DNA of 64,000 nucleotides, taken from NCBI GenBank assembly GCA_001769275.1, contig MEOQ01000001.1, positions 4,604 to 68,603 on the forward strand. Reading direction: 5' to 3'. A program made the position numbers and the translations under genes. Below are positions 1 through 64,000 of the stretch, piece after piece. How positions within the stretch are numbered: position 1 is the first letter of the stretch; each line of letters opens with the position of its first letter. Source of the DNA: Bacteroidetes bacterium GWF2_43_63. GTDB taxonomy: Bacteria; Bacteroidota; Bacteroidia; Bacteroidales; DTU049. The notes beneath the pieces are model-generated. The model searched no databases. It had not been told where the DNA came from and saw nothing but the letters and a program-made list of their open reading frames with translations.

Positions 1-8265: not shown

Positions 8266-8301
8266 CGAGACCGCCCCGATCGACCACTCTGGCATCTCTC
8301 C
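8266..8301 (-). pseudogene. orphan 5' half of tRNA-Ser (nt 1-36, ending inside the anticodon)
   Basis: 36/36 identical to 7862-7897. No T-arm (GGTTCGAAT) occurs between 8183 and 8265. Confidence 0.75.
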
Positions 8302-8358
8302 TTTTTCCCGCTTGGGAGCGCAAATTTACGGATAATTTTTATTCAACACGTTTTTTCG
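8266..8358 (-). repeat. copy B of a ~93-bp direct repeat (copy A is 7862-7955): tRNA 5' half, promoter and the 3' end of the GIY-YIG gene
   Basis: Offset 404 bp, only a few mismatches over the first ~93 nt, then decays. Copy B carries a 1-nt shorter A-run that frameshifts the relic (8343-8417). Confidence 0.8.
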
Positions 8359-8531
8359 TTCCATTGCTGGCCAAAGCTATAATCGAGTACTTCCGCGGAA
8401 AAAACGAAAACGCTCATGAAGTGGATGTGATTGTGATGGCAAAGCTACCGGCAATGGGAGGTTTGAAAGACTCGAAGTGTCTTTTATATAACCATCAAAC
8501 TCAATTAAGAAACAAATCAAATAAATTAAAT

Positions 8532-8783
8532 TTACTCGGCTGACAATCCCCCAATCAACCCCTCAACCACCTCCAGCTCCAATCCCGTCAGCAACACAAT
8601 ATCCTCAACACAGTAACCAGCGTAATGCAATATGATCGCTTCGCGCTTTGTCTCTATGTTTTCCGGATCCTGTAATACCGGAATGGTAAGATTAAACCCA
8701 CACACAGCGCAGGAATACAGGCTTCGGCCATTCACTGTTCCTTCTTCGCTGAAGTTTTCAGCCTTGCATTTTGGGCAGTACAT
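8532..8783 (-). CDS. small zinc-ribbon protein with a possible C-terminal HTH
   Basis: MYCPKCKAENF...YSCAVCGF gives two CxxC pairs. The ATG at 8783 is preferred because the track start is a TTG. Confidence 0.45.
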   Translation of the reverse strand: MYCPKCKAENFSEEGTVNGRSLYSCAVCGFNLTIPVLQDPENIETKREAIILHYAGYCVEDIVLLTGLELEVVEGLIGGLSAE

Positions 8784-8846
8784 AATGTTTCGCAATTATT
8801 TCGGGCTGGCTAATGAAAACCATGCCACAGCGATATTCATAATAAA

Positions 8847-9155
8847 TTACCAGGCTCTTCTTCTGGTTTTGCGGGGTCTGTAATTGTCTTCTTCGATTAT
8901 ATTTGCGTTGAATGGAACCTCTTTTTGATAAACAGTCTTCCACATATCATATTCCGCCCTTGACAGCTGTTTCTCCGCATAGGCGAGTTCAAGCTTGTTC
9001 AGCTTGTTCAGCGTGGTGGGTTTGTCGGATTTAGTCTTTTTAGCAGCGGTCTTTGCGGGTGTGGCTTTAGCAGCTGTGGCCTTTTTGGCCGGGGTTTTTG
9101 CAGCGGCTTTTTTGGCTGGAGCTTTAGCAGTGGTCTTTGCAGTAGTTTTTTTCAT
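8847..9155 (-). CDS. histone H1-like Lys/Ala-rich DNA-binding protein
   Basis: MKKTTAKTTAKAPAKKAAAKTPAKKATAAKATPAKTAAKK. The ATG at 9155 lies 22 nt downstream of a TATCTTTG box. Confidence 0.55.
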   Translation of the reverse strand: MKKTTAKTTAKAPAKKAAAKTPAKKATAAKATPAKTAAKKTKSDKPTTLNKLNKLELAYAEKQLSRAEYDMWKTVYQKEVPFNANIIEEDNYRPRKTRRRAW

Positions 9156-9176
9156 GGATTTGTTGAAATAGGGTCG

Positions 9177-9184
9177 CAAAGATA
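9177..9184 (-). promoter_or_regulatory. -7 box TATCTTTG upstream of the H1-like gene
   Basis: The reverse complement of caaagata matches TAnnTTTG. Confidence 0.4.
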
Positions 9185-9591
9185 ATAATGTTTTGGTTTG
9201 ATTGATAAAGGTTTAACAGGATGTGGTTTTGCACAAATATATCTTTATGGCGTGTGTTTTTTTGAAGGGGTACTGTTTGGTCTGGAAGAGTCACAGATCA
9301 GACGGAATTTAAAATAATTCTCGCTAAAGCAAAAATTAATAAGCATAGAAAAACACCCAGAAAGTAATTTTCCAAATTGACACCAAGTTCAGTTAGAGTC
9401 CTTTATTTGCCAATAACCTCATCTTTTAGATTTGTTTTGCATCGTCTCAACAGCCATCTTATTGTTCCCCCTAATTTTTCTATGATTGCGCACATAAAAT
9501 GCAGATTATAAATTTGGCAATTGTCCCATATTCATCTGATTTTTCTTCATTTTAGCAAGGTCCTATATTTTATATTTTAAAGCACTGATGG

Positions 9592-10461
9592 CTATACTCC
9601 CATCTCTGATTCTGCCGTCTTTCCCTCCATCAGCGCTGTCCACGAAATGCAGTTAAGCACGCCGCCGTCGTCGGCAATGTCGTTGCAATCGAGTTGTTTG
9701 ATGGTGCAGTCTTTGAAAATTTCTTCGAATATGTACATCGCTGTTTTATCCTCGTCGATATTATATGCCGGAAGCAAAATCAAATTCTCTATTTGCAGAT
9801 AGTTTATGTAAATGCCGTTTGCCTGCAGATTGGTGCGGTTTCCATAGGGGTTGTATGGAATTTCAATCGTATTCAGGCCGCTGCTGTGAATGGCTTTGTT
9901 GAACGCATCTTTGTATCCGCTGTCTTCGCGCACATTGTTGTTTACAATGATGGTCGCCTCATCGGCAAAGCGCACCAGTCCATCGGCATGACCAAACATG
10001 TCTTTGGGGTGGGTCGGTAAAAAGAAAATCCGTTCCACTTCGAGCAGGCGGCAGAGTTTGTTTTCCAATTCATCGCGGCTGTAGTTTGGATTCTCCTTAA
10101 AGACTTTATCGCACATAAAAACCTTGTCGGATGAATGGACAATATTGCCACCATCAACAATCAGGTCGGATTTTTCAACAGAGATCGGAATATTTTGAAG
10201 GATTTTTTCCACATCCGATATTGATTTTTGTTTCTGTTTTCTGCGCAGATAATCGGGGTTGTAGGTGAACTGAACAAAGCGGTCAGCACTCACCTGAACC
10301 GGCATGTAGTCGCGCGCCCAGATATCTTTTGTTGGTGACAGAAATTGGAGAACAACGCCGTGTCGTTTCAGCAATACTTCGAGTTTTTCGTAAAACGCTT
10401 CGACTTTGATGGGCAAAGAGTCGGCGAGATAAAGGGTGTTTGTTTTATTGTCGGGTATCAT
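9592..10461 (-). CDS. agmatine deiminase / porphyromonas-type peptidylarginine deiminase family protein
   Basis: DIWARDYMP, VDGGNI, FGHADGLVRF and GGVLNCISW (C-terminal catalytic Cys) occur in the order expected for PF04371. Shorter than typical AguA. Confidence 0.65.
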   Translation of the reverse strand: MIPDNKTNTLYLADSLPIKVEAFYEKLEVLLKRHGVVLQFLSPTKDIWARDYMPVQVSADRFVQFTYNPDYLRRKQKQKSISDVEKILQNIPISVEKSDLIVDGGNIVHSSDKVFMCDKVFKENPNYSRDELENKLCRLLEVERIFFLPTHPKDMFGHADGLVRFADEATIIVNNNVREDSGYKDAFNKAIHSSGLNTIEIPYNPYGNRTNLQANGIYINYLQIENLILLPAYNIDEDKTAMYIFEEIFKDCTIKQLDCNDIADDGGVLNCISWTALMEGKTAESEMGV

Positions 10462-10760
10462 AACAGCAAAGGTAATATTCTGCGCTGTTTATTTTTCATT
10501 GAAAGTAATATAGAATGCGTCTTTAGTAATTTCAATAAATAATTGTTTGTTGAATGGTTTATTTTATTCTGCTAAGTTTTTTTATGGTTGTTTGATTGCA
10601 TTGTGTTAAGCTTTTTTTAGCCACCGGGTTGTTGGGAACTCAATTCAATTACCCCCATAGATTTTTTATTTTATACATTTGTTTGGAATGAGCCAATACG
10701 CTTTTCTGTAAAAATGAATGGGAAATTTAAAAACGGAGTTTTTTATCTAACACGAATAAC

Positions 10761-11378
10761 ATGACAGCACCCGAAGCCAGTACAACTACGCTCAATTTAC
10801 TCTCAGCATTTGCAGACCGCACAAAAAGAAAGATTATTGCAACCGAAGCTGCATATCCCTCCAATGCTGCGGAACGCGTTGTTCATCACAAAAGAACCTT
10901 TTACATGCCAGCGAATGCCGAACAACAGTGTTTTTTGGCGGGTTACAGCGATCCGAAAAGTTTTGAGGAGAATGCAGTTTTTTTTGGCGTATTTTTTCCG
11001 GTAACTGCATCGCGCACACAAACACTTCATATTCGGAGAAAAAGTTTTTTGGATAATTTGAGTTTTTCGTTGCGTAAAAGGCGATTGACTTCCGGGAACA
11101 CTGATTTGGATTCTGCGGCTGTAATCACAGGCACAGACCGCGATTTCATCCTTGAAATATTAAAAAAACCAGATGCGGTTGACGTGATTAAGCAGATTCT
11201 TAAGCTGCCGGATGTTTTCAATGTTGGATTGAATGCGGTCGACTTAAGCTTTGTTCCGGCGTTTGAGCAACAATCGAACGTAGGTGTTTTCACGCGGCAG
11301 AAATGGGTGATGGATGCTGATACGATTGAAAATTTATTTTCGAAAACAGAAAAGTTGCGCAAAGAAATCCAGAAATAA
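10761..11378 (+). CDS. hypothetical protein
   Basis: 205-aa ATG ORF with no recognisable motif. Confidence 0.4.
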   Translation: MTAPEASTTTLNLLSAFADRTKRKIIATEAAYPSNAAERVVHHKRTFYMPANAEQQCFLAGYSDPKSFEENAVFFGVFFPVTASRTQTLHIRRKSFLDNLSFSLRKRRLTSGNTDLDSAAVITGTDRDFILEILKKPDAVDVIKQILKLPDVFNVGLNAVDLSFVPAFEQQSNVGVFTRQKWVMDADTIENLFSKTEKLRKEIQK

Positions 11379-11387
11379 AAAAGTTTT

Positions 11388-11570
11388 ATGCCTGTTCAAA
11401 AAATCTGTCCCCGCTGTAAATCAGACTTTTTGTGTCAACATGAAAACATCTCACAGTGCGCTTGTTCGAAAATATCGATCAATGAAAAAGAGATGGAATT
11501 CATAAAAAAACAATACAAGGATTGTTTGTGTGTGAAGTGTCTGCAGGAGTTGAAACTAATGCAAACATAG
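11388..11570 (+). CDS. small cysteine-rich (CWC-type) protein
   Basis: 60 aa with CPRC...FLC...CAC...CLCVKC, 9 nt after the preceding gene. Confidence 0.45.
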   Translation: MPVQKICPRCKSDFLCQHENISQCACSKISINEKEMEFIKKQYKDCLCVKCLQELKLMQT

Positions 11571-11574
11571 ACAC

Positions 11575-11660
11575 GCTGGGCGTAGTCTTTACAAATGTAA
11601 TTGCTGGGTTTAGTCTCCAGCCTAAACACAACAGATTATTTCTTTTTGACTACGCCCAGC
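11575..11660. repeat. nested palindromic element, family B copy 1
   Basis: Outer arms GCTGGGCGTAGTC / GACTACGCCCAGC and an inner hairpin gtttag..ctaaac. The second copy is at 34199-34283. Confidence 0.7.
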
Positions 11661-11879
11661 CTTTGATTCATAGCGCAAAATTGTCGGACGAAAATCGCTG
11701 CCATCCTGAGCCACACCGCTGTCATCCTGAGTGATGAAATAAGCAGCATTGCTTGTGGCCAAGCTTCATCGTATCGAAGGAGACAGCGACCGGGAAATCA
11801 ACCGCGGCGACGTATAACTTCTTTTGATTGAATACAAAATGGAGTTTTCCGAAATACCATTTGCTAAGCCAGACTCACC

Positions 11880-13094
11880 CTAAAAGCAATATTTTTTTAT
11901 TTGCATGGTTGCATCTTTATCGCCGAGCGACTCCGCTTTTTTGAAGTCGACACAGGCATCTTCTTTCTTGCCCATGCGTATCTCGCACAGTCCCTTGTAT
12001 TCAAATGCCTTTGCATATTTTGGATTGAACTGTGCTGTCAAAATAAAATCGTCCAATGCTTCCATGATTTTATCAAGATTGAATTTGGCCATACCCCGGT
12101 TGAAATAATAGTAATAAACGGTTGTATCTAGCATGATGGCTTTATCGAAATCAGCTATGGATTCGTTCAGCTGTTTGGTTTCTGAAAGCACCATGGCGCG
12201 GCTGAAATAATTGTCGGCCACATCGGGCGCAATCTGCACCGCTTTGTTCAAATCTTCGACAGCGCCAGTTGTATTTCTCATGCGCATTTTTGATAATGCT
12301 CTGCGTTTATAATAATCAAAATTGGTGGAATCGATTATAATTGCTGCATTGTAATCATTGATGGATCCTTCGGTATCGCGGGTTTCGGTTTTAATTATTC
12401 CGCGATAAAAATAATATTTTGACTCGTTCGGATTTCTCTCAATCGCTTGAGAAAAGTCGCGGATGGCTTCGGTGAAATAACGCATTTCAGCTTGTGAAAG
12501 TCCATGATTGAAATAATATTCAGCGTTGGAATCGTCGAGCGCAATTGCTTTATCGAGATCGACAATGGATCCTTCAAAATCTTTCAGATTGTGTTTTGCA
12601 AAAGCACGACCGGAATATGCTTCAGCTGACTGCAAGCCGAGTTCAATAGACTTATTGAAATCAGTCAATGCTTCTTTGAACAGTTTTGTTTCGTTGTACA
12701 ATGTTGCACGAAGCAGATGCGCATCGGCAAAATCGGATTTAATAGTGATTGATTTTGAAACATCGGAGAGAGCTCCATCTTTATCATTCAGCTTCACTTT
12801 TGCGGTGGCTCTGTTGTAGTATCCGAGCGATTGTCCGGAATCAAGTTTTACCATCATGTCGAAATCAGACAAGGCGCTGGAATAATCATTCAGTTGCATT
12901 TTGGATAGACCGCGATATCGATATGCCTGAACGTATTTTGCATCAGAAAGAATGGCGTTGGTGAATTCGGATGAAGCACTTCGAAAGTCGCCGGCTTTAT
13001 ATTTTAGTAATCCTGCATCGAAGGATTCCTGCGGAGTTTGGGCAATCACCAATACTGTAATAAATTGTAACAGGAGGATACTTAATATTCTCAT
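11880..13094 (-). CDS. secreted tetratricopeptide-repeat (TPR) protein
   Basis: Signal peptide MRILSILLLQFITVLVIAQ, then about ten 34-aa A..Y..RG....L.....A..DF..AI..DP-type repeats. Confidence 0.85.
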   Translation of the reverse strand: MRILSILLLQFITVLVIAQTPQESFDAGLLKYKAGDFRSASSEFTNAILSDAKYVQAYRYRGLSKMQLNDYSSALSDFDMMVKLDSGQSLGYYNRATAKVKLNDKDGALSDVSKSITIKSDFADAHLLRATLYNETKLFKEALTDFNKSIELGLQSAEAYSGRAFAKHNLKDFEGSIVDLDKAIALDDSNAEYYFNHGLSQAEMRYFTEAIRDFSQAIERNPNESKYYFYRGIIKTETRDTEGSINDYNAAIIIDSTNFDYYKRRALSKMRMRNTTGAVEDLNKAVQIAPDVADNYFSRAMVLSETKQLNESIADFDKAIMLDTTVYYYYFNRGMAKFNLDKIMEALDDFILTAQFNPKYAKAFEYKGLCEIRMGKKEDACVDFKKAESLGDKDATMQIKKYCF

Positions 13095-13384
13095 GTGGTG
13101 GGGATTTCCGAGCTTCTACGGACTGATTTACTGAATGTTGCCTTTTTAATACTTATTTAAGATGTTTTTTATCAGCGGGTTAGTTTCATGCATAACTCAC
13201 AATGCACATAGAGCCGAAGGCATCAAAGAATGCTGCGACCGTGTCACGTTTTACGTGAAGCACCATCCGATGTCCCGTAGGGACAACATATTGGTAGCGC
13301 TGGGCAACGCCCCGGGGAAAAGGTGTGCGACATGTCATCACGTGAAACGTGACAAGCTGTTTTACGTGAAGCTCATTTGAATTG

Positions 13385-13586
13385 GAAGGTCACGCGTCGG
13401 AGACGCGCGCCCAATGTCAGTCGCGGCCGTTGTTGCAAACCTCTCTGCGTCTGTCTGTGAGAATAAAATATAATCAGCGTTACTCCGCGTCTGTTTAAGG
13501 TGCTTTCGTGGCAAACTTCTCTGCGCCTTTGAGCTCTCTGCGCGAAACCTATGTTTTTTCTCTGCGCCTTTGCGATCTCTGCGCGA
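13385..13586 (+). repeat. 202-bp direct repeat, copy 1
   Basis: About 13 mismatches against 13704-13905 by eye. Contains 5 TCTCTGCG words. Confidence 0.85.
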
Positions 13587-13703
13587 CCCCCCCTGAATCA
13601 GTCTTCATCGCAGATGAAGCTGATTCGAATTAGCGTTCATAACTCCACCGATGCCGAGCAAAATATTTCGCGTGCATAAGCGTTCATTCGCGGAAGAAAA
13701 GAA

Positions 13704-13905
13704 GAAGGTCACGCGTCAGAGACGCGCGCCCAATGTCAGTCGCGGCCGTTGATGCAAACCTCTCTGCGTCTATCTGTGAGAATAAAATTTAATCAGCGTT
13801 ACTCCGCGTCTGTTTATGGTGCTTTCGTGGCAAACCTCTCAGCGTCCCTTCGCTCTCTGCGCGAAACCCATGTTTTTTCTCTGCGCCTTTGCGATCTCTG
13901 CGCGA
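13704..13905 (+). repeat. 202-bp direct repeat, copy 2
   Basis: Offset 319 bp from copy 1. Ends 17 nt from the pepT stop. Confidence 0.85.
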
Positions 13906-13922
13906 TAATCTCTGCGGACTAT

Positions 13923-15158
13923 TTACGCCTCTTTCGAGGAAACAATAGCAACGATATTCAAAATGGTATCCACTGCTTTCACCATGGTTTCAACAGCCAC
14001 GAATTCATGTTTGCCGTGAAAATTATGTCCGCCTGCAAACAGATTGGGGCAGGGCAGTCCCATGTAGCTGAGCCGGCTTCCGTCGGTTCCGCCACGGATG
14101 GGCTTCACATCGGGAGGAACACCTACATTGCGCATGGCTTGCATGGCGACTTCCACTACATGAAATACCGGTTCAATCATCTCGCGCATGTTGTAATACT
14201 GGTCTTTGAGTTCCAGCACAAATACGTCTTTTTTGTATTTTTTATTCAGATATTCGACAATATCTTGCATCTGTTTTTTGCGTCGCTCAAAAATGGTTTT
14301 GTCGTGATCGCGAATGATGTACGAAAGCTCTGCCGCTTCTACGGTTGCAGTTAGTCCGGTCAAATGGAAAAACCCGTCGTAATGCTCTGTAAACTCTGGT
14401 CTTTCATTCACAGGGAGCATTGAAATAAACTCAGTTGCAAGAAGAGAGGCATTGAGCATTTTATTTTTTGCATATCCCGGATGAATATTGTTTCCTTTGA
14501 TTGTAATTGTTGCAGCAGCAGCGTTGAAATTTTCATATTCCAGCTCGCCGGGGCCGCCTCCATCCAGGGTGTAAGCAAACGATGCCCCGAATTTATTAAC
14601 ATCGAAATGATCTACCCCTCGCCCGATTTCTTCGTCAGGCGTAAAAGCAATACAGATTTTGCCATGTTTGATCACCGGATGTTCCATCAGATATTCAACG
14701 GCGGTCATTATTTCAGCAATGCCGGCTTTATCATCGGCGCCCAGCAAGGTGGTGCCATCAGTGGTGATTAGGGTTTGGCCTTTGTAGCGCAATAAATCGG
14801 GAAAATCAACAGGGCTGAGAATAATGTTTTTTTCTGTATTGAGCGTGATGGGGCCACCGTCGTATCCTTCGATAATCTGTGGCTTCACGTCATTTCCGGG
14901 CATGTCGGGCGATGTGTCCATGTGCGCAATAAAACCCACGGGAGGAATGTCGCGGTCGATGTTTGACGGGATCGAAGCCATAACATATCCGTTTGCGTCG
15001 AGCGATACATCGGTCAGTCCGAACGTTTTAAGTTCCGTTGCGAGTGCATTCGCCAGTACCAGTTGTTTGTTGGAACTGGGGGTCGATTCGCTGTTTGGGT
15101 CGCTTTGAGTATCAAGTGCCACATAACGCAGAAAACGGTTGAGTAAAGTCTGTTTCAT
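13923..15158 (-). CDS. pepT: peptidase T (tripeptide aminopeptidase, M20B)
   Basis: MKQTLLNRFLRYVALDTQSDP, AHMDTSPD, GADDKAGIAEIM, PDEEIG, and C-terminal GGHNFHGKHEF. The internal ATG at 15158 is preferred over the track start. Confidence 0.9.
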   Translation of the reverse strand: MKQTLLNRFLRYVALDTQSDPNSESTPSSNKQLVLANALATELKTFGLTDVSLDANGYVMASIPSNIDRDIPPVGFIAHMDTSPDMPGNDVKPQIIEGYDGGPITLNTEKNIILSPVDFPDLLRYKGQTLITTDGTTLLGADDKAGIAEIMTAVEYLMEHPVIKHGKICIAFTPDEEIGRGVDHFDVNKFGASFAYTLDGGGPGELEYENFNAAAATITIKGNNIHPGYAKNKMLNASLLATEFISMLPVNERPEFTEHYDGFFHLTGLTATVEAAELSYIIRDHDKTIFERRKKQMQDIVEYLNKKYKKDVFVLELKDQYYNMREMIEPVFHVVEVAMQAMRNVGVPPDVKPIRGGTDGSRLSYMGLPCPNLFAGGHNFHGKHEFVAVETMVKAVDTILNIVAIVSSKEA

Positions 15159-15263
15159 ATCAACAGGAATTAATTCTTTATCAAAAATACAAGTTTCTGC
15201 GGAATGGAGCAATAAAATTGTTAATCTGGCTGTTTCAAATACCAAACGTCAGCGCAGAAACAT

Positions 15264-15404
15264 CATTCCAACGTCCGATAGCGACATCGGAGCGGGAGGA
15301 CGTGGAACCGTTGTTTCTGCTATTGTTACGACGGTTCCATGTCCCGGCATCAAAGCAAATCGCAACCTCATAACGATGCCGGAACGGTGGAATGTCGTAA
15401 CAAA
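15264..15404 (+). repeat. structured palindromic element, family A copy 1
   Basis: cattccaacgtccg...acgtggaaccgt(19-nt loop)acggttccatgt...cggaacggtggaatgtcgtaacaaa. Confidence 0.7.
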
Positions 15405-15504
15405 GCTTTGCCGTACGGCAGCATGTCAAACACACTTTTTCCTTCTTCATTTCCCAAACAAATATTACTTTTGAGAAAATTATCAGCTAATCAAAAAAAA
15501 CGAT

Positions 15505-16899
15505 ATGGAACTTTTTGAAAAACAAGTATATACCGCACGCCGCGAACGCCTGATGAAAAGCGGGCTCAAAGGCATTGCCCTGTTCATCGGCAACACCGAA
15601 TCACCCATGGACTATCCTTCCAATGGATATCACTTCCGTCAGGACAGCAATTTTTCCTATTTCTTTGGGCTTGACATTCCCGACATGGTTGGTGTCATTG
15701 ACTTTGACGAAGGAAGGCAACTTCTTTTTGCCAACGATGTTGATATTGAAGATATCATCTGGATGGGCCCGCAGCCTGCTGTGAAAGACCTTGCTGCTAA
15801 AGTCGGAATCACCGAAACACATCCGTTTGCTGAGATTGAAACCTATCTTGCAAAAGCGAAAAGCCAAAACCGACCCATTCATTTTACCCCGTCATACCGC
15901 GCCGAAAGCAAGATTAAGCTTAACAACTGGTTGGGTATTCCGTTCGGAGAAATGAAAACAATGGCCAGTGTTGATTTGATCAAGTCGGTGGTTTCGTTGC
16001 GCGCAATTAAGGAGCAGTGCGAGATTGACGAACTTGAAGTGGCTGCAAAAATTGGTTATGAAATGCACATGATTGCATTTCGTCACGCAAAACCGGGTAT
16101 TGTTGAACAGGAAATTTGCGGATTGATGGAAGGCGTTGCTTATCAATACGGCAAAGGACCTTCGTTTCCAATCATCCTGTCGGTGCGGGGCGAAACATTG
16201 CACAATCACAACCACTCGAATGTGATGCAGGCCGGACAAATGCTTCTGAGCGATGCTGGGGCGCAAAGCAACAAATATTACACATCCGATTACACCCGCA
16301 CCATGCCGGTGAACGGAAAATTCAACGAGCAACAAAAAATGATTTATCAGATTGTGCTTGATGCAAATAATCATGCGCTGTCAATCACAAAACCCGAAGT
16401 GACTTATCAGAGTGTGCATCTCTCGGTGTGTCGCGTCATTGCAGAAGGTCTGAAAAATGCCGGTCTCATGAAAGGCAATGTGGAAGAAGCGGTGAAGGCT
16501 GGAGCACATGCCATGTTTTTCCCGCATGGTCTTGGTCACATGATGGGCATGAATGTGCACGACATGGAAGACCTGGGCGAAAATTATGTCGGTTACGACG
16601 ATGAAGTAAATCGCATTGATCAGTTCGGCACGGCGTATCTCCGCATGGGACGCCGCCTGAAGGCAGGTCATGTGATGACCGATGAACCAGGCATTTATTT
16701 TATTCCGGAACTCATCGATCAGTGGAAAGCTGAAAAGAAATTTGAAGATTTTATCAATTATTCCGAAGTGGAAAAATTCAAAACCTTTGGAGGAATCCGC
16801 CTTGAGGATGACATTCTGGTGACAGAAGGCGGTTCACGTTTCATCGGTAAGCGGCTTCCAATAACCATTTCGGAAGTTGAAGAAGCAATGAAGAAATAA
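15505..16899 (+). CDS. Xaa-Pro aminopeptidase / aminopeptidase P family (M24B)
   Basis: N-terminal YHFRQDSNFSYFFG, and the metal-ligand region HGLGHMMGMNVHD, EPGIYF, GIRLEDDILVT. Confidence 0.85.
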   Translation: MELFEKQVYTARRERLMKSGLKGIALFIGNTESPMDYPSNGYHFRQDSNFSYFFGLDIPDMVGVIDFDEGRQLLFANDVDIEDIIWMGPQPAVKDLAAKVGITETHPFAEIETYLAKAKSQNRPIHFTPSYRAESKIKLNNWLGIPFGEMKTMASVDLIKSVVSLRAIKEQCEIDELEVAAKIGYEMHMIAFRHAKPGIVEQEICGLMEGVAYQYGKGPSFPIILSVRGETLHNHNHSNVMQAGQMLLSDAGAQSNKYYTSDYTRTMPVNGKFNEQQKMIYQIVLDANNHALSITKPEVTYQSVHLSVCRVIAEGLKNAGLMKGNVEEAVKAGAHAMFFPHGLGHMMGMNVHDMEDLGENYVGYDDEVNRIDQFGTAYLRMGRRLKAGHVMTDEPGIYFIPELIDQWKAEKKFEDFINYSEVEKFKTFGGIRLEDDILVTEGGSRFIGKRLPITISEVEEAMKK

Positions 16900-16923
16900 A
16901 TCAACGAAATAAAACGACACACT

Positions 16924-17526
16924 ATGTTTAGCGGAATTATAGAAACCATGGGCGAAATCACAAAAGTAACCCGCGAAGGAAGCAATATTCATTTCACTGT
17001 AAAATCGGATCTGACCAAGGAATTGAAGATTGATCAGAGCATGAGCCACGATGGGGTTTGTCTCACGGTGGTGAAAGTTGACAAGAAAGCAAAAGAGTAT
17101 GTTGTAACAGCCATTGATGAAACACTCAATAAAACCTGTCTGCGCAACTGGAAGAAAGGCTATGAGGTGAACCTGGAGCGCAGTATGAAAGCCGATGGTC
17201 GCTTCGATGGGCACATTGTTCAGGGACATGTCGATCAAACAGCCACTTGTCTTAAAGTTGAAACCTTTGACGGTAGCTGGAAATATCATTTTGAATACGA
17301 CCCGAAGCTGAATAATTTCACGGTAACCAAAGGTTCAATCAGTGTGAATGGCGTTAGTCTTACAGTGGTTGACAGCAAGCCCGGCAAGTTTTCTGTTGCC
17401 ATTATTCCTTACACTTTCGACAACACCAATTTCCACAATTTCAAAAAAGGAACTGTGGTGAATATTGAATTCGATGTGCTCGGAAAATATATGCAGCGCC
17501 TCATGGAGCAATACAAACAGGCGTAA
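16924..17526 (+). CDS. ribE: riboflavin synthase (alpha chain)
   Basis: MFSGIIETMGEI, DQSMSHDGVCLTV and a second lumazine-binding repeat GSISVNGVSLTV; 200 aa. Confidence 0.9.
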   Translation: MFSGIIETMGEITKVTREGSNIHFTVKSDLTKELKIDQSMSHDGVCLTVVKVDKKAKEYVVTAIDETLNKTCLRNWKKGYEVNLERSMKADGRFDGHIVQGHVDQTATCLKVETFDGSWKYHFEYDPKLNNFTVTKGSISVNGVSLTVVDSKPGKFSVAIIPYTFDNTNFHNFKKGTVVNIEFDVLGKYMQRLMEQYKQA

Positions 17527-17613
17527 GTCGATAGGCGTAAGGCATAAGAAAGGCGTAAGGATTTAGGTGAAAGCTTAAGGCGTAAGAGATTGTTAATAAT
17601 AAACAGAAATAAA

Positions 17614-17967
17614 ATGGCAATTCAAAAATTTGAAGACATAATCGCGTGGCAGAAAGGCCAGGACTTTGCTTATGAAATTTATCTGGAGTTTAAAGATTTG
17701 AGAGATTTTGGATTCAGAGACCAAATACGTAGGGCTGCAGTTTCGATTTCCAACAATATTGCAGAGGGCTTTGATCGCAGGACTGATGCTGATTTCGCTA
17801 GATTTATCTATATAGTAATTGGCTCTTGCAGTGAGGTAAAATCAATGATATATCTTGCTGCAAGATTAAATTATATTGAAAAAGAAAAATCTCAGGTACT
17901 TCTCGAACAAGCCAATGAAATCTCAAAGATTTCTCGTGGATTAGTAAAATCACTAACTAAGAAGTAG
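17614..17967 (+). CDS. four-helix-bundle protein (23S rRNA intervening-sequence protein family, TIGR02436-like)
   Basis: FEDIIAWQKGQDFAYEIY...SISNNIAEGFDRRTDADFARFIYIVIGSCSEVKSMIYLA. The ATG at 17614 is preferred because the track start is a TTG. Confidence 0.8.
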   Translation: MAIQKFEDIIAWQKGQDFAYEIYLEFKDLRDFGFRDQIRRAAVSISNNIAEGFDRRTDADFARFIYIVIGSCSEVKSMIYLAARLNYIEKEKSQVLLEQANEISKISRGLVKSLTKK

Positions 17968-18010
17968 CGATCCTAACGCCAATTTACTTATGCCTAACGC
18001 CTAACGCCTT

Positions 18011-19300
18011 ATGCCTTTTTCTCATCCTCGAAAAATTCCTAAGCTGCTCTACGCCCTCGATGACGGGAGCTATTACGACCATCGCTATCTCGAAGCGGTG
18101 GGTCGCAGCGGCAATGATATTGTGCGTTTGAAGCCTTCAGATTTCATTCCATTGCCAGAAGGTTCTGAAATATTTTTATTGCAGGGACATTCCGCGATCG
18201 GCTTTAACAGCCGTAAGAACGAGATGGAAGTTTTGCAAAACAAAACCGCGCTTAGTGCATTTATCTCGCCGGCACACACGCAGACCTATCTTGCTGCATC
18301 GAAGCAAAGAAGGGATGCCGTTGTATTACCGCTCTATGCCTATTCAGCCGTTGGTTTTCTCGACAACAAATTGTGGGCGACTGCCGTGCGGGTCGATCCG
18401 GATATAAGACAGGACTGCGAGCAATTTAATCAGGAACTGGTAGAAAAAAACGTTGTTGAAGTTAGAAAGAAATTTCCTAAAAACCGACTTCTGGAGCACA
18501 TTGCACATTGTGCAACGGTGTATTATTGTCCGGCTGCACGCAACTTTTTTCTATATCGCTGGGAAGCTCCGCTGCCCACAAGTCCTGCCTGTAATTCCCG
18601 TTGCATTGGTTGTATTTCGTGGCAGCCTAAATCGTCGGGCATCACGTCGCCGCAAAACAGAATTACCTTTGTGCCAACCCCTGAGGAAATTGCAGATTTG
18701 GCGGTTTTTCATATTGCTCATGCGCCCGATCCCATTGTGAGTTTCGGCCAGGGATGCGAGGGTGAGCCACTACAGGTGTGGGAAACAATTCTGGAGTCAA
18801 TTAAGATCATGCGTTCGAAAACAAAGGACGGTATCATTAATCTGAACACCAACGGAAGTAATCCGATGGCCATCGAAAAGCTTATTGATGCTGGCCTCGA
18901 CAGCATTCGAATCAGCATGAACAGTGCTCAGGAAAAGCTGTATAATTTGTATCACAATCCAACCAATTATTCATTTTCCGATTTGGCCGAAAGCTGCAAG
19001 GTGGCTCGCAGAGCTGGAAAATGGGCGTCGCTGAATTATTTTGTTTTCCCCGGAGTAACGGATACACTTGCTGAAACCGAAGCTCTGTGCCGTTTTCTGG
19101 ATGAGAACAATCCAACCATGATTCAATGGCGCAACTTTAATATCGATCCGGATTTGTATGGTAACATCGCCAGGGAATTTACCGGCGATGCGCGCGGTGT
19201 GGCTGCTCTGATTGAAATGATAAAAACGAAATATCCAAAAATGTATAACGGATATTTTAATCCGGGTGTTGCAATTCAGAAAAAGTATTTGTCGCTTTGA
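18011..19300 (+). CDS. radical SAM protein, function unassigned
   Basis: CNSRCIGC is a CX3CX2C cluster motif; 429 aa. Confidence 0.75.
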   Translation: MPFSHPRKIPKLLYALDDGSYYDHRYLEAVGRSGNDIVRLKPSDFIPLPEGSEIFLLQGHSAIGFNSRKNEMEVLQNKTALSAFISPAHTQTYLAASKQRRDAVVLPLYAYSAVGFLDNKLWATAVRVDPDIRQDCEQFNQELVEKNVVEVRKKFPKNRLLEHIAHCATVYYCPAARNFFLYRWEAPLPTSPACNSRCIGCISWQPKSSGITSPQNRITFVPTPEEIADLAVFHIAHAPDPIVSFGQGCEGEPLQVWETILESIKIMRSKTKDGIINLNTNGSNPMAIEKLIDAGLDSIRISMNSAQEKLYNLYHNPTNYSFSDLAESCKVARRAGKWASLNYFVFPGVTDTLAETEALCRFLDENNPTMIQWRNFNIDPDLYGNIAREFTGDARGVAALIEMIKTKYPKMYNGYFNPGVAIQKKYLSL

Positions 19301-19304
19301 TTGT

Positions 19305-19339
19305 TACCCCTCGAAAGGTTTCAAATCCTTCGAGGGGTA
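19305..19339 (+). terminator. strong hairpin directly after the radical SAM gene
   Basis: TACCCCTCGAAaGG tttcaaat CCTTCGAGGGGTA has 13 bp with one bulge and starts 5 nt after the stop. No U-tract. Confidence 0.55.
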
Positions 19340-19673
19340 GTCAATTACATTGGGCGCGCGTCTCCTGACTGCAGCGTTTTACGTTGACGCGTGACCATAA
19401 CTCACCCACAAGCCATTCGAAGAACGTAAGCAGGTTTTAACAAGTCGCACTTCGATACAATGTAGTCTCATGGAGTATGATGCTGAATGCTTCATCACTC
19501 AGTGTGACAGATATATTTAGCCCACTGTCATTCTGAGAACACCAGCAAAACGCGTTTTGCAACCTAAATAAAAAATGACACAAAAGCTGCTGTCACGCTG
19601 AGCCCCGCCGCTGTCACATTGAGCGGAGTCGAAATGTCGATAGCGGGGTAAACTCCGTCGAAGCGTTGGCAGC

Positions 19674-19759
19674 GAAAATCAACAACAAAAAGTCTGTAGT
19701 ATAAGATGAGATCACGGCTCGGAGACCGGGAACTCCATTAGACTTTTTTGTTGATTTTC
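19674..19759. repeat. 86-bp palindromic element
   Basis: The arms gaaaatcaacaacaaaaagtct and agacttttttgttgattttc flank a 44-nt loop. A related half-site is at 34300-34315. Confidence 0.6.
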
Positions 19760-19873
19760 AGAATTTTAAGCACTTGTGTCATTAGCAGTGTTTGAATATC
19801 AGACTTCGAAAAACATAAGACTTCAAATGTATCGAAGAACGACCGTGGGTTTTGTTCGTACTGTGCGATTTCG

Positions 19874-19906
19874 AAAAAAAAAGGCCACATCGCTGTGACC
19901 TTTTTT
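19874..19906. terminator. bidirectional rho-independent terminator downstream of the 2991-aa gene
   Basis: aaaaaaaaaGGCCACAtcgcTGTGACCtttttt, with an A9 run and a T6 run flanking a 7-bp stem that has one mismatch. Confidence 0.65.
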
Positions 19907-19983
19907 CAATCATGACAAACAGTAATTATTGTCTAACGACTTTCTTCTCTGGCGCGGATATGTTATCCGTGACGGAGATTCAT

Positions 19984-22900
19984 TTATTGTCGCACAATTC
20001 TAACGACTTCATTTCCAATTCTAAGGAAATACACACCTGCCGGATACACGCCCAGATCGAATTCTTTCTTCTGCGTCGATCCGTTTAGGTTATTGTATAG
20101 TCCTCTGAACAGCAACTTCCCTTTAGCATCGGTGAGTTCAACAATCGCATCAGCATTTGCTCCGCTTTGGATTATATAAATCATTCCATCTGCCGGATTC
20201 GGGAAAACGCTGAATACAATATTTCCATTTTCATCAATCGCATCGCAAGGCTCAATGGTAATGCTTATTGTATCAGCTGACTCACATCCGTCATTCACGG
20301 TAACACTCACGTCAAATGTGCTAACACCATGTCCGGTTGAATCAACGGTAAAAGTTTGTCCTGTTGCAGCTCCTTCGCTCCAGAGATAGGTGGCGCCTGT
20401 GTTTCCGGCATCAAGAACGATAAATGCATCAGCACAAATGGTGGTGTCGTTTCCTAACCAGACAACTGGAGTTGGATTCACCGTCAATTCAAGAATGTAT
20501 ACACTATCGCATCCTGTCTGGGTTTGCAGACTGTCGTAATAGATTCCTGCAGTTGAGTAATTTGCGGAATGCCAGGTATAGACTTCGCCTTCACACATTG
20601 TGTGTGTTTCAGTAAATTCATAAGTTGAGTTAACTGTGAGTTCTAAAACAAACACACTGTCGCAACCAGTCTGGGTTTGCAAACTATCGTAATAAGTTCC
20701 AGCAACAGAATAATCGTTTCCACGCCATGTGTATATATCTCCCTGGCACACTTCGACTTCGCTCAGTGTGACATAGGCGGGATTTACGGTGAGATTCAGT
20801 ACAAATATACTGTCGCAGCCAGTCTGGGTTTGCAGACTATCGTAATAAGTTCCAGCTACAGAATAATCGTTTCCGCGCCATGAGTAAATTTCTCCATTAC
20901 ATACTTCGACTTCGCTCAGTGTGACATATGAAGGATTGACGGTGAGATTCAGTGTATAAACGCTGTCGCAACCGTTCACTGTAGAGTATGATGCATTGTA
21001 AATTCCACCGGCTGTGTAGGTGTTCCCATGCCATGTGTAACTATCACCATTGCACATTGAATGACTTTCATTGAACGCAAAAGTTGGATTTACGGTCAGA
21101 TTCAGTACAAACACACTGTCGCAGCCAGTCTGGGTTTGCAGACTATCGTAGTAAGTTCCGGCAACAGAATAATCGTTTCCACGCCATGAGTAAACATCTC
21201 CCTGACACACTTCGACTCCGCTCAGTGTGACATAGGCGGGATTTACGGTGAGATTCAGTGTATAAATACTGTCGCAACCACCCGATGAAATGTACGATGC
21301 AGTAAAAGTGCCTGAAGAATTGTACGTGTTTCCATGCCATGTGTATGTTTCTCCGTCGCAAATACTGCTGTTTTCGGTAAATGCAAATCCTGCAACTTCA
21401 GAAAGAGTCAGCTCATAAATGCTGTCGCATCCGTTGATGGTGTTGTAGTATTTGGTATAAACACCGGGTGTTGTGTAAGTGGTTCCATGCCAGATGTACG
21501 CTGATCCCTGACAAATGGAATGACTTTCATTGAAAAGATACGAAGGTGTCACTGAAAGATTCAACGTGTAAATACTGTCGCATCCGTTTACAGTTGTGTA
21601 TGCAGCTGTATAAATGCCTGGCGTTGAATATATGGTCCCATGCCAGATGTAGCTATCTCCCTGGCAAACAGAATGGCTTTCGCTGAAAGCGTATTGTGGA
21701 TTTACAGACAGGTTCAGGGTGTAAACACTATCGCAACCCGTTGAAGAAACATAAGCTGCGGTATAAATTCCCGCAGTATTAAAAGTGTTTCCATGCCAGG
21801 AATAACTTTCGCCAATACAGATGCTGTGATCTTCGGAAAACGTATAGCTGGTAGTTTCTGTGAGGTTCAGGGTATAGGTGCTGTCACATCCGTTTACAGA
21901 AGTGTAGTTTTTTGTATACACACCAGGAGCTGAATAAGTTGTTCCGTGCCATGTATAACTTGATCCCTGACAAATTGCGTGATTTTCGCTGAAAGCATAA
22001 GTTGGACTCACGGTCAGATTAAGCGTATAGATGCTGTCGCAACCGTGAATGGTTGTGTACAGTTTTGTATAAATGCCAGGCAGCGAGTATGTGTTTCCGC
22101 GCCAGGAGATGCTTTGGCCCTGACACATGGTTTGATTTTCATTGAAAGAATAAGTCGGCCAGGTATTCAGATTGAGCGTGTAAGTACTGTCACAACCATG
22201 AATAGTCGAATATGTTCTGGTATAAACGCCAGCTGAAGAGTATGTAGTTCCTTTCCATGTATAGTTGTCTCCTTCGCACATAGTGTGGCTTTCGTTGAAT
22301 GAATATGTTGGATACACTTTCAAATCAAGCGTGTAAACACTGTCGCATCCACCTGCCGAAACATAGCTTGCTGCGTATATTCCCGGGGCGGTATACGTGG
22401 TTCCATGCCACAGATAGGAGCTGCCAACGCACATGTTGTGGATTTCAGAATAAGCATAGCTGGCAATCTCAGTGAGGTTTAGCGTGTAAATACTATCACA
22501 TCCGTGAATGGTCGTGTAGCTTTTTGTGTATACTCCCGGTGATGAATAGGTTGTCCCATGCCAGTTATAGCTCGATCCCTGACAAATTGCTTCATTGTCG
22601 TTGAAATGATAGGTCGGATGAACAACGAGACTCAGCGTATAAGTGCTGTCGCAACCATGAATGGTTGTGTAATGCTTTTGATAGTTGCCAGAGGCCGTAT
22701 AGGTAGTTCCATGCCAGGTGTAGCTTTCGCCGCTACAAATTGCATGATTTTCGTTGAATGAATAAGTGGGGTTCGTAGTCAGGTTCAGAACAAACACGCT
22801 GTCGCAGCCGCTTTGGGATAGCAAACTGTCGTAATAAGTGCCAGCTGTTGAGTACGTATTGCCGCGCCAGAAGAAGCTTTCACCCATACACACTTCGATT

Positions 22901-25900
22901 TCGCTTAGTGTGACATACGAAGGATTGACGGTTAGATTCAGCACAAACACACTGTCGCAGCCGGTTTGTGTAAGCAAACTATCATAGTACGTTCCGGTAG
23001 CAGTGTATGTATCACCGCGCCAGAAGTAGCTTTCACCGTTGCACACTTCGACTCCGCTCAGTGTGACATACGAAGGATTGACTGTTAGATTTAAAACAAA
23101 CACACTGTCACAACCGGATTGCGTAAGCAGACTATCGTAGTATGTTCCGGCAACAGAATAATCGTTTCCACGCCAGGTGTAAGACTCTCCATTGCACACT
23201 TCGACTCCGCTCAGTGTGACATAGTTCGGATTGACGGTCAGATTCAATGTGTATGTACTATCGCATCCGGTAGAGGAAACATATGTTGCAGTATATGTGC
23301 CAGCTGAATTATAGGTGTTTCCTTGCCAGGTGTATGAATCACCAGAACAGATGCTGTGATTTTCGCTGAATGAATACCCGGCAACTTCCGATAGATTGAG
23401 CGTGTAAATACTGTCGCAACCGTGAATGGTTGAATATGTTTTTGTGTATACGCCAGCCGCTGAATACGTGGTTCCATGCCATGTGTAGGATGAGCCCTGA
23501 CAGATGGAATTACTTTCACTGAAAGCGTACGTTGGATTGACAATAAGATTCAGCATAAATACGCTGTCACAGCCGGATTGAGTGAGCAGGCTATCATAAT
23601 AAGTGCCAGCAACGCTGTATGTATTACCGCGCCAGATGTACGTTTCGCCATTGCACACTTCGACTTCGCTCAATGTAAAATATTTTGGGTTGACTGAAAG
23701 ATTCAGTGTATAAATGCTGTCACAGCCATTTACTGTTGTGTATGCAGCGGTATAAGTGCCGGCTGTTGAATACGTCGTTCCATGCCAGGTATAGCTTTGT
23801 CCTTCACAGATGGAATAATTTTCAACATAGGAAAAGACCGGATTCACACTTAGGTTCAGTATGTATGTGCTGTCGCATCCTGACCCGGATGTGTACACAA
23901 CCGGATACGTTCCTGCAGTCGTATACGTGTTGCCCTGCCAGGTGTATGTCTCGCCATCACATATGCTGTGATTTTCAGTGAATGAATATTCGGCAACTTC
24001 AGTCAGATTAAGCGTGTAAATACTGTCGCACCCATGAATGGTTGTATAGTTTTTCACATAGGTTCCGGCAGCGGAATAAGTGGTCCCTTGCCACGTGTAG
24101 GTCGATCCCTGACAGATTGATTTATTTTCACTGAATGAATAAGTGGGATGAACCGTGAGCGACAATGTGTAGGTGCTGTCGCAGCCATTGCTGGTGGTGT
24201 AGGTTTTTGTATAAGTGCCGCTGGTTGTGTACGAGCTTCCATGCCAGTTGTAAGTACTACCCTGACAGATTTCTACCATGTCAAAAAACCCGTAAGCAGG
24301 ATAAACCGTAAGATTGAGGGTGTATGTACTGTCGCACCCATTCACCGTTGTGTAGTTTCTTGTAAAAAATCCTCCCGTTGTGTAATTGCTTCCATGCCAC
24401 ACATAGCTTTCGCCCTGACACATGCTGTAACTTTCGCTGAATGCATAAACCGGATTTACTGTAAGATTCAGAATAAACACACTGTCGCAGCCCGCCTGCG
24501 TTAGCAGACTGTCATAATATGTTCCTGCAACAGAATAGTTGTCACCATGCCATGAATACACTTCGCCCTGACAGACTTCGATTTCGCTCAATGTGACATA
24601 AGTGGGATTGACTGTCAGATTCAGGGTGTAAGTGCTGTCGCAACCTTTAGATGTCAAATAGTTTTTTGTGTAAACTCCGGTTGCCGAATACGTGGTTCCT
24701 TGCCAGGTATAGCTTTCGCCACTGCAGACTGAATGATTTTCGGCGAATGCGTATTCCGGATTTACTGTCAGATTCAGGGTGTAAGTGCTGTCGCAACCTT
24801 TAATTGAAATATAATTTTTCACATAGGTTCCGGCAACGTTGTACGTTGATCCATGCCAGGTGTAACTGTCTCCCGCGCATATGGAGCGGTTCTCCGCATA
24901 TGAGTAGGATGGATTGACTTTAAGATTGAGTGTATAAACACTGTCGCATCCGCCCGATGACACATAGGACGCTGAATAAATTCCGGCAGAAGTATAAGTG
25001 TTGCCATGCCATAAATAGGAGTTGCCCGAGCAAATGGTGTAGGTTTCAGAAAACGCATAGCTTGGAATCTGCGTCAGATTTAATGTATAAATACTGTCGC
25101 ATCCATGCGAAGAAACATAGGGTTTTGTGTAAACACCGGGAGTGGAATAAGTGGTTCCATGCCAGATGTAGCTTGAGCCCTGACAAACTGCGCGATTTTC
25201 GCTGAACGAATATTCCGGATAAACTGTGAGATTTAGTGTGTAAACACTATCGCATCCGTGAATCGTTGTGTAGGTTTTTGTATAAGTTCCCGGTGATGCA
25301 TAAACGCTTCCCTGCCAATTAATAGTTTCACCCTGACAGATAGCCTGATTTTCGTTGAATGCATAAACAGGATTAACCGCAAGATTCAATGTGAATATGC
25401 TGTCGCACCCATGAATGGTTGTGTACGTTTTTGTATATGTTCCTGCGGAGGAATAGGTTGTTCCATGCCAGGTGAAGCTCTGACCCTGACAAATGGAATA
25501 ATTTTCAACATATGAATACTTAGGAAAAACGGTAAGATTGAGCGTGTAAACACTGTCGCAGCCGCCGGTTGAAATATACGTCTTATTATAAATTCCGGAT
25601 GTTGAATACGTTGTTCCCTGCCAGATGTATGATTCTCCGCTACACATGCTGTGGTTTTCCGAAAACGCATACGTCGGAATGGCCGTAAGATTCAGCGTGT
25701 ACGTACTGTCACAACCATTAATGGTGAGATAGTTTTCCGAATACACGCCCGGTGTTGAATACGTGGTTCCATGCCATGTGTAGGACGATCCCTGACAAAT
25801 AGCTTTGTTTTCGCTGTATGAATAAGTTGCATTTACGGAGAGATTCAACGTATAAATGCTGTCGCAACCGTTGACAGTCGTGTAGCTTTTTGTGTATGTT

Positions 25901-28900
25901 CCGGGTGTGGCATACGTGCTGCCATGCCAGGTGTAAGTTTGTCCCTGACACACTTCGACTTCGCTCAGTGTGACATAGGTCGGATAAACGGTCACATTCA
26001 TTGTAACAACCGGAGCACATTGACCAGCGGTTGGGGTGAATGTATAGGTTGCTGTTCCTGCGCTTGCAGTGCTGATTGCAGCGGGGCTCCATGTTCCGGT
26101 AATTCCGTTGGTTGAAGTTGTCGGTAATGTTGCCGGGATTGCTTCTTTGCAATAGGAGCCAGCCTGAACAAAGGCCGGAGTTGTATTTGCATTTACCGTG
26201 ACGCTCATCGTAACTACAGGAGAACAAAGTCCTGCGGCGGGGGTGAACGTATAAACTGTTGTTCCAGCTGTGGCAGTGTTTATTGCAGACGGGCTCCAGG
26301 AGCCACTTACGCCGTTTGTTGATGTTGCTGGTAATGATGCGGGTGTTGCTCCAACACAATAAGGTCCAGGCTGTGTGAATGTCGGTGTTACGACCGGATT
26401 TACAGTAATCGAAAAAACAGTTGAAAACGCTGCAGGGCAGTTTCCACTAACCACTTCGGCCATGAACAGCCATGTTCCGATGGTTGAAATATCTTCGGAC
26501 CATGTTTCATCGGTATTGACAATATCAGTCCAGGTTGTACCCCCGTCATTGCTTGTTTGCCAGCGGGTAATGGTTCCGGTATAACCACTTAGCATAATTG
26601 CTCCGGTATTGCTGCCCGCACAAATGCTTGTATTAGGACCAGTCAATGTTCCGCCCACCGAAACCAGATCGTTGGTTAGTGTTACTGTATTTGATGTTGG
26701 CGAAGTAAGTGATCCATTTACCGTATAACCTTTGTAAGTCCCGGAGGCGAGTCCTGTAAATGTATGCGTGTCTGTTGCCCCAGTCCAGTTGGCAACTGGC
26801 GTTCCACTTCCGGTCTCCAGATAAAATGTTTGATTTGCCGAAACGGTAGAAGATAGTGTAACTGTTCCGGTTCCACAACCCGATGCTGCAGTGGCTGTAA
26901 CAGTAGCTGGAGTCGGACAGTCCATGGTGTGCCAGCCAAGGTGTGTGGCATCGTCAATGGCGTAGGCAGTCCATTCTGCACCAAAGGTTGGAAAACCTGC
27001 CGAAGGATTTGTGGTGACTCCGCCAAAAACAGTACTGTTGCGCACCAGTGTCATATTAAGCATTGACATGGTTCCTGAAGTCCAGGCAGTACCAGGGTCT
27101 TCGCCAATACGTCCCATGATGTCAACATACGAGGCGGTAGAAATTTTGTACAGTGCCAAAGCGTCATCGCCGTTGTAGAAGGTTGCGGTAGTGATGGTGG
27201 TGTCAGTTGTATAAATGGTTGCCAATGAATTTGAATACACTTTTACAGACCCGTTTACCAGCGTTCCGCTCAGCAGATAGTCGGTTGTTGGAGTTGTAGC
27301 GCCGTTCGGATACAGGCGCAACCGATAATCGGAGAGATTTACATCAACCCCTGTTCCATTATAAATTTCGATGTACTTGTTGCTGCTTGATCCTTCCACA
27401 TATTCAGAGATAATAAGGTCAGTGGCACAACCCGCCCCGCCTGCACCACCGGCTATGGTAGAACAAGTTGCAGTTAGTGCTGCAGGCACTGTTTTATAAT
27501 TTACATTCGAAGCGGAATTGGAATACGGATAAATTTTAAAGTAATAAGTTGTTGATGCTGTCAATCCTGAAAAACTAACGCTCTGAATTCCTGCGCTGAT
27601 ATTCTTAACCAGTGTCGCATCCGATTCCGGTGTTCCGTCAACAGGATCAGTAATAGCAGCCAGACTAATGTTGCTGGCTTTGATCAGATATTTATCCGGA
27701 AGAATTGTTCCGATGGCATCGGTCCATGTTAGTGTAATAGATGCGCTGGTGCTGGTTTCGCACGAAAAAGCTGTTGGATGATTTGTGGGTTCCGGTTTTA
27801 GTACAGTATAACTATAGATGGCCGAAGTAGTTGAATTACCGTCATTATCGGTAGCAATAATTCTGTACGTCACAGTTGTCCCTGCAACCTGCGCTGGAAT
27901 GGAGGTTGAAACAATGTAGTTCGGAGCTCCGTTCAGATTCATATTGATGCTGTTGCCGAAGCTGATTCCATCAGTGCACCATTGAAGTACAGCCGTGGAA
28001 ATACTGCCATCATCGGTGATATCAGCCGTAACCGAAACAGTATTAACCGGGCTCGGGAAAAGAGGAGTCTGAATAATATTGGTAATTACTGGAGCAGTTG
28101 AACAGACCGTTGACGTCCATACCAGACACACATATTCCGGATGATCGATGTACGGATTCCGGTTGTGCTGTGGTGTGTTATAGTAAATAGCATTATTTCG
28201 ATTGACTTCTTTTTGGCTCACCGGATCCTGAATATGCCAGCGCACCAGCATATCGATATACCATTGAAGGTAGTTTCCTCCGGTAGTGGTAATGATGTAT
28301 TGTGAATCGTAGGTGTAAGTATTTCTCCAAACACTCAAATAGTTCATATACCGTGTGGCCAGATAAAGATATGCGCGTGCAAAATCGCCTTTGTATTCAT
28401 TGATGGGTTCAAAAACGGAACCTGTAAAACCAGTCAGAGCGCAGGGTCCAACTTTACTTCCATTTGAAGAAGTGTATGTGGGCGCATTTGTTTCGGCAAC
28501 AATGTAATTGCTTTTTCTGTTGTTGACATACTGATCAGTAGGGGGCAGATGATGGAGATCAGAGTACTGAGGATTTGCTGCATTGTCTAAACCGCCCCAC
28601 CAGGAATTTGGCATCTGGTGCTCACGCGAATAACAATCACCTTCTGCACTTGCAGTGCCGCATTGGTCTGTGTATAACGTGAAAGTATAGGCAGGAGTTC
28701 CGCCTGGAATATCTGAATACATATCCCAGATTACGGTGCCCCCGGTTGTTGTTACATCGGTGTAACTATACGCATCCCACACATCGAAGGCTGTGCTTGT
28801 ATAGGGCAGTTTGACATGACCGCTGGTGATTATGTCGCGCAGATTGCCACGCAAAACATCGCCGGTGCCGGTAGCTGAATCGTAGTATCCGGCAGGAATT

Positions 28901-28959
28901 TGTGCGAATAAAAGTTGGCTGGCAAGTAAAGTAAGAGCTAAAAGTAAAAGTCTTTTCAT
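19984..28959 (-). CDS. giant T9SS-secreted protein: endonuclease I domain, FN3/Ig-like domains, lamin-tail domain, 36 x 51-aa Cys repeats, type A C-terminal sorting domain
   Basis: Signal peptide MKRLLLLALTLLASQLLFAQ. REHQMPNSWWGG and DLHHLPPTDQYVNNRKSNY are endonuclease I motifs. LIISEYVEGSSSNKYIEIYNGTGVDVNLSDYRL is the LTD. The CTD reads VFPNPADGMIYII...TDAKGKLL...GVYFLRI. Confidence 0.9.
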   Translation of the reverse strand: MKRLLLLALTLLASQLLFAQIPAGYYDSATGTGDVLRGNLRDIITSGHVKLPYTSTAFDVWDAYSYTDVTTTGGTVIWDMYSDIPGGTPAYTFTLYTDQCGTASAEGDCYSREHQMPNSWWGGLDNAANPQYSDLHHLPPTDQYVNNRKSNYIVAETNAPTYTSSNGSKVGPCALTGFTGSVFEPINEYKGDFARAYLYLATRYMNYLSVWRNTYTYDSQYIITTTGGNYLQWYIDMLVRWHIQDPVSQKEVNRNNAIYYNTPQHNRNPYIDHPEYVCLVWTSTVCSTAPVITNIIQTPLFPSPVNTVSVTADITDDGSISTAVLQWCTDGISFGNSINMNLNGAPNYIVSTSIPAQVAGTTVTYRIIATDNDGNSTTSAIYSYTVLKPEPTNHPTAFSCETSTSASITLTWTDAIGTILPDKYLIKASNISLAAITDPVDGTPESDATLVKNISAGIQSVSFSGLTASTTYYFKIYPYSNSASNVNYKTVPAALTATCSTIAGGAGGAGCATDLIISEYVEGSSSNKYIEIYNGTGVDVNLSDYRLRLYPNGATTPTTDYLLSGTLVNGSVKVYSNSLATIYTTDTTITTATFYNGDDALALYKISTASYVDIMGRIGEDPGTAWTSGTMSMLNMTLVRNSTVFGGVTTNPSAGFPTFGAEWTAYAIDDATHLGWHTMDCPTPATVTATAASGCGTGTVTLSSTVSANQTFYLETGSGTPVANWTGATDTHTFTGLASGTYKGYTVNGSLTSPTSNTVTLTNDLVSVGGTLTGPNTSICAGSNTGAIMLSGYTGTITRWQTSNDGGTTWTDIVNTDETWSEDISTIGTWLFMAEVVSGNCPAAFSTVFSITVNPVVTPTFTQPGPYCVGATPASLPATSTNGVSGSWSPSAINTATAGTTVYTFTPAAGLCSPVVTMSVTVNANTTPAFVQAGSYCKEAIPATLPTTSTNGITGTWSPAAISTASAGTATYTFTPTAGQCAPVVTMNVTVYPTYVTLSEVEVCQGQTYTWHGSTYATPGTYTKSYTTVNGCDSIYTLNLSVNATYSYSENKAICQGSSYTWHGTTYSTPGVYSENYLTINGCDSTYTLNLTAIPTYAFSENHSMCSGESYIWQGTTYSTSGIYNKTYISTGGCDSVYTLNLTVFPKYSYVENYSICQGQSFTWHGTTYSSAGTYTKTYTTIHGCDSIFTLNLAVNPVYAFNENQAICQGETINWQGSVYASPGTYTKTYTTIHGCDSVYTLNLTVYPEYSFSENRAVCQGSSYIWHGTTYSTPGVYTKPYVSSHGCDSIYTLNLTQIPSYAFSETYTICSGNSYLWHGNTYTSAGIYSASYVSSGGCDSVYTLNLKVNPSYSYAENRSICAGDSYTWHGSTYNVAGTYVKNYISIKGCDSTYTLNLTVNPEYAFAENHSVCSGESYTWQGTTYSATGVYTKNYLTSKGCDSTYTLNLTVNPTYVTLSEIEVCQGEVYSWHGDNYSVAGTYYDSLLTQAGCDSVFILNLTVNPVYAFSESYSMCQGESYVWHGSNYTTGGFFTRNYTTVNGCDSTYTLNLTVYPAYGFFDMVEICQGSTYNWHGSSYTTSGTYTKTYTTSNGCDSTYTLSLTVHPTYSFSENKSICQGSTYTWQGTTYSAAGTYVKNYTTIHGCDSIYTLNLTEVAEYSFTENHSICDGETYTWQGNTYTTAGTYPVVYTSGSGCDSTYILNLSVNPVFSYVENYSICEGQSYTWHGTTYSTAGTYTAAYTTVNGCDSIYTLNLSVNPKYFTLSEVEVCNGETYIWRGNTYSVAGTYYDSLLTQSGCDSVFMLNLIVNPTYAFSESNSICQGSSYTWHGTTYSAAGVYTKTYSTIHGCDSIYTLNLSEVAGYSFSENHSICSGDSYTWQGNTYNSAGTYTATYVSSTGCDSTYTLNLTVNPNYVTLSGVEVCNGESYTWRGNDYSVAGTYYDSLLTQSGCDSVFVLNLTVNPSYVTLSGVEVCNGESYFWRGDTYTATGTYYDSLLTQTGCDSVFVLNLTVNPSYVTLSEIEVCMGESFFWRGNTYSTAGTYYDSLLSQSGCDSVFVLNLTTNPTYSFNENHAICSGESYTWHGTTYTASGNYQKHYTTIHGCDSTYTLSLVVHPTYHFNDNEAICQGSSYNWHGTTYSSPGVYTKSYTTIHGCDSIYTLNLTEIASYAYSEIHNMCVGSSYLWHGTTYTAPGIYAASYVSAGGCDSVYTLDLKVYPTYSFNESHTMCEGDNYTWKGTTYSSAGVYTRTYSTIHGCDSTYTLNLNTWPTYSFNENQTMCQGQSISWRGNTYSLPGIYTKLYTTIHGCDSIYTLNLTVSPTYAFSENHAICQGSSYTWHGTTYSAPGVYTKNYTSVNGCDSTYTLNLTETTSYTFSEDHSICIGESYSWHGNTFNTAGIYTAAYVSSTGCDSVYTLNLSVNPQYAFSESHSVCQGDSYIWHGTIYSTPGIYTAAYTTVNGCDSIYTLNLSVTPSYLFNESHSICQGSAYIWHGTTYTTPGVYTKYYNTINGCDSIYELTLSEVAGFAFTENSSICDGETYTWHGNTYNSSGTFTASYISSGGCDSIYTLNLTVNPAYVTLSGVEVCQGDVYSWRGNDYSVAGTYYDSLQTQTGCDSVFVLNLTVNPTFAFNESHSMCNGDSYTWHGNTYTAGGIYNASYSTVNGCDSVYTLNLTVNPSYVTLSEVEVCNGEIYSWRGNDYSVAGTYYDSLQTQTGCDSIFVLNLTVNPAYVTLSEVEVCQGDIYTWRGNDYSVAGTYYDSLQTQTGCDSVFVLELTVNSTYEFTETHTMCEGEVYTWHSANYSTAGIYYDSLQTQTGCDSVYILELTVNPTPVVWLGNDTTICADAFIVLDAGNTGATYLWSEGAATGQTFTVDSTGHGVSTFDVSVTVNDGCESADTISITIEPCDAIDENGNIVFSVFPNPADGMIYIIQSGANADAIVELTDAKGKLLFRGLYNNLNGSTQKKEFDLGVYPAGVYFLRIGNEVVRIVRQ
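20470..25977 (-). repeat. 36 tandem copies of a 153-bp (51-aa) coding repeat
   Basis: aa 995-2830. Each copy fits Y..[ST]E...C.G..Y.W.G..Y...G.Y....Y/L....GCDS.Y/F.L.L.V.P, with no length variation. Confidence 0.9.
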
Positions 28960-29241
28960 CTGACATTTTTTTTCGTGAGCAAAGCTTGTAAAGATACGTA
29001 TAGATATATATGGATGTCAAGCATCATTGTTCATTTTTAGACCATTACGCCTGTTTTTTGTTCGAATACGCTGAATATGTATCCGAAAAAGTGTAAAAAA
29101 TTCAGCATTTTGCTTTTTTTTCAGTGTTCATTTGTCGGTTAATTGGCTGGTTGGCAGTGAAAATGAGCTGGTTTGTAGAAATCGGTAGTGAAGACTCATA
29201 ATTATTTCCGAAATTAGCATTGTGAACCATTGATAAACAAT

Positions 29242-30288
29242 ATGACACTCCGGTTTATTTTTGAAGGATATAAAAACAGGGCACAGCGAATTGCCACGCA
29301 TGTGGTATTCTGGATTTTTTATGTTTCGCTTTATTCGTTGCTTGTAAGTATTCCTGCCGAAATTACTTTTATGGAGTTGTTCAGAAGATCGCTCTATTTT
29401 GTGTGGGTCGACATTCTGGTTACTTATTTTCTTATTTATCTATTACTGCCCAATTTTCTGTTGCGCAGGAAATATGTTTGGTTTGTTCTTTCGTTTATTG
29501 GTTTGAGTTTCCTGACAATGATCTTAAACCGGCTTATTAACTACTATTTCTACATTCCAAAATATTTTCCTGAGTGGGCCGATAAAATCAATTTCTGGCG
29601 TTTCGATTATTTTGTTTCCATTGTTTCTTCCCTTGCTGTTGCCATTTTTGCTGCAGCCATAAAGTTGCTTAAAATCTGGATTCAGGAAAGAAATCAAAAA
29701 AGTTTTCTGCAATTGCAGAATCTTCAAAGCGAAATGGCATTACTCAAAAGTCAGATCAATCCGCATTTTATTTTCAACACACTCAATAACATTGATACGC
29801 TGATTTCATTAAATCCGTCGAAAGCCTCGGAGAGTGTTCTTAAATTGAGCGAAATAATGCGATACGTGCTTTATGAGGCAACAGCTGATTATGTGCCGAT
29901 GCAGAAAGAAATCGATTATCTCAGCAATTATATTTCTTTGCACGAATTGAAATTCGGTCCCGAGTTCATTCGCTTCAACAATGAAATGAAAAACACCAAT
30001 GAAATAGTAGCGCCCATGTTGTTTATTCCTTTGGTGGAAAATGCAATAAAACATGGCGACAAGCGCGTGTCGTCTCCGGGTATTACCATTCATCTTTTTG
30101 AAAAGGAAGACATCGTTTGTTTTGTTGTCAGAAACCATGTTAGCCAGCATGAAACTAACAAAGATGCTTCCGGTGGTATTGGTATGGTTAACCTGAAACG
30201 CAGGCTCGAACTGCTTTACCCGCAACGTCACTCTTTTACTACTGAAATCGAAAATGGTATCTTTACTGCAAAAATCTGTCTGCTATGA
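29242..30288 (+). CDS. LytS/YehU-type sensor histidine kinase (multi-TM, His_kinase PF06580-type)
   Basis: Four or five N-terminal TM helices, then LKSQINPHFIFNTLNNI and an ATPase-like C-terminus. The ATG at 29242 is preferred because the track start is a TTG. Confidence 0.85.
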   Translation: MTLRFIFEGYKNRAQRIATHVVFWIFYVSLYSLLVSIPAEITFMELFRRSLYFVWVDILVTYFLIYLLLPNFLLRRKYVWFVLSFIGLSFLTMILNRLINYYFYIPKYFPEWADKINFWRFDYFVSIVSSLAVAIFAAAIKLLKIWIQERNQKSFLQLQNLQSEMALLKSQINPHFIFNTLNNIDTLISLNPSKASESVLKLSEIMRYVLYEATADYVPMQKEIDYLSNYISLHELKFGPEFIRFNNEMKNTNEIVAPMLFIPLVENAIKHGDKRVSSPGITIHLFEKEDIVCFVVRNHVSQHETNKDASGGIGMVNLKRRLELLYPQRHSFTTEIENGIFTAKICLL

Positions 30289-31028
30289 AACTAAAATGCA
30301 TTGTGGTTGATGACGAACCATTGGCTGTTGAAAAGCTGAGTGGATATATTTCGCGTGTTCCTTTTCTCGAGCTCCAGGCCTCATTCACCAGTGGCATGGA
30401 CGCGTTGCAGTTTCTTAAAGACAATTCAACAGACCTACTTTTTCTCGATATTCAAATGGATGATCTAACGGGCATTCAATTGCTCGAGGTGCTGAAAGTC
30501 AAGCCACAGGTAGTTTTCACAACCGCCTACAGCGATTATGCAATAAAAGGTTACGAACTGGAAGTGAGCGATTATTTGCTGAAACCGATTTCTTTCGAAC
30601 GTTTTCTGCAATCAGCCAATCGCGCTTATGACAAGGCTTCTGATAAAATAAAGACGGAAGCAAAAACAGATCAGCCTGTTGCAAATGCTGTTCCGGCGCC
30701 GGATTTCATGTTTGTGAAAACAGAATACCGTATGGAAAAAGTGAAGTTCAACGATATTCACTATGTAGAGGGAATGAAGGATTATCTTCGGATTGTTTGT
30801 CCCGATAAGCGAATCATGACGCTCACCAATTTCAAAAACATGCTTGACATGTTGCCGGATGAAGCTTTCTGCCGCATTCATAAATCCTATATCATCAATC
30901 TTTCAAAAATACAAAGTATTGAGAAAAGTCATGTGGTAGTGCTCAACGAGCGGCTTCCAATTGGCGATAGTTTTCGTAAATCATTTTTCGAATTGCTTGA
31001 AAAACTTCGCCTGATAAACAATAAATAA
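30285..31028 (+). CDS. LytTR-family response regulator
   Basis: Receiver domain MKLKCIVVDDEPLA...DLLFLDIQMDD and C-terminal LytTR FCRIHKSYIINLSKI. The ATGA overlaps the kinase stop. Confidence 0.9.
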   Translation: MKLKCIVVDDEPLAVEKLSGYISRVPFLELQASFTSGMDALQFLKDNSTDLLFLDIQMDDLTGIQLLEVLKVKPQVVFTTAYSDYAIKGYELEVSDYLLKPISFERFLQSANRAYDKASDKIKTEAKTDQPVANAVPAPDFMFVKTEYRMEKVKFNDIHYVEGMKDYLRIVCPDKRIMTLTNFKNMLDMLPDEAFCRIHKSYIINLSKIQSIEKSHVVVLNERLPIGDSFRKSFFELLEKLRLINNK

Positions 31029-31113
31029 GTTGCTGTTCTCTTTCCTGCGCCAATATTGCAGAAAATGAATATTTTTGTCACCCTGAAATTAATCTGAAAA
31101 ACAACAATATCAA

Positions 31114-33327
31114 ATGAAACGACTGATTACAATTCTGGCCCTGGTGGGTCTGATGTTCAAGGGAGCCTATGCTGTGGCTCCGCCCGATGAGGGAATGTGG
31201 CTGGTGATGTTCATCGGCAAATACAATTATGAAGAAATGAAGCGACTTGGGCTGAAACTTACGGCCGAACAGCTTTACAGTATCAACAATGCAAGTTTAA
31301 AAGATGCTATTGTTGGTCTGGGCAGCACAGGAATGGCTCCGGAAGGGTATTTCTGCACCGGCGAAATTGTTTCCGACAAAGGTCTGGTTCTTACCAATCA
31401 CCATTGCGGATACGATGCAATTCAGACACACAGTACGCTTGAACATGATTATCTCACCAATGGTTTCTGGGCCAAAAGCATGGATCAGGAACTCCCGGTG
31501 AAAGACATGACCATGTCGTTTCTGGTGCGCATGGACGATGTGACAGCTCAGGTTCTTGAAAAAGTAACCGACGATATGAGCGACGATGATCGCCAGAGTG
31601 CGATTGATGAAGCCAGTGCAAAAATTTCGAAAGAAGCTTCGGAAAAAGGTAAATACGATGCTACTGTAAAAAGCATGTTCGACAACAATGAGTTTTATCT
31701 TTTTGTTTATGAAACATACAGCGACATTCGTCTGGCTGGAGCTCCACCCTCAAGCATTGGCAAATTCGGCGGTGACACCGACAACTGGATGTGGCCACGT
31801 CATACCGGCGACTTCAGCATGTTCCGAATTTATACTTCTCCCGAAGGAACACCGGCCGCTTACAACGAAAAAAATATTCCGCTTGTACCAAAGCATTCTC
31901 TTCCGGTTAGTATCAAAGGCGTTCACAAAGATGATTTCTCAATGATCTTTGGTTTCCCCGGAACCACCAATCGTTATATGACTTCACATGCAGTAGATAT
32001 GCAGCTGAAGCAAAGCAATCCGGCTGTAGTGAAAATCCGCGACAAGAAACTTGAAATTCTGCGCAGCTACATGGATGCTGATCCAAAAATTAAAATTCAG
32101 TATGCTTCGAAATACGCTCAGACAGCCAACTACTGGAAATATTTCATTGGACAGAGCAAAGGTCTTGTGCGTTGGGATGTTTACAACGAAAAGAAAGCCC
32201 TGGAAGATGAATTTCAGAAATGGGTGAATGCTGACCAAAATCGCGTAAAAAAATATGGCACATGTATTTCTCAGATCGAAGCGGGATATGTAGACTATGA
32301 AAAATATAATCTCTCGATGCAGTATCTCAACGAAGCTGTATTTCAGGGACCCGATTATATTTATTTTTCTTTCGGTGCATTTCAGCTCTATGGTGCTTTG
32401 AAACAACAGGCCGAAGCTGATAAAGCCGACAAAGCCAAATACGATGGTGTCATTAAAAATCAGGCGGCTGCGTTTGAAGAAAAACTCGCAGACTTCTTCA
32501 AAGACTACAACAATCAGGTCGATAAAGATCAGTTCATTGCATTGCTTGAAATGTATTACAATGATATTCCTGAGGAACAACATCCTTCTATTTTCAAAAC
32601 GGTGAAAGGGAAAAAATTCAAGGGCAGTTTCAAAGCATGGGGCGAATATGTGTATGCCAACAGTGTTTTTACAGATGAAGCAAAACTGCGCGCTTTCCTG
32701 AAAGCTCCTTCCTATAAAGTTATTGCTGCCGATCCCGGTTTTGCAGTTACGCTCAGCATGGTCGATGCCATTCGTGCTCTTTATGGCGACCTCTCTGTAG
32801 TTGAAAATCAAATAAATATTGGCAGCCGTCTTTTTGTGGATGGATTGCGCAAAATGCAACCTGACCGCAAATACTATCCCGATGCAAACAGCACGCTACG
32901 TATGACCTACGGTACCATTCAGGATTATTATCCGGTTGATGCAGTTCATTACGATTTTCGCACTACGCTTGACGGTGTAATGGAAAAAGAAAATCCTAAG
33001 GTTGATGAATTTGTTGTTGAAAAAAGATTGAAAGAACTGTGGGCAGCCAAAGATTTCGGACCTTATGCCGAAGACGGAAAGCTGTATACATGTTTTACTT
33101 CTAACAACGATATCACCGGAGGAAACTCCGGAAGCCCTGTAATAAACGGCAATGGCGAACTCATCGGTATTGCATTTGATGGAAACTGGGAAAGCATGAG
33201 TGGTGACATTAAGTATGAACCATCGGTTCAGCGCACCATTTCTGTGGATATCCGCTATGTACTTTTTGTTATTGACAAGTATGCAGGCGCCACCAACCTC
33301 ATCGAAGAAATGAATATTGTGAAGTAA
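31114..33327 (+). CDS. S46 family dipeptidyl-peptidase (DPP7/DPP11-like)
   Basis: Signal peptide, PPDEGMWL, TNHHCGYD (His) and GGNSGSPVINGNGELIGIAFDGNWE (Ser); 737 aa. Confidence 0.9.
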   Translation: MKRLITILALVGLMFKGAYAVAPPDEGMWLVMFIGKYNYEEMKRLGLKLTAEQLYSINNASLKDAIVGLGSTGMAPEGYFCTGEIVSDKGLVLTNHHCGYDAIQTHSTLEHDYLTNGFWAKSMDQELPVKDMTMSFLVRMDDVTAQVLEKVTDDMSDDDRQSAIDEASAKISKEASEKGKYDATVKSMFDNNEFYLFVYETYSDIRLAGAPPSSIGKFGGDTDNWMWPRHTGDFSMFRIYTSPEGTPAAYNEKNIPLVPKHSLPVSIKGVHKDDFSMIFGFPGTTNRYMTSHAVDMQLKQSNPAVVKIRDKKLEILRSYMDADPKIKIQYASKYAQTANYWKYFIGQSKGLVRWDVYNEKKALEDEFQKWVNADQNRVKKYGTCISQIEAGYVDYEKYNLSMQYLNEAVFQGPDYIYFSFGAFQLYGALKQQAEADKADKAKYDGVIKNQAAAFEEKLADFFKDYNNQVDKDQFIALLEMYYNDIPEEQHPSIFKTVKGKKFKGSFKAWGEYVYANSVFTDEAKLRAFLKAPSYKVIAADPGFAVTLSMVDAIRALYGDLSVVENQINIGSRLFVDGLRKMQPDRKYYPDANSTLRMTYGTIQDYYPVDAVHYDFRTTLDGVMEKENPKVDEFVVEKRLKELWAAKDFGPYAEDGKLYTCFTSNNDITGGNSGSPVINGNGELIGIAFDGNWESMSGDIKYEPSVQRTISVDIRYVLFVIDKYAGATNLIEEMNIVK

Positions 33328-33355
33328 TTTGCATAGACATTTTTTTGTTTTACAG

Positions 33356-33395
33356 CCCTCGCATGGTTCCGAATCATGCGAGGGTTGTTTTTTTT
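33356..33395 (+). terminator. rho-independent terminator of the S46 peptidase gene
   Basis: CCCTCGCATGgttccgaatCATGCGAGGG is a perfect 10-bp stem followed by ttgtttttttt. Confidence 0.8.
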
Positions 33396-33420
33396 GAAGT
33401 ATTTTTCATAGCTTTACCCC

Positions 33421-33834
33421 ATGAAAACCACTGATAGAATATTGTCAATTGTGAAAGCATGGCTGATAGTTTTGCCATTATTGCTTTCATCATGTTGGAG
33501 TAATAAAAGTGATATTGAGCAAGCTTCCATTTTGTCTAAAGTCGAAATACCGGAGAATTCATTGTGCTTGTACTCAATGCACAGAAATGTGATTCATGAA
33601 ATCAGCGATGAATTTGTATTTAAAATTTTGCCAAAGAGCAGAGAGGATTTTTGCAAACGATTGGAGAAAAACTCTTACACGAAATTAACTGATACAATTG
33701 TTGTGATACGGTTTTGTCCTTTGGGTCATACTGATACAGTCAGAAATGGCTACATGAAATATGACGAGTGTTTGAAAAATTATTACTACGATTCCGATAA
33801 AGGATTTTTTTATGTACGCAACATTAATGATTAA
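33421..33834 (+). CDS. hypothetical lipoprotein
   Basis: LPLLLSSC lipobox-like signal; 137 aa. Confidence 0.45.
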   Translation: MKTTDRILSIVKAWLIVLPLLLSSCWSNKSDIEQASILSKVEIPENSLCLYSMHRNVIHEISDEFVFKILPKSREDFCKRLEKNSYTKLTDTIVVIRFCPLGHTDTVRNGYMKYDECLKNYYYDSDKGFFYVRNIND

Positions 33835-34006
33835 CAATGTTCTGAGAGAATGATAAGCAAGTAATATTTTTTCTTCGTTTCACTCGGGAAAAACACTCAG
33901 GATGACAGCAGGGGGTCCCGCGTGCAGTCATCCTGACAATTACGCGACAAGCACCAGCAAAACGCGTTTTATAATCTGAATGAAAAAAGACAATTTGGCA
34001 AACATA

Positions 34007-34115
34007 ATATTCCATCGTCCGATGGCGACGAAGGAGGCGGAGGATATGGAATCGTTATGTTTGCAGCAAAACCGACGATTCCATATTCTACGTTTCTCTC
34101 CGAACGATGGAATAT
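34007..34115 (+). repeat. structured palindromic element, family A copy 2 (short form)
   Basis: tattccatcgtccg...atatggaatcgt(19-nt loop)acgattccatat...cgaacgatggaata. Both stems carry paired substitutions relative to copies 1 and 3. Confidence 0.7.
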
Positions 34116-34198
34116 CGGTTTTGCCCTTCTGTTTGATTTTTAGAGGTTTATACGAGTGTGTCATTAGCAGTTTCGCTACTGTAGCTATTCTTCATAGG

Positions 34199-34283
34199 TT
34201 GGGCGTAGTCTTTCTAAATATATTTGCCGGGTTGAGTCTCCAGACTCAACCCAACAGATTATCTATTTTAGACTACGCCCAGC
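34199..34283. repeat. nested palindromic element, family B copy 2
   Basis: TTGGGCGTAGTC...GGGTTGAGTCtccaGACTCAACCC...GACTACGCCCAGC. Confidence 0.7.
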
Positions 34284-34374
34284 CTAAGATGTACAGTGAA
34301 AATCAACAAAAGAAAACATTGAGTTCCATGTCGCTGTCTGCGTTTCAGCTATACTGATACAACCGTGATCTCAT

Positions 34375-35394
34375 TTAATACAGCGAAAAACTTTTTGACA
34401 GCGGGCTGTATTTTATAAACACTTCGAAGCACCCAAAACCATTGCTGGCCTCTTTCAGCGAGGAGGTGTTTATTTCGTACGCAACTCCGATTCCATAATT
34501 TGCATAATCGAACATGATGCGCGCCATCGCTGCATCATTAAGACGATAGGCGCCTCCGAAGCTAAATATGGCACGTGATACCGAATATTTTTCGCTTTGT
34601 TTGAGATAGAATTTGAAATCACCTCCGGCTGTCAGCTCATAGGCCGCGCCTTGCAACATGCCAAGTACCCATGGATTGAAAGCTGTTTTTTTATCTTTTC
34701 CCAAAGAAAAAAGCAAGTCGGTCATAAACACCATTTTAATGTCGGTCTGTTCTTCGCTCAGTGTAAGACGTTTTCCCTGGTTCAGATGCCAGAATCCGGC
34801 TGAAATGGTTCCGCTGCTTTTTGCGAAATGATCAATATTGGGTGCTTCGGACATAAATTTATATGATGTTCCGGCCGATAAATCAAAACTTGCTTTTTGT
34901 TGCTGTTCGAAATATTCTCCGTGCAGAATGCCCGGATCGTATTCGTATCCATTGAACTGATCGGTCCACATCAGATCATCGGGATCGAGCGACTCGTAGC
35001 GTGTTCCGCTTCCAATGCCGACGGTCATTATTTTTCCTTCGGATAATTTGACATTGGCTGAAGCTCCTAAATGCGCAAGCAGGCTGCTGTAGCTGAATGC
35101 CGACTGATTGAAAACAAATCCGCCAATGGATAATGTTGTGTTTGTTGATTTCGAAACGCGCGAGTTTCCGGATATTCCGTAGGTTTGAAATGCTGTGCCC
35201 ACATTGCGCCACTGGTTGCGATAAGCCATCTGAAAACTCATCTGATTATCCTGTGTTCCGATGAGCCCCGGCGACTGATATTCTATGAAGGCATTGCTAA
35301 AACTGAAGTGCGGATCCTGCGCATGAGTCTTGTTGCTGATGACGAAAAATGACATAAGCAACAGTGTGAATAAAATTGTTTTTATTGTTTTCAT
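34375..35394 (-). CDS. PorP/SprF-family T9SS outer-membrane protein
   Basis: Signal peptide followed by AQDPHFSFSN (the family's QDPHFSQ start); 339-aa beta-barrel-like. Lies 10 nt downstream of a type B CTD cargo gene. Confidence 0.8.
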   Translation of the reverse strand: MKTIKTILFTLLLMSFFVISNKTHAQDPHFSFSNAFIEYQSPGLIGTQDNQMSFQMAYRNQWRNVGTAFQTYGISGNSRVSKSTNTTLSIGGFVFNQSAFSYSSLLAHLGASANVKLSEGKIMTVGIGSGTRYESLDPDDLMWTDQFNGYEYDPGILHGEYFEQQQKASFDLSAGTSYKFMSEAPNIDHFAKSSGTISAGFWHLNQGKRLTLSEEQTDIKMVFMTDLLFSLGKDKKTAFNPWVLGMLQGAAYELTAGGDFKFYLKQSEKYSVSRAIFSFGGAYRLNDAAMARIMFDYANYGIGVAYEINTSSLKEASNGFGCFEVFIKYSPLSKSFSLY

Positions 35395-35404
35395 GTTGCT
35401 TTGT

Positions 35405-38400
35405 TTATCTGATTAAAACAAAATTTCCTTGTCCGTTCACTGCTGTACCATCTCGCAAAGTTCCATCGAACCAATAGCTGTAGATGCCGCTTTCCGACAT
35501 GGTTCCGTCAAAGTTGCCATCCCATCTTCCGTTTGGATCGGAGGTTTCATATACCAGATTTCCCCACTGATTATACACTTTCAGATTCAATGTTTCAAGA
35601 CAGCGATTCATTACGCCAAACACATCGTTTTTCTGATCGTTGTTCGGACTGAATGCATTTGGAACGTAGATGCTGCCACAATCTCCGTCCACCATAACGA
35701 TAACGGTATCGGTAGAAGTGCAACCATATTGGTTGGTTACAAGGAGTATATAGATTGTTGTATCGTCTGCACTGCAAATTGGATTGGCAATAGCTGGATC
35801 CGACAAATTATCAGAAGGCAACCACGAATATGTTCCACCACCGCTTCCGTTCAACTGAACAGTTGCACCTTCTTCAATGGTCGTGTCGATGCCAGCATTG
35901 GCAGTTGGATTTGGATTAACGATTACGGAAATGCTGTCAATATCTGAGCACCCGCCGTTGGTACCGGTAACAAGATAAGTGGCACTTGTTATTCCGCCAA
36001 TAGTAATAGAAGAAGTTGCAGCTCCGGTGTTCCAGGCATAAGTGGTGGCGCCGGAAGCGGATAGTACGGTGGTTTCGTTTTCGCAAATTTCCGTATCACC
36101 ATTGATATTAATATCAGGACTTTGATTTACAACCACTGTTGTATTGGAAGAATTTAAACAACCATTCAAGTCAGTTCCAACCACGGTGTAGGTACCTGCA
36201 TGAGTAAGTTGTGCAGTTGTGATTTCAGGAGTCTGTGAACTGCTACTAAAACCTGCAGGTCCGGCCCAGTAATAATCTGATGCGCCAAGTGCTGAAAGCA
36301 TTATACTCTCGCCAGTGCAATACGGGCCTCCGTTCGAACAGCTGACTGTGGGAAGAGAATTTACAGTTACCACAGACGAAGCCGTTGACGTGCATCCTCC
36401 CGTTCCTGAAACAACAACGGCATAGGTTCCCGAAATAGCCGGAGTTGCGGCTGTAATAGCTGGATTTGCGGCTGAAGAGTTGAATCCTGCGGGACCGCTC
36501 CATGCATACGAAATTCCACCAGTTGCTGTCAGGTTCACGGTCTCACCTGCACAATGTGGTCCATCGTTTATTGCAGATGCAACTGGAATGCTATTTACAA
36601 CCACGTTGGTGGTTTCACTGTCTGTGCATCCATTGGCAGTGGTAACTATTACCGAATATGTTCCTGCGTGAAGAGTGGTTGATGAAGAAATCGTTGGATT
36701 AGCCAGTGAACTGCTGAATCCGTTGGGTCCCGACCATGAATAAGTTGTGCCACCGGTTGCATTCAGTTGAATGTTCTGGCCGGCACAATAGGAGCCGGTG
36801 TTCGATGCTGTTGCTGTTGCCTGTGGATACACATTTACATTGATTGCGGATGTCGCAGAATTAAATCCGTCTGAAACCGTGACGGAATAAATTGTGCTGC
36901 CAGAAGGAACGAGATACGGATTATCGTCGGTTGATGAAAAACCTGTTGGATTTGATGACCATGAATAGTTATAAGAACCGGATCCACCCGAAGCCAGCGC
37001 TGTGAGCGTTACTCCATTTCCGGAACAAACGCCTGGAGCATCAGTTTGTGCAATCACCGAAAGCGCACCGCCACTGACATTGACAGTTACCTGCGATGTT
37101 GACATGCAACCTGTAACCTGATCAGTTACTGTAAGCGTGAAAACAGTCGTTGTTGTCAGATTGGTTGTCTGAGGACTCAAAACATTTGGATTTACCAGCG
37201 ATCCAGAAGGAGACCACGAATACATAAAACTGCCACTACCACCTGAAGCACTTCCCGTCAGGGTTGTGTTGGTTCCAAAAGGAATGGTTTGCGGACTTCC
37301 CGCATTTGCAGTGGGGTTTGAATTTATTGCAACGGTAGTGCTGGTGGTCGAACTACAGCCGGCTGCGTTTGTCACCGTAAGATTATAAGGGCCAGCATTG
37401 GTTGCAGTTGCATTGCTGATGGAAGGCGAGGCTGAAGAAGAGGTGAACCCGTTAGGCCCGGACCAGAGATACGAAGTTCCTCCGCTGCCAGTCAGGTTGA
37501 CTGTTGTCCCGACGCATCGGGGTGAGTTTGATGAGGCCGCTGCTGTTGGAGCCTGATTCACATCAAGCGTGTAGTTCAGATATTGGCGGTATCCGCAAAC
37601 ACCGGTAACTTCAAGACTGTAGGTCATGGTAGTAGCCGGATTTACAGAAATATTCTGCGTGGTCTGTCCGCCCGGATACCAATGATAGGCCGTAGCGCCG
37701 GGTGGTCCGAAAAGAGTTGTTGTACTACCTGCGCAAATAGGATCCTGTGCTGCAGTTATATTTGGGAACTGAACACCCGATTCAGCGCTGATGGTATAGT
37801 TGCAGATATCGCCTGCAAACCCGTCAATCATCAGGTAATAATCGCTGCCGATGGTGAGTCCGCGTGCAGTAATTTCAAAATGAATTCCGCTTTCCTCAAA
37901 ATTTGAAACAGGCGTAAAAGAAGCACAGGGGCTGCCTGCAGAGAACACCTGCATCTGAATACCTGCACCGGCATAACAATCATACACATCAACATTCAGC
38001 ACGGCCGAATCATTTGAAGCGGTAAAACGGAGCCAGGAATTGTTGTTGATTTGCACGTCACAATTAGTTGCTCCGCTACCCCAAACACCACCTGCACCAA
38101 AAATGCCTCCCTGACAGGTTCCGGCTGTGTAAGTGTATAATGGCGGATTATTTGTTTCAGCATTTCCCCGCATGTTTCCTGGTCTGTCGGGTGTATAAGC
38201 TTCGCCGGTCGTTCCTTTGTACCCATTCAAGTCGCAGATGTAGAGCGCGGTTGAACAGGCATCGTTGGTTGGCGTTGTAATACAGAATCCAAAATCACCC
38301 GTTGTATTGCCGCTATAAGCCCAGTAACGCAGAAAAACGGTTGATCCGGGCGCAAGTCCTGATGCCAAAATAAATGGCCTCAGATCGTTTGCAGTCAGAG

Positions 38401-39595
38401 GATAATTATTGTCGTCGGAACAAGCAATCTGTGTGAGCGAGCTGCAGGAGCCGGAGTACAGCGCCATAACTGCATCGCTGAATCCATAACCTGGTTTCGC
38501 CATGATGCTTATTACCCCGGAAGAAGGCACTGTGATTGCAAACCAGACATCTTTTGGCTGAGGAGTGTTGCTGAATCCCCCTTGCATGGGGCTGCTGCCG
38601 CCCGCACAGGAAGCCGGAGTTGGCGCTGATAAGGTTGTTGTTGCATTCGTTGTGGTAAACGAAAGATAAGCGCATGAAGATGTCACCGGTGGAAGTTGAA
38701 TAGCATCGCAGGGCTCATCGTTGGTGGGTGTCGGCGTTGGTGTACCGATGATGCAGATATTAAAAATACTACCTCCGTTGCCGGTGTAATAATCGTAAGT
38801 GCGGATGTAATAAGTTGTACCGGGAATCAATCCAACGGCACTGATGTTTTCGGCATCACCGCTGAAACCCTGATCAACACAATATAAACTGGTGAGAGTA
38901 GCACATGTTCCTGAAAACAATTCCAATACAAGATCTGCTGTTCCGGTCGGAGTAACCTGAATAGTTTGAACTGCATTTGTTGCAACAAAGCGATACCAGA
39001 CATCATCATCTGCAGTTCCCGCACAACCCGTCTGTGACAGGGTTGCAGAGACCGTCGTTCCGGCAGTTGCAACACAGGTTGCGTTCACGTTAAGTAGGGT
39101 TGCATTGCTGCAATTATCGTTGGTCGGCGCCGGAGGTGCAGTAGTTATACACACCGTGAATGTGCCGGAACCAAAACCTGTGAAGTAATGATAAATTCTG
39201 ATTTTATAAACAACTCCAATGGTAAGACCCGTTGCATAAATGGTTTCAGCTTCGCCCGTGAAACCCTGATCCATACAGTTCATAGATGTCAGAGTTGCAC
39301 AGTCACCAGAAAAGAGTTGCAACACGGGATCCATTCCTGCAGAAGGGGTTACCGTAATAATGTGACTGGTTGCGGTTGCGGTGAAAGAGTACCATACATC
39401 ATCGTCGGCGGTACCAACACAACCGGCAATGGTTTGTGTTGCTGTTGCAGTTGTACCCGCAACCGGACTTGAACAATTTAAGGTTATGGGAATGGCACTT
39501 GCAGCCGAACATCCGTCGCTCTGCGCCTGTGTTTCAACAGCTGAAAACATTAAAGCTGCGGACACAAACATCCCGAAAATGAATGTCATTTTCAT
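35405..39595 (-). CDS. large T9SS type B cargo (gliding-motility-associated C-terminal domain protein) with repeated PPC-like and Ig-like domains
   Basis: C-terminus YVPNAFSPNNDQKNDVFGV...LKVYNQWGNLVYE...WDGNFDG...GIYSYWF is the TIGR04131/type B sorting domain. The N-terminus has three DDDVWY-containing ~135-aa repeats, then many Ig-like units. Confidence 0.85.
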   Translation of the reverse strand: MKMTFIFGMFVSAALMFSAVETQAQSDGCSAASAIPITLNCSSPVAGTTATATQTIAGCVGTADDDVWYSFTATATSHIITVTPSAGMDPVLQLFSGDCATLTSMNCMDQGFTGEAETIYATGLTIGVVYKIRIYHYFTGFGSGTFTVCITTAPPAPTNDNCSNATLLNVNATCVATAGTTVSATLSQTGCAGTADDDVWYRFVATNAVQTIQVTPTGTADLVLELFSGTCATLTSLYCVDQGFSGDAENISAVGLIPGTTYYIRTYDYYTGNGGSIFNICIIGTPTPTPTNDEPCDAIQLPPVTSSCAYLSFTTTNATTTLSAPTPASCAGGSSPMQGGFSNTPQPKDVWFAITVPSSGVISIMAKPGYGFSDAVMALYSGSCSSLTQIACSDDNNYPLTANDLRPFILASGLAPGSTVFLRYWAYSGNTTGDFGFCITTPTNDACSTALYICDLNGYKGTTGEAYTPDRPGNMRGNAETNNPPLYTYTAGTCQGGIFGAGGVWGSGATNCDVQINNNSWLRFTASNDSAVLNVDVYDCYAGAGIQMQVFSAGSPCASFTPVSNFEESGIHFEITARGLTIGSDYYLMIDGFAGDICNYTISAESGVQFPNITAAQDPICAGSTTTLFGPPGATAYHWYPGGQTTQNISVNPATTMTYSLEVTGVCGYRQYLNYTLDVNQAPTAAASSNSPRCVGTTVNLTGSGGTSYLWSGPNGFTSSSASPSISNATATNAGPYNLTVTNAAGCSSTTSTTVAINSNPTANAGSPQTIPFGTNTTLTGSASGGSGSFMYSWSPSGSLVNPNVLSPQTTNLTTTTVFTLTVTDQVTGCMSTSQVTVNVSGGALSVIAQTDAPGVCSGNGVTLTALASGGSGSYNYSWSSNPTGFSSTDDNPYLVPSGSTIYSVTVSDGFNSATSAINVNVYPQATATASNTGSYCAGQNIQLNATGGTTYSWSGPNGFSSSLANPTISSSTTLHAGTYSVIVTTANGCTDSETTNVVVNSIPVASAINDGPHCAGETVNLTATGGISYAWSGPAGFNSSAANPAITAATPAISGTYAVVVSGTGGCTSTASSVVTVNSLPTVSCSNGGPYCTGESIMLSALGASDYYWAGPAGFSSSSQTPEITTAQLTHAGTYTVVGTDLNGCLNSSNTTVVVNQSPDININGDTEICENETTVLSASGATTYAWNTGAATSSITIGGITSATYLVTGTNGGCSDIDSISVIVNPNPTANAGIDTTIEEGATVQLNGSGGGTYSWLPSDNLSDPAIANPICSADDTTIYILLVTNQYGCTSTDTVIVMVDGDCGSIYVPNAFSPNNDQKNDVFGVMNRCLETLNLKVYNQWGNLVYETSDPNGRWDGNFDGTMSESGIYSYWFDGTLRDGTAVNGQGNFVLIR

Positions 39596-39607
39596 GATAT
39601 AAGTATT

Positions 39608-39949
39608 TTATAATTCTTTGAATTCGTTTGGTACAAGACCGGAATCAGCGATCAACCTTTTTACGTCGGCCGCATTCAATCCGTTATCCTGTTCACCGGC
39701 TTTTTTATACTCGGAGAAAGTAAAAGTCAGAAGCCCGGCTTTGGTATCATTTTTAAAAACAATTTTTACCTGAACAACGCCGCTGATGTTGTACATGCCG
39801 GCTTCTAATTTATCAAGCTGCTGTTGCGTTGCGTCTCCGGTGAAGCTGTATGAATATTTATTTGTTACAGGATTGTCCGAAGTTTGTGCTTGTGCAATGC
39901 CTGAGGTCACAAAAAAAATAAACAATGTGAATAAAAGTCCCCCTTTCAT
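39608..39949 (-). CDS. small secreted hypothetical protein, first gene of the type B cargo operon
   Basis: MKGGLLFTLFIFFVTSGIAQAQ signal. Lies 12 nt upstream of 35405..39595. Confidence 0.45.
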   Translation of the reverse strand: MKGGLLFTLFIFFVTSGIAQAQTSDNPVTNKYSYSFTGDATQQQLDKLEAGMYNISGVVQVKIVFKNDTKAGLLTFTFSEYKKAGEQDNGLNAADVKRLIADSGLVPNEFKEL

Positions 39950-40090
39950 AATCACTTTTTTACAAATATACAAATTCTGATAACAAAATCAATTTGTACG
40001 TTAAATAAAATGATATTTACTACCAATGGCCAAATTGGTCGATAAATATTAACAAAAAATTTCAGTTCTTTTTCTTGAAGGATTTGTTAG

Positions 40091-40308
40091 AGGCTGTCTC
40101 AAAATTTATTCTTCAGAGCAAAAACAACATTCCACCGTCCGATGCGACGAAGGAGCTGAAGGACATGGAACCGTTGTTTTTGCTATTGTTACGACGGTTC
40201 CATGTTCCGGCTGAGCAGCATCTCTTGAAGAGTTCAAAACCCTTCGATGGATTTTTAACCGGCCGGAACGGTGGAATGTCGTAACAAACCGCTATTTTGA
40301 GACAGCCT
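40091..40308 (+). mobile_element. MITE-like 218-bp element (family A copy 3) with perfect 15-bp terminal inverted repeats
   Basis: AGGCTGTCTCAAAAT (40091-40105) and ATTTTGAGACAGCCT (40294-40308) enclose the family A core at 40128-40288. No coding capacity. Confidence 0.6.
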
Positions 40309-40317
40309 ATAATCCAA

Positions 40318-40812
40318 TCATTGCTTCTCCAGATACCACACTTCTTTTTTGTTGTTGCCGTTATCAAGTCCGGCTGCGGTATTATCAAAAGTTGTCCACA
40401 GCATTTTTCTGCGGCCATCCCATTCAACTGAATAGGAAAAATAATAATACCAGGGGTAATTGTCAATCATAAACTCAATGCGGGTTACATCGTTGTCGGT
40501 TCCGCCCACATCAACGCTCCAGTAATAATCACCGGAACCGGTTCCGCCTGGCAGATTGATGTTTCCGGGATTGCAATACAAATCGTAATGATCGCGCTTT
40601 TTGTTCAGGCCTTCGTCAATCAACGTTACAGTGCCGGGATTGACATATGTTGTGTCCAGCACAAAATCATTTGATGCAGAATCAAAATAGGAGACTTCGG
40701 CTTTTGTGATATTCCAAACTCCATCCATGCGCGAAGCCATATTGTTGTCGGGTGAGCATGAAGCCAGCCACAGAAGCGCCAAAGCAAAGTGTATGTATAA
40801 ATATTTTTTCAT
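40318..40812 (-). CDS. lipoprotein (lipocalin-like suspected)
   Basis: LLWLASCSPD lipobox and a DGVWNITK motif. Confidence 0.5.
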   Translation of the reverse strand: MKKYLYIHFALALLWLASCSPDNNMASRMDGVWNITKAEVSYFDSASNDFVLDTTYVNPGTVTLIDEGLNKKRDHYDLYCNPGNINLPGGTGSGDYYWSVDVGGTDNDVTRIEFMIDNYPWYYYFSYSVEWDGRRKMLWTTFDNTAAGLDNGNNKKEVWYLEKQ

Positions 40813-40814
40813 GA

Positions 40815-41600
40815 TTAATTTCCGATTAAGAATGAAACACCGATACTGAAACGAAGTGCGGAAACATCAGGAAGCACGTAATACTGCTCTGGCAGCGTGT
40901 TTTGCGAAGCAATGATTTCGTTGTAGTGATTGTAATCCGTCGGAATAACATCGGTGCCGGGAACTGTATTTGAGCGACCATTATCTTTGTCGTGCAATTG
41001 AAAGCTCAGATAATTGGGCTGTTTAAACAATTTTTCTGCGCGAAGCTGAAGTCCGATCCCTTCAGCAATCGGAATCTGCGCCTTGAGTCCAAGAATTCCC
41101 GCTACGTACATTCCGGTGAATTGTCCGTTCAGAATCTGATTCAGACTGTAATTTATAGTGCCGTCGGCATATTCGCTGTACGAAATTAAATTGACGCGGC
41201 CCACCGTAAAGCCTGCCGTGGCCCATATCCCGGCGAAACCGTCGCCTCCAACACCCAGGTTGAACAGCATGTCGAAATAGCCCGTTCTGAGTTTAAATAT
41301 GCGTGATTCGCCGGTTTTAAAAAACGCTTTTGTGGTTTCGCGAAAATTGTTGTAGGAAATATCCATTCCAACCGGACCATTCCCGAACGAAAGAGCAATG
41401 TATTTGCCGGTTGCGAAATTAAACGGCTTTAATTCCTGCGTTAACGCTTCGGAATGATAGCGATTGTACGAATCGGTAAAATATCCAAAGGTTGTGTAAT
41501 TGATTTTCGAAAACACAGGACCTGCCGAAAATGCGACATACTGCGCATTTACAACAAGAACTCCAAATATCAAAAACACCGACAAAATGAATTTTTTCAT
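40815..41600 (-). CDS. outer-membrane beta-barrel protein (hypothetical)
   Basis: MKKFILSVFLIFGVLVVNAQ signal from the internal ATG at 41600. Alternating aromatic/Gly beta pattern with a C-terminal F.IG.SF. Confidence 0.5.
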   Translation of the reverse strand: MKKFILSVFLIFGVLVVNAQYVAFSAGPVFSKINYTTFGYFTDSYNRYHSEALTQELKPFNFATGKYIALSFGNGPVGMDISYNNFRETTKAFFKTGESRIFKLRTGYFDMLFNLGVGGDGFAGIWATAGFTVGRVNLISYSEYADGTINYSLNQILNGQFTGMYVAGILGLKAQIPIAEGIGLQLRAEKLFKQPNYLSFQLHDKDNGRSNTVPGTDVIPTDYNHYNEIIASQNTLPEQYYVLPDVSALRFSIGVSFLIGN

Positions 41601-41662
41601 AGGTATCGGATAAATAATTATTTTTGTTTGAAAACGTAAAAATATAAAATCCTGCGACAAAA

Positions 41663-42082
41663 ATGAAAAGGATAAATAAATTATTGCTGTTGTTTTTTGT
41701 AATCATAATTACAATGCCTTCCTGCAACCGCTTCGAAGAAGGCTCTTTCAGTATGCGGTCGGTGAAAAGTCGCCTGAGCCGCATCTGGGTTTTGGAGAGC
41801 TATTACAAGGATGGCGTCGATCAGACTGAGTTGTGGAATACGCAATATCCACACTATAAAATTGAATACCGCGAAAACTTTACTTACGAAGTTTTTATAG
41901 GCAGCGATAGCACCTATTCATATGGAGTTTATTCACTCACGGAATGGTCAAAAAAAATTGTCAGAAAGCCCAATGCTGATCCCACAAGTGAAATTGTTCA
42001 TGACATTTTGAAACTCAACACCGACGAGCTTTGGACCATAGTTGGAACCGAGGAATTTCATTTTGTGGAGGAGAAAGAATAG
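41663..42082 (+). CDS. lipocalin-like lipoprotein
   Basis: IIITMPSC lipobox, then RIWVLESYYKDGVD. Confidence 0.5.
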   Translation: MKRINKLLLLFFVIIITMPSCNRFEEGSFSMRSVKSRLSRIWVLESYYKDGVDQTELWNTQYPHYKIEYRENFTYEVFIGSDSTYSYGVYSLTEWSKKIVRKPNADPTSEIVHDILKLNTDELWTIVGTEEFHFVEEKE

Positions 42083-42284
42083 TGGAAAGTTGAAAGTTTA
42101 TAAAATTGGCGTGAAAGCATGCAGCATGCGGTCCATGGCACAATGCACAACGCACAATGCATCATGTGCCGACATTGTCACGTTTTACGTGAAGGCATCA
42201 AAGAAAGCTGCGCAGCACCATCCGATAGTCCTCCGCCTCCAGCGGAGTAAACTCCAAAGGCGGATCATGAACGAAGTTCCACAC

Positions 42285-42329
42285 TTTCAAATTAGCACAT
42301 TATCAAATTTTCAAATTGGTACATTATCA
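42285..42329 (+). promoter_or_regulatory. two 21-bp direct repeats (19/21 identical, 24-bp period) ending 2 nt before the MFS start codon
   Basis: tttcaaattagcacattatca and tttcaaattggtacattatca. Confidence 0.3.
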
Positions 42330-42331
42330 TC

Positions 42332-43576
42332 ATGTCAGCACAATTTCAAAAAGACTCCCAATATTTCAAATTCTGCAGCTATGGATTTTTGAAAAATCTG
42401 CGGTTTTTCGATCCGTTTATATTTTTGTTTTTTCTTGATAAAGGACTTACATTTTTCGAAATCGGTCTTCTGATCTCGTTTCGCGAAGTGATGGTGTATA
42501 TAATGGAAATTCCTGCCGGTATTATTGCCGATGTACTTGGCCGGCGAAAAGTGATGATTTTTGCTTTCATTGCCTACATCATTTCCTTTTCGATTTTCTT
42601 TTTTGCCAACGCGTTCTGGATGTTCATGCTGTCGTTTATTTTCTATGGCTTCGGCGATGCATTCCGTCAGGGAACACACAAAAGCATGATCATTGATTAC
42701 CTCCGACTGAAAGGATGGAAAGATCAGAAAACCGCTTACTACGGACATACGCGCTCGTGGTCGCAGATTGGCTCTGCTGTTTCATCGCTCATAGCTGCAG
42801 TGATTGTTATTTTCACGGGCGATTATCAAAGTGTTTTTATTTTCAGCACCATTCCCTATTTTCTGAATCTGATCATGATGACCACCTATCCAAAAGAACT
42901 GGATGGTGCGATTGTACGACACAATGGAAATGATCTGAAAGAAAATTTTCGTCAGGTGATACGCGATCTTATTACCACTTTTAAAAATCCTGCCGTGTTG
43001 AAAGCCGTCGGAAACCTGAGCTTTTACAGTGGTTTCTACAAGGCAACGAAAGATTATCTTCAACCGCTTCTGCAAACCATTGCCGTGTCGATGCCCTTGT
43101 TTCTGATGTTGCAGGAAAAGCAACGATCGGCCATTCTGATTGGTTTAATTTTCTTTTTTATTCATCTGGTCACTGCCTTTGCATCGCGCAGTGCAGGCCG
43201 TTTTGCGAAAATATTCAACAATGTTGCTGCACCACTAAACATTACATTGATTTCCGGTTTTCTGTTTGGTCTTATTGCTGGAATCTGCTATTCATACGAA
43301 TGGTTCATCGCTTCAGCAGCGCTTTTTGTGATTATCTATGCAGTTGAGAATTTGCGAAAACCAATTGGAATTAGCTATCTGACCGATAAAATTGATCCGA
43401 CGGTGCTGAGTAGTTCGCTATCGTTTCAGTCTTTAGCCGAAACAATTATTGCAGCTGGAATTGCGCCCGCCATTGGATGGGTTGCCGATCGTTACAGTAT
43501 TGGCTGGGGACTGATCGCCGTTTCTGCATTCATGCTGATTCCGGCGTTGCTGGTGAGGATAAAGGTGAAGGCGTAA
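42332..43576 (+). CDS. MFS transporter
   Basis: 414 aa, about 12 hydrophobic helices, and a loop 2-3 motif GIIADVLGRRKVM. Confidence 0.8.
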   Translation: MSAQFQKDSQYFKFCSYGFLKNLRFFDPFIFLFFLDKGLTFFEIGLLISFREVMVYIMEIPAGIIADVLGRRKVMIFAFIAYIISFSIFFFANAFWMFMLSFIFYGFGDAFRQGTHKSMIIDYLRLKGWKDQKTAYYGHTRSWSQIGSAVSSLIAAVIVIFTGDYQSVFIFSTIPYFLNLIMMTTYPKELDGAIVRHNGNDLKENFRQVIRDLITTFKNPAVLKAVGNLSFYSGFYKATKDYLQPLLQTIAVSMPLFLMLQEKQRSAILIGLIFFFIHLVTAFASRSAGRFAKIFNNVAAPLNITLISGFLFGLIAGICYSYEWFIASAALFVIIYAVENLRKPIGISYLTDKIDPTVLSSSLSFQSLAETIIAAGIAPAIGWVADRYSIGWGLIAVSAFMLIPALLVRIKVKA

Positions 43577-43712
43577 ACCGCCGCAGGCACCCGACAGCTT
43601 GTCCGCCCACTGGCGGAATTCCATGTCAGCAAGTCCGCATTCATAATCCTTTCTGGCTGACGATAAAATGTCGGGTAGCAATATTTCGCCAATCGCATTC
43701 GTTTTAAATTAC

Positions 43713-44321
43713 ATGAGATCCTCCAATCTTCTTTTACTTTTGTTTTGTCTGTCCACCGCAGGCGTCAGTGCGCAAAGCGATAGCCTGACGTCTGCAGGGC
43801 AGATTTCGGTTGGAGTGCGGAGCAGTTGGGGATTGGTGTATGAACACGATTGGAACCGCGCTGCATTTGGTTCCGGCGCACAATTTCGTTTAAGGTTTTC
43901 AGAAAAAGTAAATTCAGATTGGTTCATCGATTATCTGCAGGGAGATCTGGGCGATATCGCAAAAAGAACCGACGTTCATATCGGCTGGAGTGTGTTATAT
44001 TATCCGCTGAACAAGAATACAAAACTGCAGCCCTATCTTTTGGCCGGACATTGTTTTGAATTGCTCCGGATTTCGGAAAACACAAACGATGATAATTTTG
44101 TAACGCGCAAAAGCGCATCTGTACAGGCCGGAGCGGGTGTGCACCTGCACCTGACGCCTAAAGCCGATATTTCATTTGTCACCCAATATATGATTCACTT
44201 CGGAACCAATATAGAAGTTTTGGATAATCCGGTTGAGTTTTATAAGCCCGGCGGAATTGCTCTTCAGGATCATGTGCTCTTGCATTTTTCACTCAATTAT
44301 CAGATTGCAGATTTATGGTAA
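43713..44321 (+). CDS. outer-membrane beta-barrel protein (hypothetical)
   Basis: MRSSNLLLLLFCLSTAGVSAQ signal from the internal ATG at 43713. Confidence 0.5.
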   Translation: MRSSNLLLLLFCLSTAGVSAQSDSLTSAGQISVGVRSSWGLVYEHDWNRAAFGSGAQFRLRFSEKVNSDWFIDYLQGDLGDIAKRTDVHIGWSVLYYPLNKNTKLQPYLLAGHCFELLRISENTNDDNFVTRKSASVQAGAGVHLHLTPKADISFVTQYMIHFGTNIEVLDNPVEFYKPGGIALQDHVLLHFSLNYQIADLW

Positions 44322-44878
44322 CCCGAATACTAACCATATTGATTTCTTTCGCAGTTGTTATTCTACAGAATGCCTCAGCACAGAATTCCTCCGCCGGATT
44401 GCTTAGGTTCAACGCCGGACTGGCACAAGGTTTCATGCTGACCCACGAAAGTCGCCCATTGTTTGTGGATGGCTTTGCAGAATATTTTTTAGATGATAAA
44501 ATCAGCATCAAAGGTTCATGCACACAGCTGATAGCCGACCGAATAGAAGACGGTATGCTGAAAAGTTATACGGGCGTTTCGTTCGGAATGGCCTGGCATG
44601 CAGGAAATGAATTGAATGACTTTTCAATCGCCATGCAGCCGGGGGTAGTGTATCAATGTCCGGGTCTGATATTCATTAACTATGTTCCGGAACCGAAACT
44701 CGCACCGTCTCTTATGTTCACGGCCACATACTCCTTGTTTTTTTCGGATCCTTTTCACTTTTATATTTCTGTGTCCGAATCCAATTCATTCTATCGCGGC
44801 GCTCCCAACGGAAACATCAATACCTCGTGGTTCAGCATCACAGGCGGGCTTGGATGGCACCTAAGATTTAAGAAATAA
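44315..44878 (+). CDS. outer-membrane beta-barrel protein (hypothetical), overlaps the previous stop
   Basis: Signal ILTILISFAVVILQNASAQ and C-terminal GGLGWHLRF. Confidence 0.5.
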   Translation: MVTRILTILISFAVVILQNASAQNSSAGLLRFNAGLAQGFMLTHESRPLFVDGFAEYFLDDKISIKGSCTQLIADRIEDGMLKSYTGVSFGMAWHAGNELNDFSIAMQPGVVYQCPGLIFINYVPEPKLAPSLMFTATYSLFFSDPFHFYISVSESNSFYRGAPNGNINTSWFSITGGLGWHLRFKK

Positions 44879-45092
44879 GATTTGAGATATGTGATTTTTG
44901 ATCTGAAGGAGGAAGTAAACATCGAATCAAGAACACTAAACAAGGAAGTAAGAAGTGAATACCGGATCACGAACACTGAACAAAGAACAAGGAAGGATGA
45001 AGTAGGAAGTGAATACCGAATCATGAACACAGAAACTCGAAGCTTATTTTTACTTCAAATTTCGATGTTCAGTGTTCGATGTTCAGAGTTCA

Positions 45093-48000
45093 TTACCGTT
45101 CCACCACAACCCGCTTCAACACATAACCTTCAGCGTTTTCAATTTTCAGCATATACACGCCCGGCGCAACGGAATTCAGATCAAACTGAACTGTTTTCTG
45201 TGCAGAAATTTGTTCTTTTTGAATGATTTGTCCGAGTGCATCGATGAATGAAAGCGTATAATCATCTTCGGCGGGGAAGGTGATGGTGAGCTGGCCGGAG
45301 GTTGGATTGGGGAAGATACTGATGTTGCCGTCGTTTAATGATTCAATGCCTGCGCAATCATCAACCACAATATTGACCGATGCACTGTTTTGGCATCCGT
45401 TGGTGTCAGTATAAGTGTATTCTACTGGCCATGTGCCGATGCCGGCTGCGGCAGGATCGAATATGTTTCCACTCATGCCCTGGCCGCTGAAGGTGCCGCC
45501 TGCAGGATTTGCGATGAGAGAAGCTGAAGGATTGTAGATGCAAAAAACACTGTCAGTAATATTGATTTCTACAACAGGCAATGGTTGTACAATTAAATTC
45601 AGTACATGCACAGAGTCGCATCCATATTGGGTTTGCAAGCTGTCATAATAAATTCCGGAGGTGGAATAGTTGTTACCATGCCATGAAAATACGTCGCCTG
45701 TACAAATGTCTGTGTCGTCTGTGATAACAAAATCAGGATGAACAATCAGGTCAAGAACATACAAGCTGTCACAACCGGTCTGTGCCTGCAGCGAATCATA
45801 AAATATTCCCGAAGTATTATAATTGTTTCCGCGCCAGAAATATGTTCCACCATCGCAGATTTCAGCATATTCAGTGAACTCGTATGCCTGTTTTACATTC
45901 AGATTGAGAATGTAGATGCTGTCGCATCCGTGTGCAGTAAGCAAGCTGTCATAGTAGGTCCCTGAGATATTGAAAGGATTGCCGCGCCAGAAATAATTTT
46001 CGTTGCTGCAGATTTCGGCATTTTCCGAGAATTCAAAAGTTGGGTTTACAATGAGGTGAAGCACGTGTATGCTGTCGCAGCCATATGTGGTGCTCAGGCT
46101 GTCATAGTAAGTGCCGGTACTGGTGTAGGTGTTTCCGTGCCAGAAGTAATTCTCATTGTCACACACTTCGACTTCGCTCAGTATCACATAGGTTGGGTGC
46201 ACGATCAGATTGAGAATGAAAACACTGTCGCATCCGTTTTGTGTAGTCAGACTGTCATAATAAATTCCAGTTGTGTCAAGTGTAAATCCTCGCCACGAGT
46301 AGGTTTCGTCGTCGCATATTTCGACTTCGCTCAGTGTGACATAGGTCGGGTGTACAATTAGATTGAGAATATAAATGCTGTCGCAGCCATTAACCGAATT
46401 CAGATTTTCGTAATAAGTTCCGGCGTTGAAATATGTATTTCCTCTCCACAAGTAGCTTTCGTTATCACAAATCTCGACATTCAATACAAATTCATAAGTT
46501 GGGTGGACTTTCAGGTCGAGTACATAAACGCTGTCGCATCCAAAAGCCGCGTTCAGACTGTCATAATAAATGCCCGTATTTTGATATAAATTTCCGCGCC
46601 AAAGGAAGTTTTCGTTATCACAAATTTCGGCATGCTGAACAAACTCAAACGTTGGGTGAACCAACAGGGCGAGAATATAGACGCTGTCGCATCCATGAAC
46701 TGTTGTGAGACTGTCATAATATACGCCGGTGTTGGATAAAATGTTCCCGCGCCAGATGTAGGTTTCGTTGTCGCAAATATGGACAATTTGAGGAATTTCA
46801 TAGGTCGGATGTACTACGAGATTCAGAACAAAAGTGCTGTCGCATCCGAAAGCTGTGTTTAAATAATCATAGTAGGTTCCTGCGCTGGCGTACGTATTCC
46901 CGCGCCAGGTGTAGCTTTCGTGTTTGCATATTTCAGCATTGTGAATGGTTTCGTAATTTGGATGTACGAGCAGATTCAGAATATAAACACTGTCGCAACC
47001 GTAGATTGTGAGCAGACTATCATAGTATGTGCCGGTATCGTAAAGCGATTTCCCGCGCCAGGTGTAAACATCATTATCGCATATTTCAGCAGATTGCGGA
47101 AATTCAAAAGTCGGATGCACTATGATGTGAAGGATGAAAACGCTGTCACAGCCATGTATTGACGTCAGGCTGTCGCGGTATGTTCCAGCATTATAATATG
47201 TATTGCCGCGCCAGAAATAGCTTTCATTATCGCATATTTCAGCAGATTGCGAATATTCAAAAGTCGGATGCACGATCAGATGCAGCACAAAAACGCTGTC
47301 GCATCCATATATGGTGTTCAGACTGTCGTAGTAAGCTCCTGCGTCAAAGTATGTATTACCGCGCCAGGTGTAGCTTTGATTGTCGCACACTTCGGCTTCA
47401 CTAGGTATGACAAAGGTCGGATGTACGATCAAATGCAGAACAAAAACACTGTCGCATCCATACATTGAATTCAGGCTATCGTAGTATATTCCTGCGTCAA
47501 AGTATGTTTCGCCTCGCCAGGTGTAGCTTTCATTATCGCACACTTCGACTTCGCTCAGTGTGACATAGGTCGGGTGCACAATCAGATTGAGAATAAAAAC
47601 ACTGTCGCATCCATACATTGAATTCAGGCTATCGTAGTATATTCCTGCGTCAAAGTATGTTTCGCCTCGCCAGGTATAGCTTTCGTTATCGCATATTTCG
47701 ACTTCGATCGGTGTGACATAGGTCGGATGCACGATCAGATGCAGCACAAAAATGCTGTCGCATCCATATATGGTGTTCAGACTGTCGTAGTAAGTTCCGG
47801 CGTCAAAGTATGTATTACCGCGCCAGGTGTAGCTTTGATTGTCGCACACTTCGGCTTCGCTCGGTATGATAAAGGTGGGATGTACGATCAAATGCAGAAC
47901 AAAAACGCTGTCGCATCCATATACGGTGTTCAGACTATCGTAGTAAGTTCCGGCGGCAAAGTATGTGTTGCCGCGCCAGGTGTAGCTTTCATTATCGCAC

Positions 48001-51000
48001 ACTTCGACTTCGCTCAGTGTGACATAGGTCGGATGAACAATCAGATTGAGAATAAAAACACTGTCGCATCCATACATTGAATTCAGGCTATCGTAGTAAG
48101 TTCCTGCGTCAAAGTATGTTTCGCCGCGCCAGGTATAGCTTTCATTATCGCAAATTTCGACTTCGATCGGTGTGACATAGGTCGGATGCACGATCAGATT
48201 CAGAACAAAAACGCTGTCGCATCCATATACGGTGTTCAAGTTATCGTAGTAAGTTCCGGCGTCAAAGTATGTATTACCGCGCCAGGTATAGCTTTGATTG
48301 TCGCACACTTCGGCTTCGCTCAAAGTGACATAGGTCGGGTGCTCTATCAGGTGCAGAATATAAACACTGTCGCATCCATAAATCGTGTTTAAACTATCGT
48401 AATATGTTCCGGCATCGAAATAGGTTTTACCGCGCCATGAGAAACTTTCGTTGTCGCACATTTCTGCATAATTATCAAATTCAAATGTTGGGTGAACAAT
48501 GAGATTAAGCACGTAAACGCTATCGCATCCGTACTGGGTGATCAGGCTGTCATAATAGGTTCCGGCAAGTGTGTAGTTGTCTCCTCTCCAAAACAAGCTT
48601 TCATTGTCGCATGTCTCCTTGTTTTCGGTAATCTCATAGTGAGGTCTTACATGTAGAATTGCAGTGTTGGAAATTACGACTGATTCAGGACAGGTTGATG
48701 TAATGATGCACCTGTATAAATAATTATTCATACTCGCCGGGACCGCATTCAAATGTAGAGAATCTGTCTGCGAACCAGAGTACATAGAATTGTCCGAGAT
48801 GTTTACAAAGCCTGCGCCTGGGTTGACCTGCCATTGGTAGGTGAGCCAGTTGCCGGTTGCGAAAGATTTGAAAAAAGTGTTTTCGCCGAGACAAACAGAT
48901 GCGTCACTGACGGGTCGTACAAACTCCGGAGCATTACAAACTTCAACGAGTTTTGTATAATAAGGATTTTTACCCTTATCGGCATCAAAATCAAATTTCT
49001 TCACCAGCAGTCCGGTGGCCGGATCAAATTCAAATAAAACACCAAGGTTGTTGACACCACCGTCTTTTGTCACGCCATACAGTTTGCCTCCCGAGGATTC
49101 CAATAATGTTCCTTCCGGATCATTTCCGTTGGCAATACCTGTAAAATCTATTTTTTTTGTAAAAACGGAATTAACCGGATCAAATTCAAAGAGTACGCCC
49201 ATGTTGCTCACACCGCCATTGGAAGTGAGCCCGTAAAGCATTCCATTCGATGCCAGCGTCAGCGATCCGTAGGGATTGGCTCCGTTGGTGACTCCTGCAA
49301 AATCAACTTTATTGGTGAAGGTGTTTGATGTGATATCGTATTCAAAAAGAACGCCCATGTCGTTTAATCCTCCGCTGTAGGTCATGGCATAGAGTTTTCC
49401 GTTGCCGGCCATAACAAAATCGCCATATGGATTGGCCCCGGTTGCCAGGCCGTCAAACGAATGTTTTAAAGAAAAGAGGTCGCTGTTATAATTGTATTGA
49501 AAGATAATACCAAGGTCATTAATCCCGCCAAAGGATGTCATGCCGTATAAGTCTCCGGTGCTGGTTTCTATAAGTGAGCCGTAAGGATAACTCCCGGTCA
49601 GGGCGCTGTCGAGATGCCTTTTGACAATGTTGATTCCTGTCGCGGGATCAAATTCATACAAGGTCCCTTTGTCGTTGATGCCGCCACTATAGGTCATTCC
49701 ATACAGTTTCCCATTCGCTGCTTCGGACATGTTGCCGACCGGAAAACCTCCGTTTGTTGCATTGTCGTAGTCGAGCACTTTTGTGAAGACATTTCCGATT
49801 GGATTAATATTGAAAATTACGCCGAATTCGTTTTGTCCTCCATAGGTCGTATTTCCGTAAAGCATATTATCAGCGGTGTAGATAAGCGATCCGTACGGAT
49901 ACGCGCCGTTTACGGTTATTGCAAAATCAATTTTTTTTGCAAACGAATTTGTTGTGCAATCATACTCAAACAAGACGCCGTTGTTGTTGGGACCCCCGGA
50001 GTTTGTTACGCCGTATTGTTTCCCATCGGAAGCGGTCATTAATGATCCAAAGGGGGCGCTTCCCATTGTCAATCCGTCGAAATCCTGTTTGCGGGTCAGG
50101 ATGCCGGATGTGGGGTCAAAATCAAAGATTACACCTTTGTCGTTGGTTCCTCCACCCGAAGTCATACCCGTTAAAACCCCACATGCATTAATCAGTGTTC
50201 CATATGGGGACCTGCCGTTTAATGGTCCGTCAAAATCAATTTTCTTTGTAAAAACAGAAGTGACCGGATTGTATTCAAACAACACTCCGAGGTTGAGGGT
50301 GCCTCCCTGGGCAGTCATTCCGTACAACATTCCATTTGAATACTCTGTGAGCGATCCATATGGTCCCCGACCGTTGGCTGCACCTGTGAAATCAATTTTT
50401 TTGAGAACTGTTCCGGTGCTGATATTATATTCAAAAAGAACACCCAGACTGGATGTTCCTCCGCGGAAAGTCATTCCATAAAGCAACCCATTTGAAGCTT
50501 GCATCAGTGTTCCGTAAGGATTTTTGCCAGTGACTGTACCGTCAAAATCCCATTTTTTTATCAGAATACCCGTAGCCGGATTGAATTCAAACAACACCCC
50601 GGAGTTGCTTGCACCACCACCTGAGGTCAGACCGTAAAGCAAGCCATTCGAAGCCAACATCAGAGATCCAAATGGATTACGCCCGGTTGTTGCCGAAACC
50701 AAGTCAATTTTTTTGACAAAAACGCTGTTTATGGGATCGTATTCGAATAGCACGCCCGCGTTGCTTGCTCCACCACTCTGTGTCATACCGTATAATTTTC
50801 CGTTTGGAGCCAGGGTGAGTGATCCGTAGGGATTTCTACCATCCGTGGTGCCGTTGAATATCACCATTGGGGTAAATATCCCGGTGGTATTATCGAATTC
50901 GTACAACACCCCAGCGTCGTTTGGGCCACCGCCGAAAGTCATTCCATAGAGCTTCCCGTTTGTGGCTTCACAGAGCTGACTGTATAATGGATTTCTTCCA

Positions 51001-51176
51001 GGCAGGTTTATAAAGTTGTATGCAACCTGAAGCGAATCACCGTAACCATTTGTTTTGAAAACAACACCTCCTCCATTGCCACCGGCATAGGTCATGCCCC
51101 AGAAAGAACTCTGATATTGAGCGTGGCTGTTGAAAACAAGAAAGAGGAACGCCAGTGCAGTATATAATTTTCTCAT
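45093..51176 (-). CDS. giant T9SS cargo: GloVer-like repeat region, Ig-like domain, 20 x 51-aa Cys repeats, Ig-like domain, type A CTD
   Basis: Signal MRKLYTALAFLFLVFNSHAQ from the ATG at 51176. About 15 repeats of NG.LYGMT..GG.N.GVLFE......F.....F.G...G..P.GSL resemble TIGR03803 GloVer. The CTD reads FPNPTSGQLTITF...IDALGQII...GVYMLKI. Confidence 0.9.
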   Translation of the reverse strand: MRKLYTALAFLFLVFNSHAQYQSSFWGMTYAGGNGGGVVFKTNGYGDSLQVAYNFINLPGRNPLYSQLCEATNGKLYGMTFGGGPNDAGVLYEFDNTTGIFTPMVIFNGTTDGRNPYGSLTLAPNGKLYGMTQSGGASNAGVLFEYDPINSVFVKKIDLVSATTGRNPFGSLMLASNGLLYGLTSGGGASNSGVLFEFNPATGILIKKWDFDGTVTGKNPYGTLMQASNGLLYGMTFRGGTSSLGVLFEYNISTGTVLKKIDFTGAANGRGPYGSLTEYSNGMLYGMTAQGGTLNLGVLFEYNPVTSVFTKKIDFDGPLNGRSPYGTLINACGVLTGMTSGGGTNDKGVIFDFDPTSGILTRKQDFDGLTMGSAPFGSLMTASDGKQYGVTNSGGPNNNGVLFEYDCTTNSFAKKIDFAITVNGAYPYGSLIYTADNMLYGNTTYGGQNEFGVIFNINPIGNVFTKVLDYDNATNGGFPVGNMSEAANGKLYGMTYSGGINDKGTLYEFDPATGINIVKRHLDSALTGSYPYGSLIETSTGDLYGMTSFGGINDLGIIFQYNYNSDLFSLKHSFDGLATGANPYGDFVMAGNGKLYAMTYSGGLNDMGVLFEYDITSNTFTNKVDFAGVTNGANPYGSLTLASNGMLYGLTSNGGVSNMGVLFEFDPVNSVFTKKIDFTGIANGNDPEGTLLESSGGKLYGVTKDGGVNNLGVLFEFDPATGLLVKKFDFDADKGKNPYYTKLVEVCNAPEFVRPVSDASVCLGENTFFKSFATGNWLTYQWQVNPGAGFVNISDNSMYSGSQTDSLHLNAVPASMNNYLYRCIITSTCPESVVISNTAILHVRPHYEITENKETCDNESLFWRGDNYTLAGTYYDSLITQYGCDSVYVLNLIVHPTFEFDNYAEMCDNESFSWRGKTYFDAGTYYDSLNTIYGCDSVYILHLIEHPTYVTLSEAEVCDNQSYTWRGNTYFDAGTYYDNLNTVYGCDSVFVLNLIVHPTYVTPIEVEICDNESYTWRGETYFDAGTYYDSLNSMYGCDSVFILNLIVHPTYVTLSEVEVCDNESYTWRGNTYFAAGTYYDSLNTVYGCDSVFVLHLIVHPTFIIPSEAEVCDNQSYTWRGNTYFDAGTYYDSLNTIYGCDSIFVLHLIVHPTYVTPIEVEICDNESYTWRGETYFDAGIYYDSLNSMYGCDSVFILNLIVHPTYVTLSEVEVCDNESYTWRGETYFDAGIYYDSLNSMYGCDSVFVLHLIVHPTFVIPSEAEVCDNQSYTWRGNTYFDAGAYYDSLNTIYGCDSVFVLHLIVHPTFEYSQSAEICDNESYFWRGNTYYNAGTYRDSLTSIHGCDSVFILHIIVHPTFEFPQSAEICDNDVYTWRGKSLYDTGTYYDSLLTIYGCDSVYILNLLVHPNYETIHNAEICKHESYTWRGNTYASAGTYYDYLNTAFGCDSTFVLNLVVHPTYEIPQIVHICDNETYIWRGNILSNTGVYYDSLTTVHGCDSVYILALLVHPTFEFVQHAEICDNENFLWRGNLYQNTGIYYDSLNAAFGCDSVYVLDLKVHPTYEFVLNVEICDNESYLWRGNTYFNAGTYYENLNSVNGCDSIYILNLIVHPTYVTLSEVEICDDETYSWRGFTLDTTGIYYDSLTTQNGCDSVFILNLIVHPTYVILSEVEVCDNENYFWHGNTYTSTGTYYDSLSTTYGCDSIHVLHLIVNPTFEFSENAEICSNENYFWRGNPFNISGTYYDSLLTAHGCDSIYILNLNVKQAYEFTEYAEICDGGTYFWRGNNYNTSGIFYDSLQAQTGCDSLYVLDLIVHPDFVITDDTDICTGDVFSWHGNNYSTSGIYYDSLQTQYGCDSVHVLNLIVQPLPVVEINITDSVFCIYNPSASLIANPAGGTFSGQGMSGNIFDPAAAGIGTWPVEYTYTDTNGCQNSASVNIVVDDCAGIESLNDGNISIFPNPTSGQLTITFPAEDDYTLSFIDALGQIIQKEQISAQKTVQFDLNSVAPGVYMLKIENAEGYVLKRVVVER
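45579..48638 (-). repeat. 20 tandem copies of the 153-bp coding repeat, including a duplicated 459-bp three-copy block
   Basis: Copies 4-6 (47721-48179) are nearly identical to copies 7-9 (47262-47720). Confidence 0.9.
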
Positions 51177-51361
51177 AGGCCTGGATTTTGTAATAAACCT
51201 GTTAATGTTTAATAAAAAACAAGCATCTAATATAATAGAAATTCTATTAAAATGCAAGTTTTCCCGATATTATAGTACCAGCACTGCTCTCAATAGGTCA
51301 AACTAAGCAAATATGTTTGCAAAGCTTTATTAATAATATAGGGTTCGACTTTTTGAAAAAT

Positions 51362-51392
51362 AAAAAGCCCTCGTTTTTGCGAAGGCCTTTTT
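51362..51392. terminator. hairpin terminator between the two giant genes
   Basis: aaaaaGCCCTCGtttttgCGAAGGCcttttt has one mismatch and lies 18 nt past the stop at 51410. Confidence 0.5.
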
Positions 51393-51409
51393 GTTTAGTT
51401 TGATTATTA

Positions 51410-54400
51410 TTATTCAACCACAACCCGCTTCAGCACAAAGCCTTCAGCGTTTTCAATTTTCAGCATATACACGCCCGGCGCAACGGAATTCAGATCAAAC
51501 TGAACTGTTTTCTGTGCAGAAATTTGTTCTTTTTGAATGAATGAAAGCGTATAATCATCTTCGGCGGGGAAGGTGATGGTGAGCTGGCCGGAGGTTGGGT
51601 TGGGGTAAATAGAAACATTGAACAGATCATTTTCATCCAGGCCGGTGCAATCATTCACACTTACGATTGTGGTATCAAATCCGGTGCAGCCGCCACCATT
51701 CGTGTAGGAATAGATGATGTTGTGATCGCCTGGGCCGGCAACATCGGGATAAAACATATTTCCACTTACACCTGTTCCATAGAATGTACCCGCCGATGGA
51801 ATTCCTGACAGATACATCGGATTGTCGGTGAGGCAAAATACCGTGTCGTTGAGAATAAGTGCCACAGCCGGAACCGGAGTTACCGACACCAGTGTGAAGT
51901 CCTGATTGCTGCATCCGTATGCGTCGTAGCCGGTTACAGTAAACACATCGCTGTTGGTGACAACAAAAGGAACATTGTTGGTAACGCCGTTATTCCACAC
52001 AAAAGTTGTTGCAGTACCTGATGCTGTAAGCGTTACAGAGTCGCCTTCACAGACAGTGAGCGCAATGCCGGCATCAACAACAGGAGTAGGTTGCAGCTGC
52101 ACATGAACGGTGTCATAATCCTTACAACCGGTGAGCAGATCTGTGCCAGTTACAATGTAAGTGTTACTGGCCAGTGGTTGGAAAGACATGCTGTTTACAA
52201 CGTTGTTATTCCAATTGTACTGATTGGCGGTGCCGCTACCAGTGAGCGAAATGGTGCTGCCTTCGCAGATATTTAAATCCGAACCAGCATAGACAAACGG
52301 AAGCTCATGAACGCTCAGAATCAGTTTGTATGTGCTGTCGCAACTGTGCATTGTATTATAATGCGCATAGAATGTTCCGTTGTCCGAATAATTGTTGCCT
52401 TGCCATAAATAAGTCTCTCCGTGACAGATAGCATGGTTTTCCTCAATCATATAAATTGGATTTACCTGCAACATCATCGAGTCGGAAGTGATTGATTTTA
52501 CAGGACATTGCGATGTGAGCACACAACGAAAATGAACACCGTTGATAGTGTCAGGAGCATCATTGATTTGCAGCATTGATGAGGTTGCTCCTGTAAAAAC
52601 GCTGTTGTTTGAAATATCTGAAAAGCCGCTTCCAGAGCTCATTTGCCATTGGTATGTCAGATAGTTTCCATTGGCAATTACAGTAATCATCTGATCCGAT
52701 TCGTGACAGACAGAAATATCCGCTGGTTGAGAAATAATTCGCATCACTGCAGGTATTTCCGTCAAGGATGAATACTGCGGCGATGCACCATTTGTACCAT
52801 CAAAATCATGTGTTTTAATCAATGTATTTAAATTTACATCGTAGCGGAAAATTGTTCCGAAACCATATTCACCGCCTTCGCTGGTCATGCCGAATAGTTT
52901 TCCGTCGCAGGTTTTCATCATAGGAGACATAGGTGCAGAGCCAGTCAAAACCGCTGCAAGATTAATTTTTATTGCCTGCATTGAAGAGTTGGGATTGTAT
53001 TCGTACAGCACTCCAGCGTCGAAAGATCCACCCTCTGAAGTCAAACCATAAAGATTTCCGTTTGCTGCCTCAACAAGCCCACCAACCGGAATACTTCCCT
53101 GATTTTCATTATCAAACTCAAAAGTATGAATTGTGTTTATCGATTGGCCTGCCTGTACAGTAAACAGCGTACCATTGTGAGAAATTGGCACTGGATAGTA
53201 TTCAAATGCTGTGGGTCCGCCTATAGTAACACCATAGAGCATTTGATTCACCGAAGATTGAACAAGTGTGCCGGAAGGGAAAAAGCCCGTTGCCATTCCG
53301 TCCATTTGTTCTAAAGTTTCCACAGCCCCTGTTGTCGGGTTATACTCGAAAACAACGCCCAGCGTGCTTTCATACCACATTCCAAAAAACTCAGAATACA
53401 TAGGATTGCCGCCCAATGATTGTCCCCAGAAATTTCCGTCAGCTGCAAGTGTCAGGCTGCCATTGGGGTGGTTCATATTATAATCCGCCAGATCAACCAG
53501 TTTTTGAACATGATGCGAAACAGGATCGAATGAAAAGATTACGCCTTGATCCAGGTCCCCACCTTTTTTTGTCATCCCATACAATAAACCATTGCTTCCT
53601 TCAATCAGGCTGCCAACTGGTGAAGCACCATTGATTGCATCAAAGCTGAAATCATCAGTGTAGATGTTGTTTGCTAAATCGTATTCAAAGAGTGTCCCCA
53701 TGTTGTTTAATCCACCACTACTGGTCATACCATAGAGTTTTCCATTCGAAGCATAAAACAAACTTCCGTAAGGATTTGTTCCTCCGCTTTGTTCAAATGA
53801 ATACACCACGGTTTGATTTTCACCATTGTCATCGGTTTTGAAAATACACCCAAGATTATTTGCTCCGCCATCGCGCGTCATTCCCCAGAGCTGCGTGCTG
53901 TCGGGGCCTTCATAACGAGGATAAAAATGAATTACAAAAGAGTAAATGCTGTCGCAGCCATGAACGGTCGAGTAATGTTCAACCACGGAATCGTTGCTTG
54001 AATACAGCTGCCCGCGCCATTCAACCGTATCGCCGATGATTGAATTAAAAACATCAGCGTAGTGATACGAAGGATGCACTGTCAGATTCAGATAATAGGT
54101 GCTGTCGCATCCGCCCTGAGTCAAATAAGGCATTACATAAAAACCGCTCTCAATATAATTTCCACCTTGCCAGAAGGCTGTGTCGCCGCCACAAATTTCA
54201 AGCGTATCCCTTTGAGTAAAACCTGGGCCGCCAATAACGTGCAGATCGAGAAAAAACGCACTGTCGCATAGTCCATACCCTTCGAAAATGGGTCTGTGAA
54301 CTTCGTATAAACCGGCCTCTGTATAAACATTGCCCATCCACAAATAAGAACTTCCGTTGCAAATCTGTGCTGTTTCCAACGAATAAAAGCCCAACTCTTC

Positions 54401-57400
54401 ATATACATTGTAGTCAACATCCAGCGTCAGATGATACACGCTGTCGCATCCAAGCGACGATGTATAATATTTATGGTAGATGCCTTCATAATCGTAAATT
54501 TCTCCATGCCACAACATGGCACCGCCTTCGCAAATAGTTGCCACATCATTAAATTCATATATCGGATTTATATTCAGGTGAAGAAAATACGAACTATCAC
54601 ACCCAGCCAAAGTTGTGTATGAATCCTGATAAATGCCGCTTTCGGTATACGGCATTCCACGCCAGGTGTAGATGTCGCCGTCGCAGATTGAAGCGGTGTC
54701 ATTGAAAGCATATCCGGTGCCTGCTGTAGTTGTCAGCGTGAGCTGATAGGTGCTGTCGCAGCCATACATGGAATTGTAATGTGCATAATAGGTTCCGGCG
54801 GCATTGTAAATATTATTCTGCCACAGATAAGCACTTCCGGTACAGATGGAAGCTGTTTCATTGAAATTGTATTCACTGCGGATATTCAATTCGCTGGAGT
54901 TTGAATTGACATTGATGGACGGACAGGTAGAGCTCACCACGCAGCGATACACGTATCCGTTCATAGCGGAATTTGCTCCTGAAATATGCAATGTGTCATT
55001 ATTCACTCCGCTGTAAACTGCATCATTGCTAAGGTTAGAATATCCTGAACCAAAATCTGCCTGCCAGGTATATGAAATTCCATTGCCGGACACATTCACG
55101 TAAAGCATAGTGTCGCTTGGATTACAGAGATCGAGCGCCGACAGATTATGGCTGAATTGCGGGCGTTGACATACTTCTATTAGTTTAGGGTTAGATACAT
55201 AACCTTCCTCGCTTATTCCGAAAGTGAATTTTGAAACTAGTGAATCTGTAAGTGGATCATATTGGAATAAAACGCCACCTTCTCCACCAATCACTCCATT
55301 GGTCACTCCATACAGCTTGCCGTTGGAAGTACGAGTGAGACTGCCCAACGGTTTCTCCGTGCCAATTGAAGCAAGATCGGCCAGTTTTGTGAACTGGCTA
55401 TACTCCGTATCATAACTGTATAAAATGCCGGCATCTGACCCACCACCATCTCTTGTTATACCCCACAACATGCCTGCGCTGTCGGCTTCCAGTCTGCCTT
55501 GTGGATGTCTGCCAAGTGAATCGGTGCCAAACTGATGCATAATCTCAATAACACCAGGACTAACGTATTTGAAAAGACTGTTTTCCGCCAAGTGAATTCC
55601 ATACAGATTTCCATCCGAGGCCAATGTTATATTTCCATTGGAGCCACCTGAAGAAAAATTATTTAAAACGGTGTACGTTTCTGAATTATAATCATACCCG
55701 AATACTACACCGCCACCATTGGTGCCGCCACTCTGTGTGACTCCATATAAAACATGATTCGATCCTTCAGCCAATGTTACCCCGGATGGTTGACAACCGC
55801 TTTGAATATTGAGTTGCGCTTTTGTTTCGAAGAGGCCTATTGAAGGATCAAATTCGAATAAAGTGCCCACGCAGTTTTCAATGTCACTGAGCGTCATTCC
55901 ATATAATTTATTATTCGAAGCCAGCAGCATTGTGCCTGACGGATAGCCAAAATCAAAGGGGCTAAATGAGTGTTGTACCTCAATGTTTTCGGTTACCGGA
56001 TCAATGGAATAAATCACTCCTCCGTCTAAATCACCTCCAACTAAAGTCATTCCATACAACAATCCATCGGGACCGGCAGTGAGTCCGCCATCGGGATAAT
56101 ATCCTTCCGCGTCGAAATAATGCACAGCGGTTAAATTATCTCCATTACCATCTGTTTTGTAAATAAAACCGGCATTGTTCGGGCCACCTTCCATTGACAC
56201 CCCCCAAAGCTCGCTCAGGATAGGCTCTTTGAAATAAATGGTCACTGCATAAATAGAATCACATCCAGCCTGCGTAACAAATGAGTCATAATAGGTGCCG
56301 CTGGCTGTAATTGCTTGTCCGTGCCAGTTTACGGTTTCACCAATAATTGCATTGGTTGTAAGATTGAAATGATAGGAAGGGTTCACTGTCAGGTGGAGGA
56401 AGTAGGTGCTGTCGCATCCTGCCTGCGTCAGATAATGATCTTCGTAAATTCCGGATGAGAAATAATTGTCACCATGCCAGGAGAAATTATCATCACTGCA
56501 AATAGCAACGGTGTCGTGGAAGGCGTATCCTGATCCGGGATTTACCGTGAGCGTGAGTTCAAAAATACTGTCGCAACCTTCGGCAGTCAGCGGATTGTAA
56601 ACATGCGTACCAGCGGTAGTGTACACACTGTCTTGCCACAGATATGCAGAGCCACTACAGATTTCAGCAGATTCGGCAGAAAAATATATTGGATTAACAG
56701 TAAGATGTAAATTGTACACCTCGCAGCCATAGACCGTTTCAGTGATATCGGTATAATTTCCAGCCGATGAATAGGTGTTTCCGTGCCAGGTGTAGGTTTG
56801 GCCCTGACAAATTGAATAATTTTCGTCGTAAATGTAGGAGTCGTAACCTTCATCGATTCCGCCATCACAGTTATCGTCAAGTCCATTACAAAATTCATAG
56901 GCATCCGGATTGATGTATTCATCTGAGTCGTCACAGTCCATGTTGTTTTCAACATATCCGAGAGGCATCGTGCAGGATTGAATTGTTTCAAACGGATTGC
57001 CATATCCATCAACATCGGTATCGGCATACCAGAATGGCGCCCATTCCACATTTTCATCAATGTCGCCATCGCAGTCATTGTCTTCGCCATCGCATATTTC
57101 GATTGCATACGGGTAGGTGCTCTGATTGTTATCATCACAATCGAGTTTGTTGTCAACATAGCCATAGGGCGGAACACAAGCGTAAATGGAATCAAGGGTA
57201 AAACCATAACCGTCCCAGTCATTATCCACATACCACCACATTGCATCAAGTGCATTGTCGTCAACGGTGCCATTACAGTCATTGTCCCAGCCATCGCAAA
57301 TCTCTGGGGCACCCGGATAAACATTGGAATTACTGTCGTCACAATCCTGATTATTGCCAACATAACCAGGCGACGGATTACATTCCGAAACAGAGTTATA

Positions 57401-60400
57401 CGGGTCACCATAACCATCACTGTCGCCATCAAAATACCATAAAGGAGCATCGATGGCATAATCATCCTCAATGCCGTTGCAATCGTTGTCTTTTCCGTCG
57501 CAATATTCAATGGCACCCGGATAAACAGAGTTGTCGGTATCGTCGCAGTCCCAGCTCCAGTCATTTAAAGTATAGCCAGGGCCGGGATTACAGGAAAAAA
57601 CAAAAATTCCCGGGTCTCCGTATCCGTCTTCATCGCTGTCGGCGTACCATATTGGTGAGTCCACCGCGTTATCATCGGTTACTCCATCGCAGTCGTTGTC
57701 CAGTCCGTCGCAAAACTCGGTGGCGCCTGGATAAACATTACCGTAATTGTCGTCGCAGTCAAAATCGTTTGAAACATAACCGCCAGGCTGAAAACATTCC
57801 AAAACAAAAAGAGCCGGATTTCCGTATCCATCCCAATCATTATCAAGATACCATGTTTGAACATCAATTGCGTTGTTGTCAACAAAACCATCGCAGTCAT
57901 TGTCGGCACCATCGCAAACTTCAGGATGACCAGGATAAGCCTCGCTGAAATAGTCATCGCAATCGTCGCTGACATCTGATCCACCGACCAGAAAGCATTC
58001 CATTACGGGGGTTTCGAACATGTCGGTAGAGCCATGAGTGTCGCCATCGCTATCAACAAAACAATACTCATATCCGTTACAGTCTTCATCGATGCCGTCA
58101 CCGGGAATTTCTATTGCACCCGGGTTAATTTCGCTTTCGTTATCATCGCAATCCATCATGTTGAACGATTCGCCGTCGAAAGTGTCGCAGGAGCCATCGA
58201 GTGCAATTACGGTTGTTCCTGCAATATCGCCATAACCATCCTGATCAACATCCTGAAAACAGTAAATAGCATCAACACCATTGCAATCCTGATCTAATCC
58301 GTCACCCGGAATTTCAGGTGCGTTCGGATAGATATCAGCGCGGGCATCATCACAATCGTTGGTAGGGTCAGCAGCAGTGGCTTCGTATTGATCGGCGCAA
58401 TCACAATCAGCGCTTACCACCGTCGAAGTTGCATCAGGTCGGTATCCGTCATCATCGGCATCGGTATAACAGATGTCTCCGCCATCACAATCCTGGTCAA
58501 TTCCATCGGCTACAATTTCAGTTGCACCCGGATGTATTGAACTCAAAGCATCGTTGCAATCGGTCGCAAACATTGACTCATATGCATCAAAGCAGTCCAG
58601 ATCGGCAGAAGAGATGGTACCGGTGCCACCGTATCCATCAGAATCTTCATCATGGTAACACAATTCGCCACCAGAACAATCCTGATCAATTCCATCGCCG
58701 ATTATTTCACTGGCACCCGGGTGAATGCTTGCCTGAGAATCGTCGCAATCTCCAATCGGATCAGCGTCGCCGGCTTCAGATGCATCGGCGCAATCGCAGT
58801 CAGCACTGGCAACAGTTGAAGTACCATCGGGTCTATATCCATCATTATCCGCATCTCTGTAACAGATATCTCCTCCATCACAATCCTGATCAATTCCATC
58901 GGCCACAATTTCAGGTGCCCCAGGGTAAATGGTTGGATTGAGTGGCTGACAATCTGCTCCGTCTAAAGACAAGTCGTCATCAGAGTCAGAATCATTTGGA
59001 TCTGTTTCGCCTGCGTCAACAACTCCATTGTGATTTGCATCTTCCACATCATCTGTAAGACCATCTCCATCCGTATCTGTGCTGCGTGGATTAGTGGTTG
59101 TTACAGGATCCAAATCCCCTGTCCAGCCGGCCAGTGTTCCGGTGTAAGCTATTCTGTTGGGCGCATATGCTCCGCTGCTTGTTCCACCTGCAATAGGGCT
59201 GCTCATGCCTTTTTCAAGGCCGTCATTCAGTCCATCATTATCGCTGTCAGAGTCTCTCGGATCGGTTTCAACAGCATCCAGAATTCCATTATCATTCAAA
59301 TCTTCGTCGCCATCCCGGAGTCCGTCATCGTCGTGGTCGGCATCGGCCGGATTGGTTTCAGATGCATCTACAAGCCCGTCGTGGTCTATGTCTTCGGTAC
59401 CGTCGCTGATGCCATCATCATCGCTGTCGGCATCGAGCGGATCGGTTTTCGAAGAGGTATTGGCGTCAAAACGCCAGACCATCATGTCTGTTCCCAAATA
59501 AGAAACACCTCTTACATTGCTGGTCCCAGGGGCAACAGGCATATTCCTTCCGATTTCCTGCCCATCGTTTAATACGTCACCATCTGTATCTGACATTATT
59601 TTATTCAGACCCATCGCACTTTCGTCGGAATCGTCAATGCCGTCATCATCGGAGTCGGCATCCAACGGGTTGCTTTCAGAGGCATCGACAATGCCATCAT
59701 GATCAAGATCTTCCGATCCATCCAATAATCCATCGCCATCCGTATCGTTATCGAGCGGGTCAGTTTCTCCTGAGTCGGAAAGACCATTGTGATTTGCATC
59801 TTCAATGCCGTCATTCAAGCCATCTCCATCAGAGTCAAGCATGGCGGCATTGGTTTCAGTCGCATCTTTTACACCATCATTGTCGTAATCTTCAATGTTG
59901 TCAGCGAGACCGTCGTTGTCACTGTCGGTATCACAGTCGCTGGTTCCCAGCGCGTTTTCTTTGACAAGTGTCAGTCCATCCAGGTCTTCATCGGCATTAT
60001 TACCGCCGCCGCCTATTCCATCGCAATTAGAGTCAATTCCATCGCCGCATACATCCATCACTCCGGGATGAATTCCGTTGTTAGTGTCGTCACAATCTGT
60101 TCCGGTCGAGGCCTCATTGGGGTCGGCACAATCGCAGTCGAGCGAAAAAAACGGGCTGTACGGATCCCCGAAACCATCAGTATCTGCATCGGTGTAACAG
60201 GTGCAGGCATCTGACCCGTCGCAGTTTTCATCTATGGCATTTCCAGGGATTTCTTCAGCCCCGGGATGTATGGCGTTGTTATCATCATCGCAGTCGCCCG
60301 CAGCTATGGTCCAGCCGTCCGAATCAATATCCTGGCTGAAACCCTGTGTTGGCACTAATAGTATTGTGATTACAAATAGAACAAGTAGAAGATTTCTCAT
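51410..60400 (-). CDS. giant T9SS cargo: 13 MopE-like metal-binding motifs with thrombospondin type 3 repeats, then two [Cys-repeat block / GloVer-like region / Ig-like] modules, more Ig-like domains, and a type A CTD with an internal deletion
   Basis: Signal MRNLLLVLFVITILLVPTQGFSQ. DCDD....I.PGA.E..GDGIDQDCDG occurs 13 times. The D.D.DG..D..D aspartate-rich region covers aa ~130-480. The CTD reads YPNPTSGQLTITF... Confidence 0.9.
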   Translation of the reverse strand: MRNLLLVLFVITILLVPTQGFSQDIDSDGWTIAAGDCDDDNNAIHPGAEEIPGNAIDENCDGSDACTCYTDADTDGFGDPYSPFFSLDCDCADPNEASTGTDCDDTNNGIHPGVMDVCGDGIDSNCDGIGGGGNNADEDLDGLTLVKENALGTSDCDTDSDNDGLADNIEDYDNDGVKDATETNAAMLDSDGDGLNDGIEDANHNGLSDSGETDPLDNDTDGDGLLDGSEDLDHDGIVDASESNPLDADSDDDGIDDSDESAMGLNKIMSDTDGDVLNDGQEIGRNMPVAPGTSNVRGVSYLGTDMMVWRFDANTSSKTDPLDADSDDDGISDGTEDIDHDGLVDASETNPADADHDDDGLRDGDEDLNDNGILDAVETDPRDSDSDNDGLNDGLEKGMSSPIAGGTSSGAYAPNRIAYTGTLAGWTGDLDPVTTTNPRSTDTDGDGLTDDVEDANHNGVVDAGETDPNDSDSDDDLSLDGADCQPLNPTIYPGAPEIVADGIDQDCDGGDICYRDADNDGYRPDGTSTVASADCDCADASEAGDADPIGDCDDSQASIHPGASEIIGDGIDQDCSGGELCYHDEDSDGYGGTGTISSADLDCFDAYESMFATDCNDALSSIHPGATEIVADGIDQDCDGGDICYTDADDDGYRPDATSTVVSADCDCADQYEATAADPTNDCDDARADIYPNAPEIPGDGLDQDCNGVDAIYCFQDVDQDGYGDIAGTTVIALDGSCDTFDGESFNMMDCDDNESEINPGAIEIPGDGIDEDCNGYEYCFVDSDGDTHGSTDMFETPVMECFLVGGSDVSDDCDDYFSEAYPGHPEVCDGADNDCDGFVDNNAIDVQTWYLDNDWDGYGNPALFVLECFQPGGYVSNDFDCDDNYGNVYPGATEFCDGLDNDCDGVTDDNAVDSPIWYADSDEDGYGDPGIFVFSCNPGPGYTLNDWSWDCDDTDNSVYPGAIEYCDGKDNDCNGIEDDYAIDAPLWYFDGDSDGYGDPYNSVSECNPSPGYVGNNQDCDDSNSNVYPGAPEICDGWDNDCNGTVDDNALDAMWWYVDNDWDGYGFTLDSIYACVPPYGYVDNKLDCDDNNQSTYPYAIEICDGEDNDCDGDIDENVEWAPFWYADTDVDGYGNPFETIQSCTMPLGYVENNMDCDDSDEYINPDAYEFCNGLDDNCDGGIDEGYDSYIYDENYSICQGQTYTWHGNTYSSAGNYTDITETVYGCEVYNLHLTVNPIYFSAESAEICSGSAYLWQDSVYTTAGTHVYNPLTAEGCDSIFELTLTVNPGSGYAFHDTVAICSDDNFSWHGDNYFSSGIYEDHYLTQAGCDSTYFLHLTVNPSYHFNLTTNAIIGETVNWHGQAITASGTYYDSFVTQAGCDSIYAVTIYFKEPILSELWGVSMEGGPNNAGFIYKTDGNGDNLTAVHYFDAEGYYPDGGLTAGPDGLLYGMTLVGGDLDGGVIYSIDPVTENIEVQHSFSPFDFGYPSGTMLLASNNKLYGMTLSDIENCVGTLFEFDPSIGLFETKAQLNIQSGCQPSGVTLAEGSNHVLYGVTQSGGTNGGGVVFGYDYNSETYTVLNNFSSGGSNGNITLASDGNLYGIHLAENSLFKYVSPGVIEIMHQFGTDSLGRHPQGRLEADSAGMLWGITRDGGGSDAGILYSYDTEYSQFTKLADLASIGTEKPLGSLTRTSNGKLYGVTNGVIGGEGGVLFQYDPLTDSLVSKFTFGISEEGYVSNPKLIEVCQRPQFSHNLSALDLCNPSDTMLYVNVSGNGISYTWQADFGSGYSNLSNDAVYSGVNNDTLHISGANSAMNGYVYRCVVSSTCPSINVNSNSSELNIRSEYNFNETASICTGSAYLWQNNIYNAAGTYYAHYNSMYGCDSTYQLTLTTTAGTGYAFNDTASICDGDIYTWRGMPYTESGIYQDSYTTLAGCDSSYFLHLNINPIYEFNDVATICEGGAMLWHGEIYDYEGIYHKYYTSSLGCDSVYHLTLDVDYNVYEELGFYSLETAQICNGSSYLWMGNVYTEAGLYEVHRPIFEGYGLCDSAFFLDLHVIGGPGFTQRDTLEICGGDTAFWQGGNYIESGFYVMPYLTQGGCDSTYYLNLTVHPSYHYADVFNSIIGDTVEWRGQLYSSNDSVVEHYSTVHGCDSIYSFVIHFYPRYEGPDSTQLWGMTRDGGANNLGCIFKTDDNGENQTVVYSFEQSGGTNPYGSLFYASNGKLYGMTSSGGLNNMGTLFEYDLANNIYTDDFSFDAINGASPVGSLIEGSNGLLYGMTKKGGDLDQGVIFSFDPVSHHVQKLVDLADYNMNHPNGSLTLAADGNFWGQSLGGNPMYSEFFGMWYESTLGVVFEYNPTTGAVETLEQMDGMATGFFPSGTLVQSSVNQMLYGVTIGGPTAFEYYPVPISHNGTLFTVQAGQSINTIHTFEFDNENQGSIPVGGLVEAANGNLYGLTSEGGSFDAGVLYEYNPNSSMQAIKINLAAVLTGSAPMSPMMKTCDGKLFGMTSEGGEYGFGTIFRYDVNLNTLIKTHDFDGTNGASPQYSSLTEIPAVMRIISQPADISVCHESDQMITVIANGNYLTYQWQMSSGSGFSDISNNSVFTGATSSMLQINDAPDTINGVHFRCVLTSQCPVKSITSDSMMLQVNPIYMIEENHAICHGETYLWQGNNYSDNGTFYAHYNTMHSCDSTYKLILSVHELPFVYAGSDLNICEGSTISLTGSGTANQYNWNNNVVNSMSFQPLASNTYIVTGTDLLTGCKDYDTVHVQLQPTPVVDAGIALTVCEGDSVTLTASGTATTFVWNNGVTNNVPFVVTNSDVFTVTGYDAYGCSNQDFTLVSVTPVPAVALILNDTVFCLTDNPMYLSGIPSAGTFYGTGVSGNMFYPDVAGPGDHNIIYSYTNGGGCTGFDTTIVSVNDCTGLDENDLFNVSIYPNPTSGQLTITFPAEDDYTLSFIQKEQISAQKTVQFDLNSVAPGVYMLKIENAEGFVLKRVVVE
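52301..52453 (-). repeat. 51-aa Cys-repeat block 3 (single copy)
   Basis: YMIEENHAICHGETYLWQGNNYSDNGTFYAHYNTMHSCDSTYKLILSVHEL. Confidence 0.8.
53915..54871 (-). repeat. 51-aa Cys-repeat block 2 (6 diverged copies, some with short insertions)
   Basis: From YNFNETASICTGSAYLWQNNIY... to ...HGCDSIYSFVIHFYPR. Confidence 0.8.
56222..56836 (-). repeat. 51-aa Cys-repeat block 1 of the 2996-aa gene (4 diverged copies)
   Basis: From YIYDENYSICQGQTYTWHGNTY... to ...AGCDSIYAVTIYFKEP. The last copy has lost the first Cys. Confidence 0.8.
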
Positions 60401-61145
60401 GGTGTGTGTTTTTTGGAAAACAGTGAAAAAGCAGATCTAAGACATGCAAATATAATAAAAAGATTAGTATGCAAATTTAACCGTTAAGCAGGCACTTTGT
60501 TAATGATTTTTGCTTTTCGATGTTAAACAATTCGGTAAAAGGAGAAGAAATGTTTTTCCGCAAAATTTCACATTCGACTAATTTTTTCGCCCATCAACGA
60601 TGATGCTTTGTTAGCGCAGTCTTGCTCTTCGAATTTTATGGGGTAATCAAAAAGTCAAACAATATCGGTAAAAAGCTAAATAATTATGACATATAGCATA
60701 AAAGCGCAGATTTGAGGTTGTTGTGAACGTACCTTGCTCGTCGTAAATTAGATTTTGTTCGTCTGATGTTTCATTGAGTTGGGGTAAAATATTTTTCTAG
60801 TTTAAAAAGTTTGAAAATGAAGCAATTTTTATTGCATAGCATTATTGACTCTGAGCCGGTTGTATTGACAACGGCATCATTTATTTATGTTCATGCAATA
60901 TACAGGAGCAGCCACCAGGTTTGCTCTTTTTATTACAACTCATTTTGCAATAACGGGCACAAAGAAAAGGTGCAAAGAAAGATTCTCTATTGTTCATCGG
61001 AAAAACAACAAGGAATTTGAACGCAGTAATTAAAAAATATGCCATGAAAAACTTCGACCACAAATTGTTCAGAAAAATGCATTGCAGGGGAGGCTGAATG
61101 CAGAAATGTAAAGTCACTAAAATAGAAACCTTAAAAGCGATTATC

Positions 61146-64000
61146 ATGAAAACTAAAATAAAAACATTGACATCATTTCTGACATGCCTGGCCTTCCTTT
61201 TTTTTATGCAAAGCTGGGCTACGGCACAGGATTCAGAAATGCTAAGCATTCATAAAACAAGTCCGGCTGAAGCAAATCCCGGTGAAATTATTACCTATAT
61301 TATAGAATTTTCCAACGTAGGAACAGCGGAGGCAAGCAATGTAATAATCAAGGATTATTTGCCTGCCGGAAATTTTTACACGTATGTGGGTTCCAGTCCG
61401 GCTGGAACGTTGGTGGGAAACACACTAATGTGGGATAAAACAAATATTCCGGAATTGGAATCTTTGGGAATTGGAATTCGTCAGATAACCGTTCAGATCC
61501 GTGCCGGTATTCCCGGAGATGGAATCAGCGGTTCAACAAGTGGTTATTATATGCCAGCGGCCAATAATATTATCAGCAATTATACATCCATTCAAAGCGA
61601 TGTGACTAATCCGCCGGTTTTTGGTGATACGACCACTACTGTAGTTAACCAGTACTGCGGTGTGCAGGTGAGCGATGCAAGCGGAGTAATAAAATCTTCC
61701 ACAAACACTGTTTTGTATTATCTAATGCAGATTAATAACAACGGGAATATTTATGATCAGTTCTCGCTGTCGGTTTTTAATCATGCGTGTAACGGACAGG
61801 ATTTTGATCCACTTATGTCCAGAACGCTGGATATGAGCGGAAATGTAATCACCGAAACACCCTGGATTCAACCACATAGCACCTATCAGTTTCTTCTGGA
61901 GTTAACGGCGCCCATCGGCTCAAATCCGTTTCGGTTCAGTTGTCATGATATTACTGCTACGTCTGTAGCATGTCCAGGCACTTTTGATGTCGCTCTGACA
62001 GAAACGGAAATTGTTGGTGCTCCAAAATATCCATTGGTGAATATTTCGAAAATCGATTCGAAAGATCCGGTTGAAAGAAGCGAGGAATTCACCTATACCA
62101 TTTTTGTATTTAATTCAAATGATAAATACCCGGCAGAGAATTTTAAGCTGTACGAAAATTATGATCCAAACATAGAATTTGTGAGTGCAGTTCCTGCACC
62201 GGATGCTGGTACAAACAATGTCTGGTCGCTGGGAACCATGGGCTATGGTCTCGATAGCGCAAAAACAATTATTGTTACGGTTCGGGTTTTAGACAATGCA
62301 ATTTGTTCGGGCACAATTACAAATATGGTAGAATGCTCTTATACGAACCAAAGTCGTTATCCGACAGCAACAGCTACAACAAACATTCTCGGACATCCTG
62401 ATCTCACAGTTTCGAAAACATTGGTCACGGTACCAATGCCCGCTGTAATTGGAGGTGACGTTTACTACACCTTGCGTTATAAAAATATTGGAAACTGTGC
62501 GGCAGAAAATGTTGTTTTGAAGGATTTCTTTGACAATGTGCATATGAATCCTATGTCTCTTGATGGAGGTTTGGTTTCCGGAGGAATGATTCAATGGAAC
62601 CTGGGTACAATCAATCCCAATGACAGCGGTCAGATTAATTATTCGATGAAAATTGATCCCTCCGCAACGTTTAATCCCGGAGTTACCCTGGTCAGGAATT
62701 ATGCAAGTATTACCACTGCGGTTCCGGAGTCTGATTACAACAACAATAATGCAATGGCGGTGTTTTCAATCACATTGCTGCCTGATATTTCAGTTGCCAA
62801 ATCAGAACCGGATTCGCTATTCGCAGGAGAACAATATACCTATTCCGTTACAGTCGGAAACTACGGAGATTATGCTGCCTCAAATGTGATAACTGAGGAT
62901 CTTTTACCACCCACGCTCCAGTTTGTTTCTGCATCCGATGGCGGATCGTTTGCTTTTGGAACTGTTTCCTGGCCGGTTATTCCAACCCTTGGCGTAAATG
63001 AAACACATACTTACACGGTTACCGTTTTGCCATTGTGTGCGGGAATACCATCAGTAACAAATGTTGTCAAAACTTCGTGTGCAACACTCGAAACCAATAC
63101 CGCAAATAATTATTTTGCTGCAACATCGGTTGTTGTTGACAGAACATTACCTGTAATCACTTGCGCTGCTCCACAAAGTTTTGTTACCAACAATGGCTGC
63201 ACTTATGTGGTTTCAGGAACAGGACTGGATGCAACAGCAACAGATAATTGCGGAATAGAGTCCTTAAATTTTGTAATTAGTGGTTCAACTACCGGCAGCG
63301 GAAATTCGCTGAACGGCGTTGCTTTTAATATTGGTATCAGCACGGTGACCTGGACCGCAACGGATAAAAGCGGAAATATCAGCAGCTGTTCTTACACTGT
63401 TGAAGTGAAAGATGTTGAAGTACCTCAATTTGTCAGTTGTCCAAATGGAGAAGAATTCATTCTTCCTACCGATTCAGGCTACAACACCTATACTCATAAT
63501 GGTACTGCCTGGAATGCAACAGCTTCGGATAATTGTGGCATCGATTCATTAACCTATGTGCTGAGCGGAGCAACCATCGGCACCGGATTATCACTGAATG
63601 GTGTTGCTTTTAATATGGGAGAAACCACTGTCCTCTGGACAGCCGTTGACAGCAGCGGAAATAAGGCATATTGCTCTTTCAAGGTTATAGTAAACGACAA
63701 TGAAGGCCCTGTGTTCAGCTTCTGCCTCACAGGAAACAATCAGAGCGAGAATACCGATCCGGGCGAAGACACCTTTACACAACCTGATAACAGTTGGGAT
63801 GCAACGGCAACCGACAATGATGGAATTGCCAGTCTGACCTATGTTCTCAGCGGTGTTACTATTGGCAGCGGAACAACGCTTGCCGGAGTAGCGTTCAATA
63901 TCGGCACAACCACCGTTACATTCACAGCCGTTGACAGCAGCGGAAACGAGATTGATTGCGTGTTTGATGTACTAATCACCGACAATCAGAATCCAGTATT
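61146..64000 (+). CDS. large surface protein with DUF11 (conserved repeat domain) units followed by HYR domains; 5' part only, runs off the right edge
   Basis: My own translation from the ATG at 61146 gives MKTKIKTLTSFLTCLAFLFFMQSWATAQDSEMLSIHKTSPAEANPGEIITYIIEFSNVGTAEASNVIIKDYLP. Later DRTLPVITCAAPQSF...ATDNCGIESLNFVISG...VTWTATDKSGNISSCSYTVEVKD and IDSLTYVLSGATIGTGLSLNGVAFNMGETTVLWTAVDSSGNKAYCSFKVIVND are HYR pattern. Spot-checked in frame at three places only. Confidence 0.8.
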   Translation, partial: MKTKIKTLTSFLTCLAFLFFMQSWATAQDSEMLSIHKTSPAEANPGEIITYIIEFSNVGTAEASNVIIKDYLPAGNFYTYVGSSPAGTLVGNTLMWDKTNIPELESLGIGIRQITVQIRAGIPGDGISGSTSGYYMPAANNIISNYTSIQSDVTNPPVFGDTTTTVVNQYCGVQVSDASGVIKSSTNTVLYYLMQINNNGNIYDQFSLSVFNHACNGQDFDPLMSRTLDMSGNVITETPWIQPHSTYQFLLELTAPIGSNPFRFSCHDITATSVACPGTFDVALTETEIVGAPKYPLVNISKIDSKDPVERSEEFTYTIFVFNSNDKYPAENFKLYENYDPNIEFVSAVPAPDAGTNNVWSLGTMGYGLDSAKTIIVTVRVLDNAICSGTITNMVECSYTNQSRYPTATATTNILGHPDLTVSKTLVTVPMPAVIGGDVYYTLRYKNIGNCAAENVVLKDFFDNVHMNPMSLDGGLVSGGMIQWNLGTINPNDSGQINYSMKIDPSATFNPGVTLVRNYASITTAVPESDYNNNNAMAVFSITLLPDISVAKSEPDSLFAGEQYTYSVTVGNYGDYAASNVITEDLLPPTLQFVSASDGGSFAFGTVSWPVIPTLGVNETHTYTVTVLPLCAGIPSVTNVVKTSCATLETNTANNYFAATSVVVDRTLPVITCAAPQSFVTNNGCTYVVSGTGLDATATDNCGIESLNFVISGSTTGSGNSLNGVAFNIGISTVTWTATDKSGNISSCSYTVEVKDVEVPQFVSCPNGEEFILPTDSGYNTYTHNGTAWNATASDNCGIDSLTYVLSGATIGTGLSLNGVAFNMGETTVLWTAVDSSGNKAYCSFKVIVNDNEGPVFSFCLTGNNQSENTDPGEDTFTQPDNSWDATATDNDGIASLTYVLSGVTIGSGTTLAGVAFNIGTTTVTFTAVDSSGNEIDCVFDVLITDNQNPV

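What the first reader, a model, noticed from the sequence alone, without database searches (positions are those of the whole stretch)
20470..25977. A 51-aa two-cysteine, Tyr/Trp-rich repeat I cannot name: 36 in-register tandem copies here and 31 more in two neighbouring giant genes
- **Seen, array:** aa 995-2830 of the 2991-aa ORF are 36 head-to-tail units of exactly 51 aa (153 bp) with no length variation.
- **Seen, consensus:** Y-x-[FT]-x-E-x3-[IV]-C-x-G-x2-Y-x-W-[HRQ]-G-x2-Y-x3-G-x-Y-x4-[YL]-x4-G-C-D-S-x-[YF]-x-L-x-L-x-V-x-P. Each unit has two invariant Cys, at positions 10 and 38.
- **Seen, other copies:** the same unit occurs 20 times in 45093..51176 (45579-48638). It occurs 11 times in three blocks of 51410..60400.
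- **Seen, subtypes:** subtype 1 is YVTLSEVEVC..RGN.Y..AGTYYDSL..Q.GCDSVFVL. Subtype 2 is Y.FSEN..ICQGS.YTWHGTTYS..G.YTK.YTT..GCDS.YTL. They are interleaved in this gene, and subtype 1 dominates the 45-51 kb gene. This suggests units move between genes.
- **Inference:** each unit is a small disulfide-stapled beta module. The array would be either a long stalk or a multivalent binding surface displayed through the T9SS.

That it is unnamed is only my recollection, not a database result.
Basis: partly seen in the sequence, partly recalled or inferred. Interest (0 to 1): 0.75.

Follow-up and report, generated by a model that had tools for sequence, protein, structure and literature searches.

The report
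Unnamed 51-residue disulfide-laddered stalk repeat
Three giant secreted surface proteins of an uncultured Bacteroidales bacterium carry 67 copies of a very common but unnamed 51-residue mini-domain, and its two cysteines appear to bond neighbouring copies to each other rather than pairing within a copy, which would make a long, stiff, probably sugar-coated stalk.

Summary
ORF 19984..28959(-) holds 36 gapless 51-aa units (nt 20470-25977). The same unit occurs 20 times in 45093..51257(-) and 11 times in 51410..60400(-).

No model in Pfam-A (2025) or NCBIfam 20.0 matches the unit, and no PDB chain matches it by sequence. It is nevertheless very common: 25,353 representative proteins match, with up to 83 copies each. 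Nearly all named ones are Bacteroidota, and most carry T9SS C-terminal domains.

AlphaFold models each unit as five strands (pLDDT 91). The only significant structural relatives are the Ig-like stem repeats of GhpA, the T9SS "grappling hook" protein of Aureispira.

- Across 6,456 units, loss of Cys10 in unit n goes with loss of Cys38 in unit n+1 (355 joint losses against 25 single; odds ratio about 11,000).
- The same pair is by far the strongest DCA coupling.
- Strands β1 and β5 are parallel, so the two Cys of one unit sit at opposite ends.

The most conserved motif, D39-S40-[IVT]41, equals the Bacteroidota O-glycosylation sequon.

Best reading: a minimal half-Ig module that forms a junction-stapled, probably glycosylated, length-variable stalk holding a nuclease and other heads away from the cell. 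It is a new variant of a known kind.

The parts
19984..28959 (-). Gene 1 (P1, 2991 aa). In order: signal peptide, Endonuclease I, fn3, LTD, Ig-like domains, 36 x 51-aa array, terminal Ig-like domain, T9SS type A CTD.
   Evidence: ORF list and translation. Pfam and NCBIfam hits. Identical protein on 10 contigs.
28135..28866 (-). Endonuclease_1 domain (aa 32-275), the distal 'head'.
   Evidence: PF04231, E 7.9e-62.
27136..27423 (-). Lamin-tail domain (aa 513-608). ExeM-like region.
   Evidence: PF00932, E 5e-11. NF033680 partial hit over aa 512-681.
25978..26394 (-). Two ~70-aa two-Cys Ig-like domains just upstream of the array (aa 856-994).
   Evidence: Read from the translation. Aligned in A4. 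Their F-G half aligns to the unit's beta4-beta5 half: hhalign probability 75%, E 2.4e-5.
20470..25977 (-). The array: 36 in-register 51-aa units (aa 995-2830). 27 are subtype 2 and 9 are subtype 1.
20245..20469 (-). Terminal Ig-like domain with N-Cys 2842, C-Cys 2892 and a 'cap' Cys 2905.
   Evidence: Cys positions. The cap is what a ladder of N-Cys(n) to C-Cys(n+1) bonds needs at its end.
20005..20208 (-). T9SS type A C-terminal sorting domain (aa 2918-2985).
   Evidence: PF18962, E 4e-9. TIGR04183, E 1e-6.
45093..51176 (-). Gene 2 (P2). The likely start is the ATG at 51176. In order: signal peptide, 14 GloVer repeats, Ig domain, 20 x 51-aa array, terminal Ig-like domain with cap Cys, type A CTD.
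45579..48638 (-). 20 in-register units (aa 874-1893), all subtype 1. Units 3-9 are a recent 3-unit amplification (90-95% nt identity).
51410..60400 (-). Gene 3 (P3, 2996 aa). Contains Asp-rich CglD-like repeats, 13 MopE motifs, three blocks of the 51-aa unit interleaved with GloVer repeats, Ig-like domains and a type A CTD.
56225..56836 (-). P3 block 1: 4 units (aa 1189-1392). The last unit lacks C10 but keeps C38.
53915..54871 (-). P3 block 2: 6 units (aa 1844-2162). The last unit lacks C10 but keeps C38.
52301..52453 (-). P3 block 3: a single unit (aa 2650-2700), followed by three ~72-aa Ig-like domains and a cap Cys.

Best explanation
The 51-aa unit is a stripped-down, half-Ig-like beta module. 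A three-stranded sheet (beta1 parallel to beta5, beta4 antiparallel to beta5) is covered on one face by a short beta2-beta3 hairpin that carries the conserved aromatics.

Units stack head to tail into a rod. Each junction is covalently stapled by a disulfide between Cys10 of unit n, at the distal end of beta1, and Cys38 of unit n+1, just before beta5. The array is therefore a continuous disulfide ladder, not beads that are each closed by their own disulfide.

Right after Cys38 lies the family's most conserved motif, D39-S40-[I/V/T]41. This is the Bacteroidota general O-glycosylation sequon, so each unit probably carries one glycan. Subtype 1 units have a second sequon at D30-S31-L32.

The proteins are exported by Sec, then oxidised and glycosylated in the periplasm. 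The T9SS secretes them and tethers them to the surface through the type A CTD pathway. The array then acts as a rigid, protease-resistant spacer. At roughly 3 nm per unit, 36 units would give on the order of 100 nm. It holds the N-terminal heads away from the cell: an Endonuclease I plus LTD nuclease in gene 1, and GloVer and MopE modules in genes 2 and 3. Stalk length changes by in-register gain or loss of whole units.

Shown here: the repeat, its abundance, the lack of any annotation, the strand topology from covariation, the Cys coupling, the presence of the sequon, and the head-array-CTD architecture.

Inferred: that the disulfides and glycans actually form, rigidity, length, surface tethering, and the spacer role.
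For: Fold. The AlphaFold2 model of 3 units has pLDDT 91.4, with five strands per unit. Foldseek against the PDB gives only two strong hits, both to Ig-like stem or neck fragments of the T9SS substrate GhpA: 9flp_A (E 1e-6) and 9flw_A (E 2e-5). The GhpA stem is described as a rigid rod with disulfides between nearby Ig-like domains and O-glycans on every domain (bioRxiv 10.1101/2024.01.29.577165).

Inter-unit disulfide.
- Across 6,456 units from 270 proteins, the table of N-Cys(n) against C-Cys(n+1) is [[355,15],[10,4796]], odds ratio about 11,000.
- The two Cys of the same unit are anti-correlated (odds ratio 0.07). C38(n) against C10(n+1) gives only 1.85.
- Joint losses occur in 56 proteins, with many different replacement residues.
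- In DCA, 10a-38b scores 10.9 against 4.2 for the next pair.
- The parallel register 4-43, 6-45, 8-47 puts C10 and C38 of one unit at opposite ends.
- Last units of arrays lack the N-Cys in 29.8% of cases against 7.8% for internal units. First units lack the C-Cys in 16.4% against 8.9%.
- In this window, the last units of both multi-unit P3 blocks lack C10 and keep C38. A cap Cys follows the final Ig-like domain in all three proteins.

Sequon. D-[ST]-[AILVMT] sits at positions 39-41 in 89.7% of 6,369 units. The motif definition is from PMC8550257. The P1 array has 45 sequons in 1,836 aa, against 5 in the other 1,155 aa.

Stalk role.
- Three different heads share the same array and CTD in one window.
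- T9SS CTDs are on at least 59 of the 120 best hits. By C-terminal sequence pattern, about 115 of the 135 untruncated giant representatives also end in one; 8 of 8 divergent tails tested match TIGR04183.
- An ortholog at 74% identity differs by exactly 153 aa, which is 3 units.
- The conserved aromatics couple to L44 and L46, as core residues do.
Against: - No coordinates were available, so the S-S distance could not be measured in the model.
- Covariation shows co-dependence, not chemistry.
- Many co-loss events may descend from a few amplified 3-unit super-repeats, so the events are not all independent.
- The source organism is probably an anaerobe, and disulfide formation there is assumed.
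- D39-S40 could be conserved for structural reasons alone.
- pTM is only 0.58, so the model does not itself show a rigid rod.
- The start of each array has no clearly assigned partner for the first C38.
- No experiment exists on any member of the family.
Confidence: 0.6

Rival explanations
1. Each 51-aa unit is an autonomous module closed by its own C10-C38 disulfide, and the array is beads on a string.
For: Every unit in gene 1 has exactly two Cys, which is the simplest bookkeeping. The AlphaFold model shows discrete repeating strand sets.
Against: - Within a unit the two Cys are anti-correlated (odds ratio 0.07), whereas C10(n) and C38(n+1) are lost together (odds ratio about 11,000).
- DCA shows no 10-38 intra-unit coupling among its top pairs.
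- The parallel beta1/beta5 register puts the two Cys about 11-12 strand residues apart.
- The asymmetry at array ends and the cap Cys would have no explanation.
Confidence: 0.04
2. The array is mainly a multivalent binding surface, for example an adhesin or lectin for polysaccharide, cell surfaces or metal, and not a passive spacer.
For: - Content of Tyr, Thr, Ser and Asn is high: Y 11.4%, T 15%, S 12.6%.
- Many copies would give avidity.
- Two sequence subtypes are kept within one gene.
- Neighbouring modules such as GloVer and MopE have unknown ligands.
Against: - The conserved aromatics behave as core residues in DCA: 17-44, 22-46, 22-44.
- Exposed positions are variable and polar.
- The array always lies between a distinct head and the anchor.
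- Copy number differs between orthologs with no other change.
- Probable glycans would mask the surface.
Confidence: 0.18
3. The rods are not single chains. Several protomers associate side by side through the exposed sheet edges into a multi-chain fibre, like the GhpA heptamer. The Cys might even link chains.
For: The closest structures are GhpA stem fragments, which form a C7 bundle. A three-stranded sheet has free edge strands and one uncovered face.
Against: - The sequence-local coupling of unit n with unit n+1 fits an in-chain bond.
- GhpA uses a type B CTD with PorP/PorE partners, but these three genes have type A CTDs and no adjacent PorP.
- There is no sequence homology to GhpA.
- Nothing here tests oligomeric state.
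Confidence: 0.15

Closest known systems
GhpA 'grappling hook' stem of Aureispira (PDB 9flp, 9flw; bioRxiv 10.1101/2024.01.29.577165) and, by the authors' analogy, SprB
   Same: A giant T9SS substrate in Bacteroidota. A long run of small beta-sandwich-like tandem repeats forms a straight stalk that carries a distal functional head. It has disulfides between neighbouring repeats and O-glycans on every repeat. It is the best structural match to the model (E 1e-6 and 2e-5; TM 0.40-0.50).
   Different: - No detectable sequence similarity: profile searches of PDB sequences do not hit GhpA.
- The unit here is 51 aa with 5 strands, smaller than a full Ig-like domain.
- The CTD here is type A, with no PorP/PorE partner genes adjacent to these three genes.
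- Heptamerisation is unknown here.
- The Pfam SprB repeat (PF13573) does not match.
Bacteroidota two-Cys Ig-like domains that flank the array (related to the Ig_7 / CHU_C-associated class)
   Same: They have the same N-Cys ... G-C-x-x-x-x-[LIV]-x-[LIV]-x-V layout. hhalign aligns the unit's beta4-loop-beta5 half to their F-G half (probability 75%, E 2.4e-5). They appear to continue the same Cys ladder.
   Different: They are 70-75 aa long. The 51-aa unit lacks about 20-25 residues in the middle, where a short hairpin stands in place of a second sheet. Pfam Ig_7 does not score on the unit; the best single-unit E-value is 0.035.
Periscope proteins and Ca2+-stiffened RTX-adhesin extender repeats (PMC9704523, PMC7493085)
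   Same: A stalk built from tandem repeats, whose number varies in whole units and which projects a functional tip. The junctions between domains are rigidified.
   Different: - Those are Gram-positive wall-anchored proteins or T1SS proteins.
- Their rigidity comes from Ca2+ or from interface packing, not from a disulfide at each junction.
- The repeats here are mostly diverged (55-75% nt), not near-identical, except for units 3-9 of gene 2.
GloVer repeat (TIGR03803), present in genes 2 and 3
   Same: It co-occurs in the same proteins and has a similar period of about 50 aa.
   Different: It is a different sequence family at different coordinates (P2 N-terminal region). It does not hit the 36-copy array of gene 1 at all.

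Membership tests
Any curated protein family (Pfam-A 2025, NCBIfam 20.0) | Score above the curated cut-off on the repeat region. | tested here: not met
   No model hits aa 995-2830 of P1. Of 56 diverse units scanned singly, none gives anything below E 0.003, and no family is hit by more than one unit. The precomputed list for P1, which in this collection carries later Pfam model versions than the local copy, has no repeat family either. PF26689 'FIDD', seen on some homologs, is only a faint hit. Other InterPro member databases were not searched.
GhpA/SprB-type T9SS stalk repeats | Tandem small beta domains with a GhpA-like fold. | tested here: met
   Model pLDDT 91.4. Foldseek 9flp_A E 1e-6 and 9flw_A E 2e-5, TMq 0.40-0.50.
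GhpA/SprB-type T9SS stalk repeats | Sequence homology to GhpA repeats or to the Pfam SprB repeat (PF13573). | tested here: not met
   Profile searches of all PDB sequences at E up to 10 do not return GhpA. PF13573 is absent from P1-P3.
GhpA/SprB-type T9SS stalk repeats | Disulfides between neighbouring repeats. | tested here: met
   Met by covariation only. C10(n)/C38(n+1) co-loss has odds ratio about 11,000, and this pair is the top DCA coupling. It has not been shown chemically.
GhpA/SprB-type T9SS stalk repeats | Type B CTD with an adjacent PorP/SprF (and PorE) anchor. | tested here: not met
   P1-P3 have type A CTDs (PF18962, TIGR04183). The PorP/SprF gene of the window (34375-35394) accompanies a different type B cargo (35405-39595). 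Elsewhere the repeat does occur with type B CTDs: 13 of the 120 best hits carry PF13585, and 29 of 150 giant representatives have type-B-like tails by sequence pattern.
GhpA/SprB-type T9SS stalk repeats | Homo-heptameric bundle. | not testable with these tools
   No multimer prediction or experiment was available.
T9SS type A cargo | N-terminal Sec signal peptide plus a C-terminal Por_Secre_tail domain. | tested here: met
   Signal-like N-termini can be read in the translations. PF18962 and TIGR04183 score above cut-off in all three proteins.
Bacteroidota general O-glycoproteins | The sequon D-(S/T)-(A/I/L/V/M/T) in a periplasm-exposed protein. | tested here: met
   Present at positions 39-41 in 36 of 36 units of P1 and 20 of 20 units of P2, and in 89.7% of 6,369 family units. 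The motif is as given in PMC8550257.
Bacteroidota general O-glycoproteins | A glycan actually attached. | not testable with these tools
   This needs glycoproteomics.
Periscope proteins | Near-identical DNA repeats, with copy number that varies between strains. | tested here: inconclusive
   An ortholog differs by exactly 3 units, and units 3-9 of P2 are 90-95% identical at the nucleotide level. Most units, however, are only 55-75% identical. No strain-level comparison was made.

The most novel reading that the evidence does not exclude
A phylum-wide module family that has not been described (at least 25,000 representative proteins) and is not a domain in the usual sense. Each 51-aa half-Ig unit would be completed and locked by its neighbour through a junction disulfide, with a glycan next to each staple. 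The result would be a single-chain, covalently laddered, glycosylated nanorod, whose length the cell tunes in steps of about 3 nm by in-register unit indels. This would be a distinct solution to building 100-nm surface stalks, alongside Ca2+-stiffened RTX extenders and isopeptide-locked Gram-positive pili.
Probability: 0.45. Interest if true: 0.7.

Novelty: new variant of a known kind. Interest (0 to 1): 0.55.

Why it matters
Tens of thousands of giant Bacteroidota surface proteins are annotated as "hypothetical" largely because this module has no model. A family definition would explain most of their length.

The junction-disulfide ladder plus a per-unit glycosylation sequon gives a concrete, testable design rule for how T9SS cargo reach about 100 nm from the cell. 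It extends what cryo-EM showed for GhpA to a much larger family unrelated in sequence. It also raises the question of how such rods are oxidised, glycosylated and threaded through the T9SS translocon.

For this organism, it predicts a surface nuclease held on a long stalk. The module could also serve as a compact (51 aa), length-programmable rigid spacer for protein engineering.

Tried and rejected
- A word-indexed homolog search with the 51-column profile returned only 6 short proteins. A 306-aa query was needed instead.
The single genome scan was then used to place the organism.
Covariation was used in its place.
- PF26689, which recurs in the precomputed lists of some homologs, turned out to be a faint 'FIDD' hit and not a family for this repeat.
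- Literature searches for a name (GCDS, T9SS, repeat; inter-domain disulfide, stalk, adhesin) found no description of this unit.
- GloVer (TIGR03803) was considered as the identity of the repeat and rejected. It lies elsewhere in P2 and P3 and is absent from P1.
- Recent transfer of units between genes was rejected. Identity between units of P1 and P2 is at most 76% at the nucleotide level, and only short weaker matches link the P3 units to the other two genes.
- An attempt to trace a cultured carrier through P0137 led only to another metagenome assembly.

Full report
**1. Observation**

The window has an intact ORF at 19984..28959 on the minus strand, encoding 2991 aa. When aa 995-2830 are cut every 51 residues, the result is 36 units that align without a single gap. 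Tandem Repeats Finder finds the 153-nt period, with 306- and 459-nt higher orders.

An HMM of the 36 units finds 20 more in ORF 45093..51257(-), at aa 874-1893. It finds 11 in ORF 51410..60400(-), in three blocks. A six-frame scan finds nothing else in the window.

Positions C10, G12, W17, G26, G37, C38, D39, S40, L44 and L46 are present in all 36 units of gene 1. The only error is a one-residue slip in the written consensus, which should read Y28-x3-[YL]32. The two subtypes and their distribution are as described. The identical protein is called on 10 contigs, so it is not an assembly artefact.

**2. Context**

The contig comes from an uncultured Bacteroidales lineage. A neighbouring S46 peptidase is 93-94% identical to those of Bacteroidales/Bacteroidaceae MAGs.

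- Gene 1 runs signal peptide, Endonuclease I, fn3, LTD, Ig-like domains, the array, one Ig-like domain and a T9SS type A CTD.
- Gene 2 has 14 GloVer repeats as its head.
- Gene 3 has Asp-rich CglD-like repeats, 13 MopE motifs and GloVer repeats. Both genes end in type A CTDs.

The same array therefore sits between three different heads and the same kind of anchor.

**3. Is it named?**

No Pfam-A (2025) or NCBIfam 20.0 model touches the array. Fifty-six diverse units scanned one at a time give only scattered noise. The precomputed Pfam list for P1 has no repeat family either. A recurring PF26689 on some homologs is only a faint 'FIDD' hit. Profile searches of all PDB sequences return nothing, including GhpA.

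Sources call carrier proteins 'hypothetical', 'endonuclease', 'PKD domain-containing', 'gliding motility-associated' or 'T9SS type A sorting domain-containing'. Literature searches found no description of the unit. Other InterPro member databases could not be queried.

**4. How common is it?**

The profile matches 25,353 of 1.84 billion representative proteins at E <= 1e-3, and 6,206 at E <= 1e-30. A single protein holds up to 83 copies (a 5,020-aa Paludibacteraceae protein).

In 270 retrieved proteins I extracted 6,456 units. The spacing between consecutive units is 51 aa in 3,250 of 6,186 cases and 52 aa in 981. Named carriers are Bacteroidota, from Saprospiraceae, Chitinophagales, Flavobacteriales, Bacteroidales and Paludibacteraceae.

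T9SS CTDs are near-universal on complete proteins.
- Among the 120 best hits, 46 carry PF18962 and 13 carry PF13585.
- The C-terminal 95 residues of 150 giant representatives were sorted by sequence pattern. 40 look like clear type A, 46 like divergent type A, and 29 like type B. 15 are truncated inside a repeat, and 20 did not fit a pattern.
- 8 of 8 divergent tails tested hit TIGR04183 as their best match, at E 2e-9 to 2e-3.

**5. Fold**

AlphaFold2 was run on units 2-4 with a 63-row alignment. It gives pLDDT 91.4 and pTM 0.58, with five strands per unit: beta1 2-10, beta2 15-17, beta3 20-22, beta4 26-32 and beta5 40-49.

Foldseek against the PDB gives two strong hits, both cryo-EM fragments of GhpA: 9flp_A (E 1e-6) and 9flw_A (E 2e-5). 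GhpA is the T9SS-secreted grappling-hook protein of Aureispira. One further hit just passes E 1e-3 (a Bacteroides ovatus surface glycan-binding protein, 6e57_D, E 9e-4, TMq 0.19). Everything below that is a generic Ig, cadherin or Rib rod at E > 1e-3.

The GhpA paper describes 52 Ig-like repeats that form a straight stem. It reports disulfides between nearby Ig-like domains and probable O-glycans on every domain.

hhalign aligns the unit's beta4-loop-beta5 half to the F-G half of the ~72-aa two-Cys Ig-like domains that flank the arrays (probability 75%). I read the unit as an Ig-like domain reduced to its A'-G-F sheet plus a small hairpin. This is an inference.

**6. The cysteines**

*Co-loss.* Presence of the N-Cys in unit n was tabulated against presence of the C-Cys in unit n+1. 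The table is [[355,15],[10,4796]], with odds ratio about 11,000. Within a unit the two Cys are anti-correlated (odds ratio 0.07). C38(n) against C10(n+1) gives only 1.85. Only the pairing C10(n)-C38(n+1) leaves no orphan cysteine. One example is the 3-unit super-repeats of P0128, where one unit lacks C10 and the next lacks C38. Joint losses occur in 56 representative proteins and involve many different replacement residues.

*Direct-coupling analysis.* Mean-field DCA on 3,028 two-unit windows (Meff 2,476) ranks 10a-38b first, at 10.9 against 4.2 for the next pair. It also recovers a consistent topology:
- beta1 is parallel to beta5 (pairs 4-43, 6-45, 8-47);
- beta4 is antiparallel to beta5 (32-40, 31-41, 29-43, 27-45);
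- beta2 and beta3 form a hairpin (16-21, 17-22);
- the core pairs are 17-44 and 22-46.

With beta1 parallel to beta5, C10 sits at the far end of the unit and C38 at the near end. That is about 11-12 strand residues apart, so they cannot pair with each other. C10(n) and C38(n+1), in contrast, meet at the junction.

*Array ends.* Last units of arrays lack the N-Cys in 29.8% of cases against 7.8% for internal units. First units lack the C-Cys in 16.4% against 8.9%.

*In this window.* The last units of both multi-unit P3 blocks have lost C10 but keep C38. In all three proteins the final Ig-like domain is followed, 13 residues after its C-Cys, by an extra 'cap' Cys. The three Cys in each case are P1 2842/2892/2905, P2 1906/1955/1968 and P3 2856/2905/2918. 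A ladder needs such a cap, and an intra-domain scheme would leave it unpaired.

*Caveats.* This is covariation, not chemistry. The events are not all independent.

**7. The DS motif**

D39 and S40 are each 96% conserved. That is more than the cysteines (87-88%), and they persist when C38 is lost.

D-[ST]-[AILVMT] is the three-residue O-glycosylation motif of Bacteroidota (PMC8550257). It occurs at positions 39-41 in 89.7% of 6,369 units. A second sequon at positions 30-32 (YDSL) marks subtype 1 and about 39% of family units. The P1 array has 45 sequons in 1,836 aa, against 5 in the remaining 1,155 aa.

I infer one or two glycans per unit, next to the junction staple. A purely structural role for the DS pair is not excluded.

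**8. Function**

The evidence favours a spacer or stalk over a binding surface.
- The architecture is head, array, anchor, and the heads are diverse.
- The conserved aromatics are buried.
- The exposed face is polar and variable.
- A 74%-identical ortholog, annotated 'endonuclease', differs by exactly 153 aa, which is 3 units.
- Gene 2 shows a recent 3-unit amplification at 90-95% nucleotide identity.

Strands of about 10 residues imply roughly 3 nm per unit, so about 100 nm for 36 units. This is an estimate from geometry, not a measurement. Gene 1 would then be a surface nuclease on a long stalk.

Rival readings are an adhesive multivalent surface and a GhpA-like multi-chain bundle. Both remain possible and are listed with tests.

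**9. Exchange between genes**

Subtype 1 units of gene 1 are closer to the units of gene 2 (up to 75% nt) than to subtype 2 units of their own gene. No segment, however, exceeds 76% identity between P1 and P2. Only the CTDs of P2 and P3 are recently related, at 87% over 220 nt. Shared ancestry of subtypes is supported. Ongoing shuffling between genes is not.

**10. Verdict**

The feature is real and very abundant, and no library I could search names it. In kind it belongs with the tandem-repeat stalks of surface proteins, and its nearest solved relative is the GhpA stem.

What is new:
- the compact 51-aa half-Ig unit;
- the evidence that its disulfides staple junctions rather than close domains;
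- the sequon at its most conserved motif.

Novelty: new variant of a known kind. Interest: moderate to high, 0.55.

Noticed in passing
window 45102-45317 versus 51416-51610 (minus strand): The T9SS CTDs of genes 2 and 3 are 87% identical at the nucleotide level over 220 nt, which is the only recent similarity between the genes. The P3 copy lacks 7 residues that P2 has ('DALGQII'-type segment: ...LSFIDALGQIIQKEQ... against ...LSFIQKEQ...). This could impair its sorting signal.
   Followed up: partly
locus of P0128 and 55 other representative proteins: Some carriers, Paludibacteraceae-like giants among them, have a 3-unit super-repeat in which one junction in three has lost both partner cysteines (C10 of one unit and C38 of the next). 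This implies a regular pattern of stapled and unstapled junctions, perhaps built-in hinges.
   Followed up: partly
window 20470-25977 and 45579-48638: Subtype 1 units (YYDSL) carry a second O-glycosylation sequon at D30-S31-L32, and subtype 2 units (YTKTY) do not. The two subtypes may therefore differ in glycan density rather than in fold.
   Followed up: partly
BFVD entry A0A8D9FS04: A 1,423-aa 'Putative signaling protein [uncultured marine phage]' contains the same repeat (35% identity over 162 columns, Foldseek E 1e-15). Either a phage carries the module, or a Bacteroidota contig was mislabelled as viral.
   Followed up: no
window 34375-39595 (minus strand): A separate T9SS type B cargo of 1396 aa carries GBD_T9SS_assoc, Ig_7 and CHU_C domains. 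Its own PorP/SprF gene lies immediately downstream. The window therefore holds both CTD classes, and the 51-aa repeat genes use type A.
   Followed up: partly
window 29230-31028 (plus strand): A His_kinase (PF06580) and LytTR response-regulator pair lies next to gene 1 and is transcribed divergently from it. It is a possible regulator of the stalked nuclease.
   Followed up: no
window 51410-60400, aa 1-1180 of P3: The N-terminal 1,180 aa contain long Asp-rich CglD-like repeats, which resemble calcium-binding repeats, and 13 MopE 'putative metal-binding' motifs rich in Cys. Blocks of the 51-aa unit then alternate with GloVer blocks, which is an unusually mosaic giant protein.
   Followed up: no
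window 6344-7573 (minus strand) and 9064-9138: There is a tyrosine integrase with an Arm-DNA-binding domain, typical of Bacteroidota mobile elements. Nearby is a short 27-bp tandem repeat (2.6 copies). Neither has an evident link to the repeat genes.
   Followed up: no

What the first reader, a model, noticed from the sequence alone, without database searches (positions are those of the whole stretch)
25978..28959. Endonuclease I plus a lamin-tail domain mounted on an 1836-aa repeat stalk with a T9SS anchor signal
- **Seen:** the signal peptide is followed by the endonuclease I signatures (EH.MP.SWW and DLHHL.P.....N..R.N). Next come FN3/Ig-like segments and a lamin-tail domain (LIISEYVEGSSSNKYIEIYNG...LSDYRL). 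The 36-unit array and a type A CTD come last.
- **Established:** the endonuclease I family contains secreted or periplasmic non-specific DNA/RNA nucleases. LTDs are frequent partners of extracellular nucleases. Type A CTD cargo is exported by the T9SS and often attached to the cell surface.
- **Inference:** this is a cell-surface DNase held far from the outer membrane. Candidate roles are eDNA scavenging, biofilm or NET-like matrix remodelling, or a barrier against incoming DNA.

Nuclease heads on stalks of this length look unusual to me.
Basis: partly seen in the sequence, partly recalled or inferred. Interest (0 to 1): 0.55.

Follow-up and report, generated by a model that had tools for sequence, protein, structure and literature searches.

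The report
Secreted DNase on a long repeat stalk
This is one 2991-residue gene from an uncultivated groundwater Bacteroidota bacterium that puts a DNA/RNA-cutting enzyme at the far end of 36 small repeat domains with a type IX secretion signal; the reading is correct, but long-stalked nucleases of this family are common, so it is only mildly unusual.

Summary
Window 19984..28959 (-) is one 2991-aa ORF. It contains a signal peptide, Endonuclease_1 (PF04231, E=8e-63), a borderline fn3, an LTD (E=4e-12), 36 indel-free 51-aa units (aa 998-2833) and a T9SS type A CTD.

The catalytic Glu-His (E113-H114) and the metal-binding Asn (N146) align with Vvn E79-H80 and N127. Vvn Arg99 has no counterpart, because the omega-loop is shortened.

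The protein is already public as a 'hypothetical protein' of Bacteroidetes bacterium GWF2_43_63. Two syntenic orthologues carry 33 and 34-35 units.

The 'unusual length' claim does not hold. Dozens of endonuclease I proteins of 1700-4400 aa exist on other Ig/fn3 stalks, and the same head also occurs in about 1050-1140-aa forms without this stalk.

The more interesting part is the 51-aa unit:
- No Pfam or NCBIfam model covers it.
- Each unit has exactly two Cys and a Bacteroidota O-glycosylation sequon.
- The AlphaFold model is confident (pLDDT 93), all-beta, and closest to the stem of the Aureispira grappling hook GhpA.
- The unit is reused under other heads, including a second gene in this window.

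Best reading: an extracellular, probably surface-tethered, Mg-dependent nuclease for eDNA degradation. New member of a known kind; interest about 0.3.

The parts
19984..28959 (-). Whole gene: 2991-aa secreted endonuclease I / LTD / 51-aa repeat stalk / T9SS CTD protein. It is identical to NCBI 'hypothetical protein A2W93_03660, Bacteroidetes bacterium GWF2_43_63'.
   Evidence: ORF list and translation. A 100% identical cluster, P0201, is named by NCBI. The exact protein lies on 10 contigs.
28900..28959 (-). Probable Sec signal peptide, aa 1-20 (MKRLLLLALTLLASQLLFAQ, cleavage before IPAGYY).
   Evidence: By inspection. The AQ|IP junction is conserved in homologue alignments. No signal-peptide predictor was available.
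28135..28866 (-). Endonuclease I (His-Me finger) catalytic domain, aa 32-275.
   Evidence: PF04231 E=8.4e-63, full-length model match. A profile of Bacteroidota heads hits the Vibrio endonuclease I structures 2pu3, 1oup, 1ouo, 2g7e and 2vnd at E 1e-14 to 1e-10. The only meaningful Foldseek hits of the model are those same enzymes.
28618..28623 (-). Glu113-His114, equivalent to Vvn Glu79 (metal contact) and His80 (general base).
   Evidence: Colinear BLOSUM62 local alignment with Vvn chain residues 58-210. The Vvn sequence and numbering were recovered. Both residues are invariant in alignments A1 and A3. Roles of E79/H80 come from PMC5758888.
28522..28524 (-). Asn146, equivalent to the Mg-binding Asn127 of Vvn.
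   Evidence: HMMER alignments to 2pu3, 1oup and 1ouo over DLHxLxPxxxxVNxxRSN and the pairwise alignment. Invariant in A1 and A3.
27517..27780 (-). FN3-like domain, aa 394-481 (borderline).
   Evidence: PF00041, 24.9 bits against a gathering score of 25. Homologues carry precomputed PF00041.
27136..27423 (-). Lamin tail domain, aa 513-608.
   Evidence: PF00932 E=4e-12, 46.9 bits against 34.3. NCBIfam aligns ExeM model positions 23-178, its LTD region, to aa 512-681.
25969..26892 (-). About 300 aa of beta-rich, Cys-containing segments between the LTD and the array, aa 690-997. It includes two ~68-aa copies of a TPxFTQxGxYCxG...SGxWSP... motif. No family is assigned.
   Evidence: No Pfam hit at E<=0.01 for aa 686-985. 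Segments were read. One segment type is repeated several times in homologue P0002.
20461..25968 (-). Stalk of 36 tandem 51-aa units, aa 998-2833. Consensus: xExxxxCxGxxYxWxGxxYxxxGxYxxxxxxxxGCDSxxxLxLxVxPxYxx. Each unit has exactly 2 Cys and one GCD[ST][AILVMT] sequon.
   Evidence: Exact 51-residue spacing. Cys and sequon counts. No Pfam or NCBIfam match. The AF2 model of 3 units has pLDDT 92.9 with 5 strands per unit. The best PDB matches are GhpA stem/neck fragments.
20254..20472 (-). Ig-like segment between array and CTD, aa about 2830-2902. Weak similarity to Ig_7 (CHU_C-associated Ig).
   Evidence: PF19081, 20.7 bits against a cut-off of 27.3, so sub-threshold.
20005..20208 (-). T9SS type A C-terminal sorting domain, aa about 2918-2985.
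   Evidence: PF18962 E=3.3e-10 (40.5 bits against 27) and TIGR04183 E=7.9e-9 (35.4 bits against 23).

Best explanation
The gene encodes an extracellular, non-specific, Mg2+-dependent DNA/RNA endonuclease of the endonuclease I (His-Me finger) family.

- **Export (inferred):** it crosses the inner membrane by Sec, using the N-terminal signal peptide. It crosses the outer membrane by the type IX secretion system, using the C-terminal type A sorting domain.
- **Topology (follows from domain order):** the sorting and anchoring signal is C-terminal and the nuclease is N-terminal. The enzyme, with its Ig/FN3/LTD accessory domains, therefore sits at the distal tip.
- **Stalk (predicted):** 36 small all-beta, disulfide-containing 51-aa domains are joined by linkers of about 3 residues. 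Each carries a Bacteroidota O-glycosylation sequon. Their predicted fold is closest to the Ig-like stem of the T9SS grappling hook GhpA.
- **Length (rough inference):** 36 units at about 3 nm each (9-10-residue strands) gives a rod of the order of 100 nm.
- **Function (inferred):** degradation of extracellular DNA/RNA beyond the cell's glycan layer, to harvest phosphorus, nitrogen and carbon or to cut eDNA matrix. The setting is a groundwater/sediment Bacteroidota bacterium.

Shown: domain content, intact Glu-His/Asn catalytic core, exact repeat architecture, conservation in orthologues. Inferred: secretion route, surface tethering, stalk rigidity and length, glycosylation, physiological role.
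For: - **Family and domains:** PF04231 full-length match at E=8e-63, with LTD and type A CTD above curated cut-offs.
- **Catalytic core:** E113-H114 and N146 align with Vvn E79-H80 and N127 and are invariant in 35 homologues. Their roles come from PMC5758888.
- **Precedent:** a T9SS-transported endonuclease I of Riemerella anatipestifer has Mg-dependent DNase and RNase activity (PMC12398890).
- **Stalk geometry:** 36 indel-free units. The 3-unit model has pLDDT 92.9, five strands per unit and about 3-residue linkers. Foldseek top hits are GhpA neck/stem fragments at E 4.6e-7 to 1.2e-4. GhpA is a T9SS substrate whose N-terminal head is distal and whose glycosylated, disulfide-linked Ig-like stem gives a 240-nm appendage (bioRxiv 10.1101/2024.01.29.577165).
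- **Sequons and Cys:** D[ST][AILVMT] occurs in 36 of 36 units, 45 times in the stalk against 6.5+-2.4 in shuffles and only 2 in the 997-aa head. Each unit has exactly 2 Cys.
- **Selection on the long form:** orthologues P0202 and P0203 (74% identity) keep 34-35 and 33 units in largely collinear order at a syntenic locus. Units within the array average only 54% identity.
- **T9SS in the genome:** a PorP/SprF gene and further CTD proteins lie in the same window.
Against: - Vvn Arg99, the transition-state-stabilising arginine, has no aligned equivalent. It aligns with Leu122, and the omega-loop is 12 aa against 26.
- The head model is only moderately confident (pLDDT 72) and is poor across the active-site region (41-58). 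Foldseek E-values to endonuclease I structures are therefore weak, 2.6e-3 to 0.1.
- Type A CTD cargo is not always retained on the cell. From my own knowledge, many are released in Flavobacterium-type organisms. Tethering is therefore unproven.
- No PorP/PorE-type anchor genes flank this gene, unlike ghpA.
- There is no expression or activity data, and the organism is uncultivated.
Confidence: 0.55

Rival explanations
1. The protein is released rather than tethered, and the 51-aa units are binding or adhesive modules, not a spacer. The Tyr/Trp/Thr/Ser-rich array would stick the nuclease to particles, polysaccharide or biofilm matrix and so localise DNA degradation there.
For: - The stalk is rich in Thr (14.9%), Ser (12.6%) and Tyr (11.4%), and each unit has a conserved Trp, as in many carbohydrate-binding or adhesin repeats.
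- No dedicated PorP/PorE-like anchor genes lie next to the gene.
- The same units occur under GloVer repeat heads typical of surface adhesin-like proteins.
- From my own knowledge, type A CTD cargo can be released.
Against: - Unit length is strictly constant and linkers are about 3 residues.
- The fold resembles a structural stem, GhpA, not any known binding module.
- A glycosylation sequon in every unit fits a protected structural rod better than a ligand-binding surface.
- No carbohydrate-binding family hit was found.
Confidence: 0.25
2. The surface nuclease acts mainly in defence or competition, not nutrition. Examples would be cutting eDNA-based matrices or traps of competitors or grazers, dispersing its own biofilm, or limiting uptake of foreign DNA.
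For: - Extracellular nucleases have documented roles in biofilm remodelling and NET escape (PMC3212620 and PMC6085458 abstracts; PMC12398890).
- Periplasmic family members lower transformation (PMC5714182).
Against: - The organism comes from an aquifer metagenome, not a host.
- An enzyme held far outside the outer membrane is badly placed to intercept DNA entering the periplasm.
- There is no linked immunity, toxin or competence gene. Neighbourhoods of homologues are unrelated housekeeping genes.
Confidence: 0.1
3. The head is a catalytically weakened DNA-binding module. The protein would then be an eDNA-binding adhesin or tether rather than an enzyme.
For: - The Arg99 equivalent is missing and the omega-loop, which contacts DNA in Vvn, is halved (PMC5758888).
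- The active-site region is poorly modelled.
Against: - Glu-His and Asn are invariant across the clade, which argues for purifying selection on catalysis.
- The missing Arg is a clade-wide feature shared with thousands of homologues, including proteobacterial ones.
- An invariant Arg112 sits directly before Glu-His and could substitute. This is inference only.
- A T9SS endonuclease I is enzymatically active in Riemerella. I could not confirm that it belongs to the same sub-clade.
Confidence: 0.07
4. The 36-unit array is an assembly artefact, with a short-read collapse or expansion producing an inflated ORF.
For: The source is a short-read metagenome scaffold. Tandem repeats are error-prone in assembly.
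Against: - Units share at most 86% DNA identity, with a mean protein identity of 54%, so they are distinguishable by reads.
- The reading frame is intact over 8976 nt.
- The identical protein is on 10 contigs.
- Two independent orthologues from other samples have 33 and 34-35 largely collinear units.
Confidence: 0.03

Closest known systems
Endonuclease I family (PF04231; His-Me finger group 9): Vibrio vulnificus Vvn, V. cholerae/V. salmonicida EndA, E. coli EndA, B. subtilis RNase Bsn
   Same: - Full-length Pfam match.
- Glu-His general-base pair, metal-binding Asn, the DLHxLxP...VNxxRSN helix and the C-terminal NxNPF motif all align.
- Secreted or periplasmic, sequence-independent nucleases (PMC5714182).
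   Different: - Those enzymes are single-domain proteins of about 210-235 aa. This one is 2991 aa.
- The omega-loop is about half as long and lacks Arg99/Lys100.
- Sequence identity to Vvn is low. phmmer aligns only the C-terminal two thirds.
Riemerella anatipestifer T9SS-transported endonuclease I (EndoI, AS87_RS02625; Shen et al. 2023, as summarised in PMC12398890)
   Same: A Bacteroidota endonuclease I exported by the T9SS. It has experimentally shown Mg2+-dependent DNase activity plus RNase activity.
   Different: - It comes from a host-associated pathogen and is linked to virulence.
- I did not obtain its sequence, so its domain architecture, its length and whether it shares the short omega-loop were not compared here.
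Multidomain 'endonuclease' proteins of Bacteroidota with Endonuclease_1 + FN3 + LTD + Por_Secre_tail (e.g. P0003, P0006, P0008 of 1043-1139 aa; P0210, P0227, P0260, P0279 of 2967-4419 aa)
   Same: - Same head, 60-66% identical over nuclease, Ig, FN3 and LTD.
- Same CTD logic.
- Many are also very long.
   Different: - Their bodies are built from other modules (Ig_7, fn3, PKD, Ig_3 and others).
- Only three clusters combine this head with the 51-aa array: this protein, P0202 and P0203.
GhpA, the grappling hook protein of Aureispira sp. CCB-QB1 (PDB 9flp, 9flw, 9fls, 9fly)
   Same: - T9SS substrate with a functional head at the N-terminus and a CTD at the C-terminus.
- A long stem of tandem small Ig-like beta domains with disulfides and O-glycans.
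- Best structural match of the 51-aa repeat model, E 4.6e-7 and TM 0.42-0.49.
   Different: - GhpA has an adhesin hook, not an enzyme.
- It has 52 'slightly varying' repeats, heptamerises, and has PorP/PorE-like genes adjacent.
- Here the units are a uniform 51 aa, sequence identity to GhpA is about 16%, oligomerisation is unknown, and no anchor genes are adjacent.
LTD-bearing extracellular nucleases ExeM (Shewanella) and Xds (Vibrio cholerae)
   Same: Extracellular nucleases that carry a lamin tail domain. The LTD here aligns to the ExeM LTD region. In ExeM the LTD is needed for full activity in vitro but is dispensable for extracellular DNA degradation (PMC6085458).
   Different: - ExeM and Xds use an EEP-superfamily catalytic domain and OB folds, not endonuclease I.
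- They are not T9SS cargo and have no repeat stalk.

Membership tests
Endonuclease I (Pfam PF04231, His-Me finger) | Match to the family HMM above the curated gathering score | tested here: met
   212.7 bits against 25, E=8.4e-63, model positions 1-235 of 235.
Endonuclease I (Pfam PF04231, His-Me finger) | General-base His preceded by a metal-contacting acidic residue (Vvn Glu79-His80) | tested here: met
   E113-H114 align with Vvn chain E61-H62, which are E79-H80. Both are invariant in A1 and A3.
Endonuclease I (Pfam PF04231, His-Me finger) | Metal-binding Asn on the core helix (Vvn Asn127) | tested here: met
   N146 aligns with it in the HMMER and pairwise alignments and is invariant.
Endonuclease I (Pfam PF04231, His-Me finger) | Omega-loop arginine that stabilises the scissile phosphate (Vvn Arg99) | tested here: not met
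   GGRKN of Vvn aligns with GGLDN, placing Leu122 at the Arg99 position. The loop is 12 aa against 26 and is variable and Arg-free across the clade. An invariant Arg112 precedes Glu-His, but its spatial role is untested.
Endonuclease I (Pfam PF04231, His-Me finger) | Vvn-like fold (beta-beta-alpha core plus C-terminal helical domain) | tested here: inconclusive
   The only significant Foldseek hits are 2pu3, 1oup, 2vnd and 2g7f (probability 0.95-1.00). TM is only 0.27-0.39, and the model has pLDDT 72 overall and 41-58 over the active-site region.
Endonuclease I (Pfam PF04231, His-Me finger) | Divalent-cation-dependent, sequence-independent DNase/RNase activity | not testable with these tools
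   Needs an enzyme assay.
Lamin tail domain (PF00932) | HMM match above the gathering score | tested here: met
   46.9 bits against 34.3, E=4e-12, aa 513-608. The ExeM LTD region also aligns.
Fibronectin type III (PF00041) | HMM match above the gathering score | tested here: inconclusive
   24.9 bits against 25. The family is listed as 'faint' or 'weak' for this protein and its orthologues.
T9SS type A cargo | Type A C-terminal sorting domain at the extreme C-terminus | tested here: met
   TIGR04183, 35.4 bits against 23. PF18962, 40.5 bits against 27. The match ends 6 residues before the stop.
T9SS type A cargo | N-terminal Sec signal peptide | tested here: inconclusive
   A typical n-h-c region, MKR / L-rich / FAQ|IP, seen by eye. 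No predictor was available.
T9SS type A cargo | T9SS present in the organism | tested here: met
   A PorP/SprF gene lies at 34375-35394. A CHU_C type B cargo and two further type A CTD proteins are in the same window. Core genes such as sprA/sov and porU/V were not looked for.
T9SS type A cargo | CTD cleavage and covalent attachment to the cell surface | not testable with these tools
   Needs proteomics or fractionation.
GhpA-like grappling-hook stem | Tandem small Ig-like beta domains structurally similar to the GhpA stem | tested here: met
   Foldseek hits to 9flp, 9flw, 9fls and 9fly at E 4.6e-7 to 1.2e-4, TMq 0.33-0.49, 11-16% identity. This is a resemblance of fold, not shown homology.
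GhpA-like grappling-hook stem | Adjacent PorP/PorE-type anchor genes (ghpB/ghpC) | tested here: not met
   The flanking genes are a histidine kinase/LytTR pair and a radical SAM gene. The PorP/SprF gene in the window is paired with a different, type B CTD protein.
GhpA-like grappling-hook stem | Heptameric, hollow, rigid assembly | not testable with these tools
   Needs cryo-EM or cryo-ET.
Bacteroidota general O-glycosylation targets | Sequon D-(S/T)-(A/I/L/V/M/T). The motif is from my own knowledge (Fletcher/Coyne/Comstock work); Coyne 2013 is cited. | tested here: met
   36 of 36 units carry GCD[ST][AILVMT]. There are 45 sequons in the stalk against 6.5+-2.4 expected. Actual glycosylation is not testable here.

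The most novel reading that the evidence does not exclude
The 51-aa two-cysteine, sequon-bearing unit may be a dedicated 'spacer' module of Bacteroidota T9SS cargo that has no family model yet. It would build rigid, glycosylated, possibly oligomeric, GhpA-like fibres about 100 nm long. These fibres would be reused as a chassis to display interchangeable working heads well beyond the cell surface. Known heads include this nuclease, GloVer repeat heads in the same window, and M43 or C10 peptidases elsewhere. In effect they would be enzymatic 'fishing rods', with unit number tuning the reach.
Probability: 0.2. Interest if true: 0.6.

Novelty: new member of a known kind. Interest (0 to 1): 0.3.

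Why it matters
If the reading is right, this groundwater bacterium degrades extracellular nucleic acids at a distance from its own surface. That bears on how sediment and aquifer Bacteroidota harvest eDNA phosphorus and nitrogen.

The nuclease itself is ordinary. The family is large, annotated, and has a characterised T9SS-exported member.

The more useful by-product is the 51-aa unit:
- It has exact periodicity.
- It has one presumed disulfide and one O-glycosylation sequon per unit.
- It has a confident GhpA-stem-like model.
- It has no Pfam or NCBIfam model in the copies searched.
- It recurs in arrays of about 10-38 units under different heads.

Describing it as a family would improve annotation of many giant 'hypothetical' T9SS proteins. 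It would also give a simple system for asking how stalk length is set and what it is for.

Tried and rejected
1. **'No long homologues.'** The first homologue search with a 700-aa query returned nothing above 1199 aa. The 153-aa repeat query returned nothing above 267 aa. This appears to be a length ceiling of roughly 1.7 times the query in that tool, not biology. The full-length query and the exhaustive representative search found many long forms, so I discarded the earlier impression.
2. **Functional link to the divergent LytS-type kinase / LytTR regulator.** The pair is conserved next to the two close orthologues. It is absent next to the 62-66% identical short-form homologues P0004, P0006 and P0008, whose neighbourhoods are unrelated. 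I treat it as plain synteny, not an operon-like association.
3. **Assembly artefact.** Rejected; see the rival explanations.
4. **Aligning the Glu-His motif to PDB sequences.** phmmer with the single sequence, the profile, and a 36-aa peptide all failed to reach it. MAFFT --add misplaced it. I solved this by recovering the Vvn sequence with a remembered EndA fragment and running a gapped local pairwise alignment.
5. **Naming the 51-aa unit.** Pfam and NCBIfam gave no match, only sub-threshold brushes with PKD, MBG, Big_3 and Ig_7 in some homologous fragments. One fragment, P0123, carries a precomputed PF26689.1 that the local Pfam copy did not match, so I could not identify it.
7. **Model coordinates.** They are not exposed, so I could not measure the rise per unit.
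8. **Terminator and promoter scans.** No intrinsic terminator was found downstream. The upstream region has only a near-match, TAtcTTTa, to the Bacteroidota -7 element by eye. I did not pursue this.


Full report
**What is there**

The finding's coordinates (25978-28959) are the 5' third of a single minus-strand ORF, 19984..28959, of 2991 aa. Curated-threshold matches place the domains as follows.
- Endonuclease_1 (PF04231): aa 32-275, E=8.4e-63, covering the whole model.
- Lamin tail domain (PF00932): aa 513-608, E=4e-12.
- T9SS type A sorting domain (PF18962, TIGR04183): aa about 2918-2985.
- FN3: 24.9 bits against a cut-off of 25, so borderline.

The N-terminus, MKRLLLLALTLLASQLLFAQ|IPAGYY, looks like a Sec signal peptide. 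That judgement is by inspection only.

Between aa 998 and 2833 there are 36 units of exactly 51 residues with no insertion or deletion. The only correction is that the gene is three times longer than the interval given.

**Is the nuclease intact?**

A profile of ten Bacteroidota heads hits the solved Vibrio endonuclease I structures (2pu3, 1oup/1ouo = Vvn, 2g7e, 2vnd) at E 1e-14 to 1e-10. HMMER aligned only the region from the metal-binding helix onward. I therefore recovered the Vvn sequence and made a gapped local alignment.

| Vvn residue | Role (PMC5758888; PMC5714182) | This protein |
|---|---|---|
| Glu79-His80 | metal contact and general base | Glu113-His114 |
| Asn127 | metal ligand | Asn146 |
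| Arg99 | omega-loop Arg that stabilises the transition state | Leu122 (not conserved) |

Glu113, His114 and Asn146 are invariant in alignments of 10 and 35 homologues. The omega-loop here is 12 residues against 26 in Vvn. The loop is variable and Arg-free throughout this clade, so this is a clade property and not decay of this gene. An invariant Arg112 sits immediately before Glu-His, and whether it compensates is untested.

An AlphaFold model of the head was only moderately confident (pLDDT 72) and poor around the active site. Its only meaningful PDB matches were the four endonuclease I structures.

A T9SS-transported endonuclease I with Mg-dependent DNase activity plus RNase activity has been characterised in Riemerella anatipestifer (PMC12398890). 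I could not obtain its sequence to compare the loop.

**Is the architecture unusual?**

My first search suggested that homologues stop at about 1200 aa. That was a ceiling of the tool relative to query length, and the 153-aa query behaved the same way.

With the full-length query:
- The protein itself appears as NCBI 'hypothetical protein A2W93_03660 [Bacteroidetes bacterium GWF2_43_63]'.
- There are two orthologues: P0202 (2938 aa, 74% identity) and P0203 (2837 aa, annotated 'endonuclease').
- There are dozens of other PF04231 proteins of 1700-4419 aa.

In an exhaustive search of 1.84 billion cluster representatives, the head has 8115 relatives at E<=1e-3. Among the best 150, 16 exceed 1500 aa and 7 are at least 2000 aa.

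The identical head arrangement (nuclease, Ig-like, FN3, LTD) also exists without this stalk, in 1043-1139-aa proteins ending in a T9SS CTD. The head type extends to Ignavibacteria and, at 44-46% identity, to Vibrio, Pseudoalteromonas and Photobacterium.

What is specific here is the combination with the 51-aa array. Only this protein, P0202 and P0203 have it.

**The stalk**

The 51-aa unit is not covered by Pfam or NCBIfam in the copies searched. Its properties are:
- Each unit has exactly two cysteines and the invariant GCDS motif.
- GCDS followed by T, I or V matches the Bacteroidota O-glycosylation sequon D-(S/T)-(A/I/L/V/M/T) in 36 of 36 units. The motif definition is from my own knowledge.
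- The stalk has 45 sequons against 6.5+-2.4 in composition-matched shuffles. The 997-aa head has only 2.
- A three-unit AlphaFold model, built on 82 in-register repeat triplets and homologous fragments, is confident (pLDDT 92.9, pTM 0.60). It is all-beta with five strands per unit, and only about three residues separate the last strand of one unit from the first strand of the next.
- Its best PDB matches are four cryo-EM fragments of GhpA, the Aureispira grappling hook, at E 4.6e-7 to 1.2e-4 and TM 0.33-0.49.

GhpA is a 5898-aa T9SS substrate. Its N-terminal hook is held 240 nm from the cell by a stem of 52 glycosylated, disulfide-linked Ig-like repeats. The resemblance is of fold and logic, not shown homology, since sequence identity is 11-16%. 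The adjacent PorP/PorE anchor genes of ghpA are absent here.

From 9-10-residue strands I estimate about 3 nm per unit, hence a rod of the order of 100 nm.

**Evolution and reality of the array**

- Units average 54% protein identity (range 29-86%) and at most 86% DNA identity.
- The two orthologues have 33 and 34-35 units in largely collinear order (unit i matches unit i). Local differences concentrate in a 'YYDSL' sub-type of unit.
- The three genes are syntenic.
- The exact protein occurs on ten contigs.

The array is therefore old, maintained and real, and its copy number drifts slightly.

The same unit forms arrays elsewhere. A 20-unit array sits in the neighbouring gene 45093..51257, under 14 GloVer repeats. 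Scattered units occur in 51410..60400. In other organisms, arrays of about 10-38 units lie under M43 or C10 peptidase, PKD and other heads, with type A or type B CTDs.

**Context**

Upstream and divergent is a LytS-type histidine kinase plus LytTR regulator, followed by an S46 peptidase. Downstream is a radical SAM gene. The kinase/regulator pair is conserved only among the close orthologues. It is not found next to more distant short-form homologues. I therefore read it as synteny, and the nuclease as a stand-alone gene.

**Most likely mechanism**

1. Sec export.
2. T9SS translocation through the type A CTD.
3. Probable tethering by the C-terminus, with the nuclease and its LTD at the distal tip of an extended, probably glycosylated stalk.
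4. Non-specific Mg-dependent cleavage of extracellular DNA/RNA for nutrient capture or matrix cutting.

Domain content and the catalytic core are shown. Secretion route, tethering, stalk geometry, glycosylation and role are inferred. My confidence is about 0.55.

The main rival, at about 0.25, is a released enzyme whose repeats act as adhesive modules. A defence or competition role, a catalytically dead DNA-binding head, and an assembly artefact are less likely.

**Verdict**

This is a correctly read gene that is already deposited. It is a new member (a lineage-specific stalk version) of a large, annotated class of T9SS-exported multidomain endonuclease I proteins, and its interest is modest at 0.3. 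The uncatalogued 51-aa stalk module is the part most worth following up.

Noticed in passing
window 45093..51257 (-); repeat array 45570..48629: This is a second giant T9SS type A cargo of 2054 aa. It has 14 GloVer (TIGR03803) repeats, then 20 indel-free 51-aa units of the same family as the nuclease stalk, then the CTD. Some of its units are up to 95% identical at DNA level, so part of this array was amplified recently, unlike the nuclease array.
   Followed up: partly
window 51410..60400 (-): This is a third giant T9SS cargo of 2996 aa. It has CglD-like acidic Ca-binding-type repeats and many CDDxxxxIxPGAxExCDGxDxDC motifs. It also has GloVer blocks and scattered 51-aa-like units (8 GCDS anchors). 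Its last ~70 residues are nearly identical to the CTD of the neighbouring gene 45093..51257, apart from a 6-residue deletion (DALGQI). That suggests recent duplication or recombination between the two.
   Followed up: partly
window 20461..25968 compared with 45570..48629: The 'YYDSL' sub-type units of the nuclease stalk (units 10, 16, 19-21, 32, 34-36) resemble the units of the neighbouring gene's array more than other units do. DNA identity reaches 0.70-0.74, against about 0.55 for the rest. This hints at exchange between paralogous arrays about 20 kb apart.
   Followed up: partly
window 34375..39595 (-): A 1396-aa protein with Ig_7 domains and a CHU_C type B T9SS signal (PF13585) is immediately followed by a PorP/SprF-family gene. 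This is the usual pairing of a type B cargo with its own PorP-like partner.
   Followed up: partly
window 4001..6000; ORF 4294..5325 (+): This is a low-GC island (0.325 against about 0.44 elsewhere) with positive GC skew. It holds a 343-aa ORF with a weak NucS_C endonuclease-like match (28.7 bits). It may be foreign DNA or a restriction/defence remnant.
   Followed up: no
homologue fragment P0123: This 51-aa-repeat fragment carries a precomputed Pfam accession, PF26689.1, that the local Pfam-A copy did not match. A Pfam family touching this repeat may therefore already exist in a newer release.
   Followed up: partly
L004 (OY782882.1, 4.86-Mb closed Bacteroidales MAG chromosome, 1966658-1969455): This closed long-read MAG encodes a head 81% identical to this one. 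It would be the best place to verify the repeat count of an orthologue without short-read assembly doubts.
   Followed up: no

What the first reader, a model, noticed from the sequence alone, without database searches (positions are those of the whole stretch)
40091..40308. Dispersed ~110-220 bp element with two nested stems that show four compensatory base-pair changes between copies
- **Seen, copies:** three copies lie at 15264-15404, 34007-34115 and 40128-40288. The last sits inside a 218-bp unit with perfect 15-bp terminal inverted repeats.
- **Seen, architecture:** all copies share an outer stem, a small hairpin, an inner 12-bp stem with a 19-nt loop, and the closing outer stem.
- **Seen, outer stem:** copy 3 has CATTCCACCGT / ACGGTGGAATG and copy 2 has TATTCCATCGT / ACGATGGAATA.
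- **Seen, inner stem:** copy 3 has ACATGGAACCGT / ACGGTTCCATGT and copy 2 has ATATGGAATCGT / ACGATTCCATAT.
- **Seen, covariation:** every C-to-T change in a left arm is matched by a G-to-A change in the right arm, at 4 pairs. Copy 1 has a G.T at one position, which would be a G.U wobble in RNA.
- **Seen, context:** the copies sit in a divergent, a convergent and a tandem intergenic region, all in the same absolute orientation. A cis-regulatory leader is therefore unlikely.
- **Inference:** this is either a MITE-like mobile element whose hairpin is under selection, or a structured small-RNA gene family. Hairpin-templated repair of palindromic DNA is an alternative explanation for the paired changes.
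Basis: seen in the sequence. Interest (0 to 1): 0.65.

Follow-up and report, generated by a model that had tools for sequence, protein, structure and literature searches.

The report
REP-doublet palindromic repeat of Bacteroidota
The three copies are members of a family of small palindromic intergenic repeats, each a pair of inverted hairpins, whose close relatives flank a dedicated REP-type transposase gene (RAYT) in related uncultured Bacteroidota; this is a new member of a known kind of selfish repeat, not a new RNA gene.

Summary
**Observation:** it holds. There are three + strand copies (15250-15405, 33994-34125, 40112-40289). Copy 3 has a perfect 15-bp terminal inverted repeat, and four C-G to T-A double changes separate copy 3 from copy 2.

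**Distribution:** no Rfam family matches. One metagenome scan gave about 95 distinct copies.

**Architecture:** each element reads a-x-[loop]-y'-a' b-y-[loop]-x'-b'. That is two imperfect hairpins, H1 and H2, where H2 is the inverted version of H1. Two folds are possible:
- two side-by-side hairpins (a:a', b:b').

Both folds are supported by paired changes and lie within 2-8 kcal/mol of each other.

**Family link:** the same hairpin, CAAC-TTTCCATCGTCC...GGACATGGAAACGTTG, occurs in tandem arrays on both sides of RAYT-like genes (HUH NHFH, YIHQNP) in at least six different genomic contexts. The covariance model built from the window-type copies matches a unit 63 nt from one such gene (E 3e-7).

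**Other features:**
- no target-site duplication;
- no orientation bias relative to neighbouring genes;
- no consistent G.T versus A.C strand asymmetry;
- presence/absence, inversion and loop-module swaps at orthologous sites;
- nesting inside the loops of other palindromic repeats.

**Verdict:** a REPIN-like REP doublet, and a new member of a known kind. No RAYT lies in the window, and trans-mobilisation is inferred. The small-RNA reading is not supported.

The parts
40091..40105 (+). Left terminal inverted repeat of copy 3 (AGGCTGTCTCAAAAT). Family consensus is GAGGCTGTCTCAAAA.
   Evidence: the same repeat bounds 47 distinct A-type copies
40118..40183 (+). Copy 3, hairpin H1 (a REP unit in reverse orientation). 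Arms: a 40118-40128, x 40128-40138, conserved loop GCGACGAAGGAG, y' 40163-40174, a' 40173-40183.
   Evidence: Same unit as the CAAC-TTTCCATCGTCC..GGACATGGAAACGTTG hairpin next to RAYT genes
40186..40287 (+). Copy 3, hairpin H2 (a REP unit in forward orientation). Arms: b 40186-40195, y 40194-40205, variable inner hairpin module about 40206-40267, x' 40268-40278, b' 40278-40287.
   Evidence: The inner module differs between orthologous copies
40294..40308 (+). Right terminal inverted repeat of copy 3 (ATTTTGAGACAGCCT).
15250..15405 (+). Copy 1, an A-type REP doublet with degenerate terminal repeats (GGCTGTTTCAAA at 15228-15239). It lies in the divergent intergenic region between an M20 peptidase gene and a Xaa-Pro aminopeptidase gene.
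   Evidence: Present at the same site in relatives with 91% identical protein (L117, L118), absent in an 86% relative (L116)
33994..34125 (+). Copy 2, a B-type REP doublet with all four variable pairs T-A. It has no GAGGCTG terminal repeats. It sits in the loop of another repeat (the carrier), which extends to about 33930-34330.
19519..19665 (+). Carrier repeat of the kind that surrounds B-type doublets, here without a doublet (an 'empty' form). The loop caaaagctgc lies between TGACA and TGTCA.

Best explanation
**What it is.** Each copy is a REPIN-like element, that is, two REP-type imperfect palindromes in inverted orientation. They belong to a REP family of uncultured Bacteroidota (Bacteroidales-like) genomes.

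**Layout.** The order is a-x-[loop P2]-y'-a' followed by b-y-[loop P4]-x'-b'.
- Each half can fold on itself, giving hairpins H1 and H2 side by side. In A-type copies the 15-bp terminal repeats close a third stem.
- Alternatively, the halves can pair with each other (x:x', y:y').

**What is shown:**
- the architecture;
- the pairing and its compensatory changes;
- the kinship with hairpins that flank RAYT genes;
- the lack of target duplications;
- site polymorphism between related genomes.

**What is inferred:**
- The elements are non-autonomous and are copied in trans. A single-copy RAYT (an HUH/Y1 nuclease) would recognise the folded hairpin in single-stranded DNA, as proposed for REPINs.
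- The compensatory changes exist because only copies that still fold are recognised, or because the two halves are homogenised.
- New copies preferentially land in the loops of other hairpins. This would explain the nesting inside the GAGGCTG palindrome, the TGACA/TGTCA carrier and the GTAGTCT palindrome.
For: 1. **Family size.** About 95 distinct copies came from one metagenome pattern scan, and more from the covariance-model search.
2. **Pairing.** In an alignment of 79 distinct copies, 98.3% of cells pair, against 89.4% in shuffles and 32-55% when partners are slid. Thirteen pairs change on both sides, across all four helices.
3. **Inverted doublet.** H2 is the reverse complement of H1 in its arms, so the element is an inverted doublet.
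4. **RAYT-like gene.** L066 carries a 218-aa ORF with NHFH and YIHQNP motifs.
   - It matches NCBIfam REP_Tyr_transpos at E 6e-14 and Pfam Y1_Tnp at E 2e-4.
   - Its only PDB match is E. coli TnpArep, 4ER8.
   - Homologs are named RayT.
5. **Flanking arrays.** That ORF is flanked on both sides by arrays of CAAC-TTTCCATCGTCC..GGACATGGAAACGTTG and a second hairpin class. The same holds for homologs of 55-77% identity in other genomes.
6. **Model match.** The model built from window-type copies matches, over its full length, a unit 63 nt downstream of that ORF at E 3e-7. The match includes the CGAAGGA loop motif.
7. **Covariation of the hairpin's own stem.** The stem exists in at least 11 perfectly complementary 7-mer versions, such as TTTCCAT/ATGGAAA, TTTCGAT/ATCGAAA and CTTCCAG/CTGGAAG.
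8. **No target-site duplication**.
9. **Polymorphism at orthologous sites.** Opposite orientation in L013 versus L061; different loop modules; element absent in L116 and L053; carrier repeat found filled and empty.
10. **Literature.** Compensatory changes are reported as common in REPINs (PMC3116915). REP dimers nested in longer palindromes are reported (PMC3733652). A Bacteroidetes RAYT subclass, 2.6, flanked by atypical structures without GTAG is reported (PMC6006769).
Against: - No RAYT gene lies in the window or in any locus that holds an A- or B-type copy. The cognate enzyme of these two subfamilies, and its presence in this genome, are therefore not shown.
- The RAYT-like ORF scores below the curated cut-offs of both profile libraries.
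- The canonical GTAG foot of REPs is absent.
- Copy number per genome is unknown. The density seen is modest: 3 in 64 kb, and 1-2 hits per 130-330 kb contig.
- Most double changes come from one subfamily split.
- No transposition intermediate or activity can be shown with these tools.
Confidence: 0.72

Rival explanations
1. A family of structured small-RNA genes. The four-way junction, or two-hairpin fold, would be the functional RNA, and the covariation would reflect selection on RNA structure.
For: - Strong folding z-scores.
- Covariation in all helices.
- A conserved unpaired motif, GCGACGAAGGAG.
- G.T but never A.C at two outer-stem pairs.
Against: - No Rfam family matches, even at E 10.
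- Orientation is random relative to flanking genes: 14 sense against 18 antisense in tandem contexts.
- No conserved promoter or terminator.
- The G.T excess rests mainly on one column pair, shared by 33 copies of two subfamilies, and T24 can instead pair with A55 in the other fold.
- The inner stem and the b:b' helix show A.C mismatches.
- The element is inverted at an orthologous site.
- Relatives occur as tandem arrays around a transposase gene.
Confidence: 0.07
2. A classical MITE. It would be a deletion derivative of a DDE-transposase insertion sequence that shares the 15-bp terminal inverted repeats GAGGCTGTCTCAAAA, moved by cut-and-paste.
For: - Conserved 15-bp terminal inverted repeats on 47 distinct A-type copies.
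- Size of 170-240 bp.
- Intergenic location.
Against: - No target-site duplication of 2-8 bp at any boundary offset.
- No pair of these repeats encloses a transposase in about 700 kb of loci.
- B-type and RAYT-flanking relatives lack the terminal repeats altogether.
- REP dimers enclosed in longer palindromes are already described (PMC3733652).
Confidence: 0.08
3. Primarily a host cis-element, such as an mRNA 3'-end stabiliser, a terminator or a protein-binding site. It would be kept for that role, as has been shown for some enterobacterial REPs. This is not exclusive of a REP origin.
For: - Enriched in convergent regions (18) and tandem regions (32) over divergent ones (8).
- Often 14-40 nt from a gene end.
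- Copy 1 is kept at the same site in relatives with 91% identical protein.
Against: - No T-run follows the stems. The one terminator-like hit is a weak internal one on the minus strand.
- Copies also sit in divergent promoter regions (copy 1).
- Presence/absence between close relatives.
Confidence: 0.08
4. An invertible DNA switch (inverton). The 15-bp inverted repeats would be recombination sites for an invertase that flips the 165-190 bp interior.
For: - At one orthologous site (L013 versus L061, flanks 94-96% identical) the interior lies in opposite orientations between identical terminal repeats.
- Bacteroidota are rich in invertons (general knowledge).
Against: - The two versions also differ in their inner module and at other positions, so this is not a simple flip.
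- No promoter-like motif lies inside (and inspection for TAnnTTTG).
- About 100 near-identical interiors at unrelated loci, with kinship to RAYT-flanking repeats, fit a repeat family better.
Confidence: 0.03

Closest known systems
[quoted passage not shown] Pseudomonas fluorescens and E. coli (Bertels & Rainey 2011, PMC3116915)
   Same: - Two imperfect palindromes in inverted orientation that can fold into one long hairpin.
- Extragenic and dispersed.
- Compensatory changes across the hairpin.
- No target duplication.
- Tandem clusters occur.
- The same palindromes flank a Y1/HUH transposase-like gene.
   Different: - No GTAG/GTGG foot.
- The two halves have different basal stems (a:a' and b:b'), so two side-by-side hairpins compete with the long hairpin.
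- Loops carry swappable mini-palindromes.
- Many copies are enclosed in a further 15-bp inverted repeat.
- The host phylum is Bacteroidota.
- The cognate RAYT of the window's two subfamilies has not been found.
TnpA-Y1 subclass 2.6 'REPtrons' of Bacteroidetes (Quentin et al. 2018, PMC6006769)
   Same: - The Y motif YIHQNP matches the subclass signature YIH[QN]NP.
- Length is similar: the ORF here is 218 aa, against a subclass mean of 179 aa.
- Host phylum is the same.
- The genes are flanked by atypical hairpins without GTAG, and copies of these occur elsewhere in the genome.
   Different: - The HUH motif is NHFH, not NH[LIV]H.
- A search of both held supplementary files for TTCCAT and ATGGAA hit only subclass 2.4 rows, and the listed 2.6 hairpins that were read are unrelated in sequence.
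- The doublet organisation and the nesting are not described there.
CGTC-tagged REPs and their dimers inside longer palindromes (Di Nocera et al. 2013, PMC3733652)
   Same: - Present in Bacteroidetes.
- Mostly head-to-head dimers.
- Dimers sit inside longer palindromic sequences.
- Stems begin with AT/TT followed by CC (compare Neisseria dRS3, ATTCCC..GGGAAT, from my own knowledge).
- A CGTC tetranucleotide is present.
   Different: - Here CGTC lies inside the stem-bulge region (TTCCAT-CGTC-C), not as an unpaired end tag.
- Stems are longer and interrupted, and loops run from 3 to more than 60 nt.
- There is no CCA tail.
- CGTC REPs were reported to lack an associated transposase, whereas this family flanks RAYT genes.
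BIMEs of enterobacteria (mosaics of alternating REPs)
   Same: The RAYT-flanking relatives form tandem arrays that alternate two hairpin classes with fixed linkers, with a period of about 110 nt.
   Different: The sequences are unrelated. Binding of IHF or gyrase has not been tested.

Membership tests
REP / REPIN | The unit is a short imperfect palindrome that folds as a stem-loop. | tested here: met
   H1 and H2 fold in all copies. The 7-bp core stem exists in at least 11 perfectly complementary versions.
REP / REPIN | [quoted passage not shown] | tested here: met
   x:x' and y':y pair in 99-100% of cells over 79 copies, with double changes at 4 pairs. H2 arms are the reverse complement of H1 arms.
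REP / REPIN | Many dispersed extragenic copies within one genome. | tested here: inconclusive
   All copies are extragenic. About 95 distinct copies were found across metagenomes. Only 3 lie in the 64-kb window, and 1-2 pattern hits per 130-330 kb contig. No complete genome was available.
REP / REPIN | The same palindromes flank a RAYT gene (a REPtron). | tested here: inconclusive
   Met for sibling variants in at least six genomic contexts, and the model of the window-type element matches next to a RAYT at E 3e-7. Not shown for the A and B subfamilies or for the window's genome: there is no RAYT in the window or in their loci.
REP / REPIN | A conserved GT[AG]G tetranucleotide at the 5' foot. 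| tested here: not met
   The feet are CAAC/GTTG, CGAC/GTCG and TGAC/GTCA. PMC6006769 reports the same lack for subclass 2.6 and class 3.
REP / REPIN | Excision or transposition dependent on RAYT. | not testable with these tools
   This needs read-level population data or biochemistry.
CGTC-tagged REP (Di Nocera 2013) | An unpaired CGTC tag at one end, an 8-9 bp stem, a 4-5 nt loop and a CCA tail. | tested here: not met
   CGTC is internal (TTCCAT-CGTC-C). The stem is interrupted and longer. Loops run from 3 to more than 60 nt. There is no CCA tail.
Classical (DDE-type) MITE | Terminal inverted repeats. | tested here: met
   A 15-bp GAGGCTGTCTCAAAA repeat bounds 47 distinct A-type copies. It is absent from B-type copies.
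Classical (DDE-type) MITE | A target-site duplication of fixed length. | tested here: not met
   No excess of 2-8 bp direct repeats at any of 5 boundary offsets.
Classical (DDE-type) MITE | A parental insertion sequence with the same ends. | tested here: not met
   No pair of the repeats encloses a transposase gene in the loci held. The search space was limited to about 700 kb.
Any Rfam RNA family | A match to a curated covariance model. | tested here: not met
   Across the whole window only a tRNA reaches the gathering score. An E <= 10 scan of 39900-40500 gives only chance microRNA hits.
RAYT (the L066 ORF) | HUH and catalytic Y motifs, and similarity to TnpArep. | tested here: met
   - Motifs NHFH and YIHQNP.
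- NF047646 at E 6e-14, which at 52 bits is below the cut-off of 80.
- PF01797 at E 2e-4.
- The only PDB hit is 4ER8 TnpArep.
- Homologs are named RayT.

The most novel reading that the evidence does not exclude
The family may show a hairpin-loop-directed way of spreading.
- REP doublets, and even 14-nt mini-palindromes (TTCGCCGCGGCGAA, TCCGCCAGCTGGCGGA), appear to enter and leave the loops of other palindromic repeats. The result is Russian-doll structures: GTAGTCT palindrome > GAGGCTG palindrome > doublet > loop module.
- This would imply that this poorly studied Bacteroidota RAYT clade integrates single-stranded hairpins specifically into exposed hairpin loops.
- The two near-isoenergetic folds, both kept by covariation, could be successive states of that reaction rather than an accident of symmetry.
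Probability: 0.2. Interest if true: 0.55.

Novelty: new member of a known kind. Interest (0 to 1): 0.3.

Why it matters
REP/REPIN-RAYT systems are well studied only in Proteobacteria. For the Bacteroidota RAYT clade, the literature found here records only 'atypical secondary structures'.

- This family gives that clade a defined substrate with clear anatomy: a hairpin with a 7-bp covarying stem, a bulged C/G and a GTCC/GGAC clamp.
- It shows that the doublet (REPIN) organisation, the compensatory evolution and the nesting in other palindromes extend to another phylum.
- Practically, these repeats break metagenome assemblies. Several contigs start or end inside a copy, and many RAYT contigs are about 1 kb long.
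- They also create spurious ORFs, such as the 69-aa ORF at 40075-40284 and the 125-aa ORF at 33980-34357.
- They could be mistaken for small-RNA genes by covariation screens.

Tried and rejected
- **Rfam.** Searched at gathering threshold over the whole window, and at E <= 10 around copy 3. Nothing relevant.
- **Genome collection.** A loop-anchored pattern gave only one true hit (L003, a Bacteroidaceae MAG) and three apparently chance hits in unrelated phyla (not inspected). The window's own genome is apparently not in that collection.
- **Viral contigs.** No match.
- **Target-site duplications.** None.
- **Parental transposon.** Looked for pairs of the terminal repeat 0.7-5 kb apart, and for ORFs between inverted copies. 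Only ordinary genes were found.
- **RAYT near the copies.** A tblastn of two RAYT sequences against the window and every locus held hit only loci with RAYT-flanking (type C) arrays. None is in the window or in a locus with an A- or B-type copy.
- **Cognate RAYT.** Seven RAYT homologs were looked up in the hope of finding one flanked by A- or B-type units. All had sibling variants instead.
- **Coding hypothesis.** The short ORFs through the element were considered, because an ATG/GTG follows a GGAGG-like motif. This is rejected. The C-to-T changes are non-synonymous (Pro to Ser). The ORFs end at different places in the three copies. Bacteroidia do not use Shine-Dalgarno sequences.
- **Strand test.** G.T against A.C counts gave no consistent asymmetry once the alternative fold is considered.
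- **Single REP units in the window.** A regex scan found none, but it was too strict for the mismatched A-type arms.
- **Promoter/terminator scan.** Nothing conserved. Note that the scan is sigma-70-type and is not suited to Bacteroidota.

Full report
**1. The observation**

The three copies are real and lie on the + strand.
- A 28-nt motif from the unpaired part, GTCCGAT(N)GCGACNNNGGAGNNGNAGGA, occurs exactly three times in the window. Shuffles gave none.
- Copy 3 is bounded by a perfect 15-bp inverted repeat, 40091-40105 against 40294-40308.
Copy 2 differs from copy 3 by four C-G to T-A double changes, and copy 1 has one G.T.
- All copies fold far better than shuffles, with z from -4.3 to -9.0.
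- No Rfam family matches. The whole window at gathering score gives only a tRNA. A permissive scan around copy 3 gives only chance microRNA hits.
- The window comes from an uncultured Bacteroidota MAG. Identical flanking genes occur in GCA_003518945.1 and in an ENA scaffold, and a CHU_C/T9SS protein lies next door.

**2. More copies**

- A loop-anchored pattern found only one true relative among species-representative genomes: L003, a Bacteroidaceae MAG.
- A stem-anchored pattern found 91 stretches in metagenome contigs, about 95 distinct copies. One of these records is titled as an activated-sludge metagenome.
- Two main subfamilies appear.
  - A-type (copies 1 and 3) is bounded by GAGGCTGTCTCAAAA / TTTTGAGACAGCCTC.
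  - B-type (copy 2) lacks these ends but has conserved flanks of about 75 nt upstream and about 110 nt downstream.
- Hybrids and intermediates exist. L020 has T.G at three of the four variable pairs.
- A covariance model built from 79 distinct copies finds only the three known copies in the window, plus several divergent ones in the loci.

**3. Anatomy**

The element reads a-x-[P2]-y'-a' followed by b-y-[P4]-x'-b'.
- A second fold pairs a with a' and b with b'. This gives two adjacent hairpins, H1 and H2, and the terminal repeats form a third stem.
- On the 79-copy alignment all four helices pair in 97-100% of cells. Overall 98.3% pair, against 89.4% in shuffles and 32-55% when partners are slid. 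Thirteen pairs change on both sides.
- With the full arms included, the two folds differ by only 2-8 kcal/mol. The two-hairpin fold wins for copies 1 and 3, and the nested fold wins for copy 2.
- The arms of H2 are the reverse complement of the arms of H1. The element is therefore an inverted doublet of one imperfect palindrome. Each half pairs imperfectly with itself and perfectly with its partner.
- Most double changes trace to one split between subfamilies, so they count as few events.
- In the wider family, however, the hairpin's own 7-bp stem occurs in at least 11 perfectly complementary versions. That is many independent compensations.
- There is no consistent strand asymmetry.
  - The outer stem has 35 G.T and no A.C. 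Nearly all of these are one column pair, shared by two subfamilies, and its T can pair with an A in the other fold.
  - The inner stem and the b:b' helix carry A.C mismatches.

**4. Kinship with transposase-flanking repeats**

- A motif scan of all held DNA for HUH...Y found one ORF, L066 493-1149. It is 218 aa long and carries NHFH and YIHQNP.
- That ORF matches several independent references.
  - NCBIfam 'REP-associated tyrosine transposase' at E 6e-14, below the curated cut-off.
  - Pfam Y1_Tnp at E 2e-4.
  - As its only PDB hit, E. coli TnpArep 4ER8.
  - Its homologs are widely named RayT and come from Bacteroidales, Bacteroidota and Flavobacterium.
- YIHQNP is the signature of TnpA-Y1 subclass 2.6. 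Quentin et al. describe that subclass as mostly Bacteroidetes and flanked by atypical hairpins without GTAG (PMC6006769).
- The ORF is flanked on both sides by tandem arrays that alternate two hairpin classes. One is CAAC-TTTCCATCGTCC-loop-GGACATGGAAACGTTG. The window's H1 is CAAC-ATTCCAcCGTCC-loop-GGAcATGGAAcCGTTG, and H2 is the same unit inverted.
- The window-type model matches, over its full length, a unit 63 nt downstream of the ORF at E 3e-7 in 47 kb. The match includes the CGAAGGA loop motif.
- RAYT homologs of 55-77% identity in other genomes are flanked by the same kind of arrays, with lineage-specific stem variants such as TTTCGAT/ATCGAAA.
- No RAYT lies in the window or in any A- or B-type locus. 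This is expected for a single-copy gene, but it leaves the cognate enzyme unidentified.

**5. Behaviour in genomes**

- There is no target-site duplication. Flanks are slightly more palindromic than re-paired controls, 3.98 against 3.20 +/- 0.24 complementary positions.
- Of 58 copies with two neighbouring ORFs, 18 are in convergent regions, 32 in tandem regions (14 sense, 18 antisense) and 8 in divergent regions. There is no orientation rule, and divergent regions are mildly avoided.
- Orthologous sites differ in several ways.
  - L013 and L061 have flanks 94-96% identical, but the element lies in opposite orientation with a different P4 module.
  - L019/L072 and L051/L055 share orientation but differ in P4.
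  - Copy 1 is present in relatives with 91% identical protein, with another P4 and an extra 14-nt mini-palindrome. It is absent in an 86% relative that keeps the neighbouring genes.
  - L021 carries about 480 bp of stacked palindromic modules that L053 lacks.
- The repeat that surrounds B-type doublets also occurs without a doublet, at window 19519-19665 and at five other loci. In the filled form about 215 nt replace a 10-nt hairpin loop.
- Many A-type copies lie inside a further GTAGTCT...AGACTAC palindrome. That palindrome occurs by itself at window 34196-34286.

**6. Interpretation**

The element is best read as a REPIN-like REP doublet of a RAYT-associated REP family in Bacteroidota.
- The architecture, the pairing, the kinship and the site polymorphism are shown.
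- Mobilisation in trans through hairpin recognition in single-stranded DNA, and the preference for inserting into hairpin loops, are inferred by analogy with REPIN/RAYT and IS200/IS605 systems.
- Compensatory changes across REPIN hairpins, and REP dimers nested in longer palindromes, are both on record (PMC3116915, PMC3733652).
- The small-RNA, classical-MITE, host cis-element and inverton readings are weighed under rival explanations. None fits as well.

**7. Novelty**

- The kind is known. This particular family is not among the listed hairpins in the held supplementary files of PMC6006769. The substrings TTCCAT and ATGGAA hit only subclass 2.4 rows, and the 2.6 rows that were read are unrelated.
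- Literature searches found no description of REPINs in Bacteroidota.
- It departs from canonical REPINs in four ways:
  - it lacks GTAG;
  - its two halves have different basal stems, so two folds compete;
  - its loops carry swappable modules;
  - it is nested inside other palindromes.
- I rate it a new member of a known kind, of modest interest.

Noticed in passing
window 19519-19665: This is a repeat of the kind that surrounds B-type doublets, here without a doublet: CTGTCATTCTGAGA..CCAGCAAAACGCGTTTTGCAACC..AAATGACA-caaaagctgc-TGTCACGCTGAGC. It is part of a widespread TGTCAT-CTGAG repeat family. Related motifs also occur at 11719-11749, 19480-19510, 21207-21251, 23043-23068 and 23196-23221, some of them inside coding tandem repeats.
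   Followed up: partly
window 34196-34286: A separate palindromic element, GGGCGTAGTCT..GGGTTGAGTCTCCAGACTCAACCC..AGACTACGCCC. It is also seen in L082 and L095. Its outer arms, GTAGTCT/AGACTAC, enclose many A-type copies about 23 nt outside their terminal repeats.
   Followed up: partly
L117:1210-1589 and L118:1189-1568 (against window copy 1); L021:7221-7386; L059:7516-7678; L046:2754-2908: The 14-nt mini-palindrome TTCGCCGCGGCGAA appears inside the element in some copies and not in their orthologs. TCCGCCAGCTGGCGGA behaves in the same way as a P4 loop module.
   Followed up: partly
window 13385-13586 and 13704-13905: A 202-nt direct repeat, 94% identical, with 319 nt start-to-start spacing, in an intergenic region. 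It is rich in CTCTGCGC motifs. Its nature is unknown.
   Followed up: no
window 20467-26004, 45583-48629, 49019-50951, 56862-57922: Long tandem arrays with periods of 153, 153, 156 and 204 nt, all multiples of three. They presumably encode repeat domains of giant surface proteins. A 1396-aa CHU_C/T9SS protein lies at 35405-39595.
   Followed up: no
window 40075-40284 and 33980-34357: ORFs of 69 and 125 aa run through copies 3 and 2. One was called as a gene in a public assembly (L002 3529-3738). They are most likely artefacts of the repeat.
   Followed up: partly
L113:358-2111: A RAYT homolog lies next to HRDC, bAvd and RVT_1 genes, which resembles a diversity-generating retroelement cassette. 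In L104 a second RAYT copy (partial, cut off by the contig end) follows the first in tandem, separated by hairpin arrays.
   Followed up: no
L003:1-53 and L003:3539-3713: This 3.7-kb contig begins and ends inside a copy of the element, and many RAYT contigs are only about 1 kb long. These repeats break short-read assemblies.
   Followed up: partly
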